From NCBI RefSeq assembly GCF_988242995.1, contig NZ_OZ547043.1: 64,000 nucleotides of DNA; one strand, 5' to 3'. Under the pieces are notes generated by a model. It had not been told where the DNA came from and did no database searches. It worked only from the letters and a program-made list of their open reading frames with translations. Both the position numbers and the translations under genes were made by a program. Positions 1 to 64,000 of the stretch are shown here, one piece after another. How positions within the stretch are numbered: position 1 is the first letter of the stretch; every line of letters begins with the position of its first letter.

Positions 1-1962
1 GTAACCGAGCGCTGCCTGGGTGTTGCTATTATTCGGTTCCAGTTCCAGCGCGGCGCGCAAATCACTCACCGCCGCCGGGACATTATGACGTTGGCGATAA
101 ATTGTCGCCCGCGCAACGTAAGCGTTGGCAGAAGGCGCAATATTGATTGAGCGCGTGAGATCGTTCAGTGCGAGTTCCGGCTGACCAGGAATGTAACGTT
201 GCGCATGCAGCCACCAGTAGAGGGCATTGTTTCCCAGCCCACGTTGTTCTGCCTGCTGAAGCCAGCGATCGCGAGCCGCACCATTTCCTGCCGCCTGGGC
301 GGTATTGGCAGCAGCAAGCAGATCCTCATTGCTCATGTCGTGAAGACTGATTTTCTGCCAGGCCGCCAGTGCGGTGGCGTAATCCTCAACCTGATACGCC
401 TGATAGGCTACCGCACGATGTTGCCAGGCGTTCGGTTGTCGTTGTTCGGCCTGAAGCCATGCATACAACGCCACACCGGGTAGCGTGTCCCGATAACACT
501 TTGCCAGACGGTTCCAGGCGGCGGCATCGTAGGAAGGCGACATATCGCCCAGCAAGCGAACTATTGCCGGGCAATTATCTGCAATACCCGGCAACTGACT
601 TTGCCACTGACGTTGCTCCGCCAGCGGTAAGGGTTTCGATAAAATCGCCACCTTCGCCGGCGTTGCCAGGTAAGGATGACTTTCCAGCAGAGACGCCAGT
701 CGCGCCATTAAAGTCTGGCTGACACGCGCATCGCCCTGGAAAGGATAGCGTTGCAGCAATAAATCGGCAGCTTCGCGTGACTGCTCGTTCTGCATCAGTT
801 GCCAGGTCAGTTGATCCAGGCGGGTAAGATTTTCCGGTTCTTGCTGATACAGCAATCGTGCCAGACGCAGAGCTTCAGCCTTGTTATGGGTCGCTACGCT
901 AACGGTATAACGCTCCTCAAGCATTTCATTGGCGGGGAGGGTGGCGAGCAGTTTTTGCGCTGCGTCGTACTGACCTTCTTTTAACAGCACCGGTAGCGTC
1001 GCGCCAACAACATACTGGCGGTTGTCAGCAAACTGTACCGTATAATTCGCCAACGCCTGAACGGGGTTGCCGCTGTATTTAGATAACAGATAGAGCCAAC
1101 TTTTCTCTTGTGCGTCCGTGGTAAATAGCGGCGTATTTTCAATGAGATAACGCTGGAGGCGTGCTTTTTCGTCACGATAAGCCAGCGCGGTCGCGTAAGT
1201 AATATATGACTGCGGATCGGTGAAGATCCCCTGTGATTGCAGCGCCAGGATCCGATCGTCCAGCTGCCCGGCAAGAAGCACATCAAACCACTGGCGGCGT
1301 TCTGCCGCGCTTAATGTGTTCTGCTGGCGTGCTTCATTGTATAGCGTATCTGCCTGGGACCATTGCTTCAGGTAGATTGCCCGTTGCAGCAGATCGGTTC
1401 GCAGCGTTTTTCCTTCCGGCGATGCAGCAAACGTCGCATCGTTCAGTTGCGCTCTGGCGACAGGTAATTGTGCCAGCCGCAGGGCATTCTGCCCAACTTC
1501 ACTGCGACAACGCAGGGTCGGCGCAGCATCGCACGCTTTTTGCTGGGCAAGCAGTTCTTCAACAGTCGTAACGCTTTTCACTTCAACTGGAATAGCCGCC
1601 AGACTGCGCTCAAGTCGGGCATCTCCTGGGTGACGTTTCAGTTGATCCTCAAGCAACAGCCGCGCCCGGTCATCATGACCAAAATGGCGATAGGCTTCCG
1701 CAAGGTATAAAGTTAGCGGAATATTATCCGGCACCTGCTGGTGTATATATTCAAATTCGCGGATGGCGGTTGCTTCGTCGTTATTTTTCTGTGCCTTCAG
1801 CGCCTTGTCGAGACGGGGATAAATAACAAAATGGCGATAATCGCTCAGCCCCAGCTCTTCTGCGCTGGTGCCGATATTGTCTGCGAGTGCGCTGGTACTC
1901 AATAAAGACGTCAGCAGTAAACCAGACCATCCGATGACGCGATTAAGGTTATTCTCCTTCAT
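1..1962 (-). CDS. nfrA: Bacteriophage N4 adsorption protein A (NfrA), TPR outer-membrane protein; N-terminal ~654 codons only, 3' end lies beyond window start
   Basis: Minus-strand ATG at 1960-1962 preceded by AAGGAGAA-type RBS, translating MKENN...; overlaps nfrB stop by 14 bp as in K-12. Not in ORF track because no stop inside window. Confidence 0.85.
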   Translation of the reverse strand, partial: MKENNLNRVIGWSGLLLTSLLSTSALADNIGTSAEELGLSDYRHFVIYPRLDKALKAQKNNDEATAIREFEYIHQQVPDNIPLTLYLAEAYRHFGHDDRARLLLEDQLKRHPGDARLERSLAAIPVEVKSVTTVEELLAQQKACDAAPTLRCRSEVGQNALRLAQLPVARAQLNDATFAASPEGKTLRTDLLQRAIYLKQWSQADTLYNEARQQNTLSAAERRQWFDVLLAGQLDDRILALQSQGIFTDPQSYITYATALAYRDEKARLQRYLIENTPLFTTDAQEKSWLYLLSKYSGNPVQALANYTVQFADNRQYVVGATLPVLLKEGQYDAAQKLLATLPANEMLEERYTVSVATHNKAEALRLARLLYQQEPENLTRLDQLTWQLMQNEQSREAADLLLQRYPFQGDARVSQTLMARLASLLESHPYLATPAKVAILSKPLPLAEQRQWQSQLPGIADNCPAIVRLLGDMSPSYDAAAWNRLAKCYRDTLPGVALYAWLQAEQRQPNAWQHRAVAYQAYQVEDYATALAAWQKISLHDMSNEDLLAAANTAQAAGNGAARDRWLQQAEQRGLGNNALYWWLHAQRYIPGQPELALNDLTRSINIAPSANAYVARATIYRQRHNVPAAVSDLRAALELEPNNSNTQAALGY

Positions 1963-4186
1963 TTTCGGACTCCAGTTGCGCAACCTGTTCTGTGTTTAAA
2001 CCTGCTTTGAGTAATAGTGATTGCATCGAAACTTGTAATTCGCGTTGAATTGTCAGGACGCGATCCAACGTTTCCTGGCTGATAACGCCTTCGGTGACCA
2101 AAAACTTGCCGAGCGGCAGAGAACTACGTTCATGGCGCAATAACAACACGTTAATTGCTGAACGATTAATATGACCGAGTGTGGTCAGTATTTCGGCGAA
2201 CAGGAACTGATGCGGCACATATTGCCGCCAGATTTCACCGGCCTGCTGTTCCGTGAGCCACTGATGCTGAACCGCATTGTACAACATTGCCCGCGGATCG
2301 TGACCGCGTCGGCGCGCATACCAGTGGCGTAACCCCGTGACAATTTGTCCCCGCAGAACAATGACGTAACGCACTTTGCGTCCGACTTTACGCGTCAGGG
2401 CCGCCAGCGAAACCGGGTCAATACCATCTTCACTGCCGACAATTAACTCATCATTTTCCAGACGCAGCGGCAGTACTGCATAATGCAGCGCCACGGAGGC
2501 CGGCATTTCGGCAATCAGTGATGAAGGGATCTGCCAGGCGTCGATCGACTCCCACGCCACGCCGTTTTGCTCTGCCAGCGCCTGTGCCAGCTGTTCGGCG
2601 CTAATCAGCCCCTGCATCAGCATTGAACCGCCCAGGCGTAGACCTTCGACGCGATTACGCAGTGCTGTATCGAGTTGTTCTTCAGTGATGACCTGATTTT
2701 CCAGCAGGATTTGACCTAACGGACGCAACGAGCGGGTATCGCCAGTCACGCTGGGGAAGTCATGCGTTGTTTTATCCCACGCGACACGACGTGGATCGCC
2801 GTGTTGAAGTACCTGTTTTAACGCGCGCCAGTTGGCCATGAAGTTAATCAGGTTGCCCCAGAAAAGACGCAGGACAGATAGCAGCCCCTGCGTCAGGCCG
2901 TAGTAGCCAGTAACGAAAATCACCCGCTGCACGATGCGGTTAATCATCAAGCCAAAGTTTAGCCACAGCAGAGTCATTAACCATGCGCTGCCGCTGAAAA
3001 TAGAAAGGAAATGCCAGGCATCGGGCCACAAACTTTCATACGCCAGCAACAGCAAAAGCTGGATCATCACCAGCATCGCGAGGAAGCTGACAAAGTTACT
3101 GATTGCCCCTTTGCGGTCGCGCCAGAGAAAGTAGTTCAGCGTCAGGCTGGAGGTCCATTTGTGGGTTTTAAAGCCCTGGAAAACAATGCCGATGATCCAG
3201 CGAGATTTTTGTCGAACCGCAGTCGAAAAGGTATCGGGGAAATATTCGCGCACGCAGATCATGTTTGACGTCCGCGCGTGCTGTAAAAATTTACGCTGCT
3301 CGCGTTCTTTGGCTTCGTCCACCACCGGAAAACGGACAAAAATTTCCGTCATACCTTTTTCTTTCAGGCGGAAACCAATGTCGTAATCTTCAGTAAGACT
3401 CTGCACGTCGAAAGCAATACCGTCACCGTCAGCTAACAGTGCGGTCACGGCGCGGCGGCTGAAACAGGTGCCGACGCCTGCGCTGGGCACTTGTCCGGCG
3501 AGGGCTTCACGCACCGGAACATCTTTGCCATGCAGTTCTGAAAACTCATCAATGTAAGTCATGCTGGTGAAGTGCGTCCATTCGCGTTCGAACGGATACA
3601 CCGGGATCTGAATCAGATCTTTACGCTCGACCAGATAGTTGAACAGACGCAATTCCATCGGTGAAATTACGTCTTCGGCGTCATGCAGAATAAAACCAGC
3701 AAAAGCGAAATTGGCGCTACGCTCAAACTGGGTGATGGCGTCCAGCACGTTGTTCAGGCAGTCGGCTTTGCTGGTGGGGCCAGGACGCGCGCAGACTACC
3801 TTATGCACATTCGGGAAGCGAGCGCACACTTCGTCAACATCACGCTGAGTATCGGGGTCGTTGGGGTAGGTGCCAACAAAGATATGATAGTTTTCATAGT
3901 CGAGCGTGGTCGCCGCCAGCTCGGCCATATTGCCGATGACGCCCGTTTCATTCCACGCCGGAACCATAATCGCTAACGGTTTTTCATCTGGTTTATACAG
4001 TTCGCGGTAACTCATTCGCGGGTAGCGGCGATAAACACTCAACTTGCGTTTAATGCGGCGTACCCAGTAGACGACATCAATAAAAAAATCGTCCAGCCCG
4101 CTGATGAACATGATGACCGCTAACGTTATCGCGATTACTTTTAAGCCGTAGAGCCAGGTAGCAAAAACATCAAGAAGCCAGTCCAC
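1949..4186 (-). CDS. nfrB: Bacteriophage N4 adsorption protein B (NfrB), inner-membrane glycosyltransferase, 745 aa
   Basis: ORF track 745 aa, MDWLLDVFATWLYGLK..., full-length match to remembered NfrB; GTG start. Confidence 0.95.
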   Translation of the reverse strand: MDWLLDVFATWLYGLKVIAITLAVIMFISGLDDFFIDVVYWVRRIKRKLSVYRRYPRMSYRELYKPDEKPLAIMVPAWNETGVIGNMAELAATTLDYENYHIFVGTYPNDPDTQRDVDEVCARFPNVHKVVCARPGPTSKADCLNNVLDAITQFERSANFAFAGFILHDAEDVISPMELRLFNYLVERKDLIQIPVYPFEREWTHFTSMTYIDEFSELHGKDVPVREALAGQVPSAGVGTCFSRRAVTALLADGDGIAFDVQSLTEDYDIGFRLKEKGMTEIFVRFPVVDEAKEREQRKFLQHARTSNMICVREYFPDTFSTAVRQKSRWIIGIVFQGFKTHKWTSSLTLNYFLWRDRKGAISNFVSFLAMLVMIQLLLLLAYESLWPDAWHFLSIFSGSAWLMTLLWLNFGLMINRIVQRVIFVTGYYGLTQGLLSVLRLFWGNLINFMANWRALKQVLQHGDPRRVAWDKTTHDFPSVTGDTRSLRPLGQILLENQVITEEQLDTALRNRVEGLRLGGSMLMQGLISAEQLAQALAEQNGVAWESIDAWQIPSSLIAEMPASVALHYAVLPLRLENDELIVGSEDGIDPVSLAALTRKVGRKVRYVIVLRGQIVTGLRHWYARRRGHDPRAMLYNAVQHQWLTEQQAGEIWRQYVPHQFLFAEILTTLGHINRSAINVLLLRHERSSLPLGKFLVTEGVISQETLDRVLTIQRELQVSMQSLLLKAGLNTEQVAQLESENEGE

Positions 4187-4373
4187 ACAAAAACCTTACA
4201 TTAACGCTGGTTATGTTTAGGGTGGCGTATATTAAGGTTTTTTATGAATTGTGACAGCTTTTTACCATTAATAGGTATGACTATTGCGGCACGTTATTTT
4301 TACACTGGTTATAAAAGTTGCCGTTTGCGTAGAATGTAGACAAAAGCGTGGTGTCAAGGAGGGGAGGTTAACG

Positions 4374-5663
4374 CAGGGCAAGATTACGAAAGCCCGCTCC
4401 CCGCAAGGACTGACGCGAGATAGTTTCTGCCCATGGCTGCTTTTCGCATCTTACGTCTTAACCCTGCCTTGAATATCTTATCATTCGTTAAAATATTAAT
4501 AGCGATGTGCCGTATCCCTGAATATAATTCTGCGGCGTTTCCTCTTCTTATTTTGCAGTCGTCTTCATTCATTACCACGTCCAGACGCCAGTGCAGCTTA
4601 TTCTCCACGTGCCAGTGGTTTCGGATTGCTGTGGCGAACTTCTCTGCGGTTAAATCAGCAGAACTGATATAATATCTGACCGTCATTTCTGGCTCTTTCT
4701 TTTGTTCTGCTATTATTGACCGAAAGGAGACTGCCACACATAATTTCTTCAGTCCTTTCCATTCAAACGTGAAATCAATAAGTTCATCAGGGACATCGCA
4801 AACAATATGAAGACGGATTTCTTCTCTGCCGTGACTCTTTTCACTAATGGCGTAACTGTCATGCTCTGGATTATTTAATTCTTTCAGTGGAAATTTTTCC
4901 TCAAAGGCTTTATTAAGCCGCCCCTGGTTTCCTTTTACAGCGAATAAATAATCACCGCCCTGTTTTTGTATCTTCTCTGCAATATCTTTCTGGCAACCCA
5001 TCGCATCAGTTGTGATGATTTTTCCTTTAATATACAGCATGTTAAGAAGTTCTGGGATAGCTGTAATCTCATTAGATTTCTCATCCGTTCTGATCTGTCC
5101 GATGACCAGACTGTGCATTGTTGAGAACGCACTAATGACATGAATCGCTCCCCTGCGGCGACTCTTGTCATAAGAATGCCGGAGTGTTTTTCCATCGATT
5201 GCAATAACGTCTTTATCATCTGAAGTATGGCAATCTCGCATCCAGTTAATAAAGCACTCGTGAAATTTTGAAGGACTGATACAGGATACAACTCTGGCGA
5301 TGGTATCGTGAACAGGAATACCATTTTCAAAATCACCATATTGTTTTAAAAAATCGAGATGTGTTTCCCCAAAATCCTCTATATCTTCCCAACCTTCTGC
5401 ACCAGAAATAACGGCACAAATAGTCAACAGTAGAATATCCGATAATTTATGTTCCACTTTCCAGGCTTGTCTGTAATCGGGGATAATAGAAATATGCTCC
5501 ATCAATTTTTTAAGTTCCATTTTGTTCTCCTTAATTATGTAAGGAGTATTTGATCATGTATAAGCAATAAAAACAGCTTTAGGTAATGAGGAATATCTCA
5601 ATTTTTAAACATAAAATGCGAATTATTTAGTACAAAAAAGCAGCGTTACGTGATCTTTCCCTG
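4374..5663 (-). mobile_element. ISAs1-family insertion sequence (H-repeat / ISEc1-like), ~1.29 kb
   Basis: Contains H-repeat transposase ORF; imperfect terminal inverted repeats beginning CAGGG (left CAGGGCAAGATTACG near 4374, right ...ATCTTTCCCTG ending near 5663). Boundaries approximate. Confidence 0.6.
4384..5520 (-). CDS. ISAs1-family transposase (H-repeat-associated protein, YhhI-like), 378 aa
   Basis: ORF track [32 protein letters not shown]..., characteristic of Rhs-associated H-rpt proteins; strong AAGGAGA RBS upstream. Confidence 0.9.
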
Positions 5664-5743
5664 GTGTACTTCTGATGATCTTTCCCTGGGTTAAACAGGT
5701 GGTGAAGGGAATGAAGAATGGGATATCCGGCGTATTACGCGAG

Positions 5744-5780
5744 GTATAAAAATAAAAGCCGGGAGATTGTCACTCCCGGC
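5744..5780 (-). terminator. Rho-independent terminator downstream of the Rhs immunity gene (hairpin GCCGGGAGATTGTCACTCCCGGC flanked by T-runs on both strands)
   Basis: Perfect GC-rich inverted repeat at ~5758-5780 with T-run on the minus strand immediately after. Confidence 0.5.
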
Positions 5781-5786
5781 AACATA

Positions 5787-6068
5787 TTATTTTTTTATTT
5801 CATTATATCTGATAAAAAAAGTATTTAGTGCATCATGTTCATCTTGTGAGAACAATAAAATAATTTTATCCCATGAATGTCCTGTTACTCCATAATAGTC
5901 TTCAATATAAGATTGAAGCCTTATTAATATCTCAATATTGACGATTTCTTTTGGCTCTCTCATTTGCCATCCATCCAGGAAAGCTTTTAACGCCGATATG
6001 GTATGCCTGCTTAAATATAAAGCTGGTCTTTTTTCTATCATATCAATCAGTTTAACAATATCATTCAT
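5787..6068 (-). CDS. Putative Rhs immunity protein (RhsI-like), 93 aa, no recognised family
   Basis: Small ORF starting 2 bp after the rhs stop, AT-rich like the rhs 3' toxin-encoding end; this position is canonical for the cognate immunity gene. Function by position only. Confidence 0.55.
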   Translation of the reverse strand: MNDIVKLIDMIEKRPALYLSRHTISALKAFLDGWQMREPKEIVNIEILIRLQSYIEDYYGVTGHSWDKIILLFSQDEHDALNTFFIRYNEIKK

Positions 6069-6070
6069 AA

Positions 6071-9000
6071 TTAAAACCTTGATGGAGTAATGGTGTATTC
6101 GCCAGGAGAGTATATATCATTCAGCCAATCTTCATACTTTATACCAGAAGGATTCATATTATCAAAAACTGTATCACCTACTTTTATTGCTTCATGATGA
6201 CCATTAGTTGCTATATTTTTACCTATTCTATCACTCCATATATTGCCAAAGGCGCCTTGTTTATTTTTAGTTTCGAGTATGAGATGCTCACCATTTACCC
6301 CAGCTTGTTGCATTTTACTTTTTAACGCTGCGGCAAATTTATCGCATTGAAAAAGCTGTTTAAACTTATCACTTATTGTTGTTGCAAGATCCCTTGTTTT
6401 TGCGATATCGCAAATGGTTAATCCTAATGGATCAATATAACCAAGGGGATTATGAACATATGCATAATTGTTTATCCCGCCTCTCAGCCCTATCGGATCA
6501 CTCACCAGGTACATCCCGGTTTCCGGCTCGTAATACCGGAACCGGTTATAGCACAGCCCGGATTCCGCATCCTGCCACTGTCCTGCATACAGCAGGCCGG
6601 GGTCGGCTTCCGGGTCCAGCTCCCCACGCGGGTCCGGGTAGCCGGTGTCTGCGGGCAGGCTGAGTGCCAGCCCCCACAGGCTGGTCTGTCCCGGTCGCCA
6701 GACGGTTTTACCTTCACTGTTAAAGAGCATCAGCGGCCGGCCCGTCAGGTCGCTCACCGCATGATTCGTCCGCGTCACCCACTGCGGGGCCACGGACGGA
6801 TGCGCCTGCCGTACCCGGCTGCACTGCTGGCTTATCAGCTCAAAGCCGTTAAACACCAGGTGCCGCACACTGTACAGTTTATCATCGCGGTATTCCCGGA
6901 TTTCCGCAATACTGTCGCCATCCCACAGGTACGTAAAACGGATTTTCTTCCGGTCGCAGCGTTTCTCTGTTCGTCTGCCGCTGGCATCGTGGCGGTATTC
7001 CCACTGTTCACCCTGTGCGCTGCAATACCCGGTCAGCTGGTCCCGGCTGTCCCACCGGAACCGCTCTGTTTCCGGGCGGTAACCGTCACGGTGTCTGGTG
7101 CGGCTGACCATCCGGCCTGCGGCGTCATAGTCATACTGCGTGTTTCCGGCCTGTTTCAGCCGGTGGCCTCCGGCATACTGGTCAGTCTCTTCACTTATCC
7201 GGTGCCTGCCCGCAGACTGCGCCTTCAGGTAGCCGCAGCTGTCATAGCCATAAGTCTCATCGCCTTCGCCATAGCCCAGCCCGGTGCCTGAGGCTGTCAC
7301 CGCCGTGACCTGGCCGTTCCGGTCCAGCCGGTACTCCCGCCGTGTTTCCCGTCCGTAGTCTTCCCGGCTGGTGACAGCCGACACATTACCCGCGCTGTCG
7401 TAACGGTACTCCCGCACCAGTGAGGGGAGCAGCCCGCCCCATGTGGCTTCCGCCGGGAAAAATCCGGCGCGCTGGCTGACAGCCTGACCGGCTGCATTCC
7501 AGCCCTGCTCACAGGCAAAACCCCGGTTACTGTGCCGGAGCACTTCACGTCCTGCCTCATCACGGCTGAACGTCAGCGTCTCATCCCCCGGCAGGATAAC
7601 CTCCGTCAGTTCTCCGGCGGCGTTGTAGCGGTAGGTGGTTTTCAGCAGGGATTCACCGGGGTGTCTGTCGCGTTCATCTTCCGGTGGCAGGATACAGCGG
7701 ATGACGGTGTGTTCATCGGGGTGGTGGTATTCAATGGCCCGTCGGCCCTGAGTGGTGACATTCACCCGGCCGCGTTCGTCATAGCCGGTGCGCTGTGATG
7801 TGCCGTCCGGGCTGAAGATACCCGTCAGCCTGCCGGATTTGTCATACGCATACTGCGTTTTGCCTTCCGGCGTGATGACTTCTGCCAGGCGGCCTGCGGC
7901 GTCCCGGCTGTAGAGGATAGTTTCCTCCAGGCCGTTGACCCTGGCGGTACACAGGCCATCGGCGTCATAGCGGTAACGCCAGACCACGCCGCCCCAGTCA
8001 CGCTCTTCCGTCACCCGGCCGCAGTTATCCAGAACATAAAGATATGACTCACCCTGCGGATTGATGACTTCTGTCAGTTGCAGCGTGTCTTTATCGTAGC
8101 GGTACTGCCAGCGGTGGCCTTCACCGTCCGTTCGCGCCACCGGCAAATCAAACGGGCCGTACTCCATTGTCCAGACAACGCCATTGCCGTCCGTCCAGGC
8201 CAGCAGGTTGCCGTGGCGGTCGTTGCGGAATCCTTCCGCGCCGGTTCCAGTGCGCTCAAGGCCGCTCAGTTTATGGTGCTGCTGCCACTGCAACCGCACT
8301 GACTGACCGCCGGGGCCGCGCATCTTCACCGGCAGGTCGTGACCACTGTATTTGGTGTGGTGTTCGCGGCCCATCACGTCGGTGAGTGTTTCCGGCCGGT
8401 TGTGGCGGTCGTACTCTATGCCCAGACGCCGTTCATCCTGGCGGAATATCCCCGACAGCAGCCCCTGAGCGGTGTATGCCAGCCGGGTCTCTTCGCCCTG
8501 TGGCGACACCTGACTTACCGGCAGGCCGCGTTCATCACACTGCTGTGTCCACGTCTGCCCGGCAGGGTCGGTGATGTTGCTGAGCAGGCCGCGCTCATCA
8601 TAGCGGTACAGCCACTCCGCGCCGTCTGCCGCCGTGTAACGGCTTAACTGACCGAGTGCGGCGTTGTCTTCAAATTTCTCCACCCGCCCGGCAGGGGAGT
8701 GGCGGGCCAGCAGGTGATGGAATTCATCCCATTCATACGTGGTGGTACTGCCGTCCGGCGCGTCTTCCCGCAGGATATTGCCGTCAGGATCATAGTAATA
8801 ACGGTGAATGCCCTTGCCGTCCGTCACGGTGGTGCAGCCGTCCCCATAGTCCAGCGTGGCGTTGTAATAGCCCTCCGCCCCGGTGACGGTCACGCACCGG
8901 CCCTGTGTATCGTAGGTGAAACGGCTCCACGTCTGGTCGTTATCGGACCAGCGGATGATCCGGTCCGCATCGTCGTACTCATAAAACAGGTGGTAGTCCA

Positions 9001-10735
9001 GCCGCGCATCCGCTTCTGTCAGCCGCCCCCGCGCATCCTGTTCGTAGGTCGCCAGCGTCTGTATGCCGTTATCCGTGCGGTGAATGGCTTTCAGGTAGCC
9101 GCTGGCGTGGTACGTCAGTTTAAGCCGGATCCCGTCAGTGTGACTGACACCTGTGATCCGGTACTGGCTGTCGCGCTCAAACGTGATGCGGTTGCTGGCG
9201 GTGTCGCTCATCCCGCCCAGCATGTACATCCGGTCTGCGGGGCTGTGTGCCAGACGGTCATCGCTGGTATCGTCAGTCACCGGGTGGCGCAGACGCATTC
9301 CCGGAAAGGCGTCATAAAAGAAGCGGCTGCTCAGTGCATCCCTGTCGAACAGCTCCAGGTAATCATCGCGGCGGCGCAGAATGTACTGGGCGTGATACGG
9401 GTTAACCGCCGTATCACTGTCACCGTCGAAGGCAAATCTCAGCGTGGTTCCCTGGCTGATGATATCCACCCGGTTTCCCTGTTCACGCACCCAGGCGTAT
9501 TCGCTCCAGGAGTCGCTCCAGCCCACGCCCGTCAGGCCATGCAGTGGCAGTACAGAACTGTGGAAACGGGTGAAGGAGAGGGGGAGTGTCTGGCCCAGCG
9601 TAAAGTCGGTACGTTCGTCGCAGTATGCGCCGGTTACCGGATCGACAGGATCTGTTACCCATCTGATGACTTTATTGGCAATACTTTTTAACGACTTACC
9701 TGTTTTCCCCAGCAACGCGCCGAGCTTTGCCCCCAGCAGCTTCCCGCTTTTCCCCAGCAGGTTTCCCAGTTTGCCGAGTCTCGCCAGATTCTTCAGTTTT
9801 CCCAGCAGTCCCGCTGGCGGCAGAAGATAGCTGGCTATCGTTATTCCCCCCAGGATCATTCTCTGCCACGGCGGGAACTCCGGCTGGATATCCAGATAGG
9901 TGACCTGCTCACCCCCAATAAAGACGTCCGGCGAACCTTCCACGATTGCCGCACTGCACTCCAGTTTGTCCCCCTTGCGTGCAGCAGGCTGATTGTTGAT
10001 AAAGACGTTGCTGCTGCCCTGGGCTATCCTCGGCGGTTTGTTCTCCTTGTCGCAGAGCGCCGTGTCCTCACCGGCTTCCGGGAAATCCACGTCTTTTTTG
10101 ATTTCGCCACGCCCGCCCACCATGGTGGCAAACTCCATTAATACCGGACCGGCGGGAAACAGAAGCGATGCGCCGGCGCTGACGCGATCCATAATACCGG
10201 CATTGCTGTCCGTCAGGGTGATAACAGCGTTCCCCCAGGCCTTCGCCAGTGGTACTGCTTTTTCCGCTGCCGATTCAAGCAGGTCAGTGGCAATATCCCC
10301 CCATGAAGGTTCCCCCTGTGGTAGAGAGGGTATTGCTTCAGTCAGGGGAGGAGGGGGAAGGGTGACGGCGGCCCTGGCAGCGGGCTTTCCGTTAATTTTT
10401 ACATTTTTAGAACCAGTATTGATGGCCCCGTCCTTGTCACAAAAGCTGTTTATCCATGACTCAAGCTGGTTCTGTTTCTCCTCCACATAATCACTCGCCT
10501 TATAGCTGGCATACATCAGCGCAGGCACCAGAACCAGCGCATAAGGGCCGGTGGCGCAGGCGGCCATAATCAGGCAACCTTCTGCGATAGTTACTATCGC
10601 CCCCAGCACGGCCCCTGCCAGTGCCCCCAGAAAACTTTTATGCTGAATTTCATCGTCCAGTCTGGCGGCAGGTGGGCCGGACTTCTTTGCTGCCAGCATC
10701 TCTGCAATGGCTTTGTCGTTGGCTGCCCGTTTCAT
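6071..10735 (-). CDS. rhs: Rhs-family T6SS effector: N-terminal prePAAR motif ([10 protein letters not shown]) and transmembrane segment, PAAR domain, YD-repeat core, DPxGL cleavage motif, unrecognised 115-aa C-terminal toxin domain; 1554 aa
   Basis: ORF track 1554 aa; repeated YD/RYxYD motifs, PAAR motifs, ...[27 protein letters not shown] near C-terminus. Start could instead be Met13 (about 10699). Confidence 0.9.
   Translation of the reverse strand: [1554 protein letters not shown]
6074..6418 (-). other. Variable C-terminal toxin domain of the Rhs protein (residues after DPLGL), AT-rich, family not recognised
   Basis: Base composition shifts from the GC-rich rhs core to AT-rich downstream of the DPxGL motif, typical of displaceable Rhs-CT/immunity cassettes. 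Confidence 0.7.
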
Positions 10736-10800
10736 CTAGCTGGCGACCATCGCCCGCTGCGACTGCATTCGCATTGCCAGCGTACCGCCTGCGGTCGCTC

Positions 10801-10886
10801 CCTGTGGCCCGCTCTGTCCTTCGCTCATTGGTTTTATCCCTGTGGCCCGCTCTGTCCTTCGCTCATTGGTTTTATCCCTGTGTCTG
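10801..10886. repeat. Direct tandem repeat, 38-bp unit CCTGTGGCCCGCTCTGTCCTTCGCTCATTGGTTTTATC x2 plus partial third copy, in the eagR-rhs intergenic region
   Basis: Read directly from sequence at 10801-10838 and 10839-10876, then CCTGTG. Confidence 0.85.
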
Positions 10887-11348
10887 TCAGCGCGGCTGGT
10901 CCTGTTTGATATTCTTCTCCGGCGGTAATGGTGTGAAGCTCTTTATCACATCGAGCAGCATCGTCTTTTGACTGTTCTTAAGGGGTAAAGACGTACTGAA
11001 CGTGAAGGTCAGCAGCGTATCACCACGCCGCTGAAATACGGCTATCTGGCTAATCCGCCCCTGATTCCCTTCATCTTCCGGACCGTTCCAGGAATAATCC
11101 AGCAGCCAGGCCGGGGCCTCTGCCAGAGTGATTTCCCGGCAGGCATGTTCGGTGTAACCGTCCAGCTTGCCCTGGTACAGCGCCAGCGTTTCCTTGTACA
11201 GTTCTGGTGTCAGGGTTCCCTGTGGAACGGGTTCGCGGGTAATGACCAGGTTGATGCCACTGTTATCTGTGGACACCAGGACCTGCATTGACTGATCCTG
11301 CCATTGCGATGGCAGCTGAATATGACCTTCATTAAAAGTGAACTGCAT
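10887..11348 (-). CDS. DUF1795-family (EagR-like) effector-associated chaperone, 153 aa
   Basis: ORF MQFTFNEGHIQLPSQWQDQSMQVLVSTDNSGINLVITREP... lying between vgrG and a prePAAR Rhs effector; AGGGAG RBS. Confidence 0.75.
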   Translation of the reverse strand: MQFTFNEGHIQLPSQWQDQSMQVLVSTDNSGINLVITREPVPQGTLTPELYKETLALYQGKLDGYTEHACREITLAEAPAWLLDYSWNGPEDEGNQGRISQIAVFQRRGDTLLTFTFSTSLPLKNSQKTMLLDVIKSFTPLPPEKNIKQDQPR

Positions 11349-11375
11349 AAAATACTCCCTGATAATTTGAATGAA

Positions 11376-13277
11376 TCAGTTAATGAAAACAGAACCGCCC
11401 ACGATGGTGATGCCATCCTTCGACAGCCTGATTACCGTCGATTCCCCGACCTGTAGCTGAATGCCATCCGGCGTCAGCGCAATTTTGCTTTCCTCCACGG
11501 CCAGCATAATTTGCTTAATTGCCGTATAAGCCTGTATACCGTCGCCTTCGCCACCATTGTTTACAGCGTCAACATGCACTGAACCGGCAATCGTGCCTCT
11601 GTCCTGAAAAACATCCTCAGATAAAGACCCTTTTAGTACGCCTGTGATTTTGTGGCCTTTTTCCACCGTAAGAAGGCGGTTACCTTCCTGGATCGTGACC
11701 GTCTGGTCATTTTTTACGGTTTCGCGGTGATCGTGTTTTACGGTGGTGGTACGGTCGTTGAGTACCTCGGTATCCATGTTCTTCTGGGCGTGGATGTAGA
11801 CCTGTTCTTTCCCTGTCGCATCGTCAAACTTCAGCTCGTTAAACCCGCTGCCCATATATGTTTTGGAGCGGATGGTCATCTGCGTCTTCGTTCCCGGCAG
11901 GCTGCCCGGCGAGCGGTTATCTTCGTGGTAGGTGCGCCCCATAATGATCGGCTGGTCCGGATCGCCGTTGAGGAAGTCCACAATGACCTCCTGACCCACA
12001 CGCGGTATCGCCAGATTGCCGAACCCGGCTCCTGCCCACGCCTGTGCCACACGGATCCAGCACGAACTGTCCTGGTCTGCCGGGTTATAGCGGTCCCAGT
12101 TGAATTTCACCCGCACCCGGCCATGCTCGTCGCAGAAGATTTCCTCTCCCGCAGGCCCCGTCACGACGGCGCTCTGTGGACCGTCCACTGACGGCTTTGG
12201 CTTCGGCTGTGGCCGCCACGTCCGGTCTGCCGGGATTACCACAAACTGGTTCTCCAGCGCCGTCCCCGCGCCCCGCCGTCCCGGCACCGCCTGCGGCTGT
12301 TCGCCGTGCAGTTCGCTCGCCACCACCTGCCATTCCCGGTTCAGGTTCGCCTGCGGATGCTCCGTCAGCACAATTCGCCGTCCCGGCCATATCTCCGGCG
12401 AGCGGCTCATTCCCCGCGCGGTTTCTGCGTTGTTTCGCCAGCCGTCCATCTGCCAGCGGGCAAAGTTCTGCCCGTGGGCGCTCTTGAAACGCCCGGGGTA
12501 GTCATACACTTCATACTGCGTGCGCTGGTAGTCCTGGTGCTGGCCTTCCTGTTCAAAACGTCCGGCCCAGCCGGGGCGTTTAAAGGTGTAGTCTTTGGTC
12601 ACCACGGAAGAAGGGCGGATTTGTGCGCTGTAGCGGAACTGGCTGATGCAGAGGGTGCTCACCTCGGTACGGGTGTTCGGGTTCCATGGGATTTCAAAAG
12701 ATTCGGGCAGATGGCGGACTGTGTCGCACAGCACCAGGCTCTGGTCGGTACTTTTGTAAGCATGCTCCTCATAAAAGAAGATGCCTTCCTCCGCCGCCAT
12801 CCGGCACAGGAAATCGTAATCAGTCTCACCGTACTGGACACAAAACTCACGGGAAGGATGCGGCTCGCTGAACAGCGGACTCCATTCGGTCACCCCGTTT
12901 TCCTGCAACATCGTGCCGAGGATGCTTCTGATGTCCTCGTTCTGGAAGATACGGAAGTTCTGACGCAGTCCTGCCCGCCACAGCGGCGGGCGCACCTTCA
13001 TGCTGTACAGCATCTGGTTTTTGTCGTTCTCCCCGAGTTCAAACCAGGTCACCACGCCTTTCACCCGGCGCTGTACGTCATCGCCCTGCCATACCGTCAG
13101 GTAGGCCATTTTGTCCAGCACCTGCGCAAATTCAAGGTAGAGAAACTGCTGACTGACCAGAGAAAGGTCAAGGGAAAAAAGTGAAGAGAGTGACTGGGTG
13201 AGATGAAAGGAGACCACCGCAAAAGCGTCCGGTGGCAGGCCGTCCACTTCCAGTGTGAAACGTAATCCGGTTGACAT
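11376..13277 (-). CDS. vgrG: Type VI secretion system spike protein VgrG (Rhs-element Vgr protein), 633 aa
   Basis: ORF track translation contains MSTGLRFTLEVDGLPPDAF... ending ...KDGITIVGGSVFIN; start moved to Met13 (ATG at 13277 with GGAGG RBS). Confidence 0.9.
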   Translation of the reverse strand: MSTGLRFTLEVDGLPPDAFAVVSFHLTQSLSSLFSLDLSLVSQQFLYLEFAQVLDKMAYLTVWQGDDVQRRVKGVVTWFELGENDKNQMLYSMKVRPPLWRAGLRQNFRIFQNEDIRSILGTMLQENGVTEWSPLFSEPHPSREFCVQYGETDYDFLCRMAAEEGIFFYEEHAYKSTDQSLVLCDTVRHLPESFEIPWNPNTRTEVSTLCISQFRYSAQIRPSSVVTKDYTFKRPGWAGRFEQEGQHQDYQRTQYEVYDYPGRFKSAHGQNFARWQMDGWRNNAETARGMSRSPEIWPGRRIVLTEHPQANLNREWQVVASELHGEQPQAVPGRRGAGTALENQFVVIPADRTWRPQPKPKPSVDGPQSAVVTGPAGEEIFCDEHGRVRVKFNWDRYNPADQDSSCWIRVAQAWAGAGFGNLAIPRVGQEVIVDFLNGDPDQPIIMGRTYHEDNRSPGSLPGTKTQMTIRSKTYMGSGFNELKFDDATGKEQVYIHAQKNMDTEVLNDRTTTVKHDHRETVKNDQTVTIQEGNRLLTVEKGHKITGVLKGSLSEDVFQDRGTIAGSVHVDAVNNGGEGDGIQAYTAIKQIMLAVEESKIALTPDGIQLQVGESTVIRLSKDGITIVGGSVFIN

Positions 13278-14020
13278 AGCAACCTCCGTGAAAATGAATA
13301 ATAATCCGCACATATTGCATGTACAACATGTCGGGTAATGAGATAAGCGGGCCGGCTTCAGGTGTTACCGGGGAATATCAGAAAAGTGTCATGGTTATGT
13401 GAGAATTTTGTCCGGGATTTTACTTCAGAGAAACGGGGGTCTGTTGAGTCAACAAAATAATCACAAACTCAACTGACGGGTTCACGATGTTATTAAGGAC
13501 AGGCTCGTATATTACATCGAGTAACAAAAAAACACCTGATATGCAAAGTTAAACCAATATTCATAATGTCTTTTTATTCACAGTAATAAATAATTCAATA
13601 AACATCATTGAAATGAATGATGGTTTGTATAAGGAATATACGCTACCGCCCCACCCTGATAACATGATCTGCACATTGCCATCTTAACGTCGTTAGACGC
13701 TGGCTTAATAGTGAATATTTTAAATTAGGAATTTATCAAATCCACTTGATAAATAGATTGTGTGAATAATATAGAGATTAATGATGCCTGACTGCGCTTT
13801 ATATTATAGCCGATTCTTTTATAGTGATGAAAATTTAGTAATAGCATTGTGCTCTACAATTGGTAGAAACACGAATTTGATTAAATTGCATATCTAAATA
13901 TCTCGTAAATATCCGAAAATGAATAACCTTCGATTTCAGACGACCAATAAGGTCTTCCCTGTTTTATTGATAAATAATAACAGAAGGCGATACATCACTC
14001 TTTGAGTTTGAACTAACTAA

Positions 14021-15469
14021 TTAACCTTTCTCCGGTAGTTTGATCATAAACCTTGTTCCCCGCGCATCTGACGTTACCGCAACCGTGCCTTTATGCGCGA
14101 CAACAATTGATTTCACTATCGCCAGGCCAATGCCGCTACCTTCGCCTTTTCGCTGGCGGGAAGGATCAACGCGGTAGAAACGGTCAAACAATCGCGGTAA
14201 GTGTTCGGGCGCAATGGGCGTACCGGGGTTTTCGACGGAAACTTGCACCTGGTGATCGACCGTCTGGCAGCGCACAACAATTGCCTCTCCGGGTGGCGTA
14301 TAACGCAGGGCGTTCGAAAGCAGGTTGCTTAACGCCCGACGCAGCATCAGCGGATCGCCCGCAACCTGACACTCGTCACCAACAAACCGCAACTCCACGC
14401 CGCGATCTTCCGCTAACGCCTCGAAAAAATCGAACACTTTGCCGACTTCATCCGCCAGGTTGAGCATTTTCTTTTCGGGGATTAACTGGTTGTTATCGGC
14501 CTGGGCGAGAAACAACATATCGCTGACCATTTTCGCCATTCGCGTCAGCTCTTCGAGATTAGAGTAGAGCACATCTTCCAGCTCCTTCTGGCTGCGTGAC
14601 TGGCTGAGGGCGATTTCGGTTTGCGTTATGAGATTCGTAATTGGTGTACGAATTTCGTGAGCGATATCCGCTGAGAAATTGGACTGGCGAGTAAAGACAT
14701 CCTCAATACGCTCGATCATATGGTTGAACGACAGTACCAGCTGTTCCAGCTCAATCGGCACGGTCTGCGGGTCAAGGCGAACGTCGAGATCTTTCGAGGT
14801 GATATTCTGGATTTGACGGCTGACGCTGCGGATCGGCGCGTGACCTTTATGTACCGCCAATAGCACGATAAAGACGATCAGGATGCTGATGATCGATGCG
14901 GTCATAATAAGTTTATTCATCAAATCATTTATGTAATGAAGATGAAAATCGATCGAAAGCGCGATGTAGAGCGTATAAATCGGTTTGCCGTCCACCAACG
15001 GGCCAACCGGCAAGTTAATCATCCGCCAGTTGCTGTGTTCCATATGCCCGTGACCGTGGCCCGGCATCATCATTGTCGGGCCGGAAAGGAGATACACCTC
15101 GCCGCCCCGCGCGTCTTTATCGGGTATGGCATCACGTGCAAACTCGCGGATATCGGGCGCACCGGGGGAGTGATATACCGTTTTACCGTGGCTATCTGCC
15201 AGGGAGATCAACACATTGGAATAACCACTGACAATATCTTCCAGCGTCATTAAGCGTCGGGCTTGCGTTTCGTCAGGGTGATTAAGTACCCGTTCAAGTG
15301 TGGCGCTAATTTCTTTTAAATCATTAATATCCTGCTCGGCAAAATGCACTTTTACCGAGTGGATCATTATCCATGCAAAGGCGAAAAACGCCGCGATGGT
15401 GGCGAGGCTGATAAAAAAGGTCAGGCGGGTTGCCAGCGAAAACGGGCGCTGAAATGGCTTACTGACCAT
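14021..15469 (-). CDS. cusS: Copper/silver sensor histidine kinase CusS
   Basis: ORF track match to CusS; start set at [16 protein letters not shown] (ATG at 15469), overlapping cusR 3' end by 11 bp. Confidence 0.95.
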
Positions 15470-16142
15470 CCGGCACCTCAAGCATGTAACCCACGCCGCG
15501 CACGGTTTGAATCAGCTTCGGCTCAAAGTCGTTGTCGATTTTGCCACGCAGCCGCTTCACCGCCACATCAATGGCGTTAGTGTCGCTGTCGAAATTCATG
15601 TCCCACACCTGCGAGGCGATAAGCGAGCGGGGCAGCACTTCGCCCTGATGGCGAAGGAAAAACTCCAGCAGAGTAAACTCTTTACTGGTCAGAGTGATGC
15701 GCGTACCGCTGCGGGTGACTTTGCGGCTGACGAGATCGACCATCAAATCGGCAACCTGAAACTGACTTTCGATAATCACCGCCGCCCCGCGCCGCAGTAA
15801 TGTGCGCACCCGCGCCAGCAGTTCAGCAAAAGCGAATGGCTTCACCAGGTAGTCATCTGCCCCCAACTCCAGCCCCTTGACGCGATGTTCAATGGTGCCA
15901 AGCGCGGTAAGCAACAGAATCGGCATCCCTTTATTGGCGGAACGCAACATACGCACGATATCCCAGCCGTTCACGTCTGGCAGCATAATATCGAGGATTA
16001 TCAGGTCATAATCACCGGTCATCGCCAGATGGTAGCCATTCAGCCCGTTGTCGGCCAAATCGACCACAAAACCGGCTTCGGTTAACCCTTTGGTCAAGTA
16101 TTCTCCGGTTTTCTTTTCATCTTCGACAATCAACAGTTTCAT
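15459..16142 (-). CDS. cusR: Copper/silver response regulator CusR, 227 aa
   Basis: ORF track [20 protein letters not shown]..., OmpR-family; GGAGG RBS. Confidence 0.97.
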
Positions 16143-16207
16143 ATTTCCTCCGCATGTTGCCCGGGCAATTCTAGAGTAGCGGGATCAGATGGCAATCGCT
16201 TATTGGC

Positions 16208-16229
16208 AAAATGACAATTTTGTCATTTT
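16208..16229. promoter_or_regulatory. CusR box, perfect palindrome AAAATGACAATTTTGTCATTTT, in the divergent cusR/cusC promoter region
   Basis: Palindrome read from sequence; matches the known CusR-binding consensus. Confidence 0.8.
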
Positions 16230-16298
16230 CCTGTCACCGGAAAATCAGAGCCTGGCGGGTAAAGTTGGCGACATAAAATCACCAGAAATTATGTGCCT

Positions 16299-17681
16299 AT
16301 GTCTCCTTGTAAACTTCTGCCATTTTGTGTGGCCCTTGCGCTAACCGGTTGTTCACTGGCACCGGATTATCAGCGCCCGGCAATGCCCGTGCCGCAGCAG
16401 TTCTCACTCAACCAGAACGGCCTGGTTAACGCAGCAGATAACTACCAGAACGCGGGCTGGCGCACCTTTTTTGTTGATAATCAGGTGAAGACGCTGATTA
16501 GCGAGGCGCTGGTGAATAACCGGGATTTGCGCATGGCGACGCTGAAAGTGCAGGAAGCGCGGGCGCAATATCGTCTGACCGATGCCGACCGCTACCCACA
16601 GCTCAATGGCGAGGGCAGCGGCAGCTGGAGCGGCAATCTTAAAGGCGATTCAGCCACGACGCGGGAGTTCTCGACTGGCCTTAACGCCAGCTTTGATCTC
16701 GATTTTTTCGGTCGCTTAAAGAACATGAGCGAAGCCGAGCGACAAAATTATTTAGCCACTGAGGAAGCCCAGCGCGCGGTGCATATTCTGCTGGTTTCTA
16801 ATGTCGCGCAAAGCTATTTCAATCAGCAGCTGGCGTATGCGCAATTGCAAATCGCCGAAGAAACGCTGCGTAATTATCAGCAGTCATATGCGTTTGTCGA
16901 AAAACAACTGTTGACCGGTAGCAGCAATGTTCTGGCGCTGGAACAGGCTCGCGGGGTGATTGAAAGTACCCGCAGCGACATCGCTAAACGTCAGGGGGAA
17001 CTGGCGCAGGCGAATAATGCATTGCAACTGTTATTGGGAAGCTACGGCAAGCTGCCGCAAGCGCAGACAGTAAACAGCCACAGCCTGCAAAGCGTTAAAT
17101 TACCGGCGGGCTTGTCGTCGCAAATTTTATTGCAGCGCCCGGATATTATGGAAGCTGAACACGCGTTAATGGCGGCTAATGCCAATATTGGTGCTGCACG
17201 TGCAGCATTTTTCCCGTCTATCAGCCTGACCAGCGGAATATCGACCACCAGCAGCGATCTGTCGTCATTATTTAACGCCAGCAGCGGGATGTGGAATTTT
17301 ATTCCCAAAATTGAGATCCCCATTTTTAATGCCGGACGCAACCAGGCCAATCTGGATATCGCCGAAATTCGCCAGCAGCAGTCGGTGGTGAATTATGAAC
17401 AGAAAATCCAGAACGCCTTTAAAGAAGTGGCAGATGCGCTGGCATTACGTCAAAGCCTGAACGATCAAATTAGCGCCCAGCAGCGTTATCTGGTGTCGCT
17501 GCAAATTACTTTGCAACGGGCGCGGGCATTATATCAGCACGGCGCAGTAAGCTATCTGGAAGTGCTGGATGCTGAGCGTTCTTTATTTGCAACCCGACAA
17601 ACTTTACTTGACCTGAATTATGCCCGTCAGGTTAGCGAAATTTCTTTATATGCCGCCTTAGGCGGCGGTTGGCAGCAATAA
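16299..17681 (+). CDS. cusC: Copper/silver efflux outer membrane factor CusC
   Basis: ORF track; start set at ATG giving MSPCKLLPFCVALALTGCSLAPDY (lipoprotein signal); track ORF begins 6 bp upstream at GTG. Confidence 0.93.
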   Translation: MSPCKLLPFCVALALTGCSLAPDYQRPAMPVPQQFSLNQNGLVNAADNYQNAGWRTFFVDNQVKTLISEALVNNRDLRMATLKVQEARAQYRLTDADRYPQLNGEGSGSWSGNLKGDSATTREFSTGLNASFDLDFFGRLKNMSEAERQNYLATEEAQRAVHILLVSNVAQSYFNQQLAYAQLQIAEETLRNYQQSYAFVEKQLLTGSSNVLALEQARGVIESTRSDIAKRQGELAQANNALQLLLGSYGKLPQAQTVNSHSLQSVKLPAGLSSQILLQRPDIMEAEHALMAANANIGAARAAFFPSISLTSGISTTSSDLSSLFNASSGMWNFIPKIEIPIFNAGRNQANLDIAEIRQQQSVVNYEQKIQNAFKEVADALALRQSLNDQISAQQRYLVSLQITLQRARALYQHGAVSYLEVLDAERSLFATRQTLLDLNYARQVSEISLYAALGGGWQQ

Positions 17682-17704
17682 TTTTTAACTCCAGGAGAGA
17701 ATAA

Positions 17705-18037
17705 ATGAAAAAAGCACTGCAAGTCGCAATGTTCAGTCTGTTTACCGTTATTGGCTTTAATGCCCAGGCTAACGAACATCATCATGAAACCATGAGCGAA
17801 GCAAAACCACAGGTTATTAGCGCCACTGGCGTGGTAAAAGGTATTGATCTGGAAAGCAAAAAAATCACCATCCATCACGATCCGATTGCTGCCGTGAAAT
17901 GGCCGGAGATGACCATGCGCTTTACTATAACCCCGCAGACGAAAATGAGTGAAATTAAAACCGGCGACAAAGTGGCGTTTAATTTTGTCCAGCAGGGCAA
18001 CCTTTCTTTATTACAGGATATTAAAGTCAGCCAGTAA
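17705..18037 (+). CDS. cusF: Periplasmic copper chaperone CusF, 110 aa
   Basis: ORF track MKKALQVAMFSLFTVIGFNAQA... Confidence 0.97.
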   Translation: MKKALQVAMFSLFTVIGFNAQANEHHHETMSEAKPQVISATGVVKGIDLESKKITIHHDPIAAVKWPEMTMRFTITPQTKMSEIKTGDKVAFNFVQQGNLSLLQDIKVSQ

Positions 18038-18052
18038 CCCAGGTTTAATGAG

Positions 18053-19276
18053 ATGAAAAAAATCGCGCTTATTATCGGCAGCATGATCGCGGGCGGTATT
18101 ATTTCTGCGGCAGGTTTTACCTGGTTTGCAAAGGCGGAACCGCCCGCAGAAAAAACGTCGACCGCAGAACGTAAAATCTTATTCTGGTACGACCCGATGT
18201 ATCCCAATACGCGGTTCGATAAACCAGGTAAATCGCCGTTTATGGATATGGATCTGGTGCCGAAATATGCCGATGAAGAGAGTTCTGCGTCTGGTGTGCG
18301 CATTGACCCGACTCAGACGCAGAATCTGGGGGTGAAAACGGCTACCGTCACGCGCGGGCCGCTGACTTTTTCCCAGAGTTTCCCGGCGAATGTCAGTTAC
18401 AACGAGTATCAGTATGCCATTGTGCAGGCTCGCGCTGCCGGGTTTATCGACAAGGTGTATCCGCTTACCGTGGGCGATAAAGTGCAAAAGGGCACACCGC
18501 TTCTCGACCTGACCATTCCCGACTGGGTGGAAGCGCAGAGTGAGTATTTACTGCTGCGCGAAACCGGCGGTACGGCGACCCAGACTGAAGGCATTCTTGA
18601 GCGGCTGCGACTGGCGGGAATGCCGGAGGCGGATATTCGCCGCCTGATCGCTACGCAAAAAATCCAGACTCGCTTTACGCTCAAAGCGCCCATTGATGGC
18701 GTGATCACCGCGTTTGATCTGCGCGCGGGAATGAATATCGCCAAAGATAATGTGGTAGCGAAAATTCAGGGTATGGACCCGGTGTGGATCACTGCCGCGA
18801 TCCCGGAGTCCATCGCCTGGCTGGTGAAAGATGCCTCGCAGTTTACGCTCACCGTTCCGGCGCGACCTGATAAAACACTCACCATTCGCAAATGGACCCT
18901 GCTACCCGGCGTGGATGCCGCGACCCGCACGCTGCAGCTGCGTCTGGAAGTCGACAACGCCGACGAGTCGCTAAAACCGGGCATGAACGCCTGGTTGCAA
19001 CTCAATACCGCCAGCGAACCGATGCTGCTCATTCCGTCACAAGCGCTGATTGATACCGGCAGCGAACAGCGGGTGATTACCGTTGATGCCGACGGGCGCT
19101 TTGTACCGAAACGCGTTGCCGTTTTCCAGGCATCGCAAGGCGTCACCGCGTTACGCTCTGGTCTGGCGGAAGGTGAAAAGGTGGTTTCCAGCGGCCTGTT
19201 CCTGATTGATTCCGAAGCCAATATTTCTGGCGCACTGGAGCGGATTCGCTCTGAAAGTGCTACCCATGCGCATTGA
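18053..19276 (+). CDS. cusB: Copper/silver efflux membrane fusion protein CusB, 407 aa
   Basis: ORF track full-length match. Confidence 0.97.
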   Translation: MKKIALIIGSMIAGGIISAAGFTWFAKAEPPAEKTSTAERKILFWYDPMYPNTRFDKPGKSPFMDMDLVPKYADEESSASGVRIDPTQTQNLGVKTATVTRGPLTFSQSFPANVSYNEYQYAIVQARAAGFIDKVYPLTVGDKVQKGTPLLDLTIPDWVEAQSEYLLLRETGGTATQTEGILERLRLAGMPEADIRRLIATQKIQTRFTLKAPIDGVITAFDLRAGMNIAKDNVVAKIQGMDPVWITAAIPESIAWLVKDASQFTLTVPARPDKTLTIRKWTLLPGVDAATRTLQLRLEVDNADESLKPGMNAWLQLNTASEPMLLIPSQALIDTGSEQRVITVDADGRFVPKRVAVFQASQGVTALRSGLAEGEKVVSSGLFLIDSEANISGALERIRSESATHAH

Positions 19277-19287
19277 GGGAATAACCA

Positions 19288-22200
19288 ATGATTGAATGGA
19301 TTATTCGTCGCTCGGTGGCGAACCGTTTTCTGGTACTGATGGGCGCGTTGTTTCTGAGTATCTGGGGCACCTGGACCATCATTAACACGCCAGTGGATGC
19401 GCTGCCGGATCTCTCCGATGTGCAGGTGATTATTAAAACCAGCTATCCCGGTCAGGCACCGCAAATCGTTGAAAATCAGGTGACTTATCCGCTAACCACC
19501 ACCATGTTGTCGGTGCCTGGCGCGAAGACTGTGCGCGGTTTCTCGCAGTTTGGCGACTCTTATGTGTATGTCATTTTCGAAGATGGCACTGATCCGTACT
19601 GGGCGCGTTCGCGGGTGCTGGAGTACCTCAACCAGGTACAGGGTAAGCTCCCTGCGGGAGTCAGCGCCGAGCTGGGGCCAGATGCCACGGGTGTTGGCTG
19701 GATCTATGAATATGCACTGGTGGATCGCAGCGGTAAGCACGATCTTGCCGATTTACGCTCATTGCAGGACTGGTTTCTCAAATATGAGCTGAAAACCATT
19801 CCTGACGTTGCGGAAGTGGCGTCGGTAGGCGGTGTGGTGAAAGAGTATCAGGTGGTTATCGATCCTCAGCGTCTGGCGCAATATGGCATCAGTCTCGCCG
19901 AAGTAAAAAGCGCGCTGGATGCTTCAAACCAGGAAGCGGGCGGTTCGTCGATCGAATTGGCGGAAGCGGAATATATGGTGCGCGCCAGCGGCTATCTGCA
20001 AACGCTCGACGACTTTAATCACATCGTTTTAAAAGCCAGTGAAAATGGCGTGCCCGTTTATCTGCGCGATGTTGCGAAGGTCCAGATTGGCCCGGAGATG
20101 CGCCGGGGCATTGCCGAACTAAACGGCGAAGGCGAAGTGGCGGGCGGGGTGGTGATCCTGCGCTCCGGCAAAAACGCCCGAGAAGTAATCGCCGCCGTGA
20201 AGGACAAACTGGAAACGCTGAAAAGCAGTCTGCCGGAAGGCGTGGAGATAGTTACAACATACGATCGCAGCCAGCTCATTGACCGCGCCATCGACAACCT
20301 CAGCGGCAAGTTGCTGGAAGAGTTTATTGTGGTGGCGGTAGTCTGTGCGCTGTTTCTCTGGCATGTGCGCTCGGCGCTGGTGGCGATTATTTCGTTGCCG
20401 CTGGGGTTGTGTATTGCTTTTATTGTCATGCACTTTCAGGGACTGAACGCCAATATTATGTCGCTGGGCGGTATTGCTATTGCCGTCGGGGCGATGGTCG
20501 ATGCCGCTATCGTCATGATCGAGAATGCGCATAAACGGCTGGAAGAGTGGCAGCACCAGCATCCTGACGCCACGCTGGATAATAAAACGCGCTGGCAGGT
20601 GATCACCGATGCATCTGTTGAAGTGGGGCCGGCGCTGTTTATCAGTCTGCTGATTATCACGTTGTCGTTTATCCCGATCTTCACCCTGGAAGGGCAGGAA
20701 GGGCGTCTGTTTGGCCCGCTGGCGTTCACCAAAACGTATGCGATGGCGGGTGCGGCGCTGCTGGCGATCGTAGTGATCCCTATCCTGATGGGCTACTGGA
20801 TCCGTGGCAAAATTCCGCCGGAAAGCAGTAACCCGCTCAATCGCTTTTTGATTCGTGTTTATCATCCGCTGTTGCTGAAAGTACTGCACTGGCCGAAAAC
20901 CACGCTGCTGGTGGCGGCGCTTTCGGTGCTGACGGTTCTCTGGCCGCTCAATAAAGTTGGCGGGGAATTTTTACCGCAGATCAATGAAGGCGACTTGTTG
21001 TATATGCCATCGACGCTGCCGGGGATTTCCGCAGCAGAGGCGGCGAGTATGCTGCAAAAAACCGACAAGCTGATTATGAGCGTACCTGAAGTGGCGCGGG
21101 TATTTGGCAAAACCGGGAAAGCGGAAACCGCCACCGATTCTGCTCCGCTGGAGATGGTAGAAACGACCATCCAGCTTAAGCCGCAGGATCAGTGGCGGCC
21201 AGGCATGACGATGGACAAAATCATTGAGGAACTGGATAACACCGTGCGTCTGCCGGGGCTGGCGAATCTGTGGGTGCCGCCAATTCGTAACCGTATCGAT
21301 ATGCTCTCAACCGGCATTAAAAGCCCCATCGGCATTAAAGTTTCCGGCACTGTGCTGGCGGATATCGACGCGATGGCGGAGCAAATTGAAGAAGTGGCGC
21401 GAACGGTGCCAGGCGTAGCTTCTGCGCTTGCCGAGCGTCTGGAAGGTGGGCGCTATATCAACGTTGAGATTAACCGTGAAAAAGCCGCGCGTTACGGTAT
21501 GACGGTGGCGGATGTGCAATTGTTTGTGACATCTGCGGTGGGCGGGGCGATGGTTGGCGAAACGGTGGAAGGGATTGCCCGTTATCCAATTAATCTGCGT
21601 TATCCGCAAAGCTGGCGCGATAGTCCGCAGGCGCTGCGCCAGTTGCCGATTCTGACGCCGATGAAGCAGCAAATCACCCTGGCAGACGTGGCTGACGTTA
21701 AAGTCTCTACCGGACCGTCGATGCTGAAAACCGAGAATGCGCGCCCGACGAGCTGGATTTATATCGATGCCCGCGATCGTGACATGGTGTCGGTGGTTCA
21801 CGATTTGCAAAAAGCGATAGCTGAAAAAGTGCAGTTAAAACCGGGCACCAGCGTGACATTCTCCGGGCAGTTCGAGCTACTGGAGCGCGCCAACCATAAG
21901 CTGAAACTCATGGTGCCGATGACGCTGATGATCATCTTCGTGCTGTTGTATCTGGCGTTCCGTCGGGTGGGCGAAGCGTTGCTGATTATCAGCAGCGTAC
22001 CGTTTGCGCTGGTGGGCGGCATCTGGTTGCTGTGGTGGATGGGCTTTCATCTTTCCGTGGCGACGGGCACCGGTTTTATTGCCCTTGCCGGGGTCGCCGC
22101 CGAATTTGGCGTGGTGATGCTGATGTATTTACGTCACGCCATAGAGGCCGAGCCGTCGTTGAATAATCCGCAAACATTCAGCGAGCAGAAGCTGGATGAG

Positions 22201-22431
22201 GCGTTATATCACGGCGCGGTCCTGCGCGTGCGCCCGAAAGCGATGACGGTGGCAGTGATTATCGCCGGTCTGCTGCCGATTCTGTGGGGAACGGGGGCTG
22301 GTTCAGAGGTGATGAGCCGGATTGCCGCACCGATGATTGGCGGCATGATCACCGCACCTTTGCTGTCGCTGTTTATTATCCCGGCGGCGTATAAGCTGAT
22401 GTGGCTGCACCGACATCGGGTACGGAAATAA
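19288..22431 (+). CDS. cusA: Copper/silver efflux RND transporter CusA, 1047 aa
   Basis: ORF track full-length match, [27 protein letters not shown]... Confidence 0.98.
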
Positions 22432-22532
22432 AAGCAGGATACCCGGTTTAACCGTGTGGATTGTGTCTTGCGACGATGGGCACTAAATGTTAAAAGGTGC
22501 CCCTCAACAAAAAAGACACACAGGGGAAAGGC

Positions 22533-23909
22533 GTGAAAAACGCGTCAACCGTATCGGAAGATACTGCGTCGAATCAAGAGCCGACGCTTCATCGCGGATT
22601 ACATAACCGTCATATTCAACTGATTGCGCTGGGTGGCGCAATTGGTACTGGTCTGTTTCTTGGCATTGGCCCGGCGATTCAGATGGCGGGTCCGGCTGTA
22701 TTGCTGGGCTACGGCGTCGCCGGGATCATCGCTTTCCTGATTATGCGCCAGCTCGGCGAGATGGTGGTCGAAGAGCCGGTATCTGGTTCATTTGCCCACT
22801 TTGCCTATAAATACTGGGGACCGTTTGCGGGCTTCCTCTCTGGCTGGAACTACTGGGTGATGTTCGTGCTGGTGGGAATGGCAGAGCTGACCGCTGCGGG
22901 CATCTATATGCAGTACTGGTTCCCGGATGTTCCAACGTGGATTTGGGCTGCCGCCTTCTTTATTATCATCAACGCCGTTAACCTGGTGAACGTGCGCTTA
23001 TATGGCGAAACCGAGTTCTGGTTTGCGCTGATAAAAGTGCTGGCAATCATCGGTATGATCGGCTTTGGCCTGTGGCTGCTGTTTTCTGGTCACGGTGGCG
23101 AGAAAGCCAGTATCGACAACCTCTGGCGCTATGGCGGTTTCTTTGCCACCGGCTGGAATGGACTGATTTTGTCGCTGGCGGTAATTATGTTCTCTTTCGG
23201 CGGTCTGGAGTTGATTGGGATTACTGCCGCTGAAGCGCGCGATCCGGAAAAAAGCATCCCTAAAGCAGTGAATCAGGTGGTGTATCGCATCCTGCTGTTT
23301 TATATCGGTTCACTGGTGGTTTTACTGGCACTCTATCCGTGGGTGGAAGTGAAATCCAACAGTAGCCCGTTTGTGATGATTTTCCATAATCTCGACAGCA
23401 ACGTGGTAGCTTCTGCGCTGAACTTCGTCATTCTGGTGGCATCGTTATCGGTGTATAACAGCGGGGTTTATTCTAACAGTCGGATGCTGTTTGGCCTTTC
23501 TGTGCAGGGTAATGCGCCAAAGTTTTTGACTCGCGTCAGCCGTCGCGGTGTGCCGATTAACTCGCTGATGCTTTCCGGAGCGATCACTTCGCTGGTGGTG
23601 TTAATCAACTATCTGCTGCCGCAAAAAGCGTTTGGTCTGCTGATGGCGCTGGTGGTAGCAACGCTGCTGTTGAACTGGATTATGATCTGCCTGGCGCATC
23701 TGCGTTTTCGCGCGGCGATGCGACGTCAGGGACGTGAAACACAGTTTAAGGCGCTGCTCTATCCGTTCGGCAACTATCTCTGCATCGCCTTCCTCGGCAT
23801 GATTTTGCTGCTGATGTGCACGATGGATGATATGCGCTTGTCAGCGATTCTGCTGCCAGTGTGGATTGTATTCCTGTTTGTAGCGTTTAAAACGCTGCGT
23901 CGGAAATAA
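22533..23909 (+). CDS. pheP: Phenylalanine-specific permease PheP, 458 aa (GTG start)
   Basis: ORF track; start placed at GTG encoding (M)KNASTVSEDTASNQ, as remembered for PheP. Confidence 0.93.
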   Translation: MKNASTVSEDTASNQEPTLHRGLHNRHIQLIALGGAIGTGLFLGIGPAIQMAGPAVLLGYGVAGIIAFLIMRQLGEMVVEEPVSGSFAHFAYKYWGPFAGFLSGWNYWVMFVLVGMAELTAAGIYMQYWFPDVPTWIWAAAFFIIINAVNLVNVRLYGETEFWFALIKVLAIIGMIGFGLWLLFSGHGGEKASIDNLWRYGGFFATGWNGLILSLAVIMFSFGGLELIGITAAEARDPEKSIPKAVNQVVYRILLFYIGSLVVLLALYPWVEVKSNSSPFVMIFHNLDSNVVASALNFVILVASLSVYNSGVYSNSRMLFGLSVQGNAPKFLTRVSRRGVPINSLMLSGAITSLVVLINYLLPQKAFGLLMALVVATLLLNWIMICLAHLRFRAAMRRQGRETQFKALLYPFGNYLCIAFLGMILLLMCTMDDMRLSAILLPVWIVFLFVAFKTLRRK

Positions 23910-23950
23910 GGCATTCACGCCGTATCCGACAAAATGATGTCAACCATCCG

Positions 23951-23987
23951 AAACCGCTCTCATCCATTCGATAAGAGCGGTTTTTTT
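23951..23987 (+). terminator. Rho-independent terminator after pheP (hairpin CCGCTCT...AGAGCGG followed by TTTTTTT)
   Basis: Inverted repeat plus 7-T run read from sequence. Confidence 0.65.
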
Positions 23988-23989
23988 AA

Positions 23990-25285
<1,296 letters not shown>

Positions 25286-25344
25286 TTATGCAAATCAGGA
25301 GAATCTGAGGGGAAATAGCCGGGCAGATGCCCGGCAAGAGAGAA

Positions 25345-25998
25345 TTACACTTCGGTTAAGGTGATGTTTTGCGGCAGACGAGATTTCGGCAGCGTAGCGT
25401 TAAAATCTTCAACGCTGTGATGACCCACCGGAACAACTACCAGACTGGTGTAGCCTTTCTCTTTCAGACCAAATTCTCCATCGAGGATTGCGGCGTCAAA
25501 ACCTTCGATGGGTACCGCGTCCAGACCCAGCGCCGCCACGCCGAGCAGGAAGTTGCCGACGTTGAGATAAACCTGTTTTGCCATCCACTCTGCATCATCA
25601 TGCAGATCTTTACGGTGCATATCGGCGAAGAACTTGCGACCTTTATCGTTCGCGGCTTTCGCTTCCGGCGTGGCAAAGCGGCCATCGGCATCTTCCTGGT
25701 CAACAACCAGCTTCAGCCAGGCATCGTCCATCGCGGTTTTTGCACAGAACACCACAACGTGCGAGGCATCAAGCATTTTACGCTCGTTGAACACGTAATT
25801 ACCGGCAGCGGATTTGGCAACACGCGCTTTACCTTCTTCCGTGCTGGCAACAATAAAATGCCACGGCTGGGAGTTGGTGCTGGATGGGCTGTATTGCAGG
25901 AGAGTTTTGATCTGCTCGGCCTGTTCCGGGGTTAGTTTTTTGCTGGCATCAAATGCCTTAGTGGAATGACGCTTTAAGGCGACAGAAATGATATCCAT
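25345..25998 (-). CDS. nfsB: Oxygen-insensitive NAD(P)H nitroreductase NfsB, 217 aa
   Basis: ORF track [31 protein letters not shown]... Confidence 0.97.
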
Positions 25999-26076
25999 AA
26001 AGACTCCATGTGAAAGTAATTTTGCGTGCCAGCAGATTACAAGGATCGAGATGAAATGGTAAGCGAGAAAAATGCG

Positions 26077-26460
26077 CTATTGATTTACGGTTGAGTAAGG
26101 ACGCAGTCGTTTTTGATCGCGTTTAGCCAGACCATCAACCACCAGATTCCACGAATCGTTGATCAGATCGCGAAGTAACGCTTCGGAGATTTCCTCGCCG
26201 GGATACACCGAAATCCAGTGCTTTTTATTCATGTGATACCCTGGCTTGATGCTTGGGTATATTTGCTGATTTAGCAGGGATTTTTGTGGATCGGACTTCA
26301 GATTGATAAAGGGGACGCCGCGCAGCTCCGACGACAGCATAAAAATCTTGCCGCCAATTTTAAAAACATCGAACTCCGGGCCAAAAGGCCAGCAAAGCTC
26401 GACAAAGGGTAACTCAAGGGCCAGGCGTTTCGCCGTTTCGTGCAGTGATTGCTTATCCAT
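26077..26460 (-). CDS. ybdF: Uncharacterised protein YbdF (DUF419)
   Basis: ORF track; start moved to internal [13 protein letters not shown] (ATG 26460, AAGGAA RBS); track ORF is over-extended into ybdJ. Confidence 0.85.
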
Positions 26461-26524
26461 AAACGTTCCTTTAGGCGAAGGAGAATAAGCAAAGTATGCC
26501 GCGAAGTTCGGCGATAATCGACGT

Positions 26525-26773
26525 TTAATCCGCCAGCGAGAACCAGCGTCGCCAGATAAAGCGCAGAACAAAATACTCAATAGCGCCCAGCACTAAAAAC
26601 CACAGACAAAACAATAAAGTGTAAAGCTGGCTAAGATCCATCAGATGGAACGTGGTCACCAGTTTTTGTGCCAGCGTCAGCCCCAATGCGGGGGCGGGAA
26701 GCAGCAGGCAAGAGAGGAAAGCCATCAGCAAAATGCCTGCTGCGGTGGTCAAGGTTTCTAAAGGGTGTTTCAT
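26525..26773 (-). CDS. ybdJ: Small inner-membrane protein YbdJ, 82 aa
   Basis: ORF track [31 protein letters not shown]... Confidence 0.85.
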
Positions 26774-26838
26774 AACATTGTTAAATGTAAGTTAAAACAC
26801 CATTGTCAGGGATATTCTTCTGTAAGGCAATTCCCGAC

Positions 26839-27966
<1,128 letters not shown>

Positions 27967-28254
27967 TTATGTTGGCGTTTTCTATTCAGTATAGAAGTGG
28001 GAGCGACTGGGCGAGATGCGGAAGTTCTGGAATGTTTCTTTTTTTTGGTGATGGTGAACTGATTGTGACTGAAGAAGTTTGGCTACTTCTGCAATGTGAC
28101 AAGTTATGGCAGAGCTGGCTGGTGGCGAAGAATTTTGACGATTGAGGCATGCAGAAAAAAACGGGTTCAGCTTCAGTTGATCAAATGAGGAGTGAGAAGT
28201 CCGAAACAGGACTCGCTGTATAAATAAACAGCTATTTTGCTGAGGAAGGGTAAG

Positions 28255-28320
28255 ATAACGGCGGGTGCCTGAAGCTTTCCGGTTTCAGGTTTACTCTGAG
28301 GTCTGGAAAGATGAAGCCCC
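28255..28320 (-). ncRNA. Predicted Sok-like antisense RNA for hok copy 1 (position inferred from hok/sok architecture)
   Basis: Inference only: antisense to the hok leader / mok start region; no promoter verified. Confidence 0.25.
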
Positions 28321-28409
28321 AGGAGATATTTCTATCAACCCTGGGGCTGCCACTCCAAACCCAAACAATTTGGATGGTAGTCCCTTCTTCGCATGGAGGC
28401 AATATAAAC

Positions 28410-28562
28410 ATGCTGACGAAATATGCCCTTGCGGCAGTCATAGTGCTGTGTTTGACGGTGCTGGGATTTACGCTTCTGGTCGGAGACTCGCTGTGTGAGT
28501 TTACGGTGAAGGAACGTAATATTGAGTTTAAGGCTGTTCTCGCTTACGAACCGAAGAAGTAG
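28410..28562 (+). CDS. hokE: Hok-family toxin (HokE-like), 50 aa, copy 1
   Basis: [50 protein letters not shown]; GGAGG RBS; in-frame upstream mok-like extension in ORF track (28311). Confidence 0.8.
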
Positions 28563-28757
28563 CCGTTGTGCGGGGAGTAATCCCCGCATATCCGGTTGTC
28601 AGGTCAGGGTGGTAAGGCACCTGTTTTACACTTTCGCCCGCGGTCAGCAATGGCTGCGGGCGATTTCGTTTTACGAGCAATAACGAGTGTTGCCAACAGA
28701 AGTCCGAAACAGGATTTACTGTATAAATAAACAGTTATTTTGCTAAGGAAGGGTAAG

Positions 28758-28823
28758 ATAACAGCGGGTGCCTGAAGCTTTCCGGTTTCAGGTTAACTCT
28801 GAGGTCTGGAAAGATGAAGCCCC
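28758..28823 (-). ncRNA. Predicted Sok-like antisense RNA for hok copy 2 (position inferred)
   Basis: Inference only, by symmetry with copy 1. Confidence 0.2.
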
Positions 28824-28912
28824 AGGAGATATTTCTATCAATCCTGGGGCTGCCACTCCGAACCTCAACAACTCGGATGGTAGTCCCTTCTTCGCATGGA
28901 GGCAATATAAAC

Positions 28913-29065
28913 ATGCTGACGAAATATGCCCTTGTGGCAGTCATAGTGCTGTGTTTAACGGTGCTGGGATTTACGCTTCTGGTCCGCGACTCGCTGTGTG
29001 AGTTTACGGTAAAGGAACGTAATATTGAGTTTAAGGCTGTTCTCGCTTACGAACCGAAGAAGTAG
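28913..29065 (+). CDS. Hok-family toxin (HokE-like), 50 aa, copy 2
   Basis: [50 protein letters not shown]; differs from copy 1 at two residues. Confidence 0.8.
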
Positions 29066-29186
29066 CCGTTGTGCGGGGAGTAATCCCCGCATATCCGGTT
29101 GTCAGGTCAGGATGGTAAGGCACCTGCTTTACACTTTCGCCCGCGGTCAGCATTGGCTGCGGGCGAATCGCTCCGGGTATTGTCAA

Positions 29187-29816
29187 TTAATCGTGTTGGT
29201 ACAGCGTTATGACTATCTTTTCTTTTATCTGCCAGTGCACAGCAAACTGCTCATCCTCTAGTCGAATGATGATCTGCTGTTTATTCCAGCTAATTATCTG
29301 ATAATCCAGAAAACCTTGAGCGGCCTGTATCTTGCTTGCCTTAAATGCGCTCTCTTTGGCGGAAAATGCCAGTGTCAGCGCCAGAGAAAAGGTTAAACCG
29401 CATTCTGCGAGTCGCTCGTGTTCTGCTAGTGTAATAATGTTGTCTGTCAATTCTCTTGCGGTTTGTACAGAGAAAATCTCTTCGATATCAATGCCAATCG
29501 GTTGACGAGATACCACGGCTAATGCCGTAGTCCCACAGTGACTAATGCTGCCGTATACCCCCGCAGGCCACACAGGTTGGCGTAGCTCGCCGATTGCGGG
29601 CACACATTTATAGCCATATTCCCGCAGCGCATAAACTGCAGCGATCCGTCCGGCTAAATGCTCTGTTTTACGTTTACGTCCAGCGTGTTGCAGTTGCGCG
29701 TAGTGTGGCAGCCAGAGTAAATCCTGCTCACAAAAACTCGCCGGATCAAACTCAACAAAATGCAGCGTATGTCCTGCAAAGGGGAGGGAGGTATGCGTAG
29801 TTTTCATGTCGACCAT
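29187..29816 (-). CDS. entD: Enterobactin synthase phosphopantetheinyl transferase EntD, 209 aa
   Basis: ORF track; start moved to MVDMKTTHTSLPFAGHTLHF (alternative ATG 9 bp downstream); track ORF over-extended across a REP element. Confidence 0.9.
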   Translation of the reverse strand: MVDMKTTHTSLPFAGHTLHFVEFDPASFCEQDLLWLPHYAQLQHAGRKRKTEHLAGRIAAVYALREYGYKCVPAIGELRQPVWPAGVYGSISHCGTTALAVVSRQPIGIDIEEIFSVQTARELTDNIITLAEHERLAECGLTFSLALTLAFSAKESAFKASKIQAAQGFLDYQIISWNKQQIIIRLEDEQFAVHWQIKEKIVITLYQHD

Positions 29817-29907
29817 ATTAGAGAATGATGACAAACGCAAAACTGCCTGATGCGCTACGCTTATCAGGCCTACGTGGTCCTGCAATGTATTGAATTGGCA
29901 AGATTTT

Positions 29908-29945
29908 TGTAGGCCGGATAAGGCATTCACGCCACATCCGGCATG
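29908..29945. repeat. REP (repetitive extragenic palindromic) element between fepA and entD
   Basis: GTAGGCCGGATAAGGCATTCACGCCACATCCGGCATG matches the REP consensus. Confidence 0.55.
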
Positions 29946-29981
29946 AATTACGCGCACTTTGTCAACAATCTGACGTTAGCA

Positions 29982-32222
29982 TCAGAAGTGAGTATTAATG
30001 CTCATATACCACGTACGTCCCGGCTCGTTATAGGTATACGCCCCGGCACCGGCGATATAGTTGGCTCCTGCCAGATCGCCCGTGGTCTGGGCATTACCCG
30101 CACGCCACAAACGTTTGTCGAACAGGTTGTCCACGCCGCCGGTCAGACTGACATTCTTCGTCACATCCCACGTCGCGCTCAGGCCTACAATGCTGTACGG
30201 GCTGATTTCTTTGGTTTCCGGTCCAACCGCTGGCTGACCTTTATAGTTGTACTTCTTCGGCTGCTGCTTGCCGTACCAGGTGAAGGTTGTTTGCATCGAC
30301 AAATCTTCCCGTGCCTGCCAGCTCAGCGTTGAGTTCAACGTATACTCCGGGATGATCGACAAACGGTCGCCCGTGGTTTTGTTTTCACTCTTCAGCATAT
30401 AAGTGATGTTATTGGTCCACATCACCGTTTCGCTAACCGGTACGTTTAACGATCCTTCCAGACCTTCAACCACCGCTTTCGGTACGTTATCCCACTGATA
30501 GAGATCGGTGCCGACTGCGTTTTGCCCTACAGCCACATAGCCCGCTTCAATCTTATTGCGATAATCGTTGCGGAACCAGGTGACGCCCGCCAGCCAGCCG
30601 TCGCGTTTGAACTCCAGGCCAATCTCCTTGTTGATACTGGTTTCCGCTTTCAGGTCATCATTACCTTGCAGATAGCAGCCGCCCGCGCTGGCATAGCAGC
30701 CCTGACCTTTACTGTAGAGAATGTAGTTTGGGTTAGTCTGGTACAGACTCGGCGCTTTATAAGCACGGGCAATGCCCATTTTCAGCGTGAAGTCATCGCC
30801 TAAACCTTGCGATATGTTTAGAGCCGGACTCCAGTTATTGCCAACAATGCTGTGATGATCGAAACGCAGCCCCGGCGTTACGATGGTGCTGTCAGTCAGC
30901 TCCATATTGTTTTCGGCAAACAGCGAGAAAATTTCTGCTTTTGAATACGGGCTACGGTCTGTCGCACTCACGCCATCAATAGCACCGCCGGTATTCGTCC
31001 CGGTGAGCGCCTGGGTGTTGGAACTTAAATCCTTCATCCGCTGCTGATTCCACTCCGTACCCAGCGTCAGCGTCTGGTTAACGAGGAAATCAATCGGCAG
31101 GTTAACTTCGCTGTGCAGCATCACGTCATCGAGATCGATATCGACGAAATCCTGTGTCGCTTTTTCGTTAAATTTCCCTTCGGTACCGCCCGCCAGACCT
31201 TCCGGAATACGCGAGTTACGGGTGTGTTCGTACTGCACCCAGTTGCTGGTGGTCACGCCGTTATCCCAGCCGCCGTTCCATGTCAGCGAGTAGTTCTGGC
31301 GATACAGACGGTTGGTTTCATCGCCATATTTCGAGCGGGTATAGGAGTCAGAGTTGGTGTTCTGGGTGTCGCCCGCATACAGGTTACCCTGGCGGCTGTA
31401 GCCCGCTTCCAGTTCGAGTGATTGCAGAGGCGCGAAGTCCCAGCGCACCACGCCATTAATATCTTTGTTAATTACCCCTTCGCGCCCGGCTGGTAACGTC
31501 GTGGCATACGTTCCGGCACGCGCGGACTGATGGCCCTGGTTGATATCCCACGCGTCAGCCTGGGTTTTGTCGAGGTTGCCATACAAGCGGAAGCTGAATT
31601 CGTCGCCCAGCGGACCGGTCAGGCTGAAGTTGGTGCGTTTAGTGGCACCTTCCTCTTTATGTTCTGGCGCATTGAAATAAGCGTCCCAGGAGCCGTGCCA
31701 CTCACCACTGCCTTTTTTGGTAATGATGTTAACCACGCCGCCCGCCGCGCCGTTGCCATAACGCGCAGCTGCCGGACCACGCAGAACTTCAATACGTTCA
31801 ATCATTTCAGGTGGCACCCAGGAAGTATCACCACGGGTATCGCGCTCGCCACGCCAGCCCTGACGCACCGAGTTACGGCTGCTTACCGGTTTGCCGTCAA
31901 TCAAAATCAGCGTGTTTTCCGGACCCATGCCGCGAATATCAATCTGGCGGTTATTACCACGCTGACCACTGGTGGAGTTGCCGGTCAGGTTAACGCCTGG
32001 CATGGTACGGATGATCTCCGACACATCGCGGGCAACCGGGTTTTTGCGGATTTCATCTGCGGTGATGGTCGAAACGCCAGGCGCCTGCAAGTTCTGCTCG
32101 GCGGCGGTAACGACAATGGTATCGTCATGTGAAACAGGAGTATCGGTCGGCTCTTGTGCCTGCGCTACCCCATAAATCCCCAGATTGACCAACAAGGCCA
32201 GGGAATGAATCTTCTTGTTCAT
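29982..32222 (-). CDS. fepA: Ferric enterobactin TonB-dependent outer membrane receptor FepA, 746 aa
   Basis: ORF track; start moved to MNKKIHSLALLVNLGIYGVAQA (signal peptide), codon 21 of the track ORF. Confidence 0.95.
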   Translation of the reverse strand: MNKKIHSLALLVNLGIYGVAQAQEPTDTPVSHDDTIVVTAAEQNLQAPGVSTITADEIRKNPVARDVSEIIRTMPGVNLTGNSTSGQRGNNRQIDIRGMGPENTLILIDGKPVSSRNSVRQGWRGERDTRGDTSWVPPEMIERIEVLRGPAAARYGNGAAGGVVNIITKKGSGEWHGSWDAYFNAPEHKEEGATKRTNFSLTGPLGDEFSFRLYGNLDKTQADAWDINQGHQSARAGTYATTLPAGREGVINKDINGVVRWDFAPLQSLELEAGYSRQGNLYAGDTQNTNSDSYTRSKYGDETNRLYRQNYSLTWNGGWDNGVTTSNWVQYEHTRNSRIPEGLAGGTEGKFNEKATQDFVDIDLDDVMLHSEVNLPIDFLVNQTLTLGTEWNQQRMKDLSSNTQALTGTNTGGAIDGVSATDRSPYSKAEIFSLFAENNMELTDSTIVTPGLRFDHHSIVGNNWSPALNISQGLGDDFTLKMGIARAYKAPSLYQTNPNYILYSKGQGCYASAGGCYLQGNDDLKAETSINKEIGLEFKRDGWLAGVTWFRNDYRNKIEAGYVAVGQNAVGTDLYQWDNVPKAVVEGLEGSLNVPVSETVMWTNNITYMLKSENKTTGDRLSIIPEYTLNSTLSWQAREDLSMQTTFTWYGKQQPKKYNYKGQPAVGPETKEISPYSIVGLSATWDVTKNVSLTGGVDNLFDKRLWRAGNAQTTGDLAGANYIAGAGAYTYNEPGRTWYMSINTHF

Positions 32223-32379
32223 TGTTTTATTCCTGCATTTTTGCCACGAATTGCAACTGTCGGGCATGGTCGTCATCAACACGACGCATCCCGCTACCGC
32301 GAAAACCTTTGATCCTGAAAGACACGCAGTGCAGTTGGTTAATTAATGTCCGCGCTTCCCACGGCGCGCCATTACGCTA

Positions 32380-32425
32380 TTGCAAATGCAAATAGTTATC
32401 AATAATATTATCAATATATTTCTGC
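32380..32425. promoter_or_regulatory. Fur-box region in the divergent fepA/fes promoter (AATAGTTATCAATAATATTATCAATA)
   Basis: AT-rich near-palindromic hexamer repeats resembling GATAATGATAATCATTATC. Confidence 0.5.
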
Positions 32426-32464
32426 AATCAATGAAAAATTGCACAGTAAACATGGGGTTATGGT

Positions 32465-33667
32465 GTGACGGCGTTAAAAGTAGGAAGTGAGAGCTGGTGG
32501 CAGTCGAAACATGGCCCGGAATGGCAGCGTCTGAATGACGAAATGTTTGAGGTCACTTTCTGGTGGCGTGATCCCCAAGGTTCTGAAGAATACTCGACGA
32601 TAAAGCGGGTATGGGTCTACATCACTGGTGTGACCGATCACCATCAGAACAGCCAGCCCCAGTCGATGCAGCGAATTGCAGGCACCAACGTCTGGCAGTG
32701 GACGACACAGCTCAATGCCTACTGGCGCGGCAGCTACTGCTTTATTCCCACCGAACGCGATGACATTTTTTCTGCACCATCCCCCGATCGCCTCGAATTA
32801 CGTGAAGGCTGGCGAAAACTATTACCCCAGGCGATAGCCGATCCGCTGAATCCACAAAGCTGGAAAGGCGGGCGAGGGCACGCTGTTTCTGCACTCGAAA
32901 TGCCGCAAGCGCCTCTGCAACCGGGTTGGGATTGTCCGCAAGCGCCAGAAACACCTGCCAAAGAAATTATCTGGAAAAGTGAACGGTTGAAGAATTCACG
33001 CCGTGTATGGATTTTTACCACCGGCGATGCAACAGCAGAAGAACGCCCGCTGGCAGTTTTGCTCGATGGCGAATTTTGGGCGCAAAGTATGCCCGTCTGG
33101 CCTGTGCTGACTTCGCTGACCCATCGTCAGCAACTTCCTCCCGCCGTGTATGTGTTGATCGACGCTATCGACACCACGCACCGTGCCCACGAACTGCCGT
33201 GTAATACGGATTTCTGGCTGGCAGTACAGCAAGAGTTATTACCCCTGGTGAAAGCTATTGCCCCTTTTAGCGATCGCGCCGATCGCACCGTGGTCGCCGG
33301 GCAGAGTTTTGGTGGGCTTTCTGCGCTGTATGCCGGACTGCACTGGCCTGAACGCTTTGGCTGTGTATTAAGCCAGTCAGGATCGTACTGGTGGCCGCAT
33401 CGGGGCGGGCACCAAGAGGGCGTGTTACTTGAACAGCTAAAAACTGGTGAAGTTAGCGCCGAAGGTCTGCGCATTGTGCTGGAAGCGGGTGTTCGCGAGC
33501 CGATGATCATGCGGGCCAATCAGGTGCTGTATGCGCAATTACACCCCATAAAAGAATCCATTTTCTGGCGTCAGGTTGACGGCGGACATGATGCGCTTTG
33601 TTGGCGCGGTGGCTTGATGCAGGGGCTAATCGACCTCTGGCAACCACTTTTCCATGACAGGAGTTGA
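32465..33667 (+). CDS. fes: Enterobactin esterase Fes (GTG start, 400 aa; alternative ATG start at 32543 gives 374 aa)
   Basis: ORF track MTALKVGSESWWQSKHGPEWQRLNDEMFEV... Confidence 0.9.
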   Translation: MTALKVGSESWWQSKHGPEWQRLNDEMFEVTFWWRDPQGSEEYSTIKRVWVYITGVTDHHQNSQPQSMQRIAGTNVWQWTTQLNAYWRGSYCFIPTERDDIFSAPSPDRLELREGWRKLLPQAIADPLNPQSWKGGRGHAVSALEMPQAPLQPGWDCPQAPETPAKEIIWKSERLKNSRRVWIFTTGDATAEERPLAVLLDGEFWAQSMPVWPVLTSLTHRQQLPPAVYVLIDAIDTTHRAHELPCNTDFWLAVQQELLPLVKAIAPFSDRADRTVVAGQSFGGLSALYAGLHWPERFGCVLSQSGSYWWPHRGGHQEGVLLEQLKTGEVSAEGLRIVLEAGVREPMIMRANQVLYAQLHPIKESIFWRQVDGGHDALCWRGGLMQGLIDLWQPLFHDRS

Positions 33668-33669
33668 AT

Positions 33670-33888
33670 ATGGCATTCAGTAATCCCTTCGATGATCCGC
33701 AGGGAGCGTTTTACATTTTGCGCAATGCGCAGGGGCAATTCAGTCTGTGGCCGCAACAATGCGCCTTACCGGCAGGCTGGGACGTTGTGTGTCAGCCGCA
33801 GTCACAGGCGTCCTGCCAGCAGTGGCTGGAAGCCCACTGGCGTACTCTGACACCGACGAATTTCACCCAGTTGCAGGAGGTGCAATGA
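33670..33888 (+). CDS. ybdZ: MbtH-like protein YbdZ, 72 aa
   Basis: ORF track; start set at MAFSNPFDDPQGAFYILRN; stop overlaps entF start (ATGA). Confidence 0.9.
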   Translation: MAFSNPFDDPQGAFYILRNAQGQFSLWPQQCALPAGWDVVCQPQSQASCQQWLEAHWRTLTPTNFTQLQEVQ

Positions 33889-36800
33889 GCCAGCATTTAC
33901 CTTTGGTCGCCGCACAGCCTGGCATCTGGATGGCAGAAAAACTGTCGGATTTACCCTCCACCTGGAGCGTGGCGCATTACGTTGAGTTAACCGGAGAGGT
34001 TGATGCGCCATTACTGGCCCGCGCGGTGGTTGCCGGATTAGCGCAAGCAGATACGCTGCGGATGCGTTTTACGGAAGATAACGGCGAAGTCTGGCAGTGG
34101 GTCGATGATGCGCTGACGTTCGAACTGCCAGAAATTATCGATCTGCGTACCAACATTGATCCGCACGGTACTGCGCAGGCATTAATGCAGGCGGATTTAC
34201 AGCAAAATCTACGTGCCGACAGCGGCAAACCGCTGGTCTTTCATCAGCTCATTCAGGTGGCAGATAACCGCTGGTATTGGTATCAGCGTTATCACCATTT
34301 GCTGGTCGATGGCTTCAGTTTCCCGGCCATTACCCGCCAGATCGCCAATATTTACTGCGCATGGCTGCGTGGCGAACCAACGCCTGCTTCGCCGTTTACG
34401 CCTTTCGCTGATGTCGTGGAAGAGTACCAGCAATACCGCGAAAGCGAAGCTTGGCAGCGTGATGCGGCATTCTGGGCGGAACAGCGTCGTCAACTGCCAC
34501 CGCCCGCGTCACTTTCTCCGGCACCTTTACCGGGGCGCAGCGCTTCGGCAGATATTTTGCGCCTGAAACTGGAATTTACAGACGGGGAATTCCGCCAGCT
34601 GGCTACGCAACTTTCAGGTGTGCAGCGTACCGATTTAGCACTTGCGTTGGCGGCTTTGTGGCTGGGGCGATTGTGCAACCGCATGGACTACGCTGCCGGA
34701 TTTATCTTTATGCGTCGACTGGGCTCGGCGGCGCTGACGGCTACCGGACCCGTGCTCAACGTTTTACCGTTGGGTATTCACATTGCGGCGCAAGAAACGC
34801 TACCAGAACTGGCAACCCGACTGGCGGCTCAACTGAAAAAAATGCGTCGCCATCAACGTTACGATGCCGAACAAATTGTCCGTGACAGCGGGCGAGTGGC
34901 AGGAGAGGAGCCTCTGTTCGGTCCGGTACTCAATATCAAGGTATTTGATTACCAACTGGATATTCCTGGTGTTCAGGCGCAAACCCATACCCTGGCAACC
35001 GGTCCGGTTAATGACCTTGAGCTGGCCCTGTTCCCGGATGAACACGGTGATTTGAGTATTGAGATCCTCGCCAATAAACAGCGTTACGATGAGCCAACGT
35101 TAATTCAACACGCTGAACGCCTGAAAATGCTGATTGCCCAGTTCGCCGCGGATCCGGCGCTGTTGTGCGGCGATGTCGATATTATGCTGCCAGGTGAATA
35201 TGTGCAGCTGGCGCAGATCAACGCCACTCAGGTTGAGATTCCAGAAACCACGCTGAGCGCGCTGGTGGCGGAACAGGCGGCAAAAACACCGCATGCTCCG
35301 GCGCTGGTTGATGCGAGTTACCAGTTTAGCTATCGGGAAATGCGCGAGCAGGTGGTGGCGCTGGCGAATCTGCTGCGTGAGCGCGGCGTTAAACCAGGCG
35401 ACAGCGTGGCGGTGGCGCTACCGCGCTCGGTCTTTTTGACTCTGGCGCTACATGCAATTGTTGAGGCTGGTGCGGCCTGGTTACCGCTGGATACCGGCTA
35501 TCCGGACGATCGCCTGAAAATGATGCTGGAAGATGCGCGTCCGTCGCTGTTAATCACCACCGACGATCAACTGCCGCGCTTTGCCGATGTTCCAGATTTA
35601 ACCAGCCTTTGCTATAACGCCCCGCTTACACCGCAGGGCAGTGCGCCGCTGAAACTTTCACAACCGCACCACACGGCTTATATCATCTTTACCTCTGGCT
35701 CCACCGGCAGGCCGAAAGGGGTAATGGTCGGGCAGACGGCTATCGTTAACCGCCTGCTTTGGATGCAAAACCACTACCCGCTTACAGGCGAAGATGTCGT
35801 TGCCCAAAAAACGCCGTGCAGTTTTGATGTCTCGGTGTGGGAGTTTTTCTGGCCGTTTATTGCCGGGGCTAAACTGGTGATGGCTGAACCGGAAGCGCAC
35901 CGCGATCCGCTCGCTATGCAGCAATTCTTTGCCGAATATGGCGTAACGACCACGCACTTTGTGCCGTCGATGCTGGCGGCATTTGTTGCATCGCTGACTC
36001 CGCAAACCGCTCGCCAGAATTGCGCGACGTTGAAACAGGTTTTCTGTAGTGGTGAGGCCTTACCCGCTGATTTATGCCGCGAATGGCAACAGTTAACCAG
36101 CGTGCCGTTGCATAATCTATATGGCCCGACGGAAGCGGCGGTAGATGTCAGCTGGTATCCGGCTTTTGGCGAGGAACTGGCAGAGGTGCGCGGCAGTAGT
36201 GTGCCGATTGGTTATCCGGTGTGGAATACGGGCCTGCGTATTCTTGATGCGATGATGCATCCGGTGCCGCCAGGTGTGGCGGGTGATCTCTATCTCACTG
36301 GCATACAACTGGCGCAGGGCTATCTCGGACGCCCCGATCTGACCGCCAGCCGCTTTATTGCCGATCCTTTTGCCCCAGGTGAACGGATGTACCGTACCGG
36401 AGACGTTGCCCGCTGGCTGGATAACGGCGCGGTGGAGTACCTCGGGCGCAGTGACGATCAGCTAAAAATTCGCGGGCAGCGTATCGAACTGGGCGAAATC
36501 GACCGCGTGATGCAGGCGCTGCCGGACGTTGAACAGGCCGTGACCCACGCCTGCGTTATTAACCAGGCTGCCGCAACGGGAGGCGATGCGCGTCAGTTGG
36601 TTGGGTATCTGGTGTCGCAATCAGGCCTGCCGTTGGATACCACTGCATTGCAGGCGCAGTTGCGCGAAACATTGCCACCGCATATGGTGCCCGTGGTTCT
36701 GCTGCAACTTCCGCAGTTGCCGCTTAGCGCCAACGGCAAGCTGGATCGCAAAGCCTTACCGTTGCCTGAACTGAAGGCACAAGCGCCGGGGCGTGCGCCG

Positions 36801-37766
36801 AAAGCGGGCAGTGAAACGATTATCGCCGCGGCATTCTCGTCGTTGCTGGGTTGTGACGTGCAGGATGCCGATGCTGATTTCTTCGCGCTTGGTGGTCATT
36901 CGCTACTGGCAATGAAATTGGCAGCGCAGTTAAGTCGGCAGTTTTCCCGTCAGGTGACGCCGGGGCAGGTGATGGTCGCATCAACCGTCGCCAAACTGGC
37001 AACGATTATTGATGGTGAAGAAGACAGCTCCCGGCGCATGGGATTCGAAACCATTCTGCCGTTGCGTGAAGGTAATGGCCCGACGCTGTTTTGTTTCCAT
37101 CCGGCCTCCGGTTTTGCCTGGCAGTTTAGCGTGCTTTCGCGTTATCTCGATCCACAATGGTCGATTATTGGCATTCAGTCGCCGCGCCCTCATGGCCCCA
37201 TGCAGACGGCGGCAAACCTGGATGAAGTCTGCGAAGCGCATCTGGCAACGTTACTTGAACAACAACCGCACGGCCCTTATTACCTGCTGGGGTATTCGCT
37301 GGGCGGTACGCTGGCGCAGGGCATTGCGGCGCGACTGCGTGCCCGTGGCGAACAGGTGGCATTTCTTGGCTTGCTGGATACCTGGCCGCCAGAAACGCAA
37401 AACTGGCAGGAAAAAGAGGCTAATGGTCTGGACCCGGAAGTGCTGGCGGAGATTAACCGCGAGCGCGAGGCCTTCCTGGCGGCACAACAGGGAAGTACTT
37501 CAACGGATTTGTTTACCACCATTGAAGGCAACTACGCTGATGCTGTGCGCCTGCTGACGACTGCTCATAGCGTACCGTTTGAAGGTAAAGCGACGCTGTT
37601 TGTTGCTGAACGCACACTTCAGGAAGGTATGAATCCCGAACGCGCCTGGTCGCCGTGGATTGCGGAGCTGGATATCTATCGTCAGGATTGTGCGCATGTG
37701 GATATTATCTCTCCAGGGGCGTTTGAAAAAATTGGGCCGATTATTCGCGCTACGCTAAACAGGTAA
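33885..37766 (+). CDS. entF: Enterobactin non-ribosomal peptide synthetase EntF (C-A-PCP-TE), 1293 aa
   Basis: ORF track; start moved to MSQHLPLVAAQPGIWMAEKL (ATG 33885, GGAGG RBS); track ORF over-extended. Confidence 0.97.
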   Translation: MSQHLPLVAAQPGIWMAEKLSDLPSTWSVAHYVELTGEVDAPLLARAVVAGLAQADTLRMRFTEDNGEVWQWVDDALTFELPEIIDLRTNIDPHGTAQALMQADLQQNLRADSGKPLVFHQLIQVADNRWYWYQRYHHLLVDGFSFPAITRQIANIYCAWLRGEPTPASPFTPFADVVEEYQQYRESEAWQRDAAFWAEQRRQLPPPASLSPAPLPGRSASADILRLKLEFTDGEFRQLATQLSGVQRTDLALALAALWLGRLCNRMDYAAGFIFMRRLGSAALTATGPVLNVLPLGIHIAAQETLPELATRLAAQLKKMRRHQRYDAEQIVRDSGRVAGEEPLFGPVLNIKVFDYQLDIPGVQAQTHTLATGPVNDLELALFPDEHGDLSIEILANKQRYDEPTLIQHAERLKMLIAQFAADPALLCGDVDIMLPGEYVQLAQINATQVEIPETTLSALVAEQAAKTPHAPALVDASYQFSYREMREQVVALANLLRERGVKPGDSVAVALPRSVFLTLALHAIVEAGAAWLPLDTGYPDDRLKMMLEDARPSLLITTDDQLPRFADVPDLTSLCYNAPLTPQGSAPLKLSQPHHTAYIIFTSGSTGRPKGVMVGQTAIVNRLLWMQNHYPLTGEDVVAQKTPCSFDVSVWEFFWPFIAGAKLVMAEPEAHRDPLAMQQFFAEYGVTTTHFVPSMLAAFVASLTPQTARQNCATLKQVFCSGEALPADLCREWQQLTSVPLHNLYGPTEAAVDVSWYPAFGEELAEVRGSSVPIGYPVWNTGLRILDAMMHPVPPGVAGDLYLTGIQLAQGYLGRPDLTASRFIADPFAPGERMYRTGDVARWLDNGAVEYLGRSDDQLKIRGQRIELGEIDRVMQALPDVEQAVTHACVINQAAATGGDARQLVGYLVSQSGLPLDTTALQAQLRETLPPHMVPVVLLQLPQLPLSANGKLDRKALPLPELKAQAPGRAPKAGSETIIAAAFSSLLGCDVQDADADFFALGGHSLLAMKLAAQLSRQFSRQVTPGQVMVASTVAKLATIIDGEEDSSRRMGFETILPLREGNGPTLFCFHPASGFAWQFSVLSRYLDPQWSIIGIQSPRPHGPMQTAANLDEVCEAHLATLLEQQPHGPYYLLGYSLGGTLAQGIAARLRARGEQVAFLGLLDTWPPETQNWQEKEANGLDPEVLAEINREREAFLAAQQGSTSTDLFTTIEGNYADAVRLLTTAHSVPFEGKATLFVAERTLQEGMNPERAWSPWIAELDIYRQDCAHVDIISPGAFEKIGPIIRATLNR

Positions 37767-37781
37767 ATTAATATTATCTAT

Positions 37782-37826
37782 AAACCCATAATTACAGGAA
37801 ATAATTATGGGTTTATCATTTATTTA
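37782..37826 (+). terminator. Rho-independent terminator after entF (AAACCCATAATTA...TAATTATGGGTTT followed by T-rich tract)
   Basis: Perfect 13-bp inverted repeat read from sequence. Confidence 0.65.
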
Positions 37827-37981
37827 ATTTATAAGTTTGGTGGATATTTCTCTTAAATAGAGTGAATGTTGCATTCAGTGGAAGGAATTTACAAACTTCA
37901 GCTTCGGATAATTCTCACCAACTGGTAAAGTGAGCGCCGTGGAGATTTCCCCCTATTGGACTCATTTTCAGGTTATACCCC

Positions 37982-39115
37982 ATGTCATCACTGAATATTA
38001 AACAGGGAAGTGACGCTCATTTTCCCGAGTATCCTCTGGCGTCGCCCAGTAATAATGAAATTGATTTACTTAATCTAATCGCAGTTTTATGGCGGGCCAA
38101 AAAAACGGTCATGGCGGTCATTTTTGCATTTGCCTGCGCAGGTTTACTGATCTCTTTCATCCTGCCGCAAAAATGGACCAGCGCGGCGGTTGTCACGCCT
38201 CCAGAACCTGTTCAGTGGCAGGCGCTTGAGAAAACATTCACTAAGCTTCGTGTGCTGGATCTGGATATCAAAATTGATCGTACAGAAGCATTTAACCTGT
38301 TTATCAAGAAGTTTCAGTCGGTTAGCTTGCTGGAAGAGTACCTGCGCTCAACACCTTATGTGATGGACCAATTAAAAGAGGCGAAAATCGACGAACTGGA
38401 TTTGCATCGCGCAATTGTCGCATTGAGCGAAAAAATGAAAGCGGTTGATGACAATGCCAGTAAGAAAAAAGATGAACCGTCACTGTATACCTCCTGGACG
38501 CTAAGTTTTACCGCGCCAACCAGCGAAGAGGCGCAGACCGTTTTGAGCGGGTATATCGATTATATCTCTGCGTTGGTGGTGAAAGAGTCGATAGAAAACG
38601 TCCGTAATAAACTGGAGATCAAAACCCAGTTTGAAAAAGAAAAACTGGCTCAGGATCGCATTAAAACGAAAAATCAACTTGATGCAAACATTCAGCGCCT
38701 CAATTATTCACTCGACATTGCCAACGCGGCAGGAATTAAAAAGCCCGTTTACAGTAATGGTCAGGCCGTTAAAGATGACCCCGATTTCTCTATTTCTCTC
38801 GGCGCAGACGGTATTGAACGCAAACTGGAAATTGAAAAAGCGGTTACTGACGTTGCGGAACTGAACGGTGAATTACGTAATCGTCAGTATCTTGTCGAGC
38901 AATTAACAAAAGCAAATATCAACGATGTGAATTTTACGCCGTTTAAATATCAGTTAAGCCCGTCATTGCCAGTGAAAAAAGACGGTCCGGGTAAGGCGAT
39001 TATTGTGATCCTTTCTGCGATGATCGGCGGGATGGTGGCTTGTGGTGGCGTGCTGTTGCGCTATGCGATGGCATCCAGAAAACAGGATGCCGTGATGGAA
39101 GAGCACTTAGTTTAA
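37982..39115 (+). CDS. fepE: Polysaccharide co-polymerase (O-antigen chain-length regulator family) FepE, 377 aa
   Basis: ORF track MSSLNIKQGSDAHFPEYPLASPSNNEIDLL... Confidence 0.95.
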   Translation: MSSLNIKQGSDAHFPEYPLASPSNNEIDLLNLIAVLWRAKKTVMAVIFAFACAGLLISFILPQKWTSAAVVTPPEPVQWQALEKTFTKLRVLDLDIKIDRTEAFNLFIKKFQSVSLLEEYLRSTPYVMDQLKEAKIDELDLHRAIVALSEKMKAVDDNASKKKDEPSLYTSWTLSFTAPTSEEAQTVLSGYIDYISALVVKESIENVRNKLEIKTQFEKEKLAQDRIKTKNQLDANIQRLNYSLDIANAAGIKKPVYSNGQAVKDDPDFSISLGADGIERKLEIEKAVTDVAELNGELRNRQYLVEQLTKANINDVNFTPFKYQLSPSLPVKKDGPGKAIIVILSAMIGGMVACGGVLLRYAMASRKQDAVMEEHLV

Positions 39116-39927
39116 ATCTTGGCAGTTGAAGGTGCCGTTCGTCCGAGCGGCACCACGAGCGGCGTTCCGGCTACCGGATCGTCAATAATCATGCAGCGCA
39201 GACCATAAATGCGCTCGATCAATTCAGCAGTGACAATCTCCTTCGGCGCTCCCTGAGCAACAATTTTCCCTTCCCGCAATGCAATCAAATGGCTGGCGTA
39301 ACGACAGGCCTGATTAAGATCGTGCAGCACCGCCGCCAGGGTATAGCCTTTCTCGCGGTTCAGTTCGCTTAACAGTTCCAGCAAATCAATCTGATGACTG
39401 ATATCCAGCCAGGTCGTGGGTTCGTCGAGCAGCATAATTGCCGTTTCCTGGGCCAGCACCATCGCGATCCACGCTCGCTGGCGTTGTCCGCCAGAAAGGG
39501 TATCCACGCTTTGATCCGCCAGATGAGTTATTCCCGTGGCCTGCATCGCTTTTGTGACTGCCTCTTCATCTTCTTTCCGCCAGCGGGTAAACAGCGGTTG
39601 ATGTGGGTAACGTCCACGCGCCACCAGCTCCTGCACGGTGATATCGCCCGGCGTGGTGGCATTTTGCGCCAACAGGCCAATCCGGCGTGCAACCTCTTTA
39701 CTGGCGTAATGTTGAATGTGCTCACCATCCAGCCAGACATGCCCGTGAGCAGGCGTCATCAGGCGGCTTAAGGTACGCAGTAACGTGGATTTACCGCAGC
39801 CATTTGGCCCGATAATTGCCGTGAAGTGACCATCAGGAATTTCTACAGTCAGATTTTCCGCAACGGTATATTTGCCATATCCGAGGGTTAACTGTTCGCC
39901 ACGCAAACGGGCTACTGATTCGGTCAT
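39112..39927 (-). CDS. fepC: Ferric enterobactin ABC transporter ATPase FepC, 271 aa
   Basis: ORF track; start moved to MTESVARLRGEQLTLGYGKY; Walker A GPNGCGKST. Confidence 0.95.
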   Translation of the reverse strand: MTESVARLRGEQLTLGYGKYTVAENLTVEIPDGHFTAIIGPNGCGKSTLLRTLSRLMTPAHGHVWLDGEHIQHYASKEVARRIGLLAQNATTPGDITVQELVARGRYPHQPLFTRWRKEDEEAVTKAMQATGITHLADQSVDTLSGGQRQRAWIAMVLAQETAIMLLDEPTTWLDISHQIDLLELLSELNREKGYTLAAVLHDLNQACRYASHLIALREGKIVAQGAPKEIVTAELIERIYGLRCMIIDDPVAGTPLVVPLGRTAPSTAKI

Positions 39928-40916
39928 TTTTTGCGAGACTCCTGAATTAACAAGACGATAAGGTAAATACCGCCAAGGCTGACGGTAACGACGCCAACCG
40001 GAAGTTGATACGGCATAAACAGTTGTTGGGCGCAGAGATCGGCCACCAGCAGTAACAGCGCTCCGCACAGCGCCGCCTGGGTTAGCCCCCAGCGAGCGGT
40101 GCCGCTAATGCGTCGGGCAATGTGCGGCGCGACTAAAGCAATAAAGGAAATCGGCCCGGCAAGCGCCGTTGCCGCAGCGGTAAGCACCACTGCAACCAGC
40201 ATCATTAACAGCCGCGAACGTTCGACGCTGACGCCCAGCGCACACGCGGTGTCATCGCCCATTTCCAGCAAGCGCATTCGCCGCACCAGCAAGGCGGCGG
40301 CAATGAGCATCAATATAATGATGGGTGCGGAAGGCGAGGTTTTTGCCCACGTCAGGCCGTTGAGCGATCCGGCATTCCACAAACCCGCTGTTAGCGCCGT
40401 TTCTAAAGACGCTTTCAGCAACAGCCAGGTATTAAAGGCCACCAGCATGGCGCGAACGCCGATACCAATAATAATCAACCGAAAGGTGTCGATGCCGTTA
40501 CGCCAGGCGAGCAGCCAGACCAGCAGCGAGGTGACAATGCCGCCCACCATTGCTGCCAGGGCAATAGCCGTCAGGTCCTGACCAAATAGCACCATCGCCA
40601 CCAGCACGCCGCTCCACGCCCCGGTGTTAAAGCCCATTACGTCAGGGCTGCCGAGCGGGTTACGCATCAGCGACTGAAAAATCGCGCCGCTGACGCCCAG
40701 TGACGCGCCAATCAACAGCGCCATCAGTACGCGTGGTAAACGCCATTCGGTGACTACCATCGTCATACTGCGCGGTGCATCGCCCATCAGCGCGGCGAAT
40801 ACCTGCGAGGTTTCCAGCGTGACGGCACCGCTGCGTAATCCCCAGATACCTGCAACCACACAGGCGGAAACCAGCAGCAAACAGGTGATAATTAATCGGC
40901 GAGAGACGTAAATCAT
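39924..40916 (-). CDS. fepG: Ferric enterobactin ABC transporter permease FepG, 330 aa
   Basis: ORF track; ATGA overlaps with fepD and fepC. Confidence 0.95.
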   Translation of the reverse strand: MIYVSRRLIITCLLLVSACVVAGIWGLRSGAVTLETSQVFAALMGDAPRSMTMVVTEWRLPRVLMALLIGASLGVSGAIFQSLMRNPLGSPDVMGFNTGAWSGVLVAMVLFGQDLTAIALAAMVGGIVTSLLVWLLAWRNGIDTFRLIIIGIGVRAMLVAFNTWLLLKASLETALTAGLWNAGSLNGLTWAKTSPSAPIIILMLIAAALLVRRMRLLEMGDDTACALGVSVERSRLLMMLVAVVLTAAATALAGPISFIALVAPHIARRISGTARWGLTQAALCGALLLLVADLCAQQLFMPYQLPVGVVTVSLGGIYLIVLLIQESRKK

Positions 40917-41917
40917 GCGCCACCTCGCGTTTTACGTCGCACGAGGAAGATCAGCACCGGTGCGCCAATAAAGGCACTGACTACAGAAACGCGCAGTTCG
41001 CCGGGCACAATCACCCGCCCGATGATATCGGCAAACAGCAGCAGGGCAGGGGTAGCAAGTAGCGTGACGGGCAGCGACCAGCGATGATCGGCACCCACCA
41101 GCCAACGCGCCATATGCGGCATCATCAGGCCAATAAAGGCAATCGGGCCAACTACCGCCGTCGCACTACCACAAAGCACGGTAATCGCCAGCAGACCAAT
41201 CAACTGTGTGCGCGCCACGCGACTGCCCAGCGCCGTCGCGGTGTCACTGCCGAGGCTTAAACTGTTCAGCGCGCGGCTCAGTAATAGCGCGGTTGCTCCG
41301 GCGGTAAGCACCGGGATCAGCACCACTTTTAAGGTATGTAGATTGCGAATATCCAGCGAACCGGCTTGCCAGAAACGCAACTGATCGTAGACGTCAGGAT
41401 TAAGCAGGGCGATGCCGCTGGTCAGCCCTTCCAGCACCGCCGCCAGCGCCACGCCCGCCAGGGTTAAACGCACCGGACTTAACTGCCCGCCGCCCTGGCT
41501 GCCGGTAAAGGCAACAATCAACGAGGCCACCAGCGCCCCGGCGAAGGCCATCGCCAGTTGTTCCTGTGCGGAAGAGTAACCAAACAGCGCCGCACCCAGC
41601 ACAATGGCAAAGCTGGCTCCGGCGTTCACGCCAAGCAAGCCGGGGTCGGCAAGTGGGTTTCGGGTGAGGGTTTGCATTAACGCCCCGGCAAGCCCAAGCG
41701 CGCCGCCTGCCAGTAAACCGGCAAGGGTGCGCGGCAGCCGCGCGTCGAGCACGATGGTGCAGTCGGCGCTCTGGCAGGTGCCGGAGAGGGCCTCCAGCAC
41801 TACGGAAGCGGGGAGTGATTTTGCCCCAATGAGCAGGCTTAATGCCGTCGCGATAATCAGTAATAACAGCAATCCGGGCACGGCAATGGCGCGTGTCACG
41901 GCAACAGAACCAGACAT
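40913..41917 (-). CDS. fepD: Ferric enterobactin ABC transporter permease FepD, 334 aa
   Basis: ORF track; start moved to MSGSVAVTRAIAVPGLLLLL. Confidence 0.95.
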   Translation of the reverse strand: MSGSVAVTRAIAVPGLLLLLIIATALSLLIGAKSLPASVVLEALSGTCQSADCTIVLDARLPRTLAGLLAGGALGLAGALMQTLTRNPLADPGLLGVNAGASFAIVLGAALFGYSSAQEQLAMAFAGALVASLIVAFTGSQGGGQLSPVRLTLAGVALAAVLEGLTSGIALLNPDVYDQLRFWQAGSLDIRNLHTLKVVLIPVLTAGATALLLSRALNSLSLGSDTATALGSRVARTQLIGLLAITVLCGSATAVVGPIAFIGLMMPHMARWLVGADHRWSLPVTLLATPALLLFADIIGRVIVPGELRVSVVSAFIGAPVLIFLVRRKTRGGA

Positions 41918-41932
41918 ACGAACTTCCATGAT

Positions 41933-41957
41933 AATGAAATTAATTATCGTTATCGAT
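41933..41957. promoter_or_regulatory. Fur box in the divergent fepD/entS promoter (GATAATGAAATTAATTATCGTTATC)
   Basis: Close match to the Fur consensus, read from sequence. Confidence 0.6.
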
Positions 41958-42027
41958 CTTATTTGGATATGTTAGCATGTGCAGCCTAAGAATAGGTATT
42001 TAAAATATTTGATGGCAAGGCATTGTA

Positions 42028-43278
42028 ATGAATAAACAATCCTGGCTGCTTAACCTCAGCCTGTTGAAAACGCACCCGGCGTTTCGCGCAGTATTCCTCG
42101 CTCGTTTTATCTCAATTGTGTCTCTGGGTTTGCTCGGCGTCGCGGTGCCGGTGCAGATCCAGATGATGACGCATTCTACCTGGCAGGTGGGGCTTTCGGT
42201 AACGCTGACCGGCGGGGCGATGTTTGTTGGCCTGATGGTCGGCGGTGTGCTGGCGGATCGGTATGAGCGCAAAAAAGTGATTTTGCTGGCGCGCGGCACC
42301 TGTGGCATTGGCTTCATTGGACTGTGCCTGAACGCGTTGCTGCCGGAGCCATCTTTGCTGGCAATCTATTTACTCGGATTATGGGATGGTTTTTTCGCAT
42401 CGCTTGGCGTTACGGCGCTACTGGCGGCGACACCTGCACTGGTAGGGCGTGAAAACTTAATGCAGGCCGGGGCGATCACCATGTTGACCGTGCGTCTGGG
42501 GTCGGTGATTTCGCCTATGATTGGCGGTTTATTGCTGGCGACCGGCGGCGTAGCCTGGAACTACGGGCTGGCGGCGGCGGGCACGTTTATTACCTTGCTA
42601 CCGTTGTTAAGCCTTCCGGCGTTGCCACCGCCACCGCAGCCGCGTGAGCATCCGTTGAAATCATTACTGGCAGGATTTCGTTTTCTGCTCGCCAGCCCGC
42701 TGGTGGGAGGGATTGCGCTGCTGGGTGGTTTATTGACGATGGCGAGCGCGGTGCGGGTACTGTATCCGGCGCTGGCTGACAACTGGCAGATGTCGGCGGC
42801 ACAGATTGGTTTTCTCTATGCGGCGATCCCGCTCGGCGCGGCTATTGGCGCGTTAACCAGCGGTAAGCTGGCACATAGCGCGCGACCAGGGTTATTGATG
42901 CTGCTTTCCACGCTGGGATCGTTCCTCGCCATTGGTCTGTTTGGCCTGATGCCGATGTGGATTTTAGGCGTGGTTTGTCTGGCGCTGTTCGGCTGGCTGA
43001 GCGCGGTTAGTTCGTTGCTGCAATACACAATGCTGCAAACGCAAACCCCGGAAGCGATGTTAGGGCGGATTAACGGTTTGTGGACGGCGCAAAACGTGAC
43101 GGGCGATGCCATAGGCGCGGCGCTGCTGGGCGGTTTGGGCGCGATGATGACACCGGTTGCTTCCGCAAGCGCGAGCGGTTTTGGTTTGTTGATTATCGGC
43201 GTGTTGTTGTTGCTGGTGCTGGTGGAGTTGCGACGTTTTCGCCAGACGCCGCCGCAGGTGGCAGCGTCCGACAGTTAA
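42028..43278 (+). CDS. entS: Enterobactin exporter EntS (MFS), 416 aa
   Basis: ORF track [29 protein letters not shown]... Confidence 0.95.
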
Positions 43279-43281
43279 TGC

Positions 43282-44238
43282 TTAAAACAGCGCCTTAAGT
43301 CGTTCCAGCACTTGCATGGCGCTGTAGTAATCCAGTCGGAACGTCTCGGTTCCCAGCGCATAAACCTGCTTGTTTTGTACTGCGGGCAGGTGCGCGAGCA
43401 GTGGATTGGCATAAATAGCATCGGCATCTTTCTGATCACCGGCGAACAGGAATAGTGACTCGCCATTTAACCCTGCAGCCAGATTTTCACCACCAAGCTG
43501 AATGATGTCATGGCGTTTGCCCTGGCTTTGGCTGGCGTTTAACCCTGCGGGCAATTTCGCCAACGTAAAGCCGAGTTGTTCCAGCATCTGCCCTTGTGCT
43601 GATTCCGGCGTCCAGAGATTGGCACTGTGTGCAGCGGCGGTATAGACAATGGCAGTGACCGGCTGCGGCGGTAATTTGATTTGCTCTTTCGCCGCTGCCA
43701 GTTGCTTATCAAACTGTGCAATCCGCTCTGCCGCTTGTTTCTCATGCCCGGTAATTTCGCCAAGTTGCGTTAACAGCGACTGCCAGCTTTTGTCGTCGTA
43801 ATTGATGATTAATGTCGGGGCGATGGTGGAAAGCTGATCATACAGCGCCAGCGCCGAATCCCCGCCGGTTGCGCTAATTAAAATCAAATCCGGCATTTGC
43901 GCGGCAACGGCTTCGGCGCTCGGTTCGCCGATATAGAGCCGTTGCAGTTTGCGTTCTTTCGCCACCTTGCTCCACTGGCGTAAAAAGCCCTGGTCATCCG
44001 CGACGCGGTTATTCGGCGTGGTCGCGCCGCTGGCAATCACCGGAGCATCAATCGCCAGCAGTGAGCCAGTCAGGGTGACGCTGGTGGAAACAATACGCTG
44101 CGGCTGGCTTTCCAGGGTATGAGTGCCCCGGCTGTCAGTAATCTGACGCGGCCAGTCGGCGGCCTGAACTGCGACTATTCCTGAAAGCAAAAGTCCTGTT
44201 AATAGAAGGGCGTTGCGGTAGAGCGAGGCGAGTCTCAC
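43282..44238 (-). CDS. fepB: Ferric enterobactin periplasmic binding protein FepB, 318 aa (GTG start)
   Basis: ORF track [26 protein letters not shown]... Confidence 0.95.
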
Positions 44239-44375
44239 AAATCAGCTTCCTGTTATTAATGAAGTTAATGCTTCTCATTTTCATTGTAACCACAACCAGA
44301 TGCAACCCCGAGTTGCAGATTGCGTTACCTCAAGAGTTGACATAGTGCGCGTTTGCTTTTAGGTTAGCGACCGAA

Positions 44376-44398
44376 AATATAAATGATAATCATTATTA
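44376..44398. promoter_or_regulatory. Fur box in the divergent fepB/entC promoter (ATAAATGATAATCATTATTAAAG)
   Basis: GATAATCATTAT core matches the Fur consensus almost exactly. Confidence 0.7.
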
Positions 44399-44426
44399 AA
44401 GCCTTTATCATTTTGTGGAGGATGAT

Positions 44427-45602
<1,176 letters not shown>

Positions 45603-45611
45603 GGAGTGAGG

Positions 45612-47222
45612 ATGAGCATTCCATTCACCCGCTGGCCGGAAGAGTTTGCCCGTCGCTATCGGGAAAAAGGCTACTGGCAGGATTTGCCGCTGACCGACAT
45701 TCTGACCCGTCATGCCGCAAGCGATAGCATCGCGGTCATCGACGGCGAGCGGCAGTTGAGTTACCGGGAGCTGAATCAGGCGGCGGATAACCTCGCGTGT
45801 AGTTTGCGCCGTCAGGGCATTAAACCTGGTGAAACTGCGCTGGTACAACTGGGTAACGTCGCTGAACTTTACATTACTTTTTTCGCGCTGCTGAAACTGG
45901 GCGTTGCGCCGGTGCTGGCGCTGTTCAGCCATCAGCGTAGTGAACTGAACGCCTATGCCAGCCAGATTGAACCGGCGTTACTGATTGCCGATCGCCAGCA
46001 TGCGCTGTTTAGCGGAGATGATTTCCTCAATACATTTGTTGCAGAGCATTCCTCCATTCGCGTGGTGCAACTGCACAACGACAGCGGTGAGCATAATTTG
46101 CAGGATGCGATTAACCATCCGGCTGAGGATTTTACTGCCACGCCGTCACCTGCTGATGAAGTTGCCTATTTCCAGCTTTCCGGCGGCACCACCGGCACAC
46201 CGAAACTGATCCCGCGCACTCATAACGACTACTACTACAGCGTGCGTCGTAGCGTCGAGATTTGTCAGTTCACACAACAGACACGCTACCTGTGCGCGAT
46301 CCCGGCGGCTCATAACTACGCCATGAGTTCGCCAGGATCGCTGGGCGTATTTCTCGCTGGCGGCACTGTCGTTCTGGCTGCCGACCCCAGCGCCACGCTC
46401 TGCTTCCCATTGATTGAAAAACATCAGGTGAACGTCACCGCGCTGGTGCCACCCGCAGTCAGCCTGTGGTTACAGGCGCTGACCGAAGGCGAAAGCCGGG
46501 CGCAGCTTGCCTCGCTGAAACTGTTACAGGTCGGTGGTGCACGTCTTTCTGCCACGCTTGCGGCGCGTATTCCCGCAGAGATTGGCTGCCAGTTGCAGCA
46601 GGTGTTTGGCATGGCGGAAGGGCTGGTGAACTACACCCGTCTTGATGATAGCGCGGAGAAAATTATCCATACCCAGGGTTACCCAATGTGCCCGGACGAT
46701 GAAGTGTGGGTTGCCGATGCCGAAGGAAATCCACTGCCGCAAGGAGAAGTCGGACGCCTGATGACGCGCGGGCCGTACACCTTCCGCGGTTATTACAAAA
46801 GCCCGCAGCACAATGCCAGCGCCTTTGATGCCAACGGTTTTTACTGTTCCGGCGATCTGATCTCTATTGATCCAGAGGGTTACATCACCGTGCAGGGGCG
46901 CGAGAAAGATCAGATTAACCGTGGCGGCGAGAAGATCGCTGCCGAAGAGATCGAAAACCTGCTGCTGCGCCATCCGGCGGTGATCTACGCCGCACTGGTG
47001 AGCATGGAAGATGAGCTGATGGGCGAAAAAAGCTGCGCTTATCTGGTGGTAAAAGAACCGCTGCGCGCGGTGCAGGTGCGTCGTTTCCTGCGTGAACAGG
47101 GTATTGCCGAATTTAAATTACCGGATCGCGTGGAGTGTGTGGATTCACTTCCGCTGACGGCGGTCGGGAAAGTCGATAAAAAACAATTACGTCAGTGGCT
47201 GGCGTCACGCGCATCAGCCTGA
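45612..47222 (+). CDS. entE: 2,3-dihydroxybenzoate-AMP ligase EntE, 536 aa
   Basis: ORF track; start set at [23 protein letters not shown] (AAGGAG RBS). Confidence 0.96.
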
Positions 47223-47235
47223 AGGAGAGAACACG

Positions 47236-48092
47236 ATGGCTATTCCAAAATTACAGGCTTACGCACTGCCGGAGTCTCACGATATTCCGCAGAATAAAGT
47301 TGACTGGGCCTTTGAACCGCAACGTGCCGCGTTGTTAATCCATGATATGCAGGACTATTTTGTCAGCTTCTGGGGCGAGAACTGCCCAATGATGGAGCAG
47401 GTGATCGCGAATATTGCGGCACTACGCGACTACTGCAAACAGCACAATATCCCGGTTTATTACACCGCCCAGCCGAAAGAGCAGAGCGATGAAGATCGGG
47501 CGCTGTTGAATGATATGTGGGGGCCTGGCCTGACCCGTTCGCCGGAACAGCAAAAGGTGGTGGATCGCCTGACGCCAGATGCCGACGACACGGTGCTGGT
47601 GAAGTGGCGCTACAGCGCGTTTCATCGTTCTCCGCTGGAGCAAATGCTCAAAGAGAGTGGACGTAACCAGCTGATTATTACCGGGGTATATGCCCACATT
47701 GGCTGTATGACCACCGCAACCGACGCATTTATGCGCGATATTAAACCGTTTATGGTGGCGGATGCGCTGGCCGATTTCAGCCGTGACGAGCATTTGATGT
47801 CGCTGAAATATGTGGCCGGACGGTCTGGCCGGGTGGTGATGACTGAGGAATTACTGCCAGCACCTGTCCCCGCCAGCAAAGCGGCGCTGCGTGAGGTTAT
47901 CCTGCCGTTGCTGGACGAGTCCGATGAACCGTTCGATGACGACAACCTGATCGACTACGGTCTGGATTCGGTGCGCATGATGGCGCTGGCAGCGCGTTGG
48001 CGCAAAGTGCATGGCGATATCGACTTTGTCATGCTGGCGAAAAACCCGACCATCGACGCCTGGTGGAAGCTACTTTCCCGCGAGGTGAAATA

Positions 48093-48093
<1 letters not shown>
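47236..48093 (+). CDS. entB: Isochorismatase / aryl carrier protein EntB, 285 aa
   Basis: ORF track MAIPKLQAYALPESHDIPQNKVDWAFEPQ... Confidence 0.97.
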
Positions 48094-49255
<1,162 letters not shown>

Positions 49256-49296
49256 GCCCGACAGAATTAAATGAGATTGCAGGAAAACTCGGTTAA

Positions 49297-49318
49297 CGGA
49301 GTGATCGAGTTAACATTG
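49297..49318. promoter_or_regulatory. Candidate CRP-binding site upstream of cstA (GTGATCGAGTTAACA)
   Basis: Partial match to TGTGA-N6-TCACA; cstA is known to be CRP-dependent. Assigning this exact site is inference. Confidence 0.3.
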
Positions 49319-49435
49319 TTAAGTTAAATATTGGTTTCAACTCCGATTTACATGGTTGCTGTGTTGTTAAATTGCACAAAGATGTTATAGAAACAAAATG
49401 TAACATCTCTATGGACACGCACACGGATAACAACT

Positions 49436-51541
49436 ATGAACAAATCAGGGAAATACCTCGTCTGGACAGTGCTCTCTGTAATGGGAGCATTTGCTCTGGG
49501 ATATATTGCTTTAAATCGTGGGGAACAGATCAATGCGCTGTGGATTGTGGTGGCGTCGGTCTGTATCTATCTGATCGCTTACCGTTTTTATGGTCTGTAT
49601 ATCGCCAAAAATGTGCTGGCGGTTGACCCGACGCGTATGACGCCCGCGGTGCGCCATAACGACGGGCTGGACTATGTGCCGACGGACAAGAAAGTGCTGT
49701 TCGGTCACCATTTTGCGGCCATCGCCGGAGCAGGTCCATTGGTGGGGCCGGTGCTGGCAGCGCAAATGGGTTACCTGCCAGGGATGATCTGGCTGCTCGC
49801 TGGGGTGGTTCTCGCCGGTGCGGTGCAGGATTTCATGGTGCTGTTTGTTTCTACGCGCCGTGACGGTCGCTCGCTGGGTGAGCTGGTCAAAGAAGAGATG
49901 GGGCCAACCGCCGGGGTGATAGCGCTGGTGGCCTGCTTTATGATCATGGTCATTATCCTTGCAGTACTGGCGATGATCGTGGTGAAAGCCCTGACTCATA
50001 GCCCGTGGGGAACGTATACCGTTGCGTTCACCATTCCGCTGGCGCTGTTTATGGGGATCTACCTGCGCTATCTGCGTCCGGGGCGTATTGGCGAAGTGTC
50101 GGTCATCGGCCTGGTGTTCCTGATTTTCGCCATTATCTCTGGCGGCTGGGTGGCAGAAAGTCCGACCTGGGCACCGTACTTTGACTTTACCGGCGTGCAG
50201 CTGACCTGGATGCTGGTGGGTTACGGCTTCGTGGCGGCGGTGCTGCCGGTGTGGTTGCTGCTGGCTCCGCGTGACTACCTCTCTACCTTCCTGAAAATCG
50301 GGACTATCGTCGGTCTGGCGGTAGGCATTTTGATTATGCGCCCGACGCTGACCATGCCTGCGCTAACTAAATTTGTCGATGGCACAGGCCCGGTATGGAC
50401 CGGTAACCTGTTCCCGTTCCTGTTTATCACCATCGCTTGTGGCGCGGTGTCTGGCTTCCATGCGCTGATCTCTTCCGGTACCACGCCGAAGATGCTGGCG
50501 AACGAAGGGCAGGCGTGTTTTATCGGCTACGGCGGGATGTTAATGGAATCCTTCGTAGCGATTATGGCGCTGGTTTCCGCCTGTATCATCGATCCGGGTG
50601 TGTACTTCGCTATGAACAGCCCGATGGCGGTGCTGGCTCCGGCAGGTACGGCGGATGTGGTCGCTTCTGCAGCGCAAGTGGTGAGTAGCTGGGGATTTAG
50701 CATTACACCAGATACGCTCAACCAGATTGCCAGCGAAGTGGGTGAACAGTCGATCATTTCCCGTGCGGGCGGTGCGCCGACGTTGGCGGTGGGGATGGCC
50801 TACATTCTGCACGGCGCGCTGGGCGGCATGATGGATGTGGCGTTCTGGTATCACTTCGCCATTCTGTTTGAAGCACTGTTTATTCTGACGGCGGTGGATG
50901 CGGGTACGCGTGCTGCGCGCTTTATGTTGCAGGATCTGCTGGGCGTAGTGTCTCCGGGCCTGAAACGGACCGATTCACTGCCTGCTAACCTGCTGGCAAC
51001 GGCGCTGTGCGTACTGGCGTGGGGCTACTTCCTGCATCAGGGGGTGGTCGATCCGCTGGGCGGTATTAACACTCTGTGGCCGCTGTTTGGTATTGCCAAC
51101 CAGATGCTGGCAGGGATGGCGTTGATGCTCTGTGCTGTGGTGCTGTTCAAAATGAAACGTCAACGTTACGCCTGGGTGGCGCTGGTACCAACGGCCTGGC
51201 TGCTGATTTGTACCCTGACCGCAGGCTGGCAGAAAGCGTTTAGCCCGGATGCGAAAGTCGGCTTCCTGGCCATTGCTAATAAGTTCCAGGCAATGATCGA
51301 CAGCGGCAATATTCCGTCGCAGTATACTGAGTCACAGCTGGCGCAACTCGTGTTCAACAACCGTCTGGATGCCGGGTTAACCATCTTCTTTATGGTGGTC
51401 GTGGTGGTTCTGGCACTGTTCTCGATTAAGACGGCACTTGCGGCATTGAAAGAGCCGAAGCCAACGGCGAAAGAAACGCCGTATGAGCCAATGCCGGAAA
51501 ATGTCGAGGAGATCGTGGCGCAGGCGAAAGGCGCGCACTAA
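49436..51541 (+). CDS. cstA: Carbon starvation protein A (peptide/pyruvate transporter) CstA, 701 aa
   Basis: ORF track full-length match. Confidence 0.97.
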   Translation: MNKSGKYLVWTVLSVMGAFALGYIALNRGEQINALWIVVASVCIYLIAYRFYGLYIAKNVLAVDPTRMTPAVRHNDGLDYVPTDKKVLFGHHFAAIAGAGPLVGPVLAAQMGYLPGMIWLLAGVVLAGAVQDFMVLFVSTRRDGRSLGELVKEEMGPTAGVIALVACFMIMVIILAVLAMIVVKALTHSPWGTYTVAFTIPLALFMGIYLRYLRPGRIGEVSVIGLVFLIFAIISGGWVAESPTWAPYFDFTGVQLTWMLVGYGFVAAVLPVWLLLAPRDYLSTFLKIGTIVGLAVGILIMRPTLTMPALTKFVDGTGPVWTGNLFPFLFITIACGAVSGFHALISSGTTPKMLANEGQACFIGYGGMLMESFVAIMALVSACIIDPGVYFAMNSPMAVLAPAGTADVVASAAQVVSSWGFSITPDTLNQIASEVGEQSIISRAGGAPTLAVGMAYILHGALGGMMDVAFWYHFAILFEALFILTAVDAGTRAARFMLQDLLGVVSPGLKRTDSLPANLLATALCVLAWGYFLHQGVVDPLGGINTLWPLFGIANQMLAGMALMLCAVVLFKMKRQRYAWVALVPTAWLLICTLTAGWQKAFSPDAKVGFLAIANKFQAMIDSGNIPSQYTESQLAQLVFNNRLDAGLTIFFMVVVVVLALFSIKTALAALKEPKPTAKETPYEPMPENVEEIVAQAKGAH

Positions 51542-51653
51542 AGTCAGAGTGAGGGGGGATGTGCTGAGCGTTCCCATTACTCTCAGCCCGAGCGTGTTGA
51601 TAGCAATTAAGCCCTCTTAATTCAGGAGGGCATTTGTATTACCGGAGGTTTAG

Positions 51654-51851
51654 ATGTTTGATTCACTGGCAAAAGCCGGAAAATATTTAGGTCAGGCGGC
51701 GAAACTGATGATTGGTATGCCTGATTACGACAACTATGTCGAACATATGCGGGTTAACCATCCCGATCAAACGCCGATGACCTACGAAGAGTTTTTCCGT
51801 GAGCGGCAGGACGCGCGCTACGGTGGAAAAGGCGGCGCGCGCTGCTGCTAA
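51654..51851 (+). CDS. ybdD: Small protein YbdD (DUF466), 65 aa, partner of CstA
   Basis: ORF track [33 protein letters not shown]... Confidence 0.9.
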
Positions 51852-51860
51852 ATGTGTACG

Positions 51861-52949
51861 TCAGGCTTTAAACGATTCCACTTTTTCGAACGCTGCACGC
51901 AACGTATCCGGTGTCAGCGTGACCGGCAGGTAATGAATGGATTCCACCGGACGCAAGGTGTGGGCAATCACTTTGTCGATCTCCGCCTGATTATTGATAT
52001 CCACTTCCAGCTCCGCCAGCGTAGTCGGCAGATGAAAACGCTGATACGCTCCAGTTAATTGCGCCAGCACATCATCCTGACCCAGCAAGGCGCTTTGCAC
52101 CAGAATTCCGTAGGCGACTTTGGTGCCGTGGAGAAACTTCTCGGTTTGCGGCAGCACGGTCAGACCGTTATGCACGGCATGAGCTGCTGCCACACGCGTA
52201 AAACGATCGCCCAGACCACCGACCATTCCACCTCCGGCGATAATCGCATCCACCACATCGCAAAATGATTGCGTTAACTGGTGATTTTGCTGATCGCTCA
52301 GCGCCTGTTCGCTACTGTTTAACAAGACGTCGCGAATGGCCTGTGCATTATTGATCCCCAGTCGCACGGTTAGCGGCAACGTTTCTGGTTGCGGGGCCAG
52401 CACCACCGCTTCATACCATTTCGCCAGCGTGTCACCGATCCCCGCCAGCAGATATTGTTGCGGCGCGTTGAGGATAATCTCCGGTTCCACCAGCACCATA
52501 AAATTGGCGTCGTCGAAAATCTCATAATGCAGCGCCTGTCCGGCATCGTTATACCAGACGGAGAGCGGTGTCCAGGCGGCGCAGGTGGCGGCGATCGTCG
52601 GAACGGCAACAAACGGCAGACCGAGACGGCGGGCGAGGGCTTTCGCGGTGTCGAGCAGTGCGCCGCCGCCGACGCCAATCACCACGCTGCGATCGTCACC
52701 GGACTCAGCCGCCAGTTGTTGTACATCGCTTTCGCTGCAATGGCCGCGAAACAAAATATGCTTTGCCCCTGGCAGTTCAAACGCTGGCGGAAGTTTTGTT
52801 TGCGCCGCAGCAATGGCGCGTTCGCCGTAGATCCACACCGCGCGAGAAAGTTGTTCATCAGTGAAAAAATCGTGCAGGTGATTGAAACTTCCTGGATGTG
52901 AAAAGTAGTTAGCCGGGCCGACGACCACGCGGATAGGATTGTGAGGCAT
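51861..52949 (-). CDS. ybdH: Iron-containing alcohol dehydrogenase-family oxidoreductase YbdH (HcxA), 362 aa
   Basis: ORF track MPHNPIRVVVGPANYFSHPGSFNHLHDFF... Confidence 0.93.
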   Translation of the reverse strand: MPHNPIRVVVGPANYFSHPGSFNHLHDFFTDEQLSRAVWIYGERAIAAAQTKLPPAFELPGAKHILFRGHCSESDVQQLAAESGDDRSVVIGVGGGALLDTAKALARRLGLPFVAVPTIAATCAAWTPLSVWYNDAGQALHYEIFDDANFMVLVEPEIILNAPQQYLLAGIGDTLAKWYEAVVLAPQPETLPLTVRLGINNAQAIRDVLLNSSEQALSDQQNHQLTQSFCDVVDAIIAGGGMVGGLGDRFTRVAAAHAVHNGLTVLPQTEKFLHGTKVAYGILVQSALLGQDDVLAQLTGAYQRFHLPTTLAELEVDINNQAEIDKVIAHTLRPVESIHYLPVTLTPDTLRAAFEKVESFKA

Positions 52950-53057
52950 GTTGTGTTGTCCTTATTGTTTTATTTAGACATCTAAACGTCTTGATTGCCA
53001 AATACTAGCATCGTGTTATAGTGCCTTCAACACGCAACTTCGTCAGGTACAATAAAA

Positions 53058-54218
53058 ATGACAAATAACCCTCTGATTCCACAAAGCAAACTTCCACAAC
53101 TTGGCACCACTATTTTCACCCAGATGAGCGCGTTGGCGCAGCAACACCAGGCGATTAACCTGTCGCAAGGCTTTCCTGATTTTGATGGTCCGCGCTATTT
53201 GCAGGAGCGGCTGGCGTACCACGTTGCTCAGGGGGCAAACCAATACGCGCCTATGACTGGCGTGCAGGCCTTGCGCGAGGCGATTGCTCAGAAAACGGAA
53301 CGTCTGTATGGCTATCAACCGGATGCCGATAGTGATATCACCGTAACGGCAGGGGCGACGGAAGCGTTATATGCAGCGATTACCGCATTGGTGCGCAATG
53401 GTGATGAAGTGATCTGCTTTGATCCCAGCTATGACAGTTACGCGCCCGCCATCGCGCTTTCGGGGGGAATAGTGAAACGTATTGCACTGCAACCACCGCA
53501 TTTTCGCGTGGACTGGCAGGAATTTGCCGCATTGTTAAGCGAGCGCACCCGACTGGTGATCCTCAACACCCCGCATAACCCCAGTGCAACTGTCTGGCAG
53601 CAGGCTGATTTCGCCGCTTTGTGGCAGGCAATTGCCGGGCACGAGATTTTTGTCATTAGCGATGAAGTCTACGAGCACATCAACTTTTCACAACAGGGCC
53701 ATGCCAGCGTGCTGGCGCATCCGCAGCTGCGTGAGCGGGCGGTGGCAGTTTCTTCATTTGGCAAGACCTATCATATGACCGGCTGGAAAGTGGGTTATTG
53801 CGTTGCGCCAGCGCCCATCAGTGCCGAAATTCGCAAGGTACACCAGTATCTGACCTTTTCGGTGAATACCCCGGCACAGCTGGCACTTGCGGATATGCTA
53901 CGTGCAGAACCTGAGCATTATCTTGCGTTACCGGACTTTTATCGCCAGAAACGCGATATTCTGGTGAATGCCTTAAGTGAGAGTCGGCTGGAGATTTTAC
54001 CGTGCGAAGGTACATACTTTTTGCTGGTGGATTACAGCGCCGTGTCTACGTTGGATGATGTTGAGTTTTGCCAGTGGCTGACGCGGGAGCACGGTGTAGC
54101 GGCGATTCCGCTGTCGGTGTTTTGCGCCGATCCCTTCCCCCATAAACTGATTCGTCTCTGTTTTGCCAAGAAGGAATCGACGTTGCTGGCAGCAGCTGAA
54201 CGCCTGCGCCAGCTGTAG
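53058..54218 (+). CDS. ybdL: PLP-dependent methionine aminotransferase YbdL, 386 aa
   Basis: ORF track MTNNPLIPQSKLPQLGTTIFTQMSALAQQH... Confidence 0.95.
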   Translation: MTNNPLIPQSKLPQLGTTIFTQMSALAQQHQAINLSQGFPDFDGPRYLQERLAYHVAQGANQYAPMTGVQALREAIAQKTERLYGYQPDADSDITVTAGATEALYAAITALVRNGDEVICFDPSYDSYAPAIALSGGIVKRIALQPPHFRVDWQEFAALLSERTRLVILNTPHNPSATVWQQADFAALWQAIAGHEIFVISDEVYEHINFSQQGHASVLAHPQLRERAVAVSSFGKTYHMTGWKVGYCVAPAPISAEIRKVHQYLTFSVNTPAQLALADMLRAEPEHYLALPDFYRQKRDILVNALSESRLEILPCEGTYFLLVDYSAVSTLDDVEFCQWLTREHGVAAIPLSVFCADPFPHKLIRLCFAKKESTLLAAAERLRQL

Positions 54219-54848
54219 TTATTTAACCGTCCAGGCACGGGAATATTGACGGTCGGCAAACAACTCTTGCAGGCCATTAATTTGTTTCAGGCGCAGCACC
54301 TCGTCGCTGTCCATTCCCAGCTCTTTGCCAATTTTATTATCGTCCCATCCCAACTGGCTGAGTTCACGGACGATTTCTGACATGGCAGTGATTTGGTGAC
54401 GTCCACGGGCGCGATTATGACGAATAGTCGCGGCGATGCGTTGATTACGCGTACCTTCCAGACAGGTCACCGGCAAATAACCTTTTAAGCGTAATTTTAA
54501 CGATGATGAGCCTTTACCAATTTCATGGCGGTGAAAACCATCCACGATTTCCAGGGCATTTTTATCCGTATGCGTGACCACAATGGGTTGGGTAAAACCA
54601 TCTATTTCAATGGATTTTTTCAGCAGTTTTTTTTCGGGTGGTGCCACGTTGTTTGGGTTGTAATCATTAGGCATAAGTTGGCTGTTTTTAACCCACAGAA
54701 CGCAATCCACTGGCTCTTCTCGAAAGGGGCTAACCTGATGGATCGCCATGCGGATTTCATTAATCGCTTTGATGCGATCGTCTTCCGGCAAGCTGGCGAG
54801 AAATTGGGTTAAATCCTGCGTTAATCGTTGTTGCATAGTATCCCCCAT
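54219..54848 (-). CDS. ybdM: ParB-like nuclease-domain protein YbdM, 209 aa
   Basis: ORF track; 5' end overlaps ybdN 3' end by 28 bp. Confidence 0.85.
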   Translation of the reverse strand: MGDTMQQRLTQDLTQFLASLPEDDRIKAINEIRMAIHQVSPFREEPVDCVLWVKNSQLMPNDYNPNNVAPPEKKLLKKSIEIDGFTQPIVVTHTDKNALEIVDGFHRHEIGKGSSSLKLRLKGYLPVTCLEGTRNQRIAATIRHNRARGRHQITAMSEIVRELSQLGWDDNKIGKELGMDSDEVLRLKQINGLQELFADRQYSRAWTVK

Positions 54849-56041
54849 TCCTGACGTTTTCCTTTTATTCGTTCGTTATAACGCTGATAGTTCTTCGCTT
54901 TGGTCGGGCTAAATGATAATGCCCGACACCAGTAATCGTTATTGAGTAAAACTTTGCATATTCGCCGCCAGGAGGGGATATCTTTCGCGCCAATGTCCCC
55001 TTGCTGGGTTTGTGGAACCTCGATGCCTTTTTTCTGATACCAGTGCAAATAAATGGCGATTTTATTGCGATAATGCTCAGCTGTTTTCTCCGGCATGCTG
55101 TTGAGTAGCAATAATGCATACTCCTGCCAGTCTAAATGTTCGGGCTTGAGGATTTTCCGATGACCATAAAAATGGTTGTCATGTCCGGCGTAAATGCCGC
55201 CACTTTTTACCCCGCTGACTCGTGCGCACATAGCAGCCCAGCGATCCGGTTCGATAACGTGATAGAGCCATAATCCTTGCCGTTGTTCCGGACCAAAAGG
55301 TTCGCAAATTCGCATATGACGTAGAGGAACGCCTGCCTGATACATTATATTATACAGTGGGTTACAGAGGCGTTGATGGCTAGCATACCAGGTCCAGATA
55401 TCAGCGACTTTCCAGTCGTAGATGGGGTAAATGTACCAGCTATGACCGCCTGGTGCGGCAGTGGTCCAGGGCTTATCATCGGCAAAACGTTGTTTATTTA
55501 AACTGGCGATGGCGACAAAACGGTTGTAGGACTCATCCGCACGGATGCCGATCATCATCGCCGCCGGACGTTTTTGTGAAAACCATTCGGCAAACTCACG
55601 CACAAATTGTTCGAAGGTCATGCCTGGCTGGTAAAAGGAGAAAAAGTCAGGATCGGTTATCGCATCTTGCGGAGGCTGACGTACCCATTCGACATCAGGT
55701 TCCCAGCACTGCCATTCGGGTTGGTATTGTGATAGGGAATTTTGCGTTGTAAGCGGGAGCGCAACCCAGTAAAACTCTTCGATGACATCGGTGTACAACT
55801 CGCGCAGAGACTGAACATAGTTAATGGTGCAAGAGAACTGAGCTTCCCAGTCGATAAATAAAACACAAATTTTTTTGCCCATTTGTCGGGCAAGTTCGGC
55901 GGTCAGATGCAGCATTAATCCGGAATCTTTACCACCCGAAAAAGAAACGCAGACGCGGGGTAGGGTGTTAAGTGTCCAGGTAATACGTTCTTTTGCAGCT
56001 TCCAGAATATTCAGTGGAAGCGGGATTTTATAAATAGACAT
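54821..56041 (-). CDS. ybdN: PAPS-reductase-like (phosphoadenosine phosphosulfate reductase family, SGGKDS P-loop) protein YbdN, 406 aa
   Basis: ORF track MSIYKIPLPLNILEAAKERITWTLNTLPRVCVSFSGGKDSGLMLHL... Confidence 0.85.
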   Translation of the reverse strand: MSIYKIPLPLNILEAAKERITWTLNTLPRVCVSFSGGKDSGLMLHLTAELARQMGKKICVLFIDWEAQFSCTINYVQSLRELYTDVIEEFYWVALPLTTQNSLSQYQPEWQCWEPDVEWVRQPPQDAITDPDFFSFYQPGMTFEQFVREFAEWFSQKRPAAMMIGIRADESYNRFVAIASLNKQRFADDKPWTTAAPGGHSWYIYPIYDWKVADIWTWYASHQRLCNPLYNIMYQAGVPLRHMRICEPFGPEQRQGLWLYHVIEPDRWAAMCARVSGVKSGGIYAGHDNHFYGHRKILKPEHLDWQEYALLLLNSMPEKTAEHYRNKIAIYLHWYQKKGIEVPQTQQGDIGAKDIPSWRRICKVLLNNDYWCRALSFSPTKAKNYQRYNERIKGKRQEWGILCNND

Positions 56042-56187
56042 CTGAAAACGCTCTCTGAACGTTACGGGGTGACTCGTGAGATGAATCCGTTAATTATAGG
56101 GTAAACGAAGCAAGATAGAGCACATTATTTTATATTCACACAATGAATCAATTGATGCGTAATATAACATTTATCCGTGGTAATAAA

Positions 56188-57090
56188 TCAGAAGCTATCA
56201 TTTAAACGATCTATGAATCGTGAGAAGACAAGGTTGTTCAACGAAGCCTTGTTATAGGAAATATAAAGTTTAACCGCAGGAAGTGGTCGTTCCAGTTTTA
56301 TCTCTTGTAACTTCAAAAAATCACGATGTAAATCGTACAGTTCGGTGGGCACAATGCCCAATAAGTCAGTAACAGAAATACTATTAATTATCGTCAACAA
56401 AGAAGAACTGCGAAATGAAATTTTACGGTTCATAAAACGTTCATCTATGTCCATTTGAATTTCGTCAATCCCTGCTGATTTAGATATCAACAAGGTGAAT
56501 TCTTCGGCGATAATTTGTTCATAGTTACTGGTATCGGTAATACGAGGATGTTTATTGCTACATATAAGAGAATTGCGAATAGTATGTAACGGCATGCAGA
56601 TGACAGAGCGGCTAATTACTGGTTGTAGTGTAATTGCCAGGTCAGTTTTGCGTTGAACCAACAGTTCTTCGGCATTTTCAGCTGAAAGCAGTATGTCATG
56701 GCATTCTATATCGATTGAAGTATCTTGTCTAAGACAGCGGATTAGCATGTTGTTATTAGTACAAGAAATAAGCTGAGGACCGTAGATAATAAAATTTTTC
56801 TTTAGCTCAGACTTATTAACAATATTGATCGTTTGTTCAAGGCCTCTGAGATTTTTCTCAAGATGATGATGCAGATTTAACCCTGTCGTAGTCGGCGCGA
56901 TACCTTTCCCTGAGCGAATGAATAACGGGTCATTAAATTGCGCACGTAAACGTTGTAACGACTGACTAACAGCAGAGGGCGTTATATATAATGATTCTGC
57001 TGCTTTGCTAATGCTGAGGTGTTGATAAATGCACTCAAATATGACCAGTAAATTCAGATCAAATTTTTTTAGGTCATAAAGATTCGCCAT
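56188..57090 (-). CDS. ybdO: LysR-family transcriptional regulator YbdO, 300 aa
   Basis: ORF track; start moved to MANLYDLKKFDLNLLVIFECIY; markedly AT-rich gene. Confidence 0.85.
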   Translation of the reverse strand: MANLYDLKKFDLNLLVIFECIYQHLSISKAAESLYITPSAVSQSLQRLRAQFNDPLFIRSGKGIAPTTTGLNLHHHLEKNLRGLEQTINIVNKSELKKNFIIYGPQLISCTNNNMLIRCLRQDTSIDIECHDILLSAENAEELLVQRKTDLAITLQPVISRSVICMPLHTIRNSLICSNKHPRITDTSNYEQIIAEEFTLLISKSAGIDEIQMDIDERFMNRKISFRSSSLLTIINSISVTDLLGIVPTELYDLHRDFLKLQEIKLERPLPAVKLYISYNKASLNNLVFSRFIDRLNDSF

Positions 57091-57297
57091 AACATACTCC
57101 GTTATATTATCTCTTCTATAAATCATTCATTTGTTCAATAATGTTGCTGTTGTATTTATTTGTATTATGTTTTTTTGCTTAACTCAGAATTAAGTTTTTC
57201 TAAAATAGCACAGCCACTTAGGGCAGAGCGAGCAATTCATGCTTTTTTAGGATGGTTGAAAAACAGGGATATATTTCAACCATCCATGAATTATCTT

Positions 57298-58044
57298 TTA
57301 TTTATTCCCCATAATGATATTAAGCGTTTTCTGATCGGGCAACCCCACGGCCTGTTGCAGCGTATTTTCCTTACTCATGTAGTAGATAGCTGGTGTGACA
57401 TTTGCCCCCAGATCGTCCATGAGTTTTTCGTTGTCGCTTAACACTTTCATTTGCTCTGTACTTACGTTTGCAGGCACGTTTAGCTTAAGCTTGCCACCAG
57501 AGGCTTCATATTCTTGCCAGGTTTTTGCGGGATCTTTGGAGGCAAGAATTGCCGCTGCTGTCGCCGGGCTTTCTGGCTTGATAACGCCAACCAACAATGT
57601 TCTTAATTGCACTTTGCCAGAATCTACCCACGGGCGAGCCTGCTGCCAGAACTGTTTACAATATGGGCAGAACGGATCGGCGAAGACGTAGACAATGACC
57701 GGCGCGTCTTTTTTACCGTCGAGGAGCCAGTGGGATTGTTCCATCCGTTGCCACATTTCGCGTCCGGCTGGTGCGTAAATTTCTTTTTCGATAAGTGTGT
57801 TACTCAGGTTTTCACCTTTCTCGTTGTACATGTAACCGGAGATAGCGTGCTTACCATCTGGAGTCAGGTAGATGGTGACGCCCATATCCTGATACTTTCC
57901 GAGATAACCTTTCATTCCTCCGGGAGCATCGAATGTTTTGATGATCGTAATACCCTGTTTTTCAATCGCTTTTACTGGATCAGGAAGTTCCTCTGCGAAG
58001 GCGATTGCAGGAAGCAGAGCCAGTAAAAGTATCTTTTTTAACAT
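57298..58044 (-). CDS. dsbG: Periplasmic thiol:disulfide oxidoreductase DsbG, 248 aa
   Basis: ORF track; start moved to [17 protein letters not shown] (signal peptide); CPYC active site. Confidence 0.93.
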
Positions 58045-58329
58045 TAATTTGTCCTTTTCAGTCAGTGCAAAAGTCGGGTAAAAGGCATAACCTATCACTG
58101 TCATAGGTAAGAGCTTAGATCAGGTGATTGCCCTTTGTTTATGAGGGTGTTGTAATCCATGTCGTTGTTGCATTTGTAAGGGCAACACCTCAGCCTGCAG
58201 GCAGGCGCTGAAGATACCAAAGGGTAGTTCAGATTACACGGTCACCTGGAAAGGGGGCCATTTTACTTTTTATCGCCGCTGGCGGTGCAAAGTTCACAAA
58301 GTTGTCTTACGAAGGTTGTAAGGTAAAAC

Positions 58330-58385
58330 TTATCGATTTGATAATGGAAACGCATTAGCCGAATCGGCAAAAATTGGTTACCTTA
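58330..58385. promoter_or_regulatory. Probable OxyR-binding region of the ahpC promoter
   Basis: Position relative to the ahpC start and established OxyR control of ahpCF; motif not rigorously matched. Confidence 0.35.
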
Positions 58386-58415
58386 CATCTCATCGAAAAC
58401 ACGGAGGAAGTATAG

Positions 58416-58979
58416 ATGTCCTTGATTAACACCAAAATTAAACCTTTTAAAAACCAGGCATTCAAAAACGGCGAATTCATCGAAATCACCGAAAAAGATA
58501 CCGAAGGCCGCTGGAGCGTCTTCTTCTTCTACCCGGCTGACTTTACTTTCGTATGCCCGACCGAACTGGGTGACGTTGCTGACCACTACGAAGAACTGCA
58601 GAAACTGGGCGTAGACGTATACGCAGTATCTACCGATACTCACTTCACCCACAAAGCATGGCACAGCAGCTCTGAAACCATCGCTAAAATCAAATATGCG
58701 ATGATCGGCGACCCGACTGGCGCCCTGACCCGTAACTTCGACAACATGCGTGAAGATGAAGGTCTGGCTGACCGTGCGACCTTCGTTGTTGACCCGCAGG
58801 GTATCATCCAGGCAATCGAAGTTACCGCTGAAGGCATTGGCCGTGACGCGTCTGACCTGCTGCGTAAAATCAAAGCAGCACAGTACGTAGCTTCTCACCC
58901 AGGTGAAGTTTGCCCGGCTAAATGGAAAGAAGGTGAAGCAACTCTGGCTCCGTCTCTGGACCTGGTTGGTAAAATCTAA
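58416..58979 (+). CDS. ahpC: Alkyl hydroperoxide reductase peroxiredoxin subunit AhpC, 187 aa
   Basis: ORF track [33 protein letters not shown]... Confidence 0.98.
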
Positions 58980-59149
58980 ATTTCCTTCGTCTTTCGCGCT
59001 ACCAACTCCGGCGCGAAATACTTCGGAAATTCACCTAATTCTTCGGGTGCTGCGGCACCCGATTTTCTTCCCCGCACCATGATGCAAGCTGCATCCAGGT
59101 AGCCGCAGAGGCCGCTTGCATGATGATGTTTAAAGCCCAGGAGATAAAC

Positions 59150-60715
59150 ATGCTCGACACAAATATGAAAACTCAACTCAAGGCTTACCTTGAGAAATTG
59201 ACCAAGCCTGTTGAGTTAATTGCCACGTTGGATGACAGCGCTAAATCGGCAGAAATCAAGGAACTGTTGGCTGAAATCGCAGAACTGTCAGACAAAGTCA
59301 CCTTTAAAGAAGATAACAGCTTGCCGGTGCGTAAGCCGTCTTTCCTGATCACTAACCCAGGTTCCAACCAGGGGCCACGTTTTGCAGGTTCCCCGCTGGG
59401 CCACGAGTTTACCTCGCTGGTACTGGCGTTGTTGTGGACCGGTGGTCATCCGTCGAAAGAAGCGCAGTCTCTGCTGGAGCAGATTCGCCATATTGACGGT
59501 GATTTTGAATTCGAAACCTATTACTCGCTCTCTTGCCACAACTGCCCGGATGTGGTGCAGGCGCTGAACCTGATGAGCGTACTGAACCCGCGCATCAAGC
59601 ACACTGCAATTGACGGCGGCACCTTCCAGAACGAAATCACCGATCGCAACGTGATGGGCGTTCCGGCAGTGTTCGTAAACGGGAAAGAGTTTGGTCAGGG
59701 TCGCATGACGTTGACTGAAATCGTCGCCAAAATTGATACTGGCGCGGAAAAACGTGCGGCAGAAGAGCTGAACAAGCGTGATGCTTATGACGTATTAATC
59801 GTCGGTTCCGGCCCGGCGGGTGCAGCGGCAGCAATTTACTCCGCACGTAAAGGTATCCGTACTGGTTTGATGGGCGAACGTTTTGGTGGTCAGATCCTCG
59901 ATACCGTTGATATCGAAAACTACATTTCTGTACCGAAGACCGAAGGCCAGAAACTGGCAGGTGCGCTGAAAGTTCACGTTGATGAATACGACGTTGATGT
60001 GATCGACAGCCAGAGCGCCAGCAAACTGATCCCGGCAGCGGTTGAAGGTGGCCTGCATCAGATTGAAACAGCTTCTGGCGCGGTACTGAAAGCACGCAGC
60101 ATTATTGTGGCGACCGGTGCAAAATGGCGCAACATGAACGTTCCGGGCGAAGATCAGTATCGCACCAAAGGCGTGACCTACTGCCCGCACTGCGACGGCC
60201 CGCTGTTTAAAGGTAAACGCGTAGCGGTTATCGGCGGCGGTAACTCCGGCGTGGAAGCGGCAATTGACCTGGCGGGTATCGTTGAGCACGTAACGCTGCT
60301 GGAATTTGCGCCAGAAATGAAAGCCGACCAGGTTCTGCAGGACAAACTGCGCAGCCTGAAAAACGTCGACATTATTCTGAATGCGCAAACCACGGAAGTG
60401 AAAGGCGACGGTAGCAAAGTCGTAGGTCTGGAATATCGAGATCGTGTCAGCGGCGATATTCACAACATCGAACTGGCCGGTATTTTCGTGCAGATTGGTC
60501 TGCTGCCGAACACCAACTGGCTCGAAGGCGCAGTCGAACGTAACCGCATGGGCGAGATTATCATTGATGCGAAATGCGAAACCAACGTGAAAGGCGTGTT
60601 CGCAGCGGGTGACTGTACAACGGTTCCGTACAAGCAGATCATCATCGCCACTGGCGAAGGTGCGAAAGCCTCTCTGAGTGCTTTTGACTACCTGATTCGC
60701 ACCAAAACAGCATAA
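59150..60715 (+). CDS. ahpF: Alkyl hydroperoxide reductase flavoprotein subunit AhpF, 521 aa
   Basis: ORF track; start moved to [23 protein letters not shown] (ATG 59150, CAGGAG RBS). Confidence 0.97.
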
Positions 60716-60743
60716 GAAGAAGTAAGATTCACCTGCAATTGCT

Positions 60744-60777
60744 TAGCCGCCGGGGTCAAACCTGGCGGCTTTTTTAT
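60744..60777 (+). terminator. Rho-independent terminator after ahpF (AGCCGCCGGGGTCAAACCTGGCGGCT followed by TTTTTTATT)
   Basis: Inverted repeat plus T-run read from sequence. Confidence 0.6.
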
Positions 60778-60835
60778 TGCATTAAAAAGCCCTGCAGGGA
60801 TGGCTCCGGGCAGGGCGGGATACTTATTCTGGCAA

Positions 60836-61264
60836 TTAACGCACAACCAGCACCGGCAAATTGGCGTGGCGGATCACGCTCGAGGCGTTAGAACCCAACA
60901 GATGAGTTGAAATTGATGGGTTACGCGAACCAATCACTACTACATCTGCATCAAGTTCTTTCGCTAACTCGTTAACTTCATCCCGCACACTACCAAAACG
61001 GACATGTTGCTTAATGCGGGAAGGATCGATGGTGAAGTGGCTGACCATCGTTTGCAAACGTTCTTCTGCTTCATGTTGCAGATGCTCTTCAAAACGACGT
61101 ACATCAGCGGCAAAACGGTGCAGGCTCAGGCTGGCTGACCCCGGTAGTACGTGAAGTAGATGAATAACTCCGTCATCCTGGGCGAGGAATTCAGCGTGGC
61201 GAACCGCTTTGTCGCTCAATTCCATTTCGAAAACATCCACTGGCATGATGATTGTTTTGTACAT
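60836..61264 (-). CDS. uspG: Universal stress protein UspG (YbdQ), 142 aa
   Basis: ORF track; start moved to [21 protein letters not shown] (ATG 61264, AAGGAGAGA RBS). Confidence 0.93.
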
Positions 61265-61387
61265 AAGCATTCTCTCCTTGTTTTTGCATGTATACATAAC
61301 AGCACATTATTGGTTATGAATCTATGATTTGCGAGGCTGATTTGATCTGAATTTGCTATTGAGCTGGAAAATAAATAAAACCAGGCG

Positions 61388-61477
61388 CTACCAGCGTTGT
61401 TCAAGGTATAGCACTGCAGCAACAATAATTGCGGCTATGAATATATAAAATGCAGTGATACCGAGAGCTTCGCTCAT
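61388..61477 (-). CDS. Hypothetical small hydrophobic protein, 29 aa (MSEALGITAFYIFIAAIIVAAVLYLEQRW)
   Basis: Short ORF below the track threshold, found by reading the uspG-rnk intergenic region; single predicted transmembrane helix; weak RBS. Speculative. Confidence 0.25.
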   Translation of the reverse strand: MSEALGITAFYIFIAAIIVAAVLYLEQRW

Positions 61478-61619
61478 ATGAGGTTCCGCAGATGAATAAC
61501 CAGTTCAGATTAGAATGCTGCGCTTAAGAGCAAAATGATAAATCTGGTTGATATTTGAGCGGAAAGAGGATGCGAGTGCATCCTCTGGGCAAAGCGAGTT
61601 ATCGCTTGTGCAGATGGGA

Positions 61620-62030
61620 TTAAAGCAGGTAGTCGCCAGCAGCTTCTGGCTGGTATTCGAGTTCCAGCACTTCAAGGTGGGTTGCAACGCCGCCCGGAAG
61701 TTCCCAGTGAATGGAATCGCCAACGCGCAGCCCCAGCAGTGCGGCACCTACCGGAGCCATAACGGAAAGCTGAGTATTGCTGTCGGTCATTTTTGCCGGA
61801 TACACCAGCGTGCGCACACGCACTTCGCCATCGCTAAGATTGCGGAATTTAACCCGGCTGTTCATTGTCACCACGTCGTGTGGCATCTCTTCTGGCGAAC
61901 ACATTTGGGCGCGATCCAACTCTGCGTTTAACGCGTCGGCGATTGGCAAACCAGCATAGGCTGGTTGCTCCAGCAGAATATCGATGCGTTCGGCATCCAG
62001 GTCGTTAATGATGATAGTTGGTCTGGACAT
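61620..62030 (-). CDS. rnk: Regulator of nucleoside diphosphate kinase Rnk (GreA/GreB-like), 136 aa
   Basis: ORF track [34 protein letters not shown]... Confidence 0.95.
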
Positions 62031-62259
62031 TTTTACTCCATGTCGTCGGTACTGCGAGTGTCGCAGATAAACATACCCAAAAGAAAACCCTCACCGTCAG
62101 GCGGCGAGGGTTTAACTCACATGATGATACTGACTGTTGCTCACTCTTTGAAGTGATTTGCGTCACATTCAGGGAATTCCTCAATGTAGCGCATTATGTA
62201 TAAATCTTAATCGTCATGGTTTATGGAAGACGAATTAGCGTGTTTTGTAAATCAGAGGA

Positions 62260-63066
62260 TTAATAACCTGCTTTATCAATCACAAAGGTTTTGCCACAGT
62301 TGCCTGGGTGTGGTTGTGGCAAGAATGAGTTGGCAGAAAGCGGAGCGTTGATGGCGTCAGCTTTGATCGAGATCTGAATTTCAGTCAAATACGCAGGGTT
62401 ACCCTGGCACGTTAGCTTAACTGCTTTCACGTTCTCTTTTCCCCAGCTTTTGGCAAAGGCGGCATCAAAGTCACGGCGGCTCACTGTTTTACCGTAGTTA
62501 TCCGCAAGGAATTTTCCGGCTTCGCTCTCTTTAATTTCTTGATTCAGGCGTACCATCGTGCCGAAGTATGCGTCTGGATCAAAACCAAAGCAGGCACCGT
62601 GTTTGGCATATTCGTAGCGTTCCAGGCAGGAACGTACGCCAGCTCCTGGCATGACTTCACTTAGTTTAGCTGCCGTTTCCAGTGATAACCCGGTTTCCGG
62701 CGATGAACACATCCGGCTGGCGCGTGCTTCTGGCAGATTCGGGATTGGGCGAGTAGCGCAACCGAAGCGCATCCAGCGGCGTTCATCAACACCACGGGCA
62801 GCAACCGATTTAGGCAATCCTGGCCATAGACCATGTACGGTCAGAAAATCAGCTTTGTTGGTCGTTTCGGTTTGCAGGCGACATTCATCTCGTTCGTTAC
62901 GATTTCGATCGTGTTGACTCTGGCAAAATCCGGTTTGCCAGGAGAGGGCCAGGACATAGCGATCAAAATCGCCATACTGTTTTGCCTGCAACGCCACGGC
63001 GTTGGCAGAAGAGAAGGGAAGCAGAGAAACCGCGAGCAACGCGGCGTTACGCCAGAATGCTTTCAT
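62260..63066 (-). CDS. rna: Periplasmic ribonuclease I (RNase I), 268 aa
   Basis: ORF track; start moved to MKAFWRNAALLAVSLLPFSSANA (signal peptide). Confidence 0.95.
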   Translation of the reverse strand: MKAFWRNAALLAVSLLPFSSANAVALQAKQYGDFDRYVLALSWQTGFCQSQHDRNRNERDECRLQTETTNKADFLTVHGLWPGLPKSVAARGVDERRWMRFGCATRPIPNLPEARASRMCSSPETGLSLETAAKLSEVMPGAGVRSCLERYEYAKHGACFGFDPDAYFGTMVRLNQEIKESEAGKFLADNYGKTVSRRDFDAAFAKSWGKENVKAVKLTCQGNPAYLTEIQISIKADAINAPLSANSFLPQPHPGNCGKTFVIDKAGY

Positions 63067-63113
63067 AATGGGTGTGGAACTCATACATACACTGAATACT
63101 ATCTATTAAATCA

Positions 63114-63150
63114 TAAAAAAGCCCGCCAGGTGGGCTTACCTGGCGGGCGT
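63114..63150 (-). terminator. Rho-independent terminator downstream of citT (GCCCGCCAGGT...ACCTGGCGGGC with T-run on the minus strand)
   Basis: Inverted repeat read from sequence, preceded on the plus strand by an A-run. Confidence 0.55.
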
Positions 63151-63179
63151 GATGATTTATTCAGCGTTTGGCGAACGTA

Positions 63180-64000
63180 TTAGTTCCACATGGCGAGAAT
63201 CGGCCAGCCAACCAACAGCAACATAGAGATGTAAATCACCCCGAAGATTGCGCCAAGACGCCAGTAATCTTTTGATTTCACATAGCCACAGCCGTAAATA
63301 ATCACCCCAGGACCGGTTGCATACGGCGTCAGACAGCCCATGATACCGATAGACAGCACCAGCAGGATACACAGTTGTTCCATTGGTACGCCCGGAATAC
63401 CTTTACCGACGGCCAGAATAACCGGCAGCATGGTTGCGGTGTGCGCAGACAGGCTGGCAAACAGGTAGTGCGCAAAGTAGAACACCAGAACCAGTACAAT
63501 CACCGTTGCGTTTGGTGAGAATCCTTCCAGGTGCGTACTCATGGTACCGGCAAACCAGTCAATAAAGCCAGAACGAGTCAGGCCATTCGCCATCACAACC
63601 AGCGTTGCCAGGTTGACCAGCGTGTTCCATGCGCTGTTATAGCGGGTAATGTCTTTCCACGGCACAACGTGCAGGGCCAGCATTAGTGAAACTGCCAGCA
63701 GACCTACCGCAGTAGCATTAATGACTTCACTGCCAAATACCCACAAACCTAAGCTGAGCAATACAAGGCCAATCAGCGTCCACTCTCTGCGTGTCAGCGC
63801 ACCCATGGTTTTTAGTTCATCACCCGCCCAGGTTGCCACTTCTTCACTGTGTGTGATTTCCGGTTTGTACAGCACGTAGGAAAGCCACGGCGCAATGATA
63901 AGTAAGATAACGCCAACCGGCAGGAAGCAGAGGAACCACTGCAACCAGCTAATCTGGATACCGGCAATTTTGCTGACGAACTCCAGACCCAGCACGTTTG
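63180..64000 (-). CDS. citT: Citrate:succinate antiporter CitT, C-terminal ~273 codons; 5' end beyond window end
   Basis: ORF track translation ...LLVGWPILAMWN matches the CitT C-terminus; reading frame stays open to the window edge. Confidence 0.9.
   Translation of the reverse strand, partial: NVLGLEFVSKIAGIQISWLQWFLCFLPVGVILLIIAPWLSYVLYKPEITHSEEVATWAGDELKTMGALTRREWTLIGLVLLSLGLWVFGSEVINATAVGLLAVSLMLALHVVPWKDITRYNSAWNTLVNLATLVVMANGLTRSGFIDWFAGTMSTHLEGFSPNATVIVLVLVFYFAHYLFASLSAHTATMLPVILAVGKGIPGVPMEQLCILLVLSIGIMGCLTPYATGPGVIIYGCGYVKSKDYWRLGAIFGVIYISMLLLVGWPILAMWN

Follow-up and report, generated by a model that had tools for sequence, protein, structure and literature searches.

A VgrG-EagR-Rhs module with a predicted Tox-PL-2 toxin and an N-terminal amber codon in rhs at the nfrB-cusS locus of Escherichia coli

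The nfrB-cusS locus and its distribution in E. coli

In E. coli K-12 MG1655, nfrB and cusS are separated by just 149 bp. What occupies the far longer interval between them in the 64-kb stretch of DNA analysed here (the window), and is it exceptional for the species? Since homology to K-12 stops at 4328 and restarts at 14034, the non-K-12 segment spans 4329-14033 (9.7 kb), and it stands in place of 14 bp of K-12. The locus is delimited as follows:

1949-4186, minus strand: nfrB
4329-4373, no strand assigned: first 45 bp of the non-K-12 segment, from the K-12 junction to ISEc1 (ISEc1 homology from 4374)
14021-14033, minus strand: island-type 3' end of cusS with altered last codons; the right junction lies inside the final codons
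14021-15469, minus strand: cusS
15459-16142, minus strand: cusR

The first-pass annotation had described an island missing from K-12 (with a spacing of ~0.2 kb there), and this absence is confirmed. It had also spoken of an insertion between nfrB and cusS. The extra segment is indeed present, but the insertion is not a clean one, the 3' end of cusS and 14 bp being replaced. CusS ends in ...FMIKLPEKG in the window versus ...FVITLPA in K-12; identity to K-12 is 95.5% in cusS beside the island and 99.3% on the nfrB side. The regions 14-34 kb and 34-59 kb are each collinear in a single piece with core genes (cus, pheP, fep, ent, cstA), and hcp, tss or other T6SS core genes are absent from the 64-kb window, as had been noticed before.

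Islands with vgrG adjoining cusS are carried by 2678 of 5426 complete E. coli genomes (~49%), and the K-12-like empty site is found in 2326 (43%). The idea of an unusual insertion thus had to be abandoned. In 949 genomes the island junction is 95-99% identical to that of the window; in the remaining carriers the figure is 80-95%. Judged by this divergence, vgrG islands at cusS exist in at least two diverged forms.

Genes of the module and their closest relatives

The genes between nfrB and cusS, their order and their common minus strand agree with the earlier description, and the defining domains of the module are complete and in canonical order:

4374-5663, minus strand: ISEc1 (ISAs1 family, "H-repeat"), 1290 bp; NF033564 transpos_ISAs1, E = 1.7e-123
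4384-5520, minus strand: ISAs1-family transposase ORF, 378 aa, intact in the window
5690-5749, plus strand: symE remnant, last 19 codons and stop, convergent with the immunity gene; tblastn with full SymE of a relative (L005), 18/19 identical
5758-5780, minus strand: terminator-like GC-rich hairpin (8 pairs, 7 of them G-C) followed by a T-run, tail TTTTATTTTT
5787-6068, minus strand: predicted immunity gene, 93 aa, all-alpha
6071-10735, minus strand: rhs restart ORF, 1554 aa, with prePAAR, TM region, PAAR, Rhs cage, DPLGL and toxin
6074-6418, minus strand: toxin domain formed by the 115 C-terminal residues of Rhs that follow the DPLGL cleavage motif; Tox-PL-2 (PF15643), papain fold
9899-10030, minus strand: PAAR domain, residues 236-279; PF05488, E = 8.6e-10; NF033420, E = 7.4e-11
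10640-10669, minus strand: prePAAR motif AARLDDEIQH, residues 23-32; PF25799 prePAAR_I, E = 3.5e-05, residues 23-69
10887-11348, minus strand: eagR-type chaperone gene, 153 aa; PF08786 (DcrB, formerly DUF1795), E = 7.9e-28
11376-13277, minus strand: vgrG, spike protein, 633 aa; TIGR03361, E = 6.6e-188
13278-14020, no strand assigned: AT-rich non-coding tract upstream of vgrG, part of the island, GC 0.31-0.37

The AT-rich tract, previously estimated at ~0.7 kb, measures 743 bp. It is kept together with the island in relatives and presumably represents the promoter/regulatory region; promoter-like sites in it show no excess over chance, and it has no Rfam match. The start of vgrG was placed at 13277, which is preceded by GGAGG and shared by relatives, while the mechanical ORF reaches 13313. 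VgrG carries no C-terminal effector extension; Phage_GPD, Phage_base_V and Gp5_trimer_C were matched on an identical vgrG (L007). The chaperone is only distantly related to solved Eag proteins, matching the sequence of EagT6 (structure 6XRF) at E = 4.9e-05.

At the other end of the segment, the ISEc1 copy is 96-97.6% identical (query positions 275-1564) to the copies that other genomes have at ydcC and yhhI. Clear terminal inverted repeats were not detected, and the sister contigs L006, L008 and L009 have a split transposase. Relatives annotate the symE remnant as partial SymE. The hairpin sits 6 nt past the immunity stop codon; one terminator-like hairpin was observed, with 0.3 expected by chance.

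HMM search of the Rhs ORF returned prePAAR_I, PAAR, DUF6531, nine RHS repeats and the Rhs-associated core TIGR03696, and hydropathy places hydrophobic helices at about residues 33-75, after prePAAR. With these matches, the first-pass reading of an accessory spike-effector module is correct. Its "classical RhsG/RhsE-type" label, on the contrary, fails where it is testable: Rhs scores 155.8 bits against the NCBIfam RHS_core equivalog, whose cut-off is 2000, and nucleotide similarity of rhs to K-12 rhsD or rhsE was not found. Since it is merely 24-30% identical to K-12 RhsD/E (24% to RhsD, 24-30% to RhsE), the protein does not represent a classical Rhs core. The GC-rich core (GC 0.60-0.65 here), AT-rich toxin/immunity tip (0.31-0.37 at the toxin end) and downstream ISEc1 H-repeat are shared with K-12 RhsA-E, but the window Rhs additionally contains prePAAR and TM regions, and its gene lies in one module with vgrG and eagR.

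Among solved structures, the nearest is Photorhabdus laumondii Tre23 (7PQ5; E = 3e-253 over PAAR, cage and core, residues 223-1440), likewise a T6SS Rhs protein, mounted on VgrG and having an EagR partner. The C-terminal toxins, however, are unrelated, the match stopping at residue 1440, which is the DPLGL boundary. Rhs homologues are >90% identical as far as DPLGL and show no relation beyond; the 90% cluster holding the window protein comprises >12,000 proteins. As read from these alignments, Rhs shows polymorphic-toxin behaviour, being conserved to DPLGL and ending in unrelated tips.

In the order vgrG, eagR, PAAR-Rhs, immunity, the module resembles the VgrGO1-EagR-Rhs-CT/CTI modules of the same species (Ma et al. 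2017, as presented in PMC6730261 and bioRxiv 10.1101/2024.03.05.583533). In such modules orphan cassettes often follow the immunity gene, whereas the window lineage lacks an orphan array and has an amber codon in the N-terminal part of its rhs. Class I prePAAR effectors (Salmonella Rhs1/SciW, P. protegens RhsA/EagR1; PMC7773334) likewise combine the AARxxDxxxH motif and an Rhs cage with a neighbouring DUF1795 chaperone. A single TM/hydrophobic region ahead of PAAR also agrees with the definition of Eag-dependent class I effectors (PMC7773334).

The amber codon in rhs and the toxin cassette

The 5' region of rhs differs from that of its relatives in these features:

10736-10738, minus strand: premature amber codon TAG (CAG = Gln31 in relatives; window versus L001)
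10739-10828, minus strand: codons 1-30 of the ancestral rhs frame, cut off by the amber, MSEGQSGPQGATAGGTLAMRMQSQRAMVAS
10807-10882, minus strand: 38-bp tandem duplication, two copies, doubling the rhs ribosome-binding region and ATG

The ancestral frame comprises 1585 codons with the amber at codon 31, and full-length cluster members (12/12) read MSEGPG...MVASQMKRA. Compared with these, the 1554-aa ORF is what an amber mutation has left of the frame, opening at a restart codon. An in-frame ATG (10733-10735) directly abuts the stop (UAGAUG); translation probably restarts there, and no obvious Shine-Dalgarno sequence accompanies this ATG. Because the exact 1554-aa product is found on at least 17 public contigs (NCBI, ENA, Logan samples), the amber allele is real. 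One contig (L010), in which the severed piece is annotated as a separate 30-aa gene, has the amber codon without the duplication, so the duplication is younger. Its first copy opens a dead-end ORF of 10 codons. The remaining 4.66-kb ORF contains no additional lesion, which is uninformative on selection since sister contigs are essentially clonal.

Relative to the E. coli family, the window lineage lacks 31 leader residues (30 severed codons and Gln31). The family leader, with 53 residues before the motif, is unusually long when compared with class I prePAAR effectors. The prePAAR motif lies downstream of the restart ATG and survives the amber. A protein started at this ATG, probably made in smaller amounts, would still carry the prePAAR motif, the TM region, PAAR, the cage and the toxin; the amber codon may lower Rhs production or prevent it altogether.

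The toxin domain matches the PF15643 HMM with C / NxxH / DN residues conserved, and in structure comparison it comes closest to protein-glutaminase, NTAQ1 and SseI, with 100-104 of its 115 residues aligned. The immunity gene begins 2 nt downstream of rhs; neither signal peptide nor lipobox was found in its 93-aa product. Toxin and immunity are also syntenic in Burkholderia, Kosakonia and Yokenella, where the Rhs scaffolds in front of them differ. Tox-PL-2 was described at the extreme C-terminus of RHS polymorphic toxins (Zhang et al. 2012, PMC3482391; PF15643), as is the case here. That survey listed the family from beta- and delta-proteobacteria, cyanobacteria and firmicutes and associated it with delivery by T2SS and TcdB/TcaC and with immunity of the Imm73 family, whereas the window belongs to a gammaproteobacterium, has a T6SS context and encodes an immunity protein that is not Imm73 and has no Pfam family. 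Of the ten different toxin domains of E. coli Rhs-CT1 to CT10, PMC6730261 gives some by name (metallopeptidase-4, restriction endonuclease-3, toxin-55 RNase and putative DNases/RNases), and Tox-PL-2 is absent from these named ones. None of the papers found reports experiments on a Tox-PL-2 toxin.

The Tox-PL-2 cassette occurs in 7 of the 5426 complete E. coli genomes, in all seven as a silent distal orphan, and is fused to full-length rhs solely in the window lineage. This situation, orphan elsewhere and fused in frame here, resembles main-orphan recombination in Salmonella Typhimurium (PMC3967940). Main rhs and orphan in relatives share 1.5 kb of homology able to mediate deletion, and window positions 6485-7982 align to both genes of L001. 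Unlike in Salmonella orphan activation, the fused state could equally be ancestral, with relatives gaining new toxins. The fused cassette is either the ancestral arrangement or the product of homologous deletion between main gene and orphan.

Proposed mechanism and alternative explanations

We consider it highly probable that the segment encodes an accessory ("orphan") T6SS spike-effector module (VgrG/EagR/class I prePAAR-Rhs) with the lineage features given above and a mechanism whose proposed steps are drawn from homologous systems that have been studied. The AT-rich tract would drive a vgrG-eagR-rhs-immunity operon ending at the hairpin (5758-5780). EagR would shield the N-terminal transmembrane helices of Rhs, which would be mounted on the VgrG trimer via the prePAAR motif and PAAR domain, and the spike would be fired into a neighbouring cell by a T6SS core encoded elsewhere. 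Self-cleavage of the cage at DPLGL would release the 115-residue domain, a putative Cys-His-Asp enzyme of papain/transglutaminase fold with protein-glutamine deamidases as nearest structural neighbours, which may modify a cytoplasmic protein of the target cell. Sister cells would be protected by the cytoplasmic 93-aa protein neutralising the toxin. In one relative with the island, JNE23-011, a T6SS core (hcp, tssM, tssA, tssH, tssL, tssK, tssJ) lies at aspV and includes a frameshifted VasL-domain gene; a core of this type is present in 2877 of 5426 genomes, the island junction in 2678. It is reasonable to suppose that the island module depends on a core elsewhere in its genome. Weighing against the reading as a whole are the lack of core genes in the 64-kb window, the amber codon, an immunity protein outside Imm73 and the frameshift in the JNE23-011 core.

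A tentative alternative is that the module is decaying in the window lineage, the amber having made rhs a pseudogene, and that only the immunity gene (perhaps also vgrG) matters, for example in defence against kin using the same toxin. TAG indeed stands in frame where all full-length homologues inspected have CAG, the restart lacks a clear ribosome-binding site, the 38-bp duplication is a second nearby lesion, and rhs pseudogenes are frequent at this locus in relatives. However, the UAGAUG layout favours termination-reinitiation, the long ORF is otherwise undamaged, and all known requirements (prePAAR, TM, PAAR, cage, DPLGL, catalytic residues) lie downstream of the restart. Moreover, typical class I prePAAR effectors have only a few residues ahead of the motif; in Salmonella Rhs1, residues 8-57 are modelled (PMC7773334). 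That the toxin is a periplasmic cell-wall amidase or peptidase of NlpC/P60 or Tse1 type, rather than a cytoplasmic protein-modifying enzyme, is unlikely: the protein-glutaminase, NTAQ1 and SseI match better (higher Z), the immunity protein has no export signal, and the TM helices of class I prePAAR effectors have been proposed to bring the toxin through the inner membrane of the target cell (PMC7773334).

Recent mobile insertion of the island into a K-12-like ancestral site, moved by ISEc1, was implicit in the first-pass annotation. The ISEc1 copy 45 bp from the left junction, the atypical GC content and the absence from K-12 speak for it, yet we regard it as quite unlikely. Only one end has an IS copy, neither direct repeats at the flanks nor terminal inverted repeats were found, the right junction replaces sequence instead of splitting a target, and about half of E. 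coli carry such an island in diverged forms; the lower identity to K-12 on the cusS side fits old alternative haplotypes swapped through homologous recombination in the flanks. Finally, toxin and immunity protein might act as a toxin-antitoxin-like regulator inside the producer, independently of T6SS delivery, a role reported for Salmonella rhs elements (PMC7043789). This is very improbable, as the complete delivery set (VgrG, EagR, prePAAR/PAAR) would serve no purpose there.

The accessory spike-effector module thus remains the preferred reading. Its type, VgrGO1-EagR-Rhs-CT, is already published as T6SS-dependent, vgrGO1 and eagR/DUF1795 upstream of rhs-ct being reportedly needed for delivery of E. 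coli Rhs-CTs (PMC6730261, citing Ma et al. 2017). The nfrB-cusS segment is an ordinary accessory gene set at a standard variable E. coli locus, and the toxin in its expressed position is, as predicted from sequence, a rare papain-like Tox-PL-2.

Gene content and junctions of the island

The gene list, gene order and minus-strand orientation proposed for the nfrB-cusS interval in the first-pass annotation were confirmed by the ORF map and family searches.

Features of the nfrB-cusS region (window positions; domain positions are residues of the ORF)
1949-4186, minus: nfrB (ORF map and family searches)
4384-5520, minus: ISAs1-family transposase (NF033564, E 1.7e-123)
5787-6068, minus: putative immunity ORF, 93 aa (ORF map; family searches)
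6071-10735, minus: Rhs ORF, 1554 aa (ORF map; Pfam prePAAR_I 23-69, PAAR 236-279, DUF6531, RHS repeats)
10887-11348, minus: DcrB (formerly DUF1795) ORF, 153 aa (PF08786, E 7.9e-28)
11376-13277, minus: vgrG (TIGR03361, E 6.6e-188; Phage_GPD, Phage_base_V, Gp5_trimer_C)
Between vgrG and cusS: AT-rich tract, 743 bp (GC 0.31-0.37)
Beyond the AT-rich tract, minus: cusS and cusR

With prePAAR_I, PAAR, DUF6531 and RHS repeats all detected by Pfam, the assignment of the 1554-aa ORF as a PAAR-Rhs protein stands. The earlier description of an AT-rich tract was also upheld; GC content of 0.31-0.37 is shared by this tract and the toxin/immunity tip, and the rhs core reaches 0.60-0.65. The gene between vgrG and rhs is of eag chaperone type (EagT6 match, E 4.9e-05). 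Apart from this region, the window consists of a single collinear piece of ordinary core genes (cus, pheP, fep, ent, cstA). Rfam scan of the island (E <= 1) returned no non-coding RNA match, promoter scan of the AT-rich tract gave sites not above the chance number, and PADLOC had no match for the toxin, the immunity protein or the chaperone.

In K-12 (MG1655), nfrB and cusS are separated by 149 bp, and alignment confirmed that no island content is found there. K-12 homology ends at 4328 and restarts at 14034, so the differing segment is 4329-14033, in place of 14 bp of K-12. On the right, the junction falls within cusS, and CusS terminates in FMIKLPEKG (482 aa) versus FVITLPA (480 aa) in K-12; the CusS C-terminus is thus altered by the island junction (14021-14046). 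Identity to K-12 is 95.5% on the cusS side and 99.3% on the nfrB side. When the core flanks (14021-58900 and 1-4328) were compared with 5426 complete E. coli genomes, the best identity to any of them was 98.3%, yet the nfrB side is closer than this to K-12; the region looks mosaic. The lineage of the window, which matches GCA_958328545.1, is absent from complete RefSeq genomes.

A view of the island as a striking insertion does not survive this comparison. The K-12-like contiguous site is present in 2326 of the 5426 genomes and the vgrG/AT-tract/cusS junction in 2678 (949 at 95-99% identity to the window, the rest at 80-95%). Of the 5426, 908 match 80% or more of the full 12.5-kb region. Two old alternative states of the nfrB-cusS locus are thus both common, and the insertion in the window is not rare. 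No paper naming nfrB together with vgrG was found in our literature search. For annotation purposes, the locus is better regarded as one of the standard variable T6SS effector sites of E. coli than as a rare acquisition.

The ISAs1-family transposase belongs to a copy of ISEc1 (4374-5663), a 1290-bp full-length match to the K-12 H-repeats at ydcC and yhhI. It is the only copy in the island and lies 45 bp from the left junction. Repeat scan revealed no convincing terminal inverted repeat pair at 4374/5663, so that the ISEc1 ends are not defined by it, and no target duplication was found. Near the ISEc1 end, the last 19 codons of the toxin gene symE are left (5690-5749, plus strand), convergent with the immunity gene. 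In other genomes full symE is located behind each orphan cassette (a silent, distal toxin/immunity pair); symE thus seems to travel with the cassettes.

Delivery scaffold and T6SS core

The island, with vgrG, eagR, PAAR-Rhs of variable C-terminus and a small ORF in that order, is a VgrGO1-EagR-Rhs-CT module as known from E. coli. Spike gene, Eag chaperone and the PAAR-Rhs-DPxGL-toxin-immunity series of the accessory VgrG-EagR-PAAR-Rhs module are all present. The review PMC6730261, with reference to Ma et al. 2017, states that the Rhs toxins of this module need the upstream vgrG and eagR as well as a T6SS in order to be delivered. Class I prePAAR effectors carry a prePAAR motif and one transmembrane region before PAAR, and need an Eag chaperone (PMC7773334). 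The window Rhs shows the AARxxDxxxH motif as AARLDDEIQH at residues 23-32 (PF25799, E 3.5e-05), a single transmembrane region N-terminal to PAAR (Kyte-Doolittle windows above 1.6 start only at 33-56, with one borderline window at 293) and the Rhs cage. A 26-mer from the prePAAR region had no match in species representatives.

Among solved structures, that of the T6SS Rhs protein Tre23 is nearest (7PQ5, E 3e-253). The 90% identity cluster of the window Rhs comprises 12,802 sequences, whose members are near-identical through the DPLGL motif and unrelated beyond it, a signature of polymorphic toxins.

The first-pass annotation had also likened the element to classical RhsG/RhsE-type elements. This fails against the elements compared, RhsD and RhsE of K-12, and the protein is not of the classical K-12 type: it reaches 155.8 bits with the NCBIfam RHS_core equivalog NF041261 (cut-off 2000), its identity is 24% to RhsD and 24-30% to RhsE, and blastn gave no match.

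As had been noted for the surroundings of the module, T6SS structural genes (tss, hcp) are lacking, and this holds across the 64-kb window. In the island-bearing relative E. coli JNE23-011, hcp, tssM, tssA, vasI, tssH, tssL, tssK and tssJ are found beside tRNA-Asp (aspV), approximately 335 kb from the island. Such an aspV-type core is present in 2877 of the 5426 genomes, a marginal count similar to that for the island junction (2678). In JNE23-011 itself, the VasL-domain gene of the core (37771-39181 of the extracted locus) is annotated as frameshifted and several genes of the rhs array have internal stops; parts of this system may be decaying.

The initial reading was accordingly right in kind, the island being an accessory T6SS effector module, and misplaced in emphasis, as the locus is of a well-known and very common type. 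Two details are new: the expressed slot is occupied by a rare, uncharacterised Tox-PL-2 toxin with a putative immunity protein of no known family, and rhs has an amber codon near its start that abuts a probable restart site.

The Tox-PL-2 tip and its orphan relatives

The last 115 residues of Rhs match Tox-PL-2 (PF15643, E 8.6e-23, Pfam). Full-library search for this domain retrieved 425 representative clusters (E up to 0.001), and in 109 of the 117 best matches examined it lies at most 20 residues from the C-terminus. Alignment of 44 members shows C25, H75, D86 and N87 of the toxin domain to be invariant and N72 nearly so. The window toxin thereby conforms to the C / NxxH / DN catalytic signature described for Tox-PL-2 (Zhang et al., PMC3482391). 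The literature search turned up no Tox-PL-2 toxin that had been studied by experiment.

Only 2 nt separate the rhs stop codon from the 93-aa ORF, which lacks a signal peptide. Searches of Pfam (up to E 10), NCBIfam and PADLOC gave no match, so it is not Imm73, the family linked to Tox-PL-2. In Burkholderia mayonis and Kosakonia, its homologues follow immediately on Rhs proteins with a Tox-PL-2 end, next to a VgrG; in Yokenella, too, they adjoin the toxin. That the pairing is kept across different delivery scaffolds is good evidence that the 93-aa protein is the cognate immunity protein. It is predicted to form a small helical bundle, for which fold comparison gave no informative structural neighbour.

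In B. mayonis (CP013388.1) and Kosakonia, the same toxin/immunity pair is carried by Rhs proteins without PAAR and prePAAR, encoded behind VgrG and a protein of 421-517 aa that has no annotation and presumably serves as another adaptor. The Tox-PL-2 tip has moved between unrelated delivery scaffolds.

From a cytoplasmic immunity protein, the transmembrane-bearing class I scaffold and fold neighbours, we infer that the toxin has a cytoplasmic protein-modifying activity, most likely that of a deamidase. More specifically, and only tentatively, Tox-PL-2 might be a protein-glutamine deamidase- or transglutaminase-type antibacterial toxin that is delivered by an E. coli T6SS to the target cytoplasm and neutralised by an undescribed all-alpha immunity family.

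We examined where else this cassette occurs. It is present in 7 of the 5426 complete E. coli genomes and is an orphan in all 7: a fragment that is interrupted by internal stops and retains at most 1.5-1.8 kb of rhs core, situated last in the array beside the symE remnant and ISEc1 or at the rhsC-type locus. In the window, the cassette (99.5% identical) is joined in frame to full-length rhs. A relative that has both a main rhs and an orphan Tox-PL-2 cassette is informative here: window 6485-7982 aligns with both its copies, and the window equals this relative minus main toxin, main immunity gene and spacer. In Salmonella, an orphan toxin is activated by recombination between main and orphan copies (PMC3967940), and the arrangement in the window is similar. 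The lineage of the window would be the only one seen here with the cassette in the expressed slot, possibly by natural main-orphan recombination. The opposite polarity could also apply, the window arrangement being ancestral and the relatives having gained new tips later. Over the shared 1.5 kb the window is equidistant from the main and orphan copies of the relative, and the crossover is consequently not placeable.

The rhsC-type (ybgA/phrB) locus of E. coli d1-58 (NZ_CP187961.1, 1433976-1452776) has a further peculiarity. At approximately 4167-9050 and 10733-15583 of this segment, orphan rhs cassettes are interleaved with two tandem modules of about 6.5 kb, each encoding a tyrosine recombinase (XerC-like), a CHC2 zinc-finger (primase-like) protein of about 910 aa, an HTH protein and symE. 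The module has the look of an integrative element linked to orphan cassettes.

The amber codon and the probable restart

In relatives, rhs starts 31 codons further upstream (MSEGPGGPQG...MVASQ-MKRA). At 10736-10738 the window has TAG versus CAG in relatives, followed directly by ATG at 10735; the 1554-aa ORF is therefore a remnant. In addition, the ribosome-binding site and the original ATG are present twice, owing to a tandem duplication of 38 bp (10807-10882). An exact 30-mer bearing the TAG is absent from GTDB species representatives and JGI metagenomes, and the best match to the region of TAG and duplication in complete E. coli genomes has 76% coverage at 95.9% identity.

The amber allele is nevertheless real, because the exact 1554-aa protein recurs on at least 17 contigs in NCBI, ENA and Logan (exact protein look-up). 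Window 71-16735 is 100% identical to NCBI contig CATUEA010000015.1 (GCA_958328545.1). One sister contig has the amber codon without the duplication, so the stop is the older. Three other near-identical sister contigs differ from the window only in tight clusters at 4813-5347 (ISEc1), 12657-12762 (vgrG) and 14597-14690 (cusS), a pattern expected of gene conversion or recombination tracts and not of scattered mutation.

Reinitiation at the ATG abutting the stop would yield a working, probably less abundant effector. We favour this reading because all known requirements lie downstream of the restart codon and because stop and start abut. Pseudogenisation of rhs by the amber codon is a serious rival, possible if on balance doubtful. 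The sister contigs are in effect clonal, so that the intact state of the truncated ORF says nothing about selection. The UAGAUG junction makes a simple test case of whether the long N-terminal leader of this E. coli Rhs family is dispensable; annotation of this rhs should flag the early amber codon.

The putative Tox-PL-2 toxin and its partner of no known family occupy the expressed slot of a well-understood scaffold, a natural construct that makes the pair easy to test. The window may also exemplify in the field an orphan-toxin fusion of the kind known until now from Salmonella evolved in the laboratory. Should the proposed toxin activity prove true, it would add an effector activity so far undemonstrated among the Rhs toxins of E. 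coli.

Follow-up and report, generated by a model that had tools for sequence, protein, structure and literature searches.

A solo 25-bp right repeat beside an intact H-repeat at the tail of a vgrG-rhs island

Downstream of a PAAR-Rhs gene, the right end of an H-repeat insertion sequence (IS) carries the 14-bp motif TGATCTTTCCCTGG twice. The two exact copies lie in direct orientation at positions 5651-5664 and 5676-5689 of the window (the whole 64,000-nucleotide stretch analysed), and their starts are 25 bp apart, as a preliminary description of this DNA had noted. By our own estimate, an exact direct repeat of 14 bp within 30 bp is expected by chance about 0.007 times per 64 kb. The locus therefore raises two questions: which of the two copies terminates the element, and how did the other one come to lie beside it? 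The features discussed below are compiled in Table 1.

Table 1. Features at the nfrB-side end of the island and beyond; positions refer to the window.
Feature	Position	Strand	Basis or remark
Island DNA between nfrB-upstream backbone and left end of the IS, 44 bp	4330-4373	.	K-12 comparison
H-repeat, ISEc1-type IS of the ISAs1 family, 1,290 bp	4374-5663	- (strand of transposase gene)	CAGGG...CCCTG termini; bounds from 11 full copies with unrelated flanks
Left terminal inverted repeat CAGGGCAAGATTACGAAAGCCCGCT, 25 bp	4374-4398	+	19/25 against the reverse complement of 5639-5663
Intact DDE transposase gene, 378 aa	4384-5520	-	ORF, Pfam and NCBIfam; same DNA as in NRZ14408 (L001), annotated there as WP_001589846.1
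Terminal inverted repeat at the right end of the intact element, subtype B (A+GCAGCGTTACG+TGATCTTTCCCTG)	5639-5663	-	holds the inner motif copy
Solo right inverted repeat from another H-repeat, subtype A (G+TGTACTTCTGA+TGATCTTTCCCTG), 25 bp	5664-5688	-	holds the outer motif copy; identical to A-type ends
3' fragment of a type I toxin gene of the symE family, final 19 codons and stop (VKQVVKGMKNGISGVLREV*)	5690-5749	+	alignment to the intact 110-codon symE of L012/L013
GC-rich terminator-like hairpin	5758-5780	.	between the convergent symE remnant and immunity gene
Presumed immunity gene of the Rhs tip, 93 aa	5787-6068	-	no family match
prePAAR/PAAR-Rhs protein, 1,554 aa, with C-terminal Tox-PL-2 (papain-fold) toxin	6071-10735	-	Pfam RHS_repeat, PAAR_motif, prePAAR_I, DUF6531, Tox-PL-2
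DcrB-related gene	10887-11348	-	completes the island with vgrG
vgrG	11376-13313	-	TIGR03361, 625 bits
cusS	14021-15481		beyond the island

The island lies between nfrB and cusS and is missing from K-12; nfrA and nfrB are present on the left side of the window. With VgrG, a PAAR-Rhs protein with a C-terminal toxin, and an adjoining small putative immunity gene, it is a vgrG-linked Rhs effector island of the type VI secretion system. K-12 shares its nfrB-cusS intergenic sequence with the window, without a difference, as far as about position 4329 and diverges thereafter, so that 44 bp of island DNA remain to the left of the IS. The element had been placed at the island edge; it lies near that edge, 44 bp inside the nfrB-side boundary, and not exactly at it. 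Relative to the rhs gene it occupies the classical place of an H-repeat, as had been proposed: it begins 408 bp past the stop codon of the PAAR-Rhs gene, with the 93-aa gene in between, and both are co-oriented. This layout, with the H-repeat downstream of the Rhs tip, is common to all relatives fetched.

The identity of the element is clear. Its 378-aa protein matches the Pfam families DDE_Tnp_1_assoc (PF13808, 1e-34) and DDE_Tnp_1 (PF01609, 3e-29) and scores 411.8 bits with the NCBIfam equivalog NF033564, "ISAs1 family transposase" (cutoff 70), and its gene is base for base the same as in strain NRZ14408. Over 1,290 bp, the IS shares 95-97% nucleotide identity with copies annotated as "ISAs1-like element ISEc1 family transposase". 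Size and short terminal inverted repeats fit the ISAs1 family, whose members in ISfinder are about 1.2-1.5 kb long and carry such repeats. Matches to the H-repeat were found in 5,425 of 5,426 complete E. coli genomes, and the 64-kb window contains a single copy, with no further element or end motif beyond the doubled end. The window element is thus of a known kind, namely an ordinary E. coli H-repeat, and the previous assignment to the ISAs1 family with a 378-aa transposase is confirmed.

In order to delimit the element, the window was compared with ten further full copies from E. coli (L001-L004, L011, L014) and from metagenome contigs (L023, L043, L056, L062). In all 11 copies, the similarity extends from CAGGG to CCCTG (CCCTA in L056), the flanks differ, and the base following CCCTG is G, C, T or A. 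The element therefore ends with the CCCTG at 5663, which makes the inner motif copy its terminus. The first base of the left CAGGG is at 4374, where the preliminary description had also placed the start; the right boundary given there, 5700, has to be moved to 5663, and 5689, the end of the outer motif copy, is not the boundary either. When the reverse complement of the right end (CAGGGAAAGATCACGTAACGCTGCT) is compared with the left end, 19 of 25 positions match (12 of 14 in the terminal part), followed by only one match in the next ten, so that the terminal inverted repeat is 25 bp long. The imperfect inverted repeats starting with CAGGG are real; the end lies where the inner copy had been located, and no single long inverted repeat takes in the second motif. 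Target-site duplications of about 8-10 bp are reported for members of the ISAs1 family; beside the 11 full copies no such direct repeat was seen, but all of these lie in rearranged DNA downstream of Rhs.

The outer motif copy belongs to a second element. The sequence at 5664-5688 (GTGTACTTCTGATGATCTTTCCCTG) matches the terminal 25 bp of the A-type elements L029, L045 and L081 at 25 of 25 positions. This match to genuine H-repeat ends, together with the low chance expectation, rules out a fortuitous repeat, and we conclude that the outer copy belongs to a right inverted repeat left solo by another H-repeat. While the two 14-mers are identical, the 11-bp blocks just inside them agree at 2 of 11 positions only. 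The outer unit is therefore not a duplicate of the window element's own terminus. Of the two possibilities raised earlier, the remnant of a second IS end holds, and a rearranged, self-duplicated terminus does not. It is hardly credible that the outer copy is nevertheless the true terminus, or that the repeat is a chance match or an assembly artefact: full copies stop at the CCCTG equivalent to the inner one, the outer unit is a perfect match to real A-type ends, and analogous structures occur in many independent complete genomes and metagenome contigs. A resemblance of the outer 25-mer to the symE sequence that it replaced was also considered; 11 of 23 positions agreed in a MAFFT alignment (counted by hand), which was judged to be chance. 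The solo repeat is probably a scar without function.

The A and B designations refer to a general dimorphism of H-repeat right ends. Among copies that share 96-97% identity elsewhere, the 11 bp immediately inside the terminal 14 bp come as either of two unrelated blocks. The B block is GCAGCGTTACG (in K-12 RhsC, the variant GTAGCGTTACG) and the A block is TGTACTTCTGA, of which small variants exist. The B block prolongs the inverted repeat with matches at 7 of 11 positions; the A block does so at 2 of 11. B-type ends of the GCAGCG form are present in 1,415 of 5,426 complete E. coli genomes, and A-like ends (at least 90% identity) in at least about 4,350 records. The right end of the window IS is of the B subtype. 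The exchange of blocks is a same-length substitution of 11 bp within the 25-bp inverted repeat (window 5639-5650 and 5665-5675; L002 7441-7451; L014 7031-7041). Moreover, the A block, which has no match in the left end, forms with the sequence preceding it a perfect hairpin, AGTACA-N6-TGTACT.

The exact 39-mer junction of the doubled end in the window was found in none of the 5,426 complete E. coli genomes, which cover it solely via gapped alignment to a different arrangement. Doubled right ends as such recur. A composite junction query detected five doubled forms other than that of the window in 168 of the 5,426 genomes (about 3%). When metagenomes were scanned for pairs of end motifs within 30 bp, many H-repeat cases emerged, to which GTDB added one match. 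Note that the same criterion applied to GTDB representative genomes returned six loci, of which L005 alone is an H-repeat and the others are unrelated repeats. Defining a configuration by its inner end type, its remnant and its flank, eight independent ones were tabulated. A remnant of 12 bp (present in four copies in L021), one of 18 bp, and one of 34 bp (L005/43/77) are each represented by one configuration, and a remnant of 25 bp is represented by five: B|A in the window, A|B in L029/71/81/82, B|A'' in L030/46/51/76, A|A in L045, and B|B in L075. Each of these five has its own flank. Wherever the context of a doubled end was fetched, it is located downstream of an Rhs or PAAR toxin module, in one orientation. 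The commonest remnant, 25 bp, is exactly as long as the terminal inverted repeat. By chance, at least five of eight configurations would coincide in one of 31 detectable lengths with a probability of 6e-5, or of 0.02 for a conservative count of three of six; these values refer to a census that is biased, since the scan detects remnants of 12-42 bp in direct orientation only, and remnants of 118, 200 and 380 bp were met incidentally. The number of independent events may be smaller, because some of the 25-bp cases share the outer unit and could descend from a doubled-end element that has moved.

It was considered whether a doubled-end H-repeat of 1,315 bp is itself mobile, the outer 25 bp being part of the transposed element. 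The recurrence of outer units beside different flanks (A in the window and L045, B in the L029 group and L075) is what such an element would produce. However, the inner subtype differs within each of these pairs, so that an additional recombination would still be required; no doubled form with identical inner and outer units was seen at two loci; the 39-mer of the window is absent from the genomes searched; and all other copies that share this nfrB junction stop at the position equivalent to the inner terminus. We regard this explanation as improbable.

Another possibility is that the terminal 25 bp were duplicated locally in tandem, by replication slippage or by staggered nicking and fill-in, and that the inner or outer unit was later converted to the other subtype by recombination with another H-repeat. 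Two of the five 25-bp configurations are indeed perfectly homotypic tandems (L045 and L075), and the fourfold terminal 12-mer in L021 resembles slippage within an already existing tandem. For the 25-bp unit, slippage has nothing to pair, because there is no microhomology at its edges (...ACAAAAA versus ...CCCTG). The divergence of the 11-bp blocks next to identical 14-mers is likewise at odds with a duplication, and each block is a widespread subtype. In addition, conversion of the inner block would have required a crossover inside the 14-bp repeat, three times independently. This reading, too, has little to recommend it, and the solo repeat is better regarded as the remainder of a second H-repeat.

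For doubled left ends, a search with six junction variants at +25 and +35 gave no match; as an exact seed of 28 nt was required, the test is a weak one. Otherwise, combined H-repeat copies (tandem, nested, or partial copies abutting full ones) are common. In K-12 RhsC, an H-repeat is cut at ...AGTACAAAAAG and abuts the left tip of the next copy. In the lineage located between yafV and ivy (L021 900-947; L023, L062, L078), the terminal 12-mer GATCTTTCCCTG occurs twice, and four times in L021; there, a preceding second H-repeat is truncated at its position 1100 and abuts the left tip. Beyond the doubled end at RhsE-type loci (L076 3539-3790; L056 2505-2730) lies a segment of about 170 bp whose own end is TGATCTTTCCCTG, a sequence that occurs as a 13-mer tandem in many contigs from food and gut metagenomes. 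In L076, this segment is followed by a diverged 78-bp fragment of an H-repeat right end, and up to four right-end remnants are stacked in the same orientation at RhsE-site loci.

The same locus was compared among strains. The left junction ...GGTTAACG|CAGGG is common to the window, L001, L002/L011 and L003, and the sequence on the right side differs by strain. In L001, an A' end adjoins a fragment of an Rhs core; in L003, a B end adjoins another Rhs fragment; and in L002/L011, a full A-type IS is followed by a 118-bp remnant of a B-type end and the last 29 codons of symE, which is the mirror image of the window. The left flank is matched by about 2,800 genomes, and among the matches listed all stop at the left end of the IS. 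An empty site, searched for as the 44-bp left flank joined to the start of symE, was found in no genome. Within the 44 bp (4330-4373), a Shine-Dalgarno-like AAGGAGGGGAGG is followed by GTTAACG, loosely resembling the symE leader AGGAGTAGTTAATCATG of L012; the segment might be the remnant of a gene start that was cut by the IS. The full-length relatives closest to the island, at 97.5% identity, include L011 (strain JNE23-011; 4384-5520); their transposase gene is interrupted by an internal stop, and an additional orphan rhs fragment is present in their Rhs region. In the window, the transposase gene is intact and rhs is present once, at full length.

Positions 1-5638 of the window differ from NRZ14408 (L001/L080) at two sites only, across nfrA, nfrB and the body of the IS. 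From the 11-bp block onward, the two sequences are unrelated, and to the right of the island, from a dcrB-like gene through cus and pheP, they are 96.2% identical. Judged from this alignment, the end of the near-identical tract of at least 5.6 kb, which falls within the last 60-80 bp of the IS, evidently marks a breakpoint of homologous recombination. The right end of the IS is thus the meeting point of two ancestries, with NRZ14408-like sequence on the nfrB side and sequence that is 96% identical or unrelated on the other. A homologous exchange that broke inside the IS end would explain why a body of the NRZ14408 (A') lineage is joined to a B end, and the exchange presumably used the H-repeat as the last stretch of shared homology. 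It had been suggested that the H-repeat can mediate rearrangement or mobilisation of the island. The comparison shows a breakpoint of homologous recombination at the right end of the IS; mobilisation of the island finds no support, and the element is the only copy in the window. H-repeats may hence serve as portable homology for the exchange of Rhs-tip cassettes.

The cassette that borders the solo repeat is rare. The combination of toxin tip, immunity gene and symE occurs in seven complete genomes only. The 93-aa protein encoded in the window is identical to WP_001561591.1, which lies beside a papain-fold toxin in L002, L011, L012 and L013; its presumed role in immunity is based on its position and on this co-occurrence with the toxin tip. 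A full-length symE ORF comprises about 110 codons; in the window, the last 19 codons are left as a pseudogene fragment. The corresponding fragment in L002/L011 is annotated by RefSeq as partial SymE. An Rfam search of positions 3900-6300 revealed neither SymR nor any other match. In three of the seven genomes, symE is intact and located inside an element encoding XerC-like and primase-like proteins. For example, L012 and L013 (E. coli d1-58 and PEC395; 3258-4804) contain the papain-fold toxin tip, the immunity gene and an intact symE as an orphan cassette at a non-Rhs locus, flanked by genes for XerC-like recombinases and CHC2 zinc-finger (primase-like) proteins.

Three independent right-end junctions of H-repeats lie within symE or directly ahead of it, all in one orientation. 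The junction of L004 is 7 nt ahead of the ATG, and those of L002 and the window are at codons 82 and 92, respectively (symE coordinates: window 5690-5749; L012/L013 3731-4060; L004 2551-2880). A conserved unit of H-repeat and symE was considered and dismissed, as the L004-type junction is found in just 83 of 5,426 genomes, which represent one lineage. GTTAA adjoins three independent H-repeat junctions, namely GGTTAACG|CAGGG and CCCTG|GGTTAAAC in the window (4366-4373 and 5689-5696) and CCCTG|GTTAATC in L004 (2544-2550). This could reflect a target preference or be a coincidence. For annotation, the outcome at the tail of the vgrG-rhs island is routine: an intact ISEc1-type element, a 25-bp solo end and a symE pseudogene fragment.

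Considering these findings, we think it likely that the solo repeat arose when the transposase joined the right tip of an H-repeat to the inner edge of the right repeat of a resident H-repeat, whose body was subsequently lost. Strand transfer by the transposase is suggested by the junction itself, because the exact IS tip (CCCTG) meets the interior of an H-repeat without homology across the joint; slippage or homologous recombination would not create such tip-exact junctions. Transposition of H-rpt has not been observed experimentally (PMC3032704), and tip-exact junctions to new targets are indirect evidence for it. The history of the window may then have begun with an A-type H-repeat that was joined to codon 92 of symE, downstream of the Rhs immunity gene. 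The right tip of a second H-repeat would have been joined 25 bp from the tip of this resident. The body of the resident could have disappeared through homologous recombination between the two direct copies, or an IS-mediated adjacent deletion could have removed it in the same step. Afterwards, a homologous exchange with a donor resembling NRZ14408 would have overwritten nfrA-nfrB and the IS body up to the last 60-80 bp. This additional recombination step, with a crossover in that short interval, is needed because the body is of the NRZ14408 (A') lineage and the end is of the B type.

The preference for a distance of 25 bp is suggestive of a reaction in which the transposase, bound to the 25-bp repeat of the resident, acts as the guide. 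As A and B ends both occur as the inner, tip-joined end, both would be substrates. A more general proposal, which we put forward tentatively and consider less probable than its opposite, is that the H-repeat transposase homes to resident H-repeats by binding their 25-bp right repeat and directing the incoming right tip to its inner edge. If this were true, the collapse of two copies would leave a solo 25-bp repeat, and end subtypes would be swapped at a fixed chromosomal junction. H-repeats would stay restricted to the downstream ends of Rhs loci and to a single orientation, which would explain both the long-known Rhs-H-rpt association and the tandem arrays, and an element regarded as inactive would have moved repeatedly in natural E. 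coli. Two observations speak against the strand-transfer history as a whole: target-site duplications were seen at none of the 11 full copies, and nested pairs in which both junctions survive (K-12 RhsC, L023/L078) do not match a simple insertion but require at least two events or events of the deletion type. If confirmed, the 25-bp preference would provide, for the first time, evidence that H-repeats choose their targets and are active in nature, and it would give a simple reason why these elements stay at Rhs loci. For the time being, the recurrence of 25-bp solo repeats is a small regularity and a modest new detail, which is apparently unreported: no description of it was found in the literature searched. 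Jackson et al. 2009 (PMC2935791) do not discuss H-repeats, and a preprint on the K-12 mobilome mentions ISAs1 only in passing.

Among known systems, the H-rpt/ISEc1 copies of K-12 (yhhI, ydcC, and the RhsC tandem ybfD/ybfL/ybfQ) are closest to the window element. They share the 378-aa ISAs1 transposase, the CAGGG...CCCTG ends and the location downstream of an Rhs tip/immunity pair with a transposase gene co-directional with rhs, and RhsC likewise contains nested and tandem H-repeat pieces. In contrast to them, the window combines a B end with a solo 25-bp A repeat at the nfrB-cusS vgrG-rhs island.

Targeting of resident ends is a feature of IS30 and IS911, which belong to other families and transpose in copy-out/paste-in fashion. 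In IS30 IR-targeting and IS911 targeted transposition, a transposase-bound end guides a new strand transfer, which leads to abutting copies and cascades of rearrangements (PMC9333248); the H-repeat configurations would be loosely analogous on our reading. IS30, however, integrates outside the targeted inverted repeat and produces IRL-IRR junctions only (PMC9333248), whereas the right tip of the H-repeat would be joined to the inner edge of the resident's right repeat, within the resident itself, so that direct IRR-IRR arrangements result. IS1272 of Staphylococcus aureus (IS1182 family) is reported to insert into inverted-repeat structures without target duplications and to have larger forms in which terminal sequence of the IRL side is duplicated in tandem (PMC5678879). 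The doubled terminal sequence is shared with the H-repeat, and insertion without target duplications may be; family and host are different, the left end is affected, and the duplicated stretch is part of longer variants of the element and does not represent a 25-bp scar left by another subtype.

IS-mediated adjacent deletion is classical for IS1, Tn3-type and IS903-type elements, and to our knowledge it has not been demonstrated for any member of the ISAs1 family. The locus resembles its outcome in that the nfrB-side left junction is constant (window, L001, L002, L003), and the other end is joined to varied targets with loss of DNA. Unlike in classical adjacent deletion, several endpoints of H-repeats lie inside other H-repeats, at one preferred position.

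Follow-up and report, generated by a model that had tools for sequence, protein, structure and literature searches.

An amber codon near the 5' end of rhs in an Escherichia coli T6SS toxin module

Comparison with homologous loci shows that the rhs gene of a vgrG-eag-rhs-immunity set is interrupted near its 5' end and that its native start is ATG 10828. The set lies in a stretch of 64,000 nucleotides of contig NZ_OZ547043.1, hereafter the window, and it is almost certainly a standard E. coli T6SS toxin module, in type class I prePAAR effector/Eag chaperone, inserted between cusS and nfrB. This module type is already known and widely annotated in E. coli. Taken as a whole, the explanation that combines this module identity with an interrupted rhs gene is very probable; its last step, a reduced supply of a delta-1-31 effector, has about an even chance. 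The coordinates of the features are collected in Table 1.

Table 1. Features of the vgrG-eag-rhs module, in window coordinates
Feature	Coordinates	Strand	Remarks
vgrG (T6SS spike)	13277..11376	-	633-aa form from ATG 13277; NCBIfam TIGR03361 E=6.6e-188, TIGR01646 E=3e-131
eag, DUF1795/DcrB-family chaperone gene	11348..10887	-	153 aa; Pfam PF08786
Perfect 38-bp tandem duplication, 2.2 copies	10882..10799	-	Tandem Repeats Finder: period 38, 100% match
10-codon mini-ORF from duplication copy 1	10866..10834	-	MSEGQSGPQG, then stop
Native rhs 5' end	10828..10736	-	ATG 10828, 30 sense codons MSEGQSGPQGATAGGTLAMRMQSQRAMVAS, then TAG
rhs remainder, 1554 codons (native codons 32-1585)	10735..6071	-	ATG abuts TAG; family-defining elements all retained
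prePAAR motif AARxxDxxxH	10669..10640	-	ORF aa 23-32; Pfam prePAAR_I PF25799
Hydrophobic Gly/Ala-rich TMD region, about two helices	10633..10508	-	ORF about aa 35-76; predicted Eag-binding site
Split PAAR domain	10441..9899	-	Motif 1 aa 99-122, insertion aa 124-227, motif 2 aa 235-279
Post-PAAR hydrophobic helix	9874..9794	-	Kyte-Doolittle 1.62; conserved in alignment A2
Gly/Lys-rich LGKxG stretch after post-PAAR helix	9802..9683	-	
Tox-PL-2 (papain-fold toxin 2), C-terminal toxin domain	6382..6113	-	Pfam PF15643 E=2.7e-22
Candidate immunity ORF, 93 aa	6068..5787	-	Starts 2 nt past rhs stop

The 5' end of rhs

Native codon 31 of rhs is TAG (10738..10736), which replaces the CAG codon of the conserved Gln31 of relatives. 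This stop directly abuts ATG 10735, the native Met32, so that the two codons form a UAG-AUG junction with a spacing of 0 nt. In the homologues from Escherichia, Salmonella, Citrobacter and Kluyvera, rhs starts 14-21 nt after eag and 31 codons upstream of the position equivalent to 10735, and the N-termini follow the pattern MSEGxxGPQGA...VASQ-MKRAAND. The resulting 53-residue extension ahead of the prePAAR motif, Gln31 included, is conserved across these four genera. Kluyvera has Lys at position 32 and Salmonella has Thr at position 44; therefore, neither Met32 nor Met44 is a conserved initiator.

The same region carries a second alteration, a perfect 38-bp tandem duplication, bordered by the 8-nt microhomology CACAGGGA, through which rhs gains a second copy of its ribosome-binding site, its ATG and its first nine codons. 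The mini-ORF that begins in copy 1 of the duplication stops 5 nt before the native ATG 10828.

The original prediction, made from the DNA letters, had placed the start of Rhs at Met1 (10735) or Met13 and had remarked that Met1 has no obvious Shine-Dalgarno sequence. The remark was borne out, as no Shine-Dalgarno was found at ATG 10735; the reason is that 10735 is native codon 32 rather than the native start, and the ambiguity of the start likewise arises from the TAG at codon 31. The proposed starts did not stand, since neither is native. An intact gene, as the original prediction implied, would have to use Met1 (10735) or Met13 (10699) as the evolved start of a 1554- or 1542-aa effector, with the upstream 150 nt as ordinary intergenic DNA. 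The ORF from 10735 is indeed uninterrupted with all domains inside it, and gene callers on some assemblies choose this start. However, the DNA before 10735 continues the frame and specifies the N-terminus conserved in the homologues, with CAG to TAG as the sole difference, the residues at positions 32 and 44 vary among the genera as described above, Met13 has no Shine-Dalgarno (-1.7 kcal/mol), and the intact 1585-aa sister alleles L029 and L032 carry the same toxin. An intact gene that starts at Met1 or Met13 is thus contradicted by the comparative data and is very improbable.

The Eag chaperone and the class I prePAAR effector

The 153-aa ORF upstream of rhs, proposed earlier to be a DUF1795 protein, matches Pfam PF08786 (DcrB, formerly DUF1795) over the whole model (1-127 of 127, E=7.9e-28), and its gene is preceded by the Shine-Dalgarno AGGGAG (-7.7 kcal/mol). 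In phmmer searches the protein matches EagT6 (6xrf, 1tu1; E=5e-5) and gives no match to SciW at E<=10. In a Foldseek search with an AF2 model of pLDDT 67, the top places go to EagT6 and SciW, which rank above DcrB (6e8a) with E about 4e-5 and TM 0.5-0.6. The gene lies 3' of vgrG and directly 5' of the prePAAR effector gene, and no signal peptide, lipobox or hydrophobic leader was found at the N-terminus MQFTFNEGHIQLPSQWQDQS. A DcrB-like envelope protein that adjoins rhs by coincidence would agree with the name of the Pfam family, with the NCBI label 'DcrB-related protein' and with the presence of Salmonella DcrB among the fold matches; it is, however, extremely unlikely given the missing signal peptide and lipobox, the higher rank of EagT6/SciW in the sequence and fold searches, and the vgrG-eag-rhs order common to Escherichia, Salmonella, Citrobacter and Kluyvera.

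The Rhs product is 1554 aa long here and 1585 aa in its native form. A product identical to the 1554-aa ORF has precomputed Pfam matches to PAAR_motif, DUF6531, TEN_YD-shell, RHS_repeat and Tox-PL-2, and the Rhs-associated core TIGR03696 is matched with E=8.7e-22. Near the N-terminus, Pfam prePAAR_I (PF25799) covers aa 23-69 (E=9.9e-6), and in native numbering residues A54, A55, R56, D59 and H63 of the motif are invariant in alignments A2 and A3. This region aligns to Rhs1NT (6xrr) and Tre23 (7pq5). The bare AAR..D...H pattern is unspecific, with 2 occurrences in the six-frame translation against 0.09 expected, the second being out of frame in cusA. Immediately after the motif, the TMD region reaches a Kyte-Doolittle 19-residue mean of 2.13, the maximum of the whole protein and above the usual threshold of 1.6, while a simple Hessa-scale sum has its minimum at +1.4 kcal/mol, which is marginal; this transmembrane call is made from hydropathy scales only. 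Weak glycine-zipper Pfam matches also fall in this region.

PAAR sequences follow, with Pfam PF05488 matched twice, at aa 99-122 (E=0.0065) and aa 235-279 (E=2.4e-10), and with a partial match to NF033420 under its cut-off. The two motifs are separated by a subfamily-specific insertion of about 104 aa (aa 124-227, nt 10366..10055). The insertion is present in the relatives from Escherichia, Salmonella, Citrobacter and Kluyvera and in P0182/P0183, and sequence comparison showed that it is absent from P0061, P0062 and Tre23. Together with the conserved 53-aa extension, it may mark off an enterobacterial subfamily, as yet uncharacterised, that has a further surface for interaction. Further downstream, the weaker hydrophobic helix (1.62) corresponds to the 'postPAAR' region of Photorhabdus Rhs1, which is a second EagR-binding site in that protein (PMC8636562), and not to a class II TMD2. 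At the C-terminus, the cleavage motif DPIGL...DPLGL precedes Tox-PL-2, with the first DPIGL at 6499..6476.

Hence the prePAAR signature, the hydrophobic stretch and the PAAR motifs named in the original prediction were all recovered, and its assignment to the Eag-chaperone-dependent T6SS effectors passed each of the domain and gene-order tests. Neither of the two outcomes that were to count against it occurred, since the 153-aa ORF matches DUF1795 and the hydrophobic stretch exceeds a hydropathy threshold. The class I features are a prePAAR motif, a single TMD region, a PAAR domain after the TMD and an Rhs/YD shell with a toxin, accompanied by an eag gene directly upstream of rhs, and each was found. 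The window rhs lacks an uninterrupted frame from the native start, which is needed for normal expression but not for homology.

All four genes (vgrG, eag, rhs and the 93-aa ORF) lie on the minus strand, and no T6SS core cluster was found within the 64-kb window. The ATG of vgrG at 13277 has a strong Shine-Dalgarno (GGAGG, -10.7 kcal/mol) and gives a 633-aa VgrG, the length annotated in relatives; the mechanical ORF reaches further, to ATG 13313. The three-gene order vgrG-eag-rhs is kept in all four genera, and 2,302 of 5,426 complete E. coli genomes (~42%) have this order with like annotations and a homologue at the cusS-nfrB site. The 93-aa ORF, which has no Pfam or NCBIfam match, is a candidate immunity protein by position only; it lies downstream of every Tox-PL-2 allele examined, and the exact protein was found on 493 contigs.

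Among characterised systems, SciW-Rhs1 of Salmonella Typhimurium, a class I prePAAR effector with its Eag chaperone (Ahmad et al. 2020, eLife, PMC7773334; PDB 6XRB, 6XRR), shares the order of eag then rhs, the AARxxDxxxH motif, one TMD region before PAAR and an Rhs cage with a C-terminal toxin; the window Eag model matches the fold of SciW, and the Rhs N-terminus aligns to Rhs1NT. On the other hand, the sequence similarity is weak (E=0.057 for Rhs1NT, and the phmmer result for SciW given above), and the window rhs has the PAAR insertion and the amber at codon 31. In Rhs1 the Asp and His are Asp9 and His13, so the motif begins at residue 4 (PMC7773334), whereas in the window it begins at native residue 54, after the conserved extension. 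The best sequence match of solved structure is the Tre23 protein of the Photorhabdus laumondii VgrG-EagR-Rhs1(Tre23) system (Jurenas et al. 2021, Nat Commun, PMC8636562; PDB 7PQ5), with E=1.2e-13 over prePAAR-TMD-PAAR; it also shares the vgrG-eagR-rhs-immunity order, about 30 residues before the motif and a post-PAAR hydrophobic helix. Tre23 differs in having an ADP-ribosyltransferase toxin instead of Tox-PL-2, in lacking the PAAR insertion and in lying inside a T6SS core cluster, whereas in the window the module stands as an orphan island, with cusS and nfrB on either side. EagT6 of the Pseudomonas aeruginosa EagT6-Tse6 pair (class II; PDB 6XRF, 1TU1) is the closest solved homologue of the window Eag in both sequence and fold, and the prePAAR motif logic is the same, but Tse6 is about 450 aa long with two TMD regions and no Rhs cage, unlike the class I effector of the window.

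By analogy with these homologues, from which every delivery step for the window module is drawn, an Eag dimer would shield the TMD of the effector, and probably the post-PAAR helix as well, in the producer cytoplasm. The Asp and His of the prePAAR motif would complete the PAAR fold, and the VgrG tip would thereby be capped. Firing of the T6SS would deliver the complex into the target cell, where the TMD would aid passage of the encaged toxin across the inner membrane and Rhs autoproteolysis at the DPxGL motif would free Tox-PL-2, while the 93-aa neighbour would protect the producer.

Distribution and authenticity of the amber allele

The sister alleles at this E. coli locus, namely L029 and L032 (1585 aa, Tox-PL-2), L027 (1619 aa, AHH) and L003 (1620 aa, zincin-like toxin), share the context cusS-vgrG-eag-rhs-immunity-(ISAs1)-nfrB. 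L027 and L029 encode an Eag protein identical to that of the window, and the Rhs of L029 differs from the window Rhs at 28 aa over 1554 residues. Unlike the window, these alleles read CAG as codon 31, and their start region is present only once.

The TAG and the duplication recur together in identical form on at least 10 independently assembled contigs (NCBI, ENA gut metagenomes, Logan) with several Rhs haplotypes, and one contig has the TAG alone, without the duplication. The allele was found on at least 17 contigs, and one Logan contig occurs in at least 20 runs. Since the allele recurs in independent assemblies and gut metagenomes, it is real. A sequencing or assembly artefact in an otherwise intact gene would accord with the results of the database scans, in which neither the duplication nor a T at codon 31 was found in any of the 5,426 complete RefSeq E. 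coli genomes, and neither feature was found in JGI metagenomes or GTDB representative genomes; such an artefact is nevertheless very improbable given the identical recurrence on those contigs and haplotypes.

The TAG allele lies upstream of at least four Rhs haplotypes with two toxins (Tox-PL-2 and AHH), whose ORFs are intact at 1554 or 1588 codons, and no second disabling mutation was found in four TAG haplotypes of about 4.7 kb each. Across the rhs 5' region, L027 and L031 have only two differences, the TAG and the duplication, which are less than ~130 bp apart. TAG-bearing genomes are near-identical upstream, with 0-1 SNP in about 5.6 kb, and therefore the allele may be too young for second hits. 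Elsewhere in E. coli the locus is often decayed: L001 has an internal stop and is flagged as a pseudogene by the NCBI pipeline, L002 has become joined to envY, and truncation or fusion is seen in many homologues. A further case is the sister allele L033, which has CAG but is cut short at 1098 codons past Met32; that the ORFs of the TAG haplotypes are intact while this sister is truncated was counted for residual function. Among NCBI proteins, no accession corresponds to the exact 1554-aa product.

Consequences of the amber codon

Translation from the native start would yield only a 30-aa peptide, and the 1554-codon remainder would be made only if ribosomes that have ended at the UAG begin again at the AUG next to it. 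The 0-nt spacing of this junction permits termination-reinitiation, which in E. coli persists at +2 nt with a loss of 5-70% and has mostly disappeared by 38 nt (PMC10666635). Restart at ATG 10735 may be inefficient, because no Shine-Dalgarno precedes it. As judged by comparison, residues 1-31 are not family-defining, and 22 residues would still precede the prePAAR motif in the truncated product; P0061 and P0062 begin only 3-4 residues ahead of AAR. The conservation of the 53-residue extension across four genera suggests that it has a function, and the truncation would halve it. The reading that we adopt, at about an even chance, is that less of the effector is made, as a delta-1-31 form still competent for Eag and VgrG.

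It is quite possible, if on balance slightly disfavoured, that the gene is instead a dead pseudogene, in which the amber prevents Rhs from being made, whether by inefficient restart or by polarity or decay of the mRNA; the ORF would then be a recent relic, and the duplication would have hitch-hiked neutrally. The pseudogene flag on L001 and the missing protein accession point this way, as do the lack of a Shine-Dalgarno at ATG 10735, the conservation of the extension and Gln31, and the frequent degradation of the locus in E. coli; moreover, the near-identity of the carriers upstream would have left little time for more decay. On the other hand, the stop abuts an AUG at a spacing permissive for restart, the four haplotypes contain no second disabling mutation, the allele is widespread, and the translation-start region has been hit by two independent mutations close together.

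Besides reduced synthesis of the delta-1-31 effector, a more doubtful possibility is that the amber and the 38-bp duplication are not signs of decay but, jointly, an expression variant that was selected, namely a leader cascade that works by termination-reinitiation. Ribosomes would pass in order through the 10-codon mini-ORF, the 5-nt gap, the 30-codon leader ORF and the UAG-AUG junction to the effector ORF. If this were so, the cell would make the delta-1-31 prePAAR effector in a small and tightly coupled amount, which Eag would still load onto VgrG, with the duplication as a compensatory or tuning mutation.

Architecture of the effector module and its place in class I

The 153-aa ORF lying between vgrG and rhs, which had been proposed to encode a DUF1795 protein, matches Pfam PF08786 (DcrB, formerly DUF1795) over the whole model (E = 7.9e-28). 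By sequence, EagT6/PA0094 are the nearest solved relatives (E = 5e-5), and its AlphaFold2 model, of moderate quality (pLDDT 67), gives EagT6 and SciW as the top Foldseek matches (E ~4e-5, TM-score 0.5-0.6), both above DcrB. Neither a signal peptide nor a lipobox is present, as would fit a cytoplasmic chaperone and not the lipoprotein DcrB. In general, every property of an Eag chaperone that could be checked was found in it.

Features of the module and other elements of the window
Feature	Coordinates	Strand	Remarks
vgrG ORF	13313..11376	minus	relatives annotate a 633-aa protein from 13277
153-aa ORF (eag)	11348..10887	minus	
eag-rhs spacer	10886..10736	minus	151 nt
Tandem duplication	10799..10882		perfect, 38 bp
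Mini-ORF	10866..10834		10 codons
Pre-motif extension	10670-10828	minus	native Rhs aa 1-53
Rhs ORF	10735..6071	minus	1554 codons
PAAR insertion	10055-10366	minus	Rhs ORF aa 124-227
Gly/Lys-rich stretch	9683-9802	minus	
Tox-PL-2 domain	6113-6382		
93-aa ORF	6068..5787	minus	begins 2 nt past the Rhs stop
ISAs1-family (ISEc1-like) transposase	5520..4384	minus	378 aa; between immunity candidate and nfrB; bounds the island
nfrB	4186..1949	minus	
Second AAR..D...H match	21195-21224	plus	frame 2, inside cusA
sok, first copy	28263-28418	plus	Rfam RF01794, 85 bits
sok, second copy	28766-28921	plus	Rfam RF01794, 82 bits
ES036 sRNA	29866-29907		Rfam
STnc70 sRNA	58178-58271		Rfam
rnk leader	62076-62184		Rfam

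In the Rhs ORF, the predicted prePAAR and PAAR elements were both recovered: Pfam prePAAR_I matches residues 23-69 (E = 9.9e-6), PAAR_motif matches residues 99-122 and 235-279, and DUF6531 is also matched in the N-terminus, which aligns weakly with that of Salmonella Rhs1 (Rhs1NT, 6XRR; E = 0.057). The hydrophobic stretch of the original prediction, residues 35-76, has the highest hydropathy anywhere in the protein (Kyte-Doolittle mean 2.13) and is only marginally hydrophobic on a crude Hessa-scale sum (+1.4 kcal/mol); judged by these scales, it is a predicted TMD. The post-PAAR helix is conserved and is joined to the Rhs shell by a Gly/Lys-rich stretch of repeated LGKxG-like units, whose length differs among genera in the alignment of relatives' N-termini. 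The rest of the ORF contains YD-shell, RHS repeats and the Rhs-associated core (TIGR03696), after which come a DPIGL...DPLGL motif and a C-terminal Tox-PL-2 toxin domain (E = 2.7e-22). The adjoining 93-aa ORF, for which no family match was found, is an immunity candidate by position.

A class II architecture was rejected, as the protein is a 1554-aa Rhs whose post-PAAR hydrophobic helix corresponds to the class I Rhs1 postPAAR element. The bare AAR..D...H pattern was likewise set aside as evidence: it also matches, by chance, an out-of-frame site in cusA and is thus not diagnostic, and the prePAAR assignment is secure because of its context. All class I prePAAR properties that could be checked were found, except an uninterrupted frame from the native start, so the original observation is confirmed, and support is given to its reading as a class I prePAAR effector with an Eag chaperone. 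Such an arrangement was known before and is annotated as a matter of routine, both by the Pfam prePAAR_I family and by the NCBI names of the neighbours (DcrB-related protein, VgrG).

In class I, the effector is an Rhs protein in which a single TMD region precedes PAAR, and the prePAAR Asp and His are required for the PAAR-VgrG interaction (Ahmad et al. 2020, PMC7773334). The Photorhabdus EagR protein binds both TMD1 and a postPAAR helix; there the prePAAR-PAAR unit is seated at the tip of VgrG, and autoproteolysis frees the toxin from its cage (Jurenas et al. 2021, PMC8636562); the kinetics of Eag release have also been described (PMC12881460). The proteins of the window, in which all the corresponding parts are present, probably act by the same mechanism.

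Within class I, the Rhs protein falls into an enterobacterial subfamily marked by two features that are uncharacterised. The first is an extension of ~53 aa ahead of the prePAAR motif (MSEGQxGPQGAxAGGxLAMRM..ASQMKRAAND...), which AlphaFold2 predicts to be helical at low confidence and in place of which 3-50 residues of unrelated sequence are found in other class I effectors. The second is an insertion of ~104 aa between the PAAR motifs, comprising a Pro-rich linker, predicted helices and a GPV..E....M.GG.G motif. The insertion has been conserved among orthologues from Escherichia, Salmonella, Citrobacter and Kluyvera as well as in two distant clusters (P0182, P0183), is absent from Tre23 (Photorhabdus Rhs1) and from the relatives P0061 and P0062, and has no Pfam match; among 1.84 billion representative proteins, it is spanned only by close relatives and P0182/P0183 (~48-50% identity). 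An AlphaFold2 model of the restored 390-aa N-terminus has a mean pLDDT of 50, with only the prePAAR and PAAR strands at 70-79, so that neither feature can be interpreted in it.

On the side opposite to nfrB, the module is flanked by cusS, cusR and cusCFBA, with cusA 99% identical to that of E. coli, which identifies the window as part of an E. coli chromosome. There is no T6SS core cluster in the 64-kb window, the remainder of which is ordinary chromosome. The mechanically called vgrG ORF opens at ATG 13313 (MCGLLFIFTEVAMSTG...), probably an over-extension; ATG 13277 has a strong GGAGG Shine-Dalgarno sequence, and relatives annotate the corresponding Met as the start. Elsewhere, the sok antitoxin RNA occurs as two copies in tandem, which imply duplicated hok/sok-type toxin-antitoxin loci, and the other Rfam matches are listed in the table.

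An amber codon and a duplication at the rhs start

The original prediction had left the Rhs start between Met1 (ATG 10735), described as having no obvious Shine-Dalgarno sequence, and Met13. The description of Met1 is correct, but neither residue is a conserved initiator. Annotations of E. coli relatives place the start of the rhs CDS 20 nt past the eag stop, and all retrieved E. coli homologues begin MSEGPGGPQGATAGG...VASQMKRAAND. The same start is found in Salmonella, Citrobacter and Kluyvera orthologues, adjoining Eag proteins of 79-87% identity. Together with the replacement of native position 32 (Met1) by Lys in Kluyvera and of position 44 (Met13) by Thr in Salmonella, this start identifies both as internal methionines. 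In the window, the frame opened by the native ATG at 10828 reads MSEGQSGPQGATAGGTLAMRMQSQRAMVAS*, ending in a TAG whose three bases directly precede ATG 10735. E. coli relatives read ...GTCGCCAGC CAG ATG AAA CGG... at this site, and the encoded Gln31 is invariant in the Escherichia/Salmonella/Citrobacter/Kluyvera set; in the window, a C-to-T change has thus turned native codon 31 into a nonsense codon.

The start region is also altered by a perfect tandem duplication, through which the ribosome-binding site, the ATG and nine codons occur twice, and whose copies are bounded by an 8-nt microhomology, CACAGGGA. The first copy gives rise to a mini-ORF that ends with a TAA 5 nt short of the native ATG. 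The missing Shine-Dalgarno sequence at Met1 is therefore explained: an amber codon interrupts the gene directly before it, and the start region is tandemly duplicated. Both lesions make expression of the effector uncertain. Shine-Dalgarno pairing energies did not discriminate among the candidate starts (native start -4.9 kcal/mol, background mean -4.3 kcal/mol), and the RNA fold of the eag-rhs spacer showed no structure above shuffled controls (z = 0.38). A scan of 10500-13800 for promoters and terminators found none in the spacer, with promoter-like counts at chance level, and the duplication has not obviously created a promoter.

Recurrence and spread of the allele

Two megablast queries, in which each 28-mer was made to include the variant base or the duplication, found neither lesion in 5,426 complete RefSeq E. 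coli genomes, 2,302 of which contain the vgrG-eag-rhs module; the eag of the window is a minor allele, with a best match of 95.7% in this set. Exact-pattern scans for the TAG context and the duplication junction gave no match in JGI metagenomes or GTDB representative genomes. By exact-protein look-up, an identical Eag protein was found on 124 contigs and the identical 1554-aa product on at least 17, including NCBI assemblies and ENA human-gut metagenomes, and one Logan contig with this product was seen in at least 20 runs. Where the DNA was read, TAG and duplication occur together in 11 relatives' loci (L005, L007, L009, L011-L013, L019-L022 and L024), neither occurs in L004, L006, L008 and L010, and L023 has the TAG without the duplication. 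This recurrence, together with L023, indicates that the two mutations are real, separable and inherited; read-through or artefact keeps the small share of probability left by the two readings weighed below. No tRNA gene was found in the window, which was inspected for an amber suppressor.

With longer flanks, TAG and duplication stand upstream of at least four Rhs haplotypes: the window type, L028 (10 aa differences), L034 (24 aa differences) and L031, which has a different AHH toxin and whose protein past the TAG is identical to that of the intact sister allele L027. The ORFs of all four are uninterrupted, at 1554 or 1588 codons; in the CAG sister allele L033, the ORF is cut short at 1098 codons after Met32. 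The genomes compared are closely related, differing by 0-1 SNP upstream of the Rhs core; their variation further downstream reflects recombination of the kind usual at Rhs loci. In close relatives (L027/L031 versus the window), one and the same eag and rhs 5' region leads into different toxins, either Tox-PL-2 with the 93-aa neighbour or an AHH nuclease-type domain with a 173-aa neighbour; this swap, typical of Rhs, is seen on TAG and CAG backgrounds alike. The transposase, intact in the window, is split into 235-aa and 100-aa products in L019, L021 and L022, which carry the same Rhs allele.

Residual function of the interrupted effector

Translation from the native start would end after 30 codons, and the remainder of Rhs would be made only by restart at the AUG abutting the UAG. 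In E. coli reporter pairs, termination-reinitiation loses 5-70% at +2 nt and 80-100% at +38 nt (Huber et al. 2023, PMC10666635); by these distances the 0-nt spacing is permissive for restart, though without a Shine-Dalgarno sequence. The restart product would retain 22 residues ahead of the prePAAR motif. The motif begins at residue 4 in Salmonella Rhs1, P0061 and P0062 start 3-4 residues ahead of AAR, and Tre23 has ~30 residues ahead of it; the lost residues 1-31 are not family-defining. We give an even chance that a reduced amount of an effector lacking residues 1-31 is made and still works.

That the rhs gene is silent is a serious possibility, which we place somewhat short of even. The 53-residue extension is conserved across four genera, and the locus often decays in E. 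coli (L001, L002 and L033; P0004, P0016, P0032 and P0040), by internal stops, truncation, or deletion-fusion of the 5' part to nfrA, nfrB, envY or ISAs1 sequences. Moreover, the carriers are too closely related for their intact ORFs to prove selection. The permissive spacing speaks against silence, and the nature of the lost residues speaks for residual function. An argument for selection from the position of the mutation was rejected: 3 of the 529 one-step nonsense paths in the intact allele lie upstream of prePAAR and directly before an ATG, and since the mutation is equally likely under neutrality and selection, its position does not alter the balance.

For annotation, the case shows that an ORF with a family signature near its N-terminus can look intact and yet be the 3' remainder of an interrupted gene, and that comparing the upstream "intergenic" DNA with relatives settles a start-codon puzzle beyond the reach of Shine-Dalgarno inspection. 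As an interbacterial weapon of E. coli the module is routine, and the allele is a modest curiosity. If the effector works despite its nonsense codon, which abuts an AUG and precedes all essential elements, the conserved 31 N-terminal residues would be dispensable, and among the Rhs genes flagged as pseudogenes some would be active after all.

Follow-up and report, generated by a model that had tools for sequence, protein, structure and literature searches.

In EHEC EDL933, vgrG, a DcrB gene and rhs lie in this order between cusS and nfrB, at a locus described as orphan vgrG-2 or vgrG1 (Z0700-Z0707; PMC12981562, PMC5363993, PMC7216683). When the promoter of EHEC vgrG1 (Z0707) was replaced, VgrG1 and RhsF protein were still absent (PMC13141884). 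The main T6SS of EHEC is repressed by H-NS (PMC13141884, PMC5363993), and in its cluster the hcp3-vgrG3 intergenic regulatory region, h3R, limits VgrG production (PMC13141884). E. coli K-12 carries a spacer between yncH and rhsE (36% GC) that has been published as bound by H-NS, by the RpoD holoenzyme in vitro and weakly by PhoB. Its H-NS-bound intervals are 1527544-1527631 and 1527686-1527787 (PMC8894471, Supplementary Data 3), coordinates that were assigned to U00096.3 by matching to other H-NS-flagged sites of PMC10294691. The spacer is also flagged as H-NS-bound in PMC10294691 (Table 1); the H-NS calls of these two papers share one ChIP-seq data set, E-MTAB-332. Independently, genomic SELEX found that the yncH>rhsE spacer binds the RpoD holoenzyme and H-NS in vitro (PMC3946193). 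The PhoB ChIP-seq peak in the K-12 spacer is weak, with the lowest ChIP score, and most such sites were deemed inert (PMC10294691).

We analysed a 743-bp tract (13278..14020, minus strand) that runs from the vgrG start to the cusS stop in a 64-kb stretch of E. coli DNA, hereafter the window. The tract shares its locus and gene order with EDL933 vgrG-2/vgrG1, but O157 and most other strains have a common allele that is 74-81% identical to the window in the vgrG-proximal leader and 74% identical in the part specific to the cus locus. In O157 genomes the tract matches at only two places, a number that equals the known orphan vgrG loci (cus and vgrE). Like the K-12 spacer the tract is AT-rich, and its vgrG-proximal ~440 bp (13344-13784) are 88.7% identical to that spacer; unlike the window, K-12 lacks vgrG, owing to a deletion that begins 31 bp before the ATG and extends into the rhs core, and its spacer sits at another chromosomal locus with an outer flank that differs beyond 13785. 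The same deletion made K-12 rhsE a pseudogene, in which the H-NS-bound leader now abuts a truncated rhs (comparison locus L002, 3960-4003). The tract resembles h3R in being non-coding and immediately upstream of a vgrG, and h3R belongs to an H-NS-repressed system, but we detected no sequence similarity between the two, and h3R has a predicted terminator, which the tract lacks. As in H-NS xenogeneic silencing (PMC8894471), the tract is AT-rich island DNA dense in promoter-like sites on both strands, with an H-NS-bound homolog; binding and silencing at the window copy are proposed by homology. Our best explanation, to which we assign a probability of roughly 0.7, is that this piece of island DNA forms the 5' control region of the orphan vgrG-eagR-rhs operon, non-coding and silenced by H-NS. 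New here are the three-layer origin of the tract, the exact junctions of the island, the link to the K-12 binding data and a 37-nt core.

Position and composition of the tract

Pfam matches and RefSeq annotation in relatives place nfrB at 1949-4186, an ISAs1/H-rpt transposase at 4384-5520, a prePAAR-PAAR-Rhs protein with a Tox-PL-2 toxin end at 6071-10735, a DcrB/DUF1795 (EagR-type) protein at 10887-11348 and cusS, cusR and cusCFBA beyond the tract. The first gene downstream of the tract is vgrG (11376..13277, minus strand), which encodes 633 aa with Phage_GPD, Phage_base_V and Gp5_trimer_C domains; its ATG start at 13277 (minus) is consistent with RefSeq, and an alternative in-frame ATG at 13313 is lost in the common allele through a 10-nt deletion. 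A 93-aa ORF after rhs (5787-6068) is the immunity candidate. The locus holds the parts expected of an orphan vgrG-Rhs island: vgrG, a DUF1795/DcrB chaperone, PAAR-Rhs with a toxin end, an immunity ORF and H-rpt/ISAs1. Such a vgrG-eagR-rhs island occupies the nfrB-cusS site in ~45% of E. coli genomes.

Homology to the island-less E. coli E22, in which the nfrB-cusS gap is 149 bp, runs to 4328 and resumes at 14034, so the island comprises 4329-14033 (9.7 kb) between nfrB and cusS and the entire tract is island DNA. The first-pass annotation had proposed that the tract may mark the right-hand island junction and that a comparative alignment could locate it. Our alignment with E22 puts the left junction at 4328/4329 and the right one at 14033/14034, within the last cusS codons; the tract adjoins this junction, but the break itself lies 13 bp past its end. 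These final 13 bp of the island (14021-14033), which begin with the cusS stop codon (14021-14023), make up the last four codons and stop of cusS (compared with L004, 5987-6000). CusS ends in LPEKG or LPERE with the island and in LPA without it. A search of the island ends for direct repeats, an att site, a tRNA and an integrase found none.

With 34.6% GC, the tract stands apart from the window (52.4%), vgrG (57.4%) and cusS (51.7%); its AT content is 65.4% versus 47.6% for the window, and it ranks second for AT-richness among 743-bp stretches of the 64 kb (lowest 1% of such stretches by GC). The initial description of a strongly AT-rich region between the vgrG start and the cusS 3' end, free of any ORF of at least 60 aa, holds in all three respects, down to the exact coordinates. 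Stop-free runs in the tract reach at most 44 codons, whereas shuffles give 67 +/- 15. The anatomy of the tract, its homologies and junctions, and the absence of a coding or RNA-structure signal are direct observations. We rejected a pseudogene remnant, as neither of the two additional genes present in the Jnd12-type island (see below) gave a tblastn match in the tract. No similarity to phages or true plasmids was found, the plasmid matches being chromosomal fragments that carry a plasmid label. Within the window, AT content peaks at 5501-6243 (32% GC), a stretch that spans the tip of the Rhs toxin, the immunity ORF and the end of ISAs1; in it a partial IS end is duplicated (TGATCTTTCCCTGG, at 5651 and at 5676).

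Elsewhere in the island, the 5' end of rhs appears damaged (10735-10886). There the ribosome-binding site and the first codons occur twice, owing to a perfect tandem duplication of 38 bp (10799-10836 and 10837-10874), and codon 31 is TAG in the window versus CAG in strain GF43. The long ORF consequently restarts at the ATG at 10735, minus 31 N-terminal residues, and keeps the prePAAR motif. Strain ECONIH5 (L005, 5861-9667) carries a degraded cus island, in which a deletion has joined the 5' part of rhs to nfrB; this fusion is annotated as one 3807-bp 'nrfB' CDS.

Three layers and exchange between loci

On sequence comparison, the tract is built of three layers of different origin, which were missed when it was read as one piece. 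The vgrG-proximal layer (13278..13636, minus strand) is a leader specific to this type of vgrG. Copies at the vgrE/rhsE locus match it at 85-98% identity and the common cus-locus allele at only 74-81%, and other cargo types lack it; the last 30 nt of the leader, upstream of the ATG, are 90-100% conserved. Next to it lies a conserved module of ~150 bp (13637..13785, minus strand) that also occurs at the ansP locus. The outer layer (13786..14033, minus strand; ~32% GC, 31.8% over 13785-14020) is confined to the cus locus. We found this cus-specific segment in 2418 of 5426 genomes, in ~90-100 of them as the window type and in 2328 as a 74%-identical type.

At the yncH/ansP locus (RhsE element), the sequence that precedes vgrE is 88-92% identical to the first two layers together (13278-13784), and the rhsE-locus homology stops at the outer edge of the module (~13785). 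Since the leader of the window clusters with the rhsE-type copies and not with the common cus allele, exchange between the cus and rhsE loci is evident. Copies at the cus and rhsE loci of different strains share up to 100% identity in the 5' kilobase of vgrG, a pattern that, from the sequence alignments, indicates gene conversion between the two orphan loci. [quoted passage not shown]

The module (13637-13785) recurs at 73-78% identity at the ansP locus upstream of unrelated cargo. It occurs in E. coli, in E. albertii (there too at the ansP locus) and in one Escherichia sp.; genome-collection scans for the tract outside Escherichia gave no match, with E. albertii and the one Escherichia sp. 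as the only further hosts. The cargo behind the module is an HExxH protein with a lipoprotein and a distant vgrG (L006 and L010), a PAAR/DUF2169 set (L012), small unknown genes (L013) or an ISAs1 copy (L007). In the Jnd12-type ansP island (L006, 5397-6280), a 176-aa HExxH (zincin-like) protein and a 118-aa lipoprotein lie between the module and the distant vgrG and are likely an effector-immunity pair. An alignment of all module copies reveals a near-invariant core of 37 nt, GTGCAGATCATGTTATCAGGGTGGGGCGGTAGCGTAT (13638..13674, minus strand), which forms the final conserved bases before the cargo-specific sequence, with full divergence just beyond. The module also contains a perfect, conserved 8-bp inverted repeat, TTTATCAA-N6-TTGATAAA (13732..13753), that overlaps TTGATAAATT.

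The simplest reading of these alignments is that the module represents the conserved flank of the ansP variable locus, copied with vgrG to the cus locus. We consider it rather unlikely that core and module form a dedicated cis-element instead of a passive flank, be it a cargo-exchange point, an operator or a recombination/ISAs1 target. The core may serve as a target for ISAs1 or as the endpoint of a deletion. In two unrelated genomes, the ends of ISAs1/H-rpt (CAGGGAAAGATCACG...) are found either right at the core or 7 nt beyond it (L007, 5111-5140; L012, 4038-4080). A second copy of the core is absent from every locus compared. We likewise rejected att sites or terminal inverted repeats at the two ends of the island, the likeness of the left junction to the core being matched by 25% of shuffles.

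Silencing, promoters and rival explanations

The two K-12 H-NS-bound intervals have clear counterparts in the tract: 1527544-1527631 corresponds to 13620..13707 (97% identity) and 1527686-1527787 to 13461..13565 (89% identity). These data come from a paralog without vgrG and reach the first two layers, not the cus-specific 248 bp. The sequence TTGATAAATT (13730-13739) is one mismatch from the H-NS high-affinity motif TCGATAAATT; the window has 11 such one-mismatch sites versus 4 expected, one of them in the conserved inverted repeat. The tract also has two features of H-NS-silenced acquired DNA, namely high AT over several hundred bp and absence from E22. The first-pass annotation had named the tract, by composition, a likely target of H-NS-type silencing; this claim now has a bound, 88.7%-identical K-12 spacer behind it (PMC8894471, PMC10294691, PMC3946193), and extends to the window copy by homology. 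Because the K-12 paralog spacer is bound by both H-NS and sigma-70 RNA polymerase, we infer H-NS binding and promoter activity at this copy as well. Most probably, H-NS coats the tract and keeps it silent.

Promoter activity of the tract is plausible, and the tract holds several candidate sites. The best-scoring sigma-70 candidate is TTCATC-17-TATAAT (13803..13831, minus strand; predicted start near 13796), which reads TTCATC-17-TATCAT in the common cus allele. Another, TTATCA-16-TATATT (13635..13662, minus strand; predicted start near 13628), is kept in the three vgrG alleles but not in other cargo types, and the better vgrG-sense candidates include a third predicted start near 13291. No candidate is conserved across all alleles and cargo types; each is shared by subsets of alleles. 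A predicted K-12 promoter, TTGACT-17-TATTAC, is degraded to TTAACT-20-TGTTAC in the window. Counted on both strands, promoter-like sites reach 35 per kb in the tract and 7 per kb in the window, a fivefold difference explained by base composition, because composition alone predicts such a frequency: the tract has 28 sites of at least 7 bits versus 23 +/- 5.6 in same-composition shuffles. The earlier proposal that the tract carries the island promoter thus draws support from sigma-70 holoenzyme binding to the K-12 copy in vitro, but not from the number of promoter-like sites, which is as expected from composition.

Consensus scans of the tract for sigma-54, Fur, CRP, IHF, Fis, FNR, Lrp and CusR sites were all at chance, and only a Pho box rose above it. 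This Pho-box-like site, TATCAGAAAAGTGTCATG (13376..13393, plus strand), differs at one position from the site under the PhoB ChIP-seq peak in the K-12 paralog and matches the consensus at 14/18 positions, a level reached by 4% of shuffles. We rejected a sigma-54 T6SS promoter (TGGCAC-N5-TTGCW), for which the best tract sites have 2-3 mismatches and lack the GG, with window matches below chance. The FlhDC SELEX peak of the K-12 spacer was also set aside, as it falls outside the shared element.

An improbable alternative is that the tract has no promoter of its own and that vgrG-eagR-rhs is read through from the copper-induced cusRS, the tract serving as a spacer or Rho-termination zone that sets the level of read-through. 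The two genes cusS and vgrG are co-oriented and 743 bp apart, and a search of both strands found no intrinsic terminator after cusS, nor, on the sense strand, any GC-rich hairpin with a U-run; part of the vgrG transcription could therefore originate at cusRS. Stretches rich in C and poor in G (C/G ~2) at 13344-13463 are possible Rho loading sites. However, the same leader and module precede vgrE at the ansP locus, where no cus operon is nearby, RNA polymerase holoenzyme binds the K-12 copy by itself in vitro, and a 743-bp untranslated, H-NS-bound stretch would be expected to end transcripts. Somewhat less improbable, though still doubtful, is a vgrG-proximal part that acts mainly post-transcriptionally, with CsrA or a small RNA blocking vgrG translation at the leader or its GGA motifs, much as Pseudomonas orphan vgrG genes are blocked by RsmA. 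Such a leader-mediated block, for example by CsrA at GGA, is possible because the EHEC vgrG1 promoter swap yielded no protein, for which its authors suggest post-transcriptional repression (PMC13141884). The final 30 conserved nucleotides point the same way. One GGA lies in the Shine-Dalgarno sequence GGAGG (13283..13287, minus strand), 5 nt before the vgrG ATG, and a second at ~13308-13310 could form a CsrA-type site; these motifs, in GCGGAU and CACGGAGG, are ~20 nt apart and kept in all three alleles. GGA is not a specific signal, however, because any GGAGG ribosome-binding site includes it. The putative leader does not fold significantly better than shuffles (z = -0.98 and -0.20), and a local hairpin at 13300-13330 is lost in the common allele via the 10-nt deletion.

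It is highly improbable that the tract hides a small gene, whether for a small protein, a small RNA or a cis-regulatory RNA. The tract does contain several ORFs of 20-40 codons and a 50-nt block conserved far above its surroundings. Against a small protein gene, no ORF of at least 20 aa survives in all alleles: a frameshift, a stop or the loss of the start disrupts each of them in one or more of the divergent alleles. A riboswitch, cis-regulatory RNA or small RNA was rejected on the lack of an Rfam match, stable fold or covariation in the tract: an Rfam scan of 12500-14800 returned only noise (a single match, E = 0.52), folding of the module alignment gave -3 kcal/mol with no compensatory pairs or covariation, and a terminator is absent.

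Working model and meaning

We therefore return to the island-borne, H-NS-silenced control region as the preferred reading. Here, the AT-rich DNA would offer many sigma-70 promoter-like sites on both strands, and coating by H-NS would hold vgrG-rhs transcription low and suppress spurious initiation. Transcripts from the better candidates would carry an untranslated leader of ~350-520 nt that ends in the strong GGAGG ribosome-binding site. The leader (13278-13636) travels together with this vgrG type, the 150-bp module would have been copied alongside vgrG from the conserved ansP-locus flank to the cus locus, and the cus-specific segment in addition supplies the rewritten last four codons of cusS.

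If the core and module were a dedicated cis-element after all, the module would mark a fixed cargo-exchange point at the Escherichia ansP hot spot, later carried to cus, for cargo such as vgrG-rhs, PAAR/DUF2169, HExxH effector pairs and small genes; if they were an operator, a regulator of orphan T6SS cargo would bind the core or module. In the preferred reading, the tract is probably the ordinary AT-rich non-coding control region of an already known orphan vgrG-rhs island, and its significance beyond annotation is slight: exact limits are now set for the nfrB-cusS vgrG-rhs island, and the island is shown to rewrite the C-terminal residues of CusS.

Follow-up and report, generated by a model that had tools for sequence, protein, structure and literature searches.

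The region between ybdK and entD in this genome most probably (about 85% by our own estimate) consists of a head-to-tail pair of complete type I toxin-antitoxin cassettes, both hokE/sokE and paralogous to each other, the result of a probably old duplication that is still present in about half of E. coli. The stretch of DNA analyzed, hereafter the window, comprises 64,000 nucleotides of contig NZ_OZ547043.1 (assembly GCF_988242995.1), and all coordinates refer to it. The original prediction, made from the letters of the sequence, was that two tandem, intact hok/sok-type loci lie here, and it stands: both units match the Rfam sok family and both Hok ORFs are intact. Judged by synteny and sequence, both units are hokE.

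The array is flanked by ybdK (26839-27957) and entD (29187-29807), both on the minus strand. Comparing 28195-28494 with 28698-28997 gave a direct repeat of 94% identity at a spacing of 503 bp, and the full 470-bp units (28195-28664 and 28698-29167) are 95.3% identical, with 22 mismatches and 0 indels. The predicted unit length of ~503 bp corresponds to the measured repeat spacing, which is made up of a 470-bp unit plus a 33-bp spacer. The start of the spacer between the units (28665-28697) is similar to the 3' flank of Citrobacter homologues. IS186 was not found here, as had been claimed; after the hairpin of copy 2, the sequence runs directly to the entD stop at 29187.

Each unit encodes a Hok peptide of the predicted 50 aa (ORFs at 28410-28562 and 28913-29065), with GGAGG at 28395 and 28898, 10 nt before the respective hok ATG. 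Identity to K-12 HokE is 100% for HokE1 and 96% for HokE2, and the two peptides differ from each other by A8V and G25R, exactly the A/V and G/R differences noted beforehand. HokE2 matches Pfam HOK_GEF (PF01848) at E = 3.7e-10 over 42/42 model positions, and it is identical to the peptide of copy 2 in strain VCSW7, annotated as WP_000956470.1. No HokE-specific model in the NCBIfam library was reached by either peptide. Their scores were below the cutoffs of the HokA equivalog (NF007290; 47.7 and 53.9 versus 89) and of the Hok family subfamily (NF007279; 38.9 and 44.8 versus 73), which is expected because the peptides are HokE, not HokA. Among 30 units compared, the hok ORF is intact in all 30 and carries 15 synonymous and 9 non-synonymous changes; with pN/pS at ~0.20, the Hok peptide is under purifying selection by this sequence measure. 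The UTRs of these units are more conserved than the synonymous sites of hok. Codon 46 contains the TACG motif for which TadA A-to-I editing of hokE has been reported (PMC5630033, PMC12214031), and this editing codon, along with the UTR elements, is kept across genera. K-12 hokE is transcribed and ~40% edited at Y46 (PMC12214031), and overexpression of HokE is toxic (bioRxiv 10.1101/2025.08.07.668861).

The leader of each unit fully matches model positions 1-157 of Rfam RF01794 ("sok"), which has a gathering score of 59: unit 1 at 28263-28418 (85.4 bits, E = 3.6e-19) and unit 2 at 28766-28921 (81.9 bits, E = 2.9e-18). A consensus promoter scan reported no sigma-70 site for hok or sok, and no hok -35 was assigned; therefore, the transcript ends were inferred by homology (Table 1). 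At 28251-28256, a -10-like TAAGAT is found where K-12 hokC has TATAAT in the alignment. In both MFE folds, nt 1 to 8 of the predicted mRNA pair with AGGCACCU ~350 nt downstream (z = -6.2 for hokE1 and -7.9 for hokE2). The RNAalifold consensus contains this 5'-3' helix for 22/22 homologues from Escherichia, Citrobacter, Klebsiella, Phytobacter, and others, and six pairs of the tac/fbi helix are retained in 21 to 22 of the 22. No covariation was obtainable among these homologues for tac/fbi; because the pairs are nearly invariant, the comparison speaks for conservation, not covariation. We predict that both full-length mRNAs close through this tac/fbi-like helix. When the hokE1 RNA is trimmed in silico to end at 28595, its 5' GGG.GC pairs with GCCCC, a pairing also present in the Rfam consensus structure, and the 28343-28384 hairpin forms, so the predicted outcome of 3' trimming is a refolded RNA that carries the Sok-target hairpin. 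The conserved 3' stem-loops of the original prediction were located in both units: GCGGGGAGTAATCCCCGC after the hok stop codon, and a second hairpin, CGCCCGCGGTCAGCA(A/T)TGGCTGCGGGCG, within 28634-28663 and 29137-29166. The terminal hairpin of the entD-proximal copy is without a U tract in all genomes examined.

The predicted SokE antisense RNAs were given the same distance from hok as the annotated K-12 sokE (b4835), which spans 44 to 103 nt ahead of the hokE ATG. The homologous stretch is identical to K-12 at 59/60 positions in copy 1 and 56/60 in copy 2, and SokE2 differs from SokE1 at nt 4, 5, 10, and 28. The putative Sok promoter is invariant in the 30 units, save for one singleton at 28382 in the spacer; a strict consensus promoter scan did not flag this TTGCCT-17-TACCAT site. 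Within the Sok-target (sokT) stem, A28357G and T28371C together make up a compensatory A-U to G-C change among the 30 units. Faridani 2006 makes no mention of hokE.

Table 1. Features of the tandem hokE/sokE array (window coordinates)
Feature	Position	Strand	Basis
hokE/sokE unit 1 (repeat copy 1)	28195-28664	+	Direct repeat, 503-bp spacing
hokE/sokE unit 2 (repeat copy 2)	28698-29167	+	Direct repeat, 503-bp spacing
33-bp spacer at junction between units	28665-28697	.	Unit alignment
Predicted full-length hokE1 mRNA, ~410 nt; 5' end inferred	28263-28672	+	Rfam sok start, -10-like site, MFE z = -6.2
tac-like 5' element GGGUGCCU	28263-28270	+	Pairs with 28615-28622 (full-length MFE) and with GCCCC, nt 54-58 (3'-trimmed RNA)
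Predicted SokE1 antisense RNA, 60 nt	28307-28366	-	Offset mapping from K-12 sokE (b4835)
Upstream ATG opening 83-aa frame	28311-28313	+	In frame with hok in 10/15 Escherichia units
Sok-target (sokT) stem-loop	28343-28384	+	3'-trimmed fold and Rfam structure
Putative Sok promoter: -35 TTGCCT (28397-28402), 17-nt spacer, -10 TACCAT (28374-28379)	28374-28402	-	Read from sequence
Best mok-like candidate: 12-codon leader from ATG 28374, same frame as hok	28374-28409	+	ATG kept in 19/22 homologous mRNAs
hok Shine-Dalgarno GGAGG, copy 1	28395-28399	+	Sequence; copy-2 counterpart at 28898
hokE1 CDS, 50 aa, 100% identical to K-12 HokE	28410-28562	+	ORF list and comparison with K-12 locus
TACG at codon 46 (Tyr) of hokE1, published TadA A-to-I editing site	28545-28548	+	Sequence; invariant in 30 units
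Post-stop hairpin GCGGGGAGTAATCCCCGC, copy 1; IS186 site in K-12	28570-28587	+	Sequence, K-12 comparison
fbi-like element AGGCACCU, copy 1	28615-28622	+	Pairs with 5' end; helix in RNAalifold 22/22
Intrinsic terminator of copy 1: 13-bp stem, then TTTCGTTTT	28634-28672	+	Terminator scan
Predicted full-length hokE2 mRNA	28766-29166	+	Rfam match 28766-28921, MFE z = -7.9
Predicted SokE2 antisense RNA	28810-28869	-	Same offset mapping as SokE1
hokE2 CDS, 50 aa, A8V and G25R versus copy 1	28913-29065	+	ORF list, Pfam HOK_GEF
Post-stop hairpin GCGGGGAGTAATCCCCGC, copy 2; intact IS186 target	29073-29090	+	Sequence
fbi-like element of copy 2	29118-29125	+	Pairs with 28766-28773 in MFE
Terminal hairpin of copy 2, without U tract after it (AATCGCTCC)	29137-29166	+	Sequence; unflagged as terminator

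The mok-like leader frame of the original prediction is only partly borne out: an 83-aa frame in frame with hok does open at ATG 28311, but homologues do not keep this frame as such. In other Escherichia units, this ATG opens a 22-aa ORF (4/15) or a 62-aa ORF in another frame (1/15), and outside Escherichia the ATG is absent. Given that the frame is shifted in 5/15 Escherichia units and missing from other genera, we consider it an unlikely mok. The better candidate starts at ATG 28374, where we found no evident Shine-Dalgarno sequence. Across several genera, the ORF from this position is either fused to hok or ends at an ATGCTGA overlapping the hok start; it reaches the hok start region in 21/22 homologues, the exception being one (L018) in which it stops 14 nt short of the hok ATG. 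A Shine-Dalgarno sequence plus ATG of the R1/hokC mok type was not found at the homologous site, where GAGG is replaced by GGGG and no start codon follows. On this sequence comparison, the mok element of hokE differs in type from those of R1 and hokC, and its assignment is ambiguous. A search for disrupting leader mutations found none specific to this window.

We compared the array with the K-12 hokE/sokE locus (b4415/b4835), which is not tandem. As the original prediction stated, MG1655 has a single hokE (b4415) beside IS186; the annotation includes a sokE ncRNA and puts 18 bp between the hokE stop and IS186B. By sequence, the element lies inside the GGGGAGTAATCCCC hairpin, a GGGG-N6-CCCC target 7 nt past the hokE stop codon, and is bordered by a 10-bp target duplication, GGAGTAATCC. 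K-12 and the window share the ybdK-hokE-entD position, an identical HokE1 peptide, and a leader that is 99% identical. They differ in that the window has two copies without an IS, whereas K-12 has one, in which IS186B parts the post-stop hairpin from fbi and the terminal hairpin. Because the 5' part of the K-12 gene is copy-1-like and its 3' part copy-2-like, it looks like a copy-1/copy-2 hybrid. The difference between K-12 and the window would be explained by collapse of the array to one hybrid copy, followed by an IS186 insertion that separated the 3' hairpin from fbi and the terminator.

The tandem junction was detected in 2,507 of 5,426 complete E. coli genomes (~46%) using a blastn junction query, of which single-copy genomes can cover at most ~70%. 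This count replaced one from megablast with an exact 57-nt junction query, which returned only 125 genomes, because the 28-nt exact word misses diverged junctions. A leader plus CDS query matched 8,366 places in 5,407 genomes, with two places in 32/60 sampled rows (~53%), a rougher upper estimate of the tandem share. One E. coli strain has three hokE copies, and tandem pairs also occur in E. whittamii and Escherichia sp. MOD1-EC7003. RefSeq annotates "hokE" twice in tandem genomes. The pairs of O157:H7 strain 8368 and VCSW7, for example, have the same two-gene array, junction spacer, and flanking genes, with both genes named hokE by PGAP; the two Hok peptides of VCSW7 are those of the window. 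Such RefSeq pairs differ from the window by allelic differences only, the best match to the 1.4-kb region being 98.4%. The observation is therefore correct but ordinary, since the layout is known, occurs in ~46% of complete E. coli genomes, and is already annotated. Genomes with the IS-free two-copy array are roughly as frequent as those with a single copy.

Local duplication gives rise to hok "islets" (bioRxiv 10.1101/2025.08.07.668861), and the contrast with K-12 alone would imply a recent, strain-specific duplication, as might the direct adjacency and 95% identity of the units. We regard a recent origin as very improbable given the 2,507 E. coli genomes with the junction, the pairs in E. 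whittamii and Escherichia sp. MOD1-EC7003, and the tendency of copies to cluster by position rather than by genome. In a neighbor-joining (NJ) tree, built from an alignment that took in some flanking bases specific to each position, copy 1s are for the most part clustered apart from copy 2s across species; the exceptions are the copy 2s of Escherichia sp. MOD1-EC7003 and of the GTDB E. coli representative, which group with copy 1s. This separation indicates that the duplication of hokE is probably old, and the two-copy array is probably older than the single-copy state. Tandem repeats are sometimes mis-assembled, and nothing specific to the hokE array points that way; with 22 differences between the copies, two amino acids included, and the same layout in thousands of complete genomes, an assembly artefact has next to no probability.

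The closest mechanistic model is hok/mok/sok (parB) of plasmid R1. Its toxin is likewise a Hok/Gef peptide, and the hokE leader fits the same Rfam model; the 5'-3' closure of the R1 mRNA with refolding after 3' trimming, predicted here for hokE, and the antisense promoter between the target hairpin and the hok Shine-Dalgarno sequence, putative in hokE, are further likenesses (PMC9841398). R1 mok, however, begins 58 nt ahead of hok in a different frame and with its own Shine-Dalgarno sequence (PMC9841398), whereas the only conserved hokE candidate lies 36 nt upstream, in frame, and without one. Moreover, hokE is chromosomal and has no plasmid to stabilize; post-segregational killing by hokE would be an extrapolation from R1. 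K-12 hokC(gef)/mokC/sokC has a leader and post-stop hairpin homologous to those of hokE, and hokC, like K-12 hokE, is interrupted by IS186 at the homologous hairpin. Annotated mokC is in frame with hokC and shares its stop, the arrangement proposed here for hokE, but it has GAGG and an ATG at the R1-like position; the HokC and HokE peptides are only distantly similar. The ldr/rdl, ibs/sib, and zorO/zorP loci also repeat small toxin plus antisense RNA units within one intergenic region and vary in copy number from strain to strain (PMC2887945). Their toxin families and RNA mechanisms differ from those of hokE, and antisense discrimination between copies has been studied there.

Following the R1 mechanism (PMC9841398), the ~410-nt hok mRNA would be made closed and untranslatable via tac/fbi. 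Slow 3' trimming to the GCGGGGAGTAATCCCCGC hairpin would let the 5' end re-pair with GCCCC and expose the Sok-target hairpin, to which unstable SokE would bind, leading to degradation of the duplex. Once SokE is exhausted, ribosomes would gain access via a short leader frame that most likely begins at the ATGs at 28374 and 28877, which share the hok frame; the Hok then made would depolarize the inner membrane. Where TadA edits Tyr46 (TACG) to Cys, toxicity would probably rise.

The chromosomal hokE cassettes may be functional: the peptide is under purifying selection and the RNA architecture is conserved. We give an appreciable minority chance to another reading, that the cassettes are intact in structure but physiologically inert relics, transcribed without chromosomal Hok ever being made, the mok-type entry site being absent or of insufficient strength. 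The lack of a Shine-Dalgarno sequence plus ATG at the R1/hokC mok position, and of a Shine-Dalgarno sequence at ATG 28374, fits inert cassettes, as does the collapse of the array to one copy, or toleration of IS186, in about half of genomes. Likewise, IS-free chromosomal hokA, hokB, and hokC showed neither post-segregational killing nor activation by rifampicin in the work of Pedersen & Gerdes (1999), as relayed in bioRxiv 10.1101/2025.08.07.668861. However, relics would not be expected to retain 30/30 intact ORFs at a pN/pS of ~0.2, UTR elements and a TACG editing codon kept across genera, a leader ORF reaching the hok start region in all homologues but L018, or a peptide that is toxic when expressed. 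A further and rather doubtful idea is that the two (sometimes three) cassettes are kept as separately controlled toxins, a two-channel module in which each SokE preferentially silences its own mRNA, because the copies have come to differ in SokE nt 1 to 10 and in the target loop that matches them. If so, the array would not be a redundant duplicate. The Sok-target loop is indeed enriched in variation (11/27 columns informative variable versus 24/375 elsewhere; Fisher P = 2e-6), but synonymous sites in hok vary just as densely (15 changes on 37.7 sites), and therefore neutrality suffices. We never found an identical loop allele twice in one array, which is not significant under random draws (P = 0.17), and predicted cross-duplexes (-108 to -117 kcal/mol) are still very stable next to cognate ones (-126 kcal/mol). 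We therefore rejected diversifying selection on the loop.

Overall, the discovery value of the array is small, as hokE/sokE is a described locus and thousands of RefSeq genomes already have its tandem form annotated. In practice, for about half of strains, short reads, probes, or knock-outs directed at "hokE" will encounter a pair of almost identical genes. K-12, the usual reference, would represent a derived condition, its only copy being a hybrid that IS186 has disabled, and its hokE would therefore be unrepresentative for work on chromosomal hok physiology, including persistence, phage defence, and membrane stress.

The interval between ybdK and entD holds a head-to-tail repeat with a spacing of 503 bp, in which two homologous 470-bp units, separated by a 33-bp spacer, are 95.3% identical (22 mismatches, no indels). 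Both units matched Rfam RF01794 'sok', a model of the 5' part of the hok mRNA, over its whole length on the plus strand, with scores of 85.4 and 81.9 bits (gathering score 59). The copy-1 peptide is exactly K-12 HokE; the copy-2 peptide carries A8V and G25R and matched Pfam HOK_GEF (E = 3.7e-10). No insertion sequence was found in the window's hokE array. Together with the two ORFs and the stem-loops 3' of each, these results confirm in every detail the original prediction of two tandem, intact hok/sok-type loci that lack IS186 and whose Hok peptides differ at an A/V and a G/R residue. Opposite each hok leader, the minus strand has a 69-aa ORF; RefSeq labels the homologues of these ORFs 'hypothetical protein', often with a frameshift or internal-stop flag, and they are probably spurious calls on a structured leader.

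Coordinates of the hokE/sokE array and related features
Feature	Copy 1	Copy 2	Strand	Remark
ybdK	26839-27957		minus	one flank of array
Homologous unit	28195-28664	28698-29167		470 bp
Hairpin GCTGTATAAATAAACAG(C/T)	28215-28238	28718-28741		first one called terminator-like by scan
Antisense 69-aa ORF	28232-28441	28735-28944	minus	
Predicted hok mRNA 5' end	28263	28766		taken from Rfam start
Predicted SokE	28307-28366	28810-28869	minus	K-12 sokE coordinates transferred
Sok-target stem-loop	28347-28373	28850-28876		
Target loop	28359-28369	28862-28872		ACCCAAACAAU (copy 1), ACCUCAACAAC (copy 2)
hokE ORF	28410-28562	28913-29065		50 aa; GGAGG upstream
Post-stop hairpin GCGGGGAGTAATCCCCGC	28570-28587	29073-29090		GGGG-N6-CCCC; intact in both
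AGGCACCU, partner of 5' end	28615-22	29118-25		MFE
Terminal hairpin and bases after it	28634-28672	29137-29175		
entD		stop at 29187	minus	other flank of array
K-12 homologous hairpins with IS186				comparison loci L001 2490-2530 (hokE) and L004 (hokC)

The expectation that K-12 has one hokE beside IS186, not a tandem, proved correct by both annotation and sequence: the MG1655 order is ybdK, an annotated sokE ncRNA, a single hokE, IS186B, entD, and fepA. By sequence, the insertion point lies within the post-stop hairpin, which starts 7 nt past the hokE stop, with a 10-bp target duplication (GGAGTAATCC), and the IS-excised sequence is exactly the hairpin present twice in the window. IS186A interrupts K-12 hokC at the homologous hairpin. 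The target preference of IS186 is GGGG-N6/7-CCCC, and the two window hairpins are, judged by sequence, potential targets. The K-12 unit is copy-1-like upstream of the IS and copy-2-like downstream; this is the pattern expected of a single copy left by unequal recombination between two tandem units. The K-12 hokE is a derived state.

A 1.4-kb query retrieved genomes, O157:H7 among them, whose RefSeq annotation has two genes named 'hokE' between ybdK and entD. We searched for the tandem junction with a 111-nt query (copy-1 terminator, spacer, and beginning of the following unit), requiring at least 80% coverage, where single-copy genomes can reach at most ~70% match, and detected it in 2,507 of 5,426 complete E. 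coli genomes (46%); counting hokE 'places', a rougher approach, gave ~53%. A 2026 preprint assigns 10% of Hok genes to 'islets' of 2-6 that arise from local duplication (bioRxiv 10.1101/2025.08.07.668861). Given the junction frequency, the double annotation, and the published islets, tandem hokE is already known and ordinary: a known locus in its common, annotated wild-type form. O157:H7 Sakai has 14 Hok genes by the count of Fozo et al. (PMC2887945). E. coli strain 104 carries three tandem units in the ybdK-entD interval (L035, NZ_CP029164.1 4275300-4278300), so arrays range from one to three units; the maximum in one search was four hokE places per genome. Over 20 kb of the window (20000-40000, cusA to entF), the best identity among the 5,426 genomes was only 98.0-98.3%, with entD standing out as particularly diverged (its protein is 83-96% identical to those homologues that were compared); complete genomes sample the source lineage, or this haplotype, poorly.

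Among GTDB species representatives, the tandem pair occurs in ybdK/entD context in E. whittamii and an E. coli-labelled genome, and a single copy in E. albertii and Escherichia sp. E1V33; in Escherichia sp. MOD1-EC7003 the pair adjoins ybdK, and its locus showed no entD. A neighbour-joining tree was built from 15 units, which carried some position-specific flanking bases; in it copy 1s mostly cluster across genomes, as do copy 2s, and two copy 2s (those of MOD1-EC7003 and of the GTDB E. coli representative) were placed with copy 1s. The duplication probably predates E. coli, with one-copy genomes as secondary collapses. In some genomes, such as E. coli SK1144 (L033 3765-6257), entD does not come next: directly past the copy-2 hairpin (window position 29167) is a breakpoint, beyond which lie two genes for SDR oxidoreductases and one for an ABC transporter permease. 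A separate tandem pair of hokE-like genes, with a spacing of 522 bp, is present in Klebsiella spallanzanii (L015 1393-2064).

In the MFE folds of both full-length RNAs (z-scores -6.2 for copy 1 and -7.9 for copy 2), nt 1-8 (GGGUGCCU) pair with AGGCACCU ~350 nt downstream. RNAalifold recovered this closing helix from 22 hokE-like mRNAs of Escherichia, Citrobacter, Klebsiella, Phytobacter, and others, with the pairs kept in 21-22 of the 22; because they hardly vary, this is conservation, not covariation. When trimmed just beyond the post-stop hairpin, the RNA refolds so that GCCCC (nt 54-58) becomes the partner of the 5' end and a 28343-28384 hairpin forms, which is the Rfam RF01794 consensus structure. 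The predicted refolding is the same as the switch in plasmid R1 from tac/fbi, the helix closing the full-length mRNA, to tac/ucb, the pairing after 3' trimming (PMC9841398). After its terminal hairpin copy 1 has TTTCGTTTT, as do Citrobacter homologues (L012, L017). The entD-proximal copy has AATCGCTCC, without a U tract, in the window and in all genomes examined; transcription of copy 2 may therefore run on antisense to entD. The invariant hairpin GCTGTATAAATAAACAG(C/T), then TATTTTG, precedes each predicted mRNA start by about 30 nt and could shield the unit from upstream transcription or belong to the hok promoter.

The mok-like leader that had been proposed is probably the 83-aa frame from ATG 28311. 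This frame exists but is unconserved: among 15 Escherichia units it reads in frame with hok in 10, is cut short at 22 aa in 4, and lies in a third frame in 1, and the ATG is missing outside Escherichia. In R1, mok begins 58 nt ahead of hok and out of frame with it (PMC9841398). At the R1-like position hokE has GGGG and no start codon, whereas K-12 mokC, annotated in frame with hokC, has GAGG and an ATG there. ATG 28374 (28877 in copy 2) is a better mok candidate: 19 of 22 homologues have an equivalent, with its frame fused to hok in 10 and stopping at an ATGCTGA that overlaps the hok start, a coupling arrangement, in 8; in L018 the leader frame stops 14 nt upstream of the hok ATG. In the Citrobacter/Klebsiella homologues (L010-L025) the conserved ATG opens a 12-codon ORF ending at ATGCTGA, and in Escherichia (window 28374-28412) a 4-nt longer spacer puts it in frame, fused to hok. 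The candidate has no visible Shine-Dalgarno sequence and overlaps the Sok -10.

An R1-type mechanism is the most likely reading for each unit; our analysis demonstrates its sequence and structure parts alone, and we infer the processing, decay, and killing steps for both units. It is unlikely that the cassettes are inert relics, as the weak mok candidate and the missing copy-2 U tract might suggest, along with IS-free hokA, hokB, and hokC, which gave no plasmid stabilisation and no rifampicin response according to work cited in bioRxiv 10.1101/2025.08.07.668861. In favour of activity stand the conserved RNA architecture, the published toxicity of over-expressed HokE, and purifying selection on the peptide: hok is intact in 30/30 units (17 genomes), with 15 synonymous and 9 non-synonymous distinct changes (pN/pS ~0.20). 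TACG at Tyr46, a published TadA editing site that is ~40% edited in K-12 hokE (PMC5630033, PMC12214031), is invariant.

A promoter-like TTGCCT-17-TACCAT at 28374-28402 is invariant in 30 units bar one spacer singleton; a strict consensus scan called no promoters. Variation in the cassette is confined to one patch, the Sok-target stem-loop, of which the 30 units carry 10 alleles and in which 11 of 27 columns are informative and variable; other non-coding parts are better conserved than synonymous sites. A compensatory A28357G/T28371C change (A-U to G-C) preserves the stem. Copies differed in their allele of this stem-loop in all 12 multi-copy genomes sampled, and the window's two copies differ at 3 of the first 10 nt of SokE. 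Variation in the stem-loop is as dense as at synonymous sites, so neutral drift is enough to account for it. We do not claim insulation between copies, given this density, the kept stem, strong cross-duplexes, and non-significant allele non-identity within arrays. The copy-1 target loop lacks a YUNR motif, and that of copy 2 includes CUCA. In R1, a YUNR U-turn in the target loop accelerates Sok binding; if this effect holds in hokE, the speed of SokE binding could differ between the two copies.
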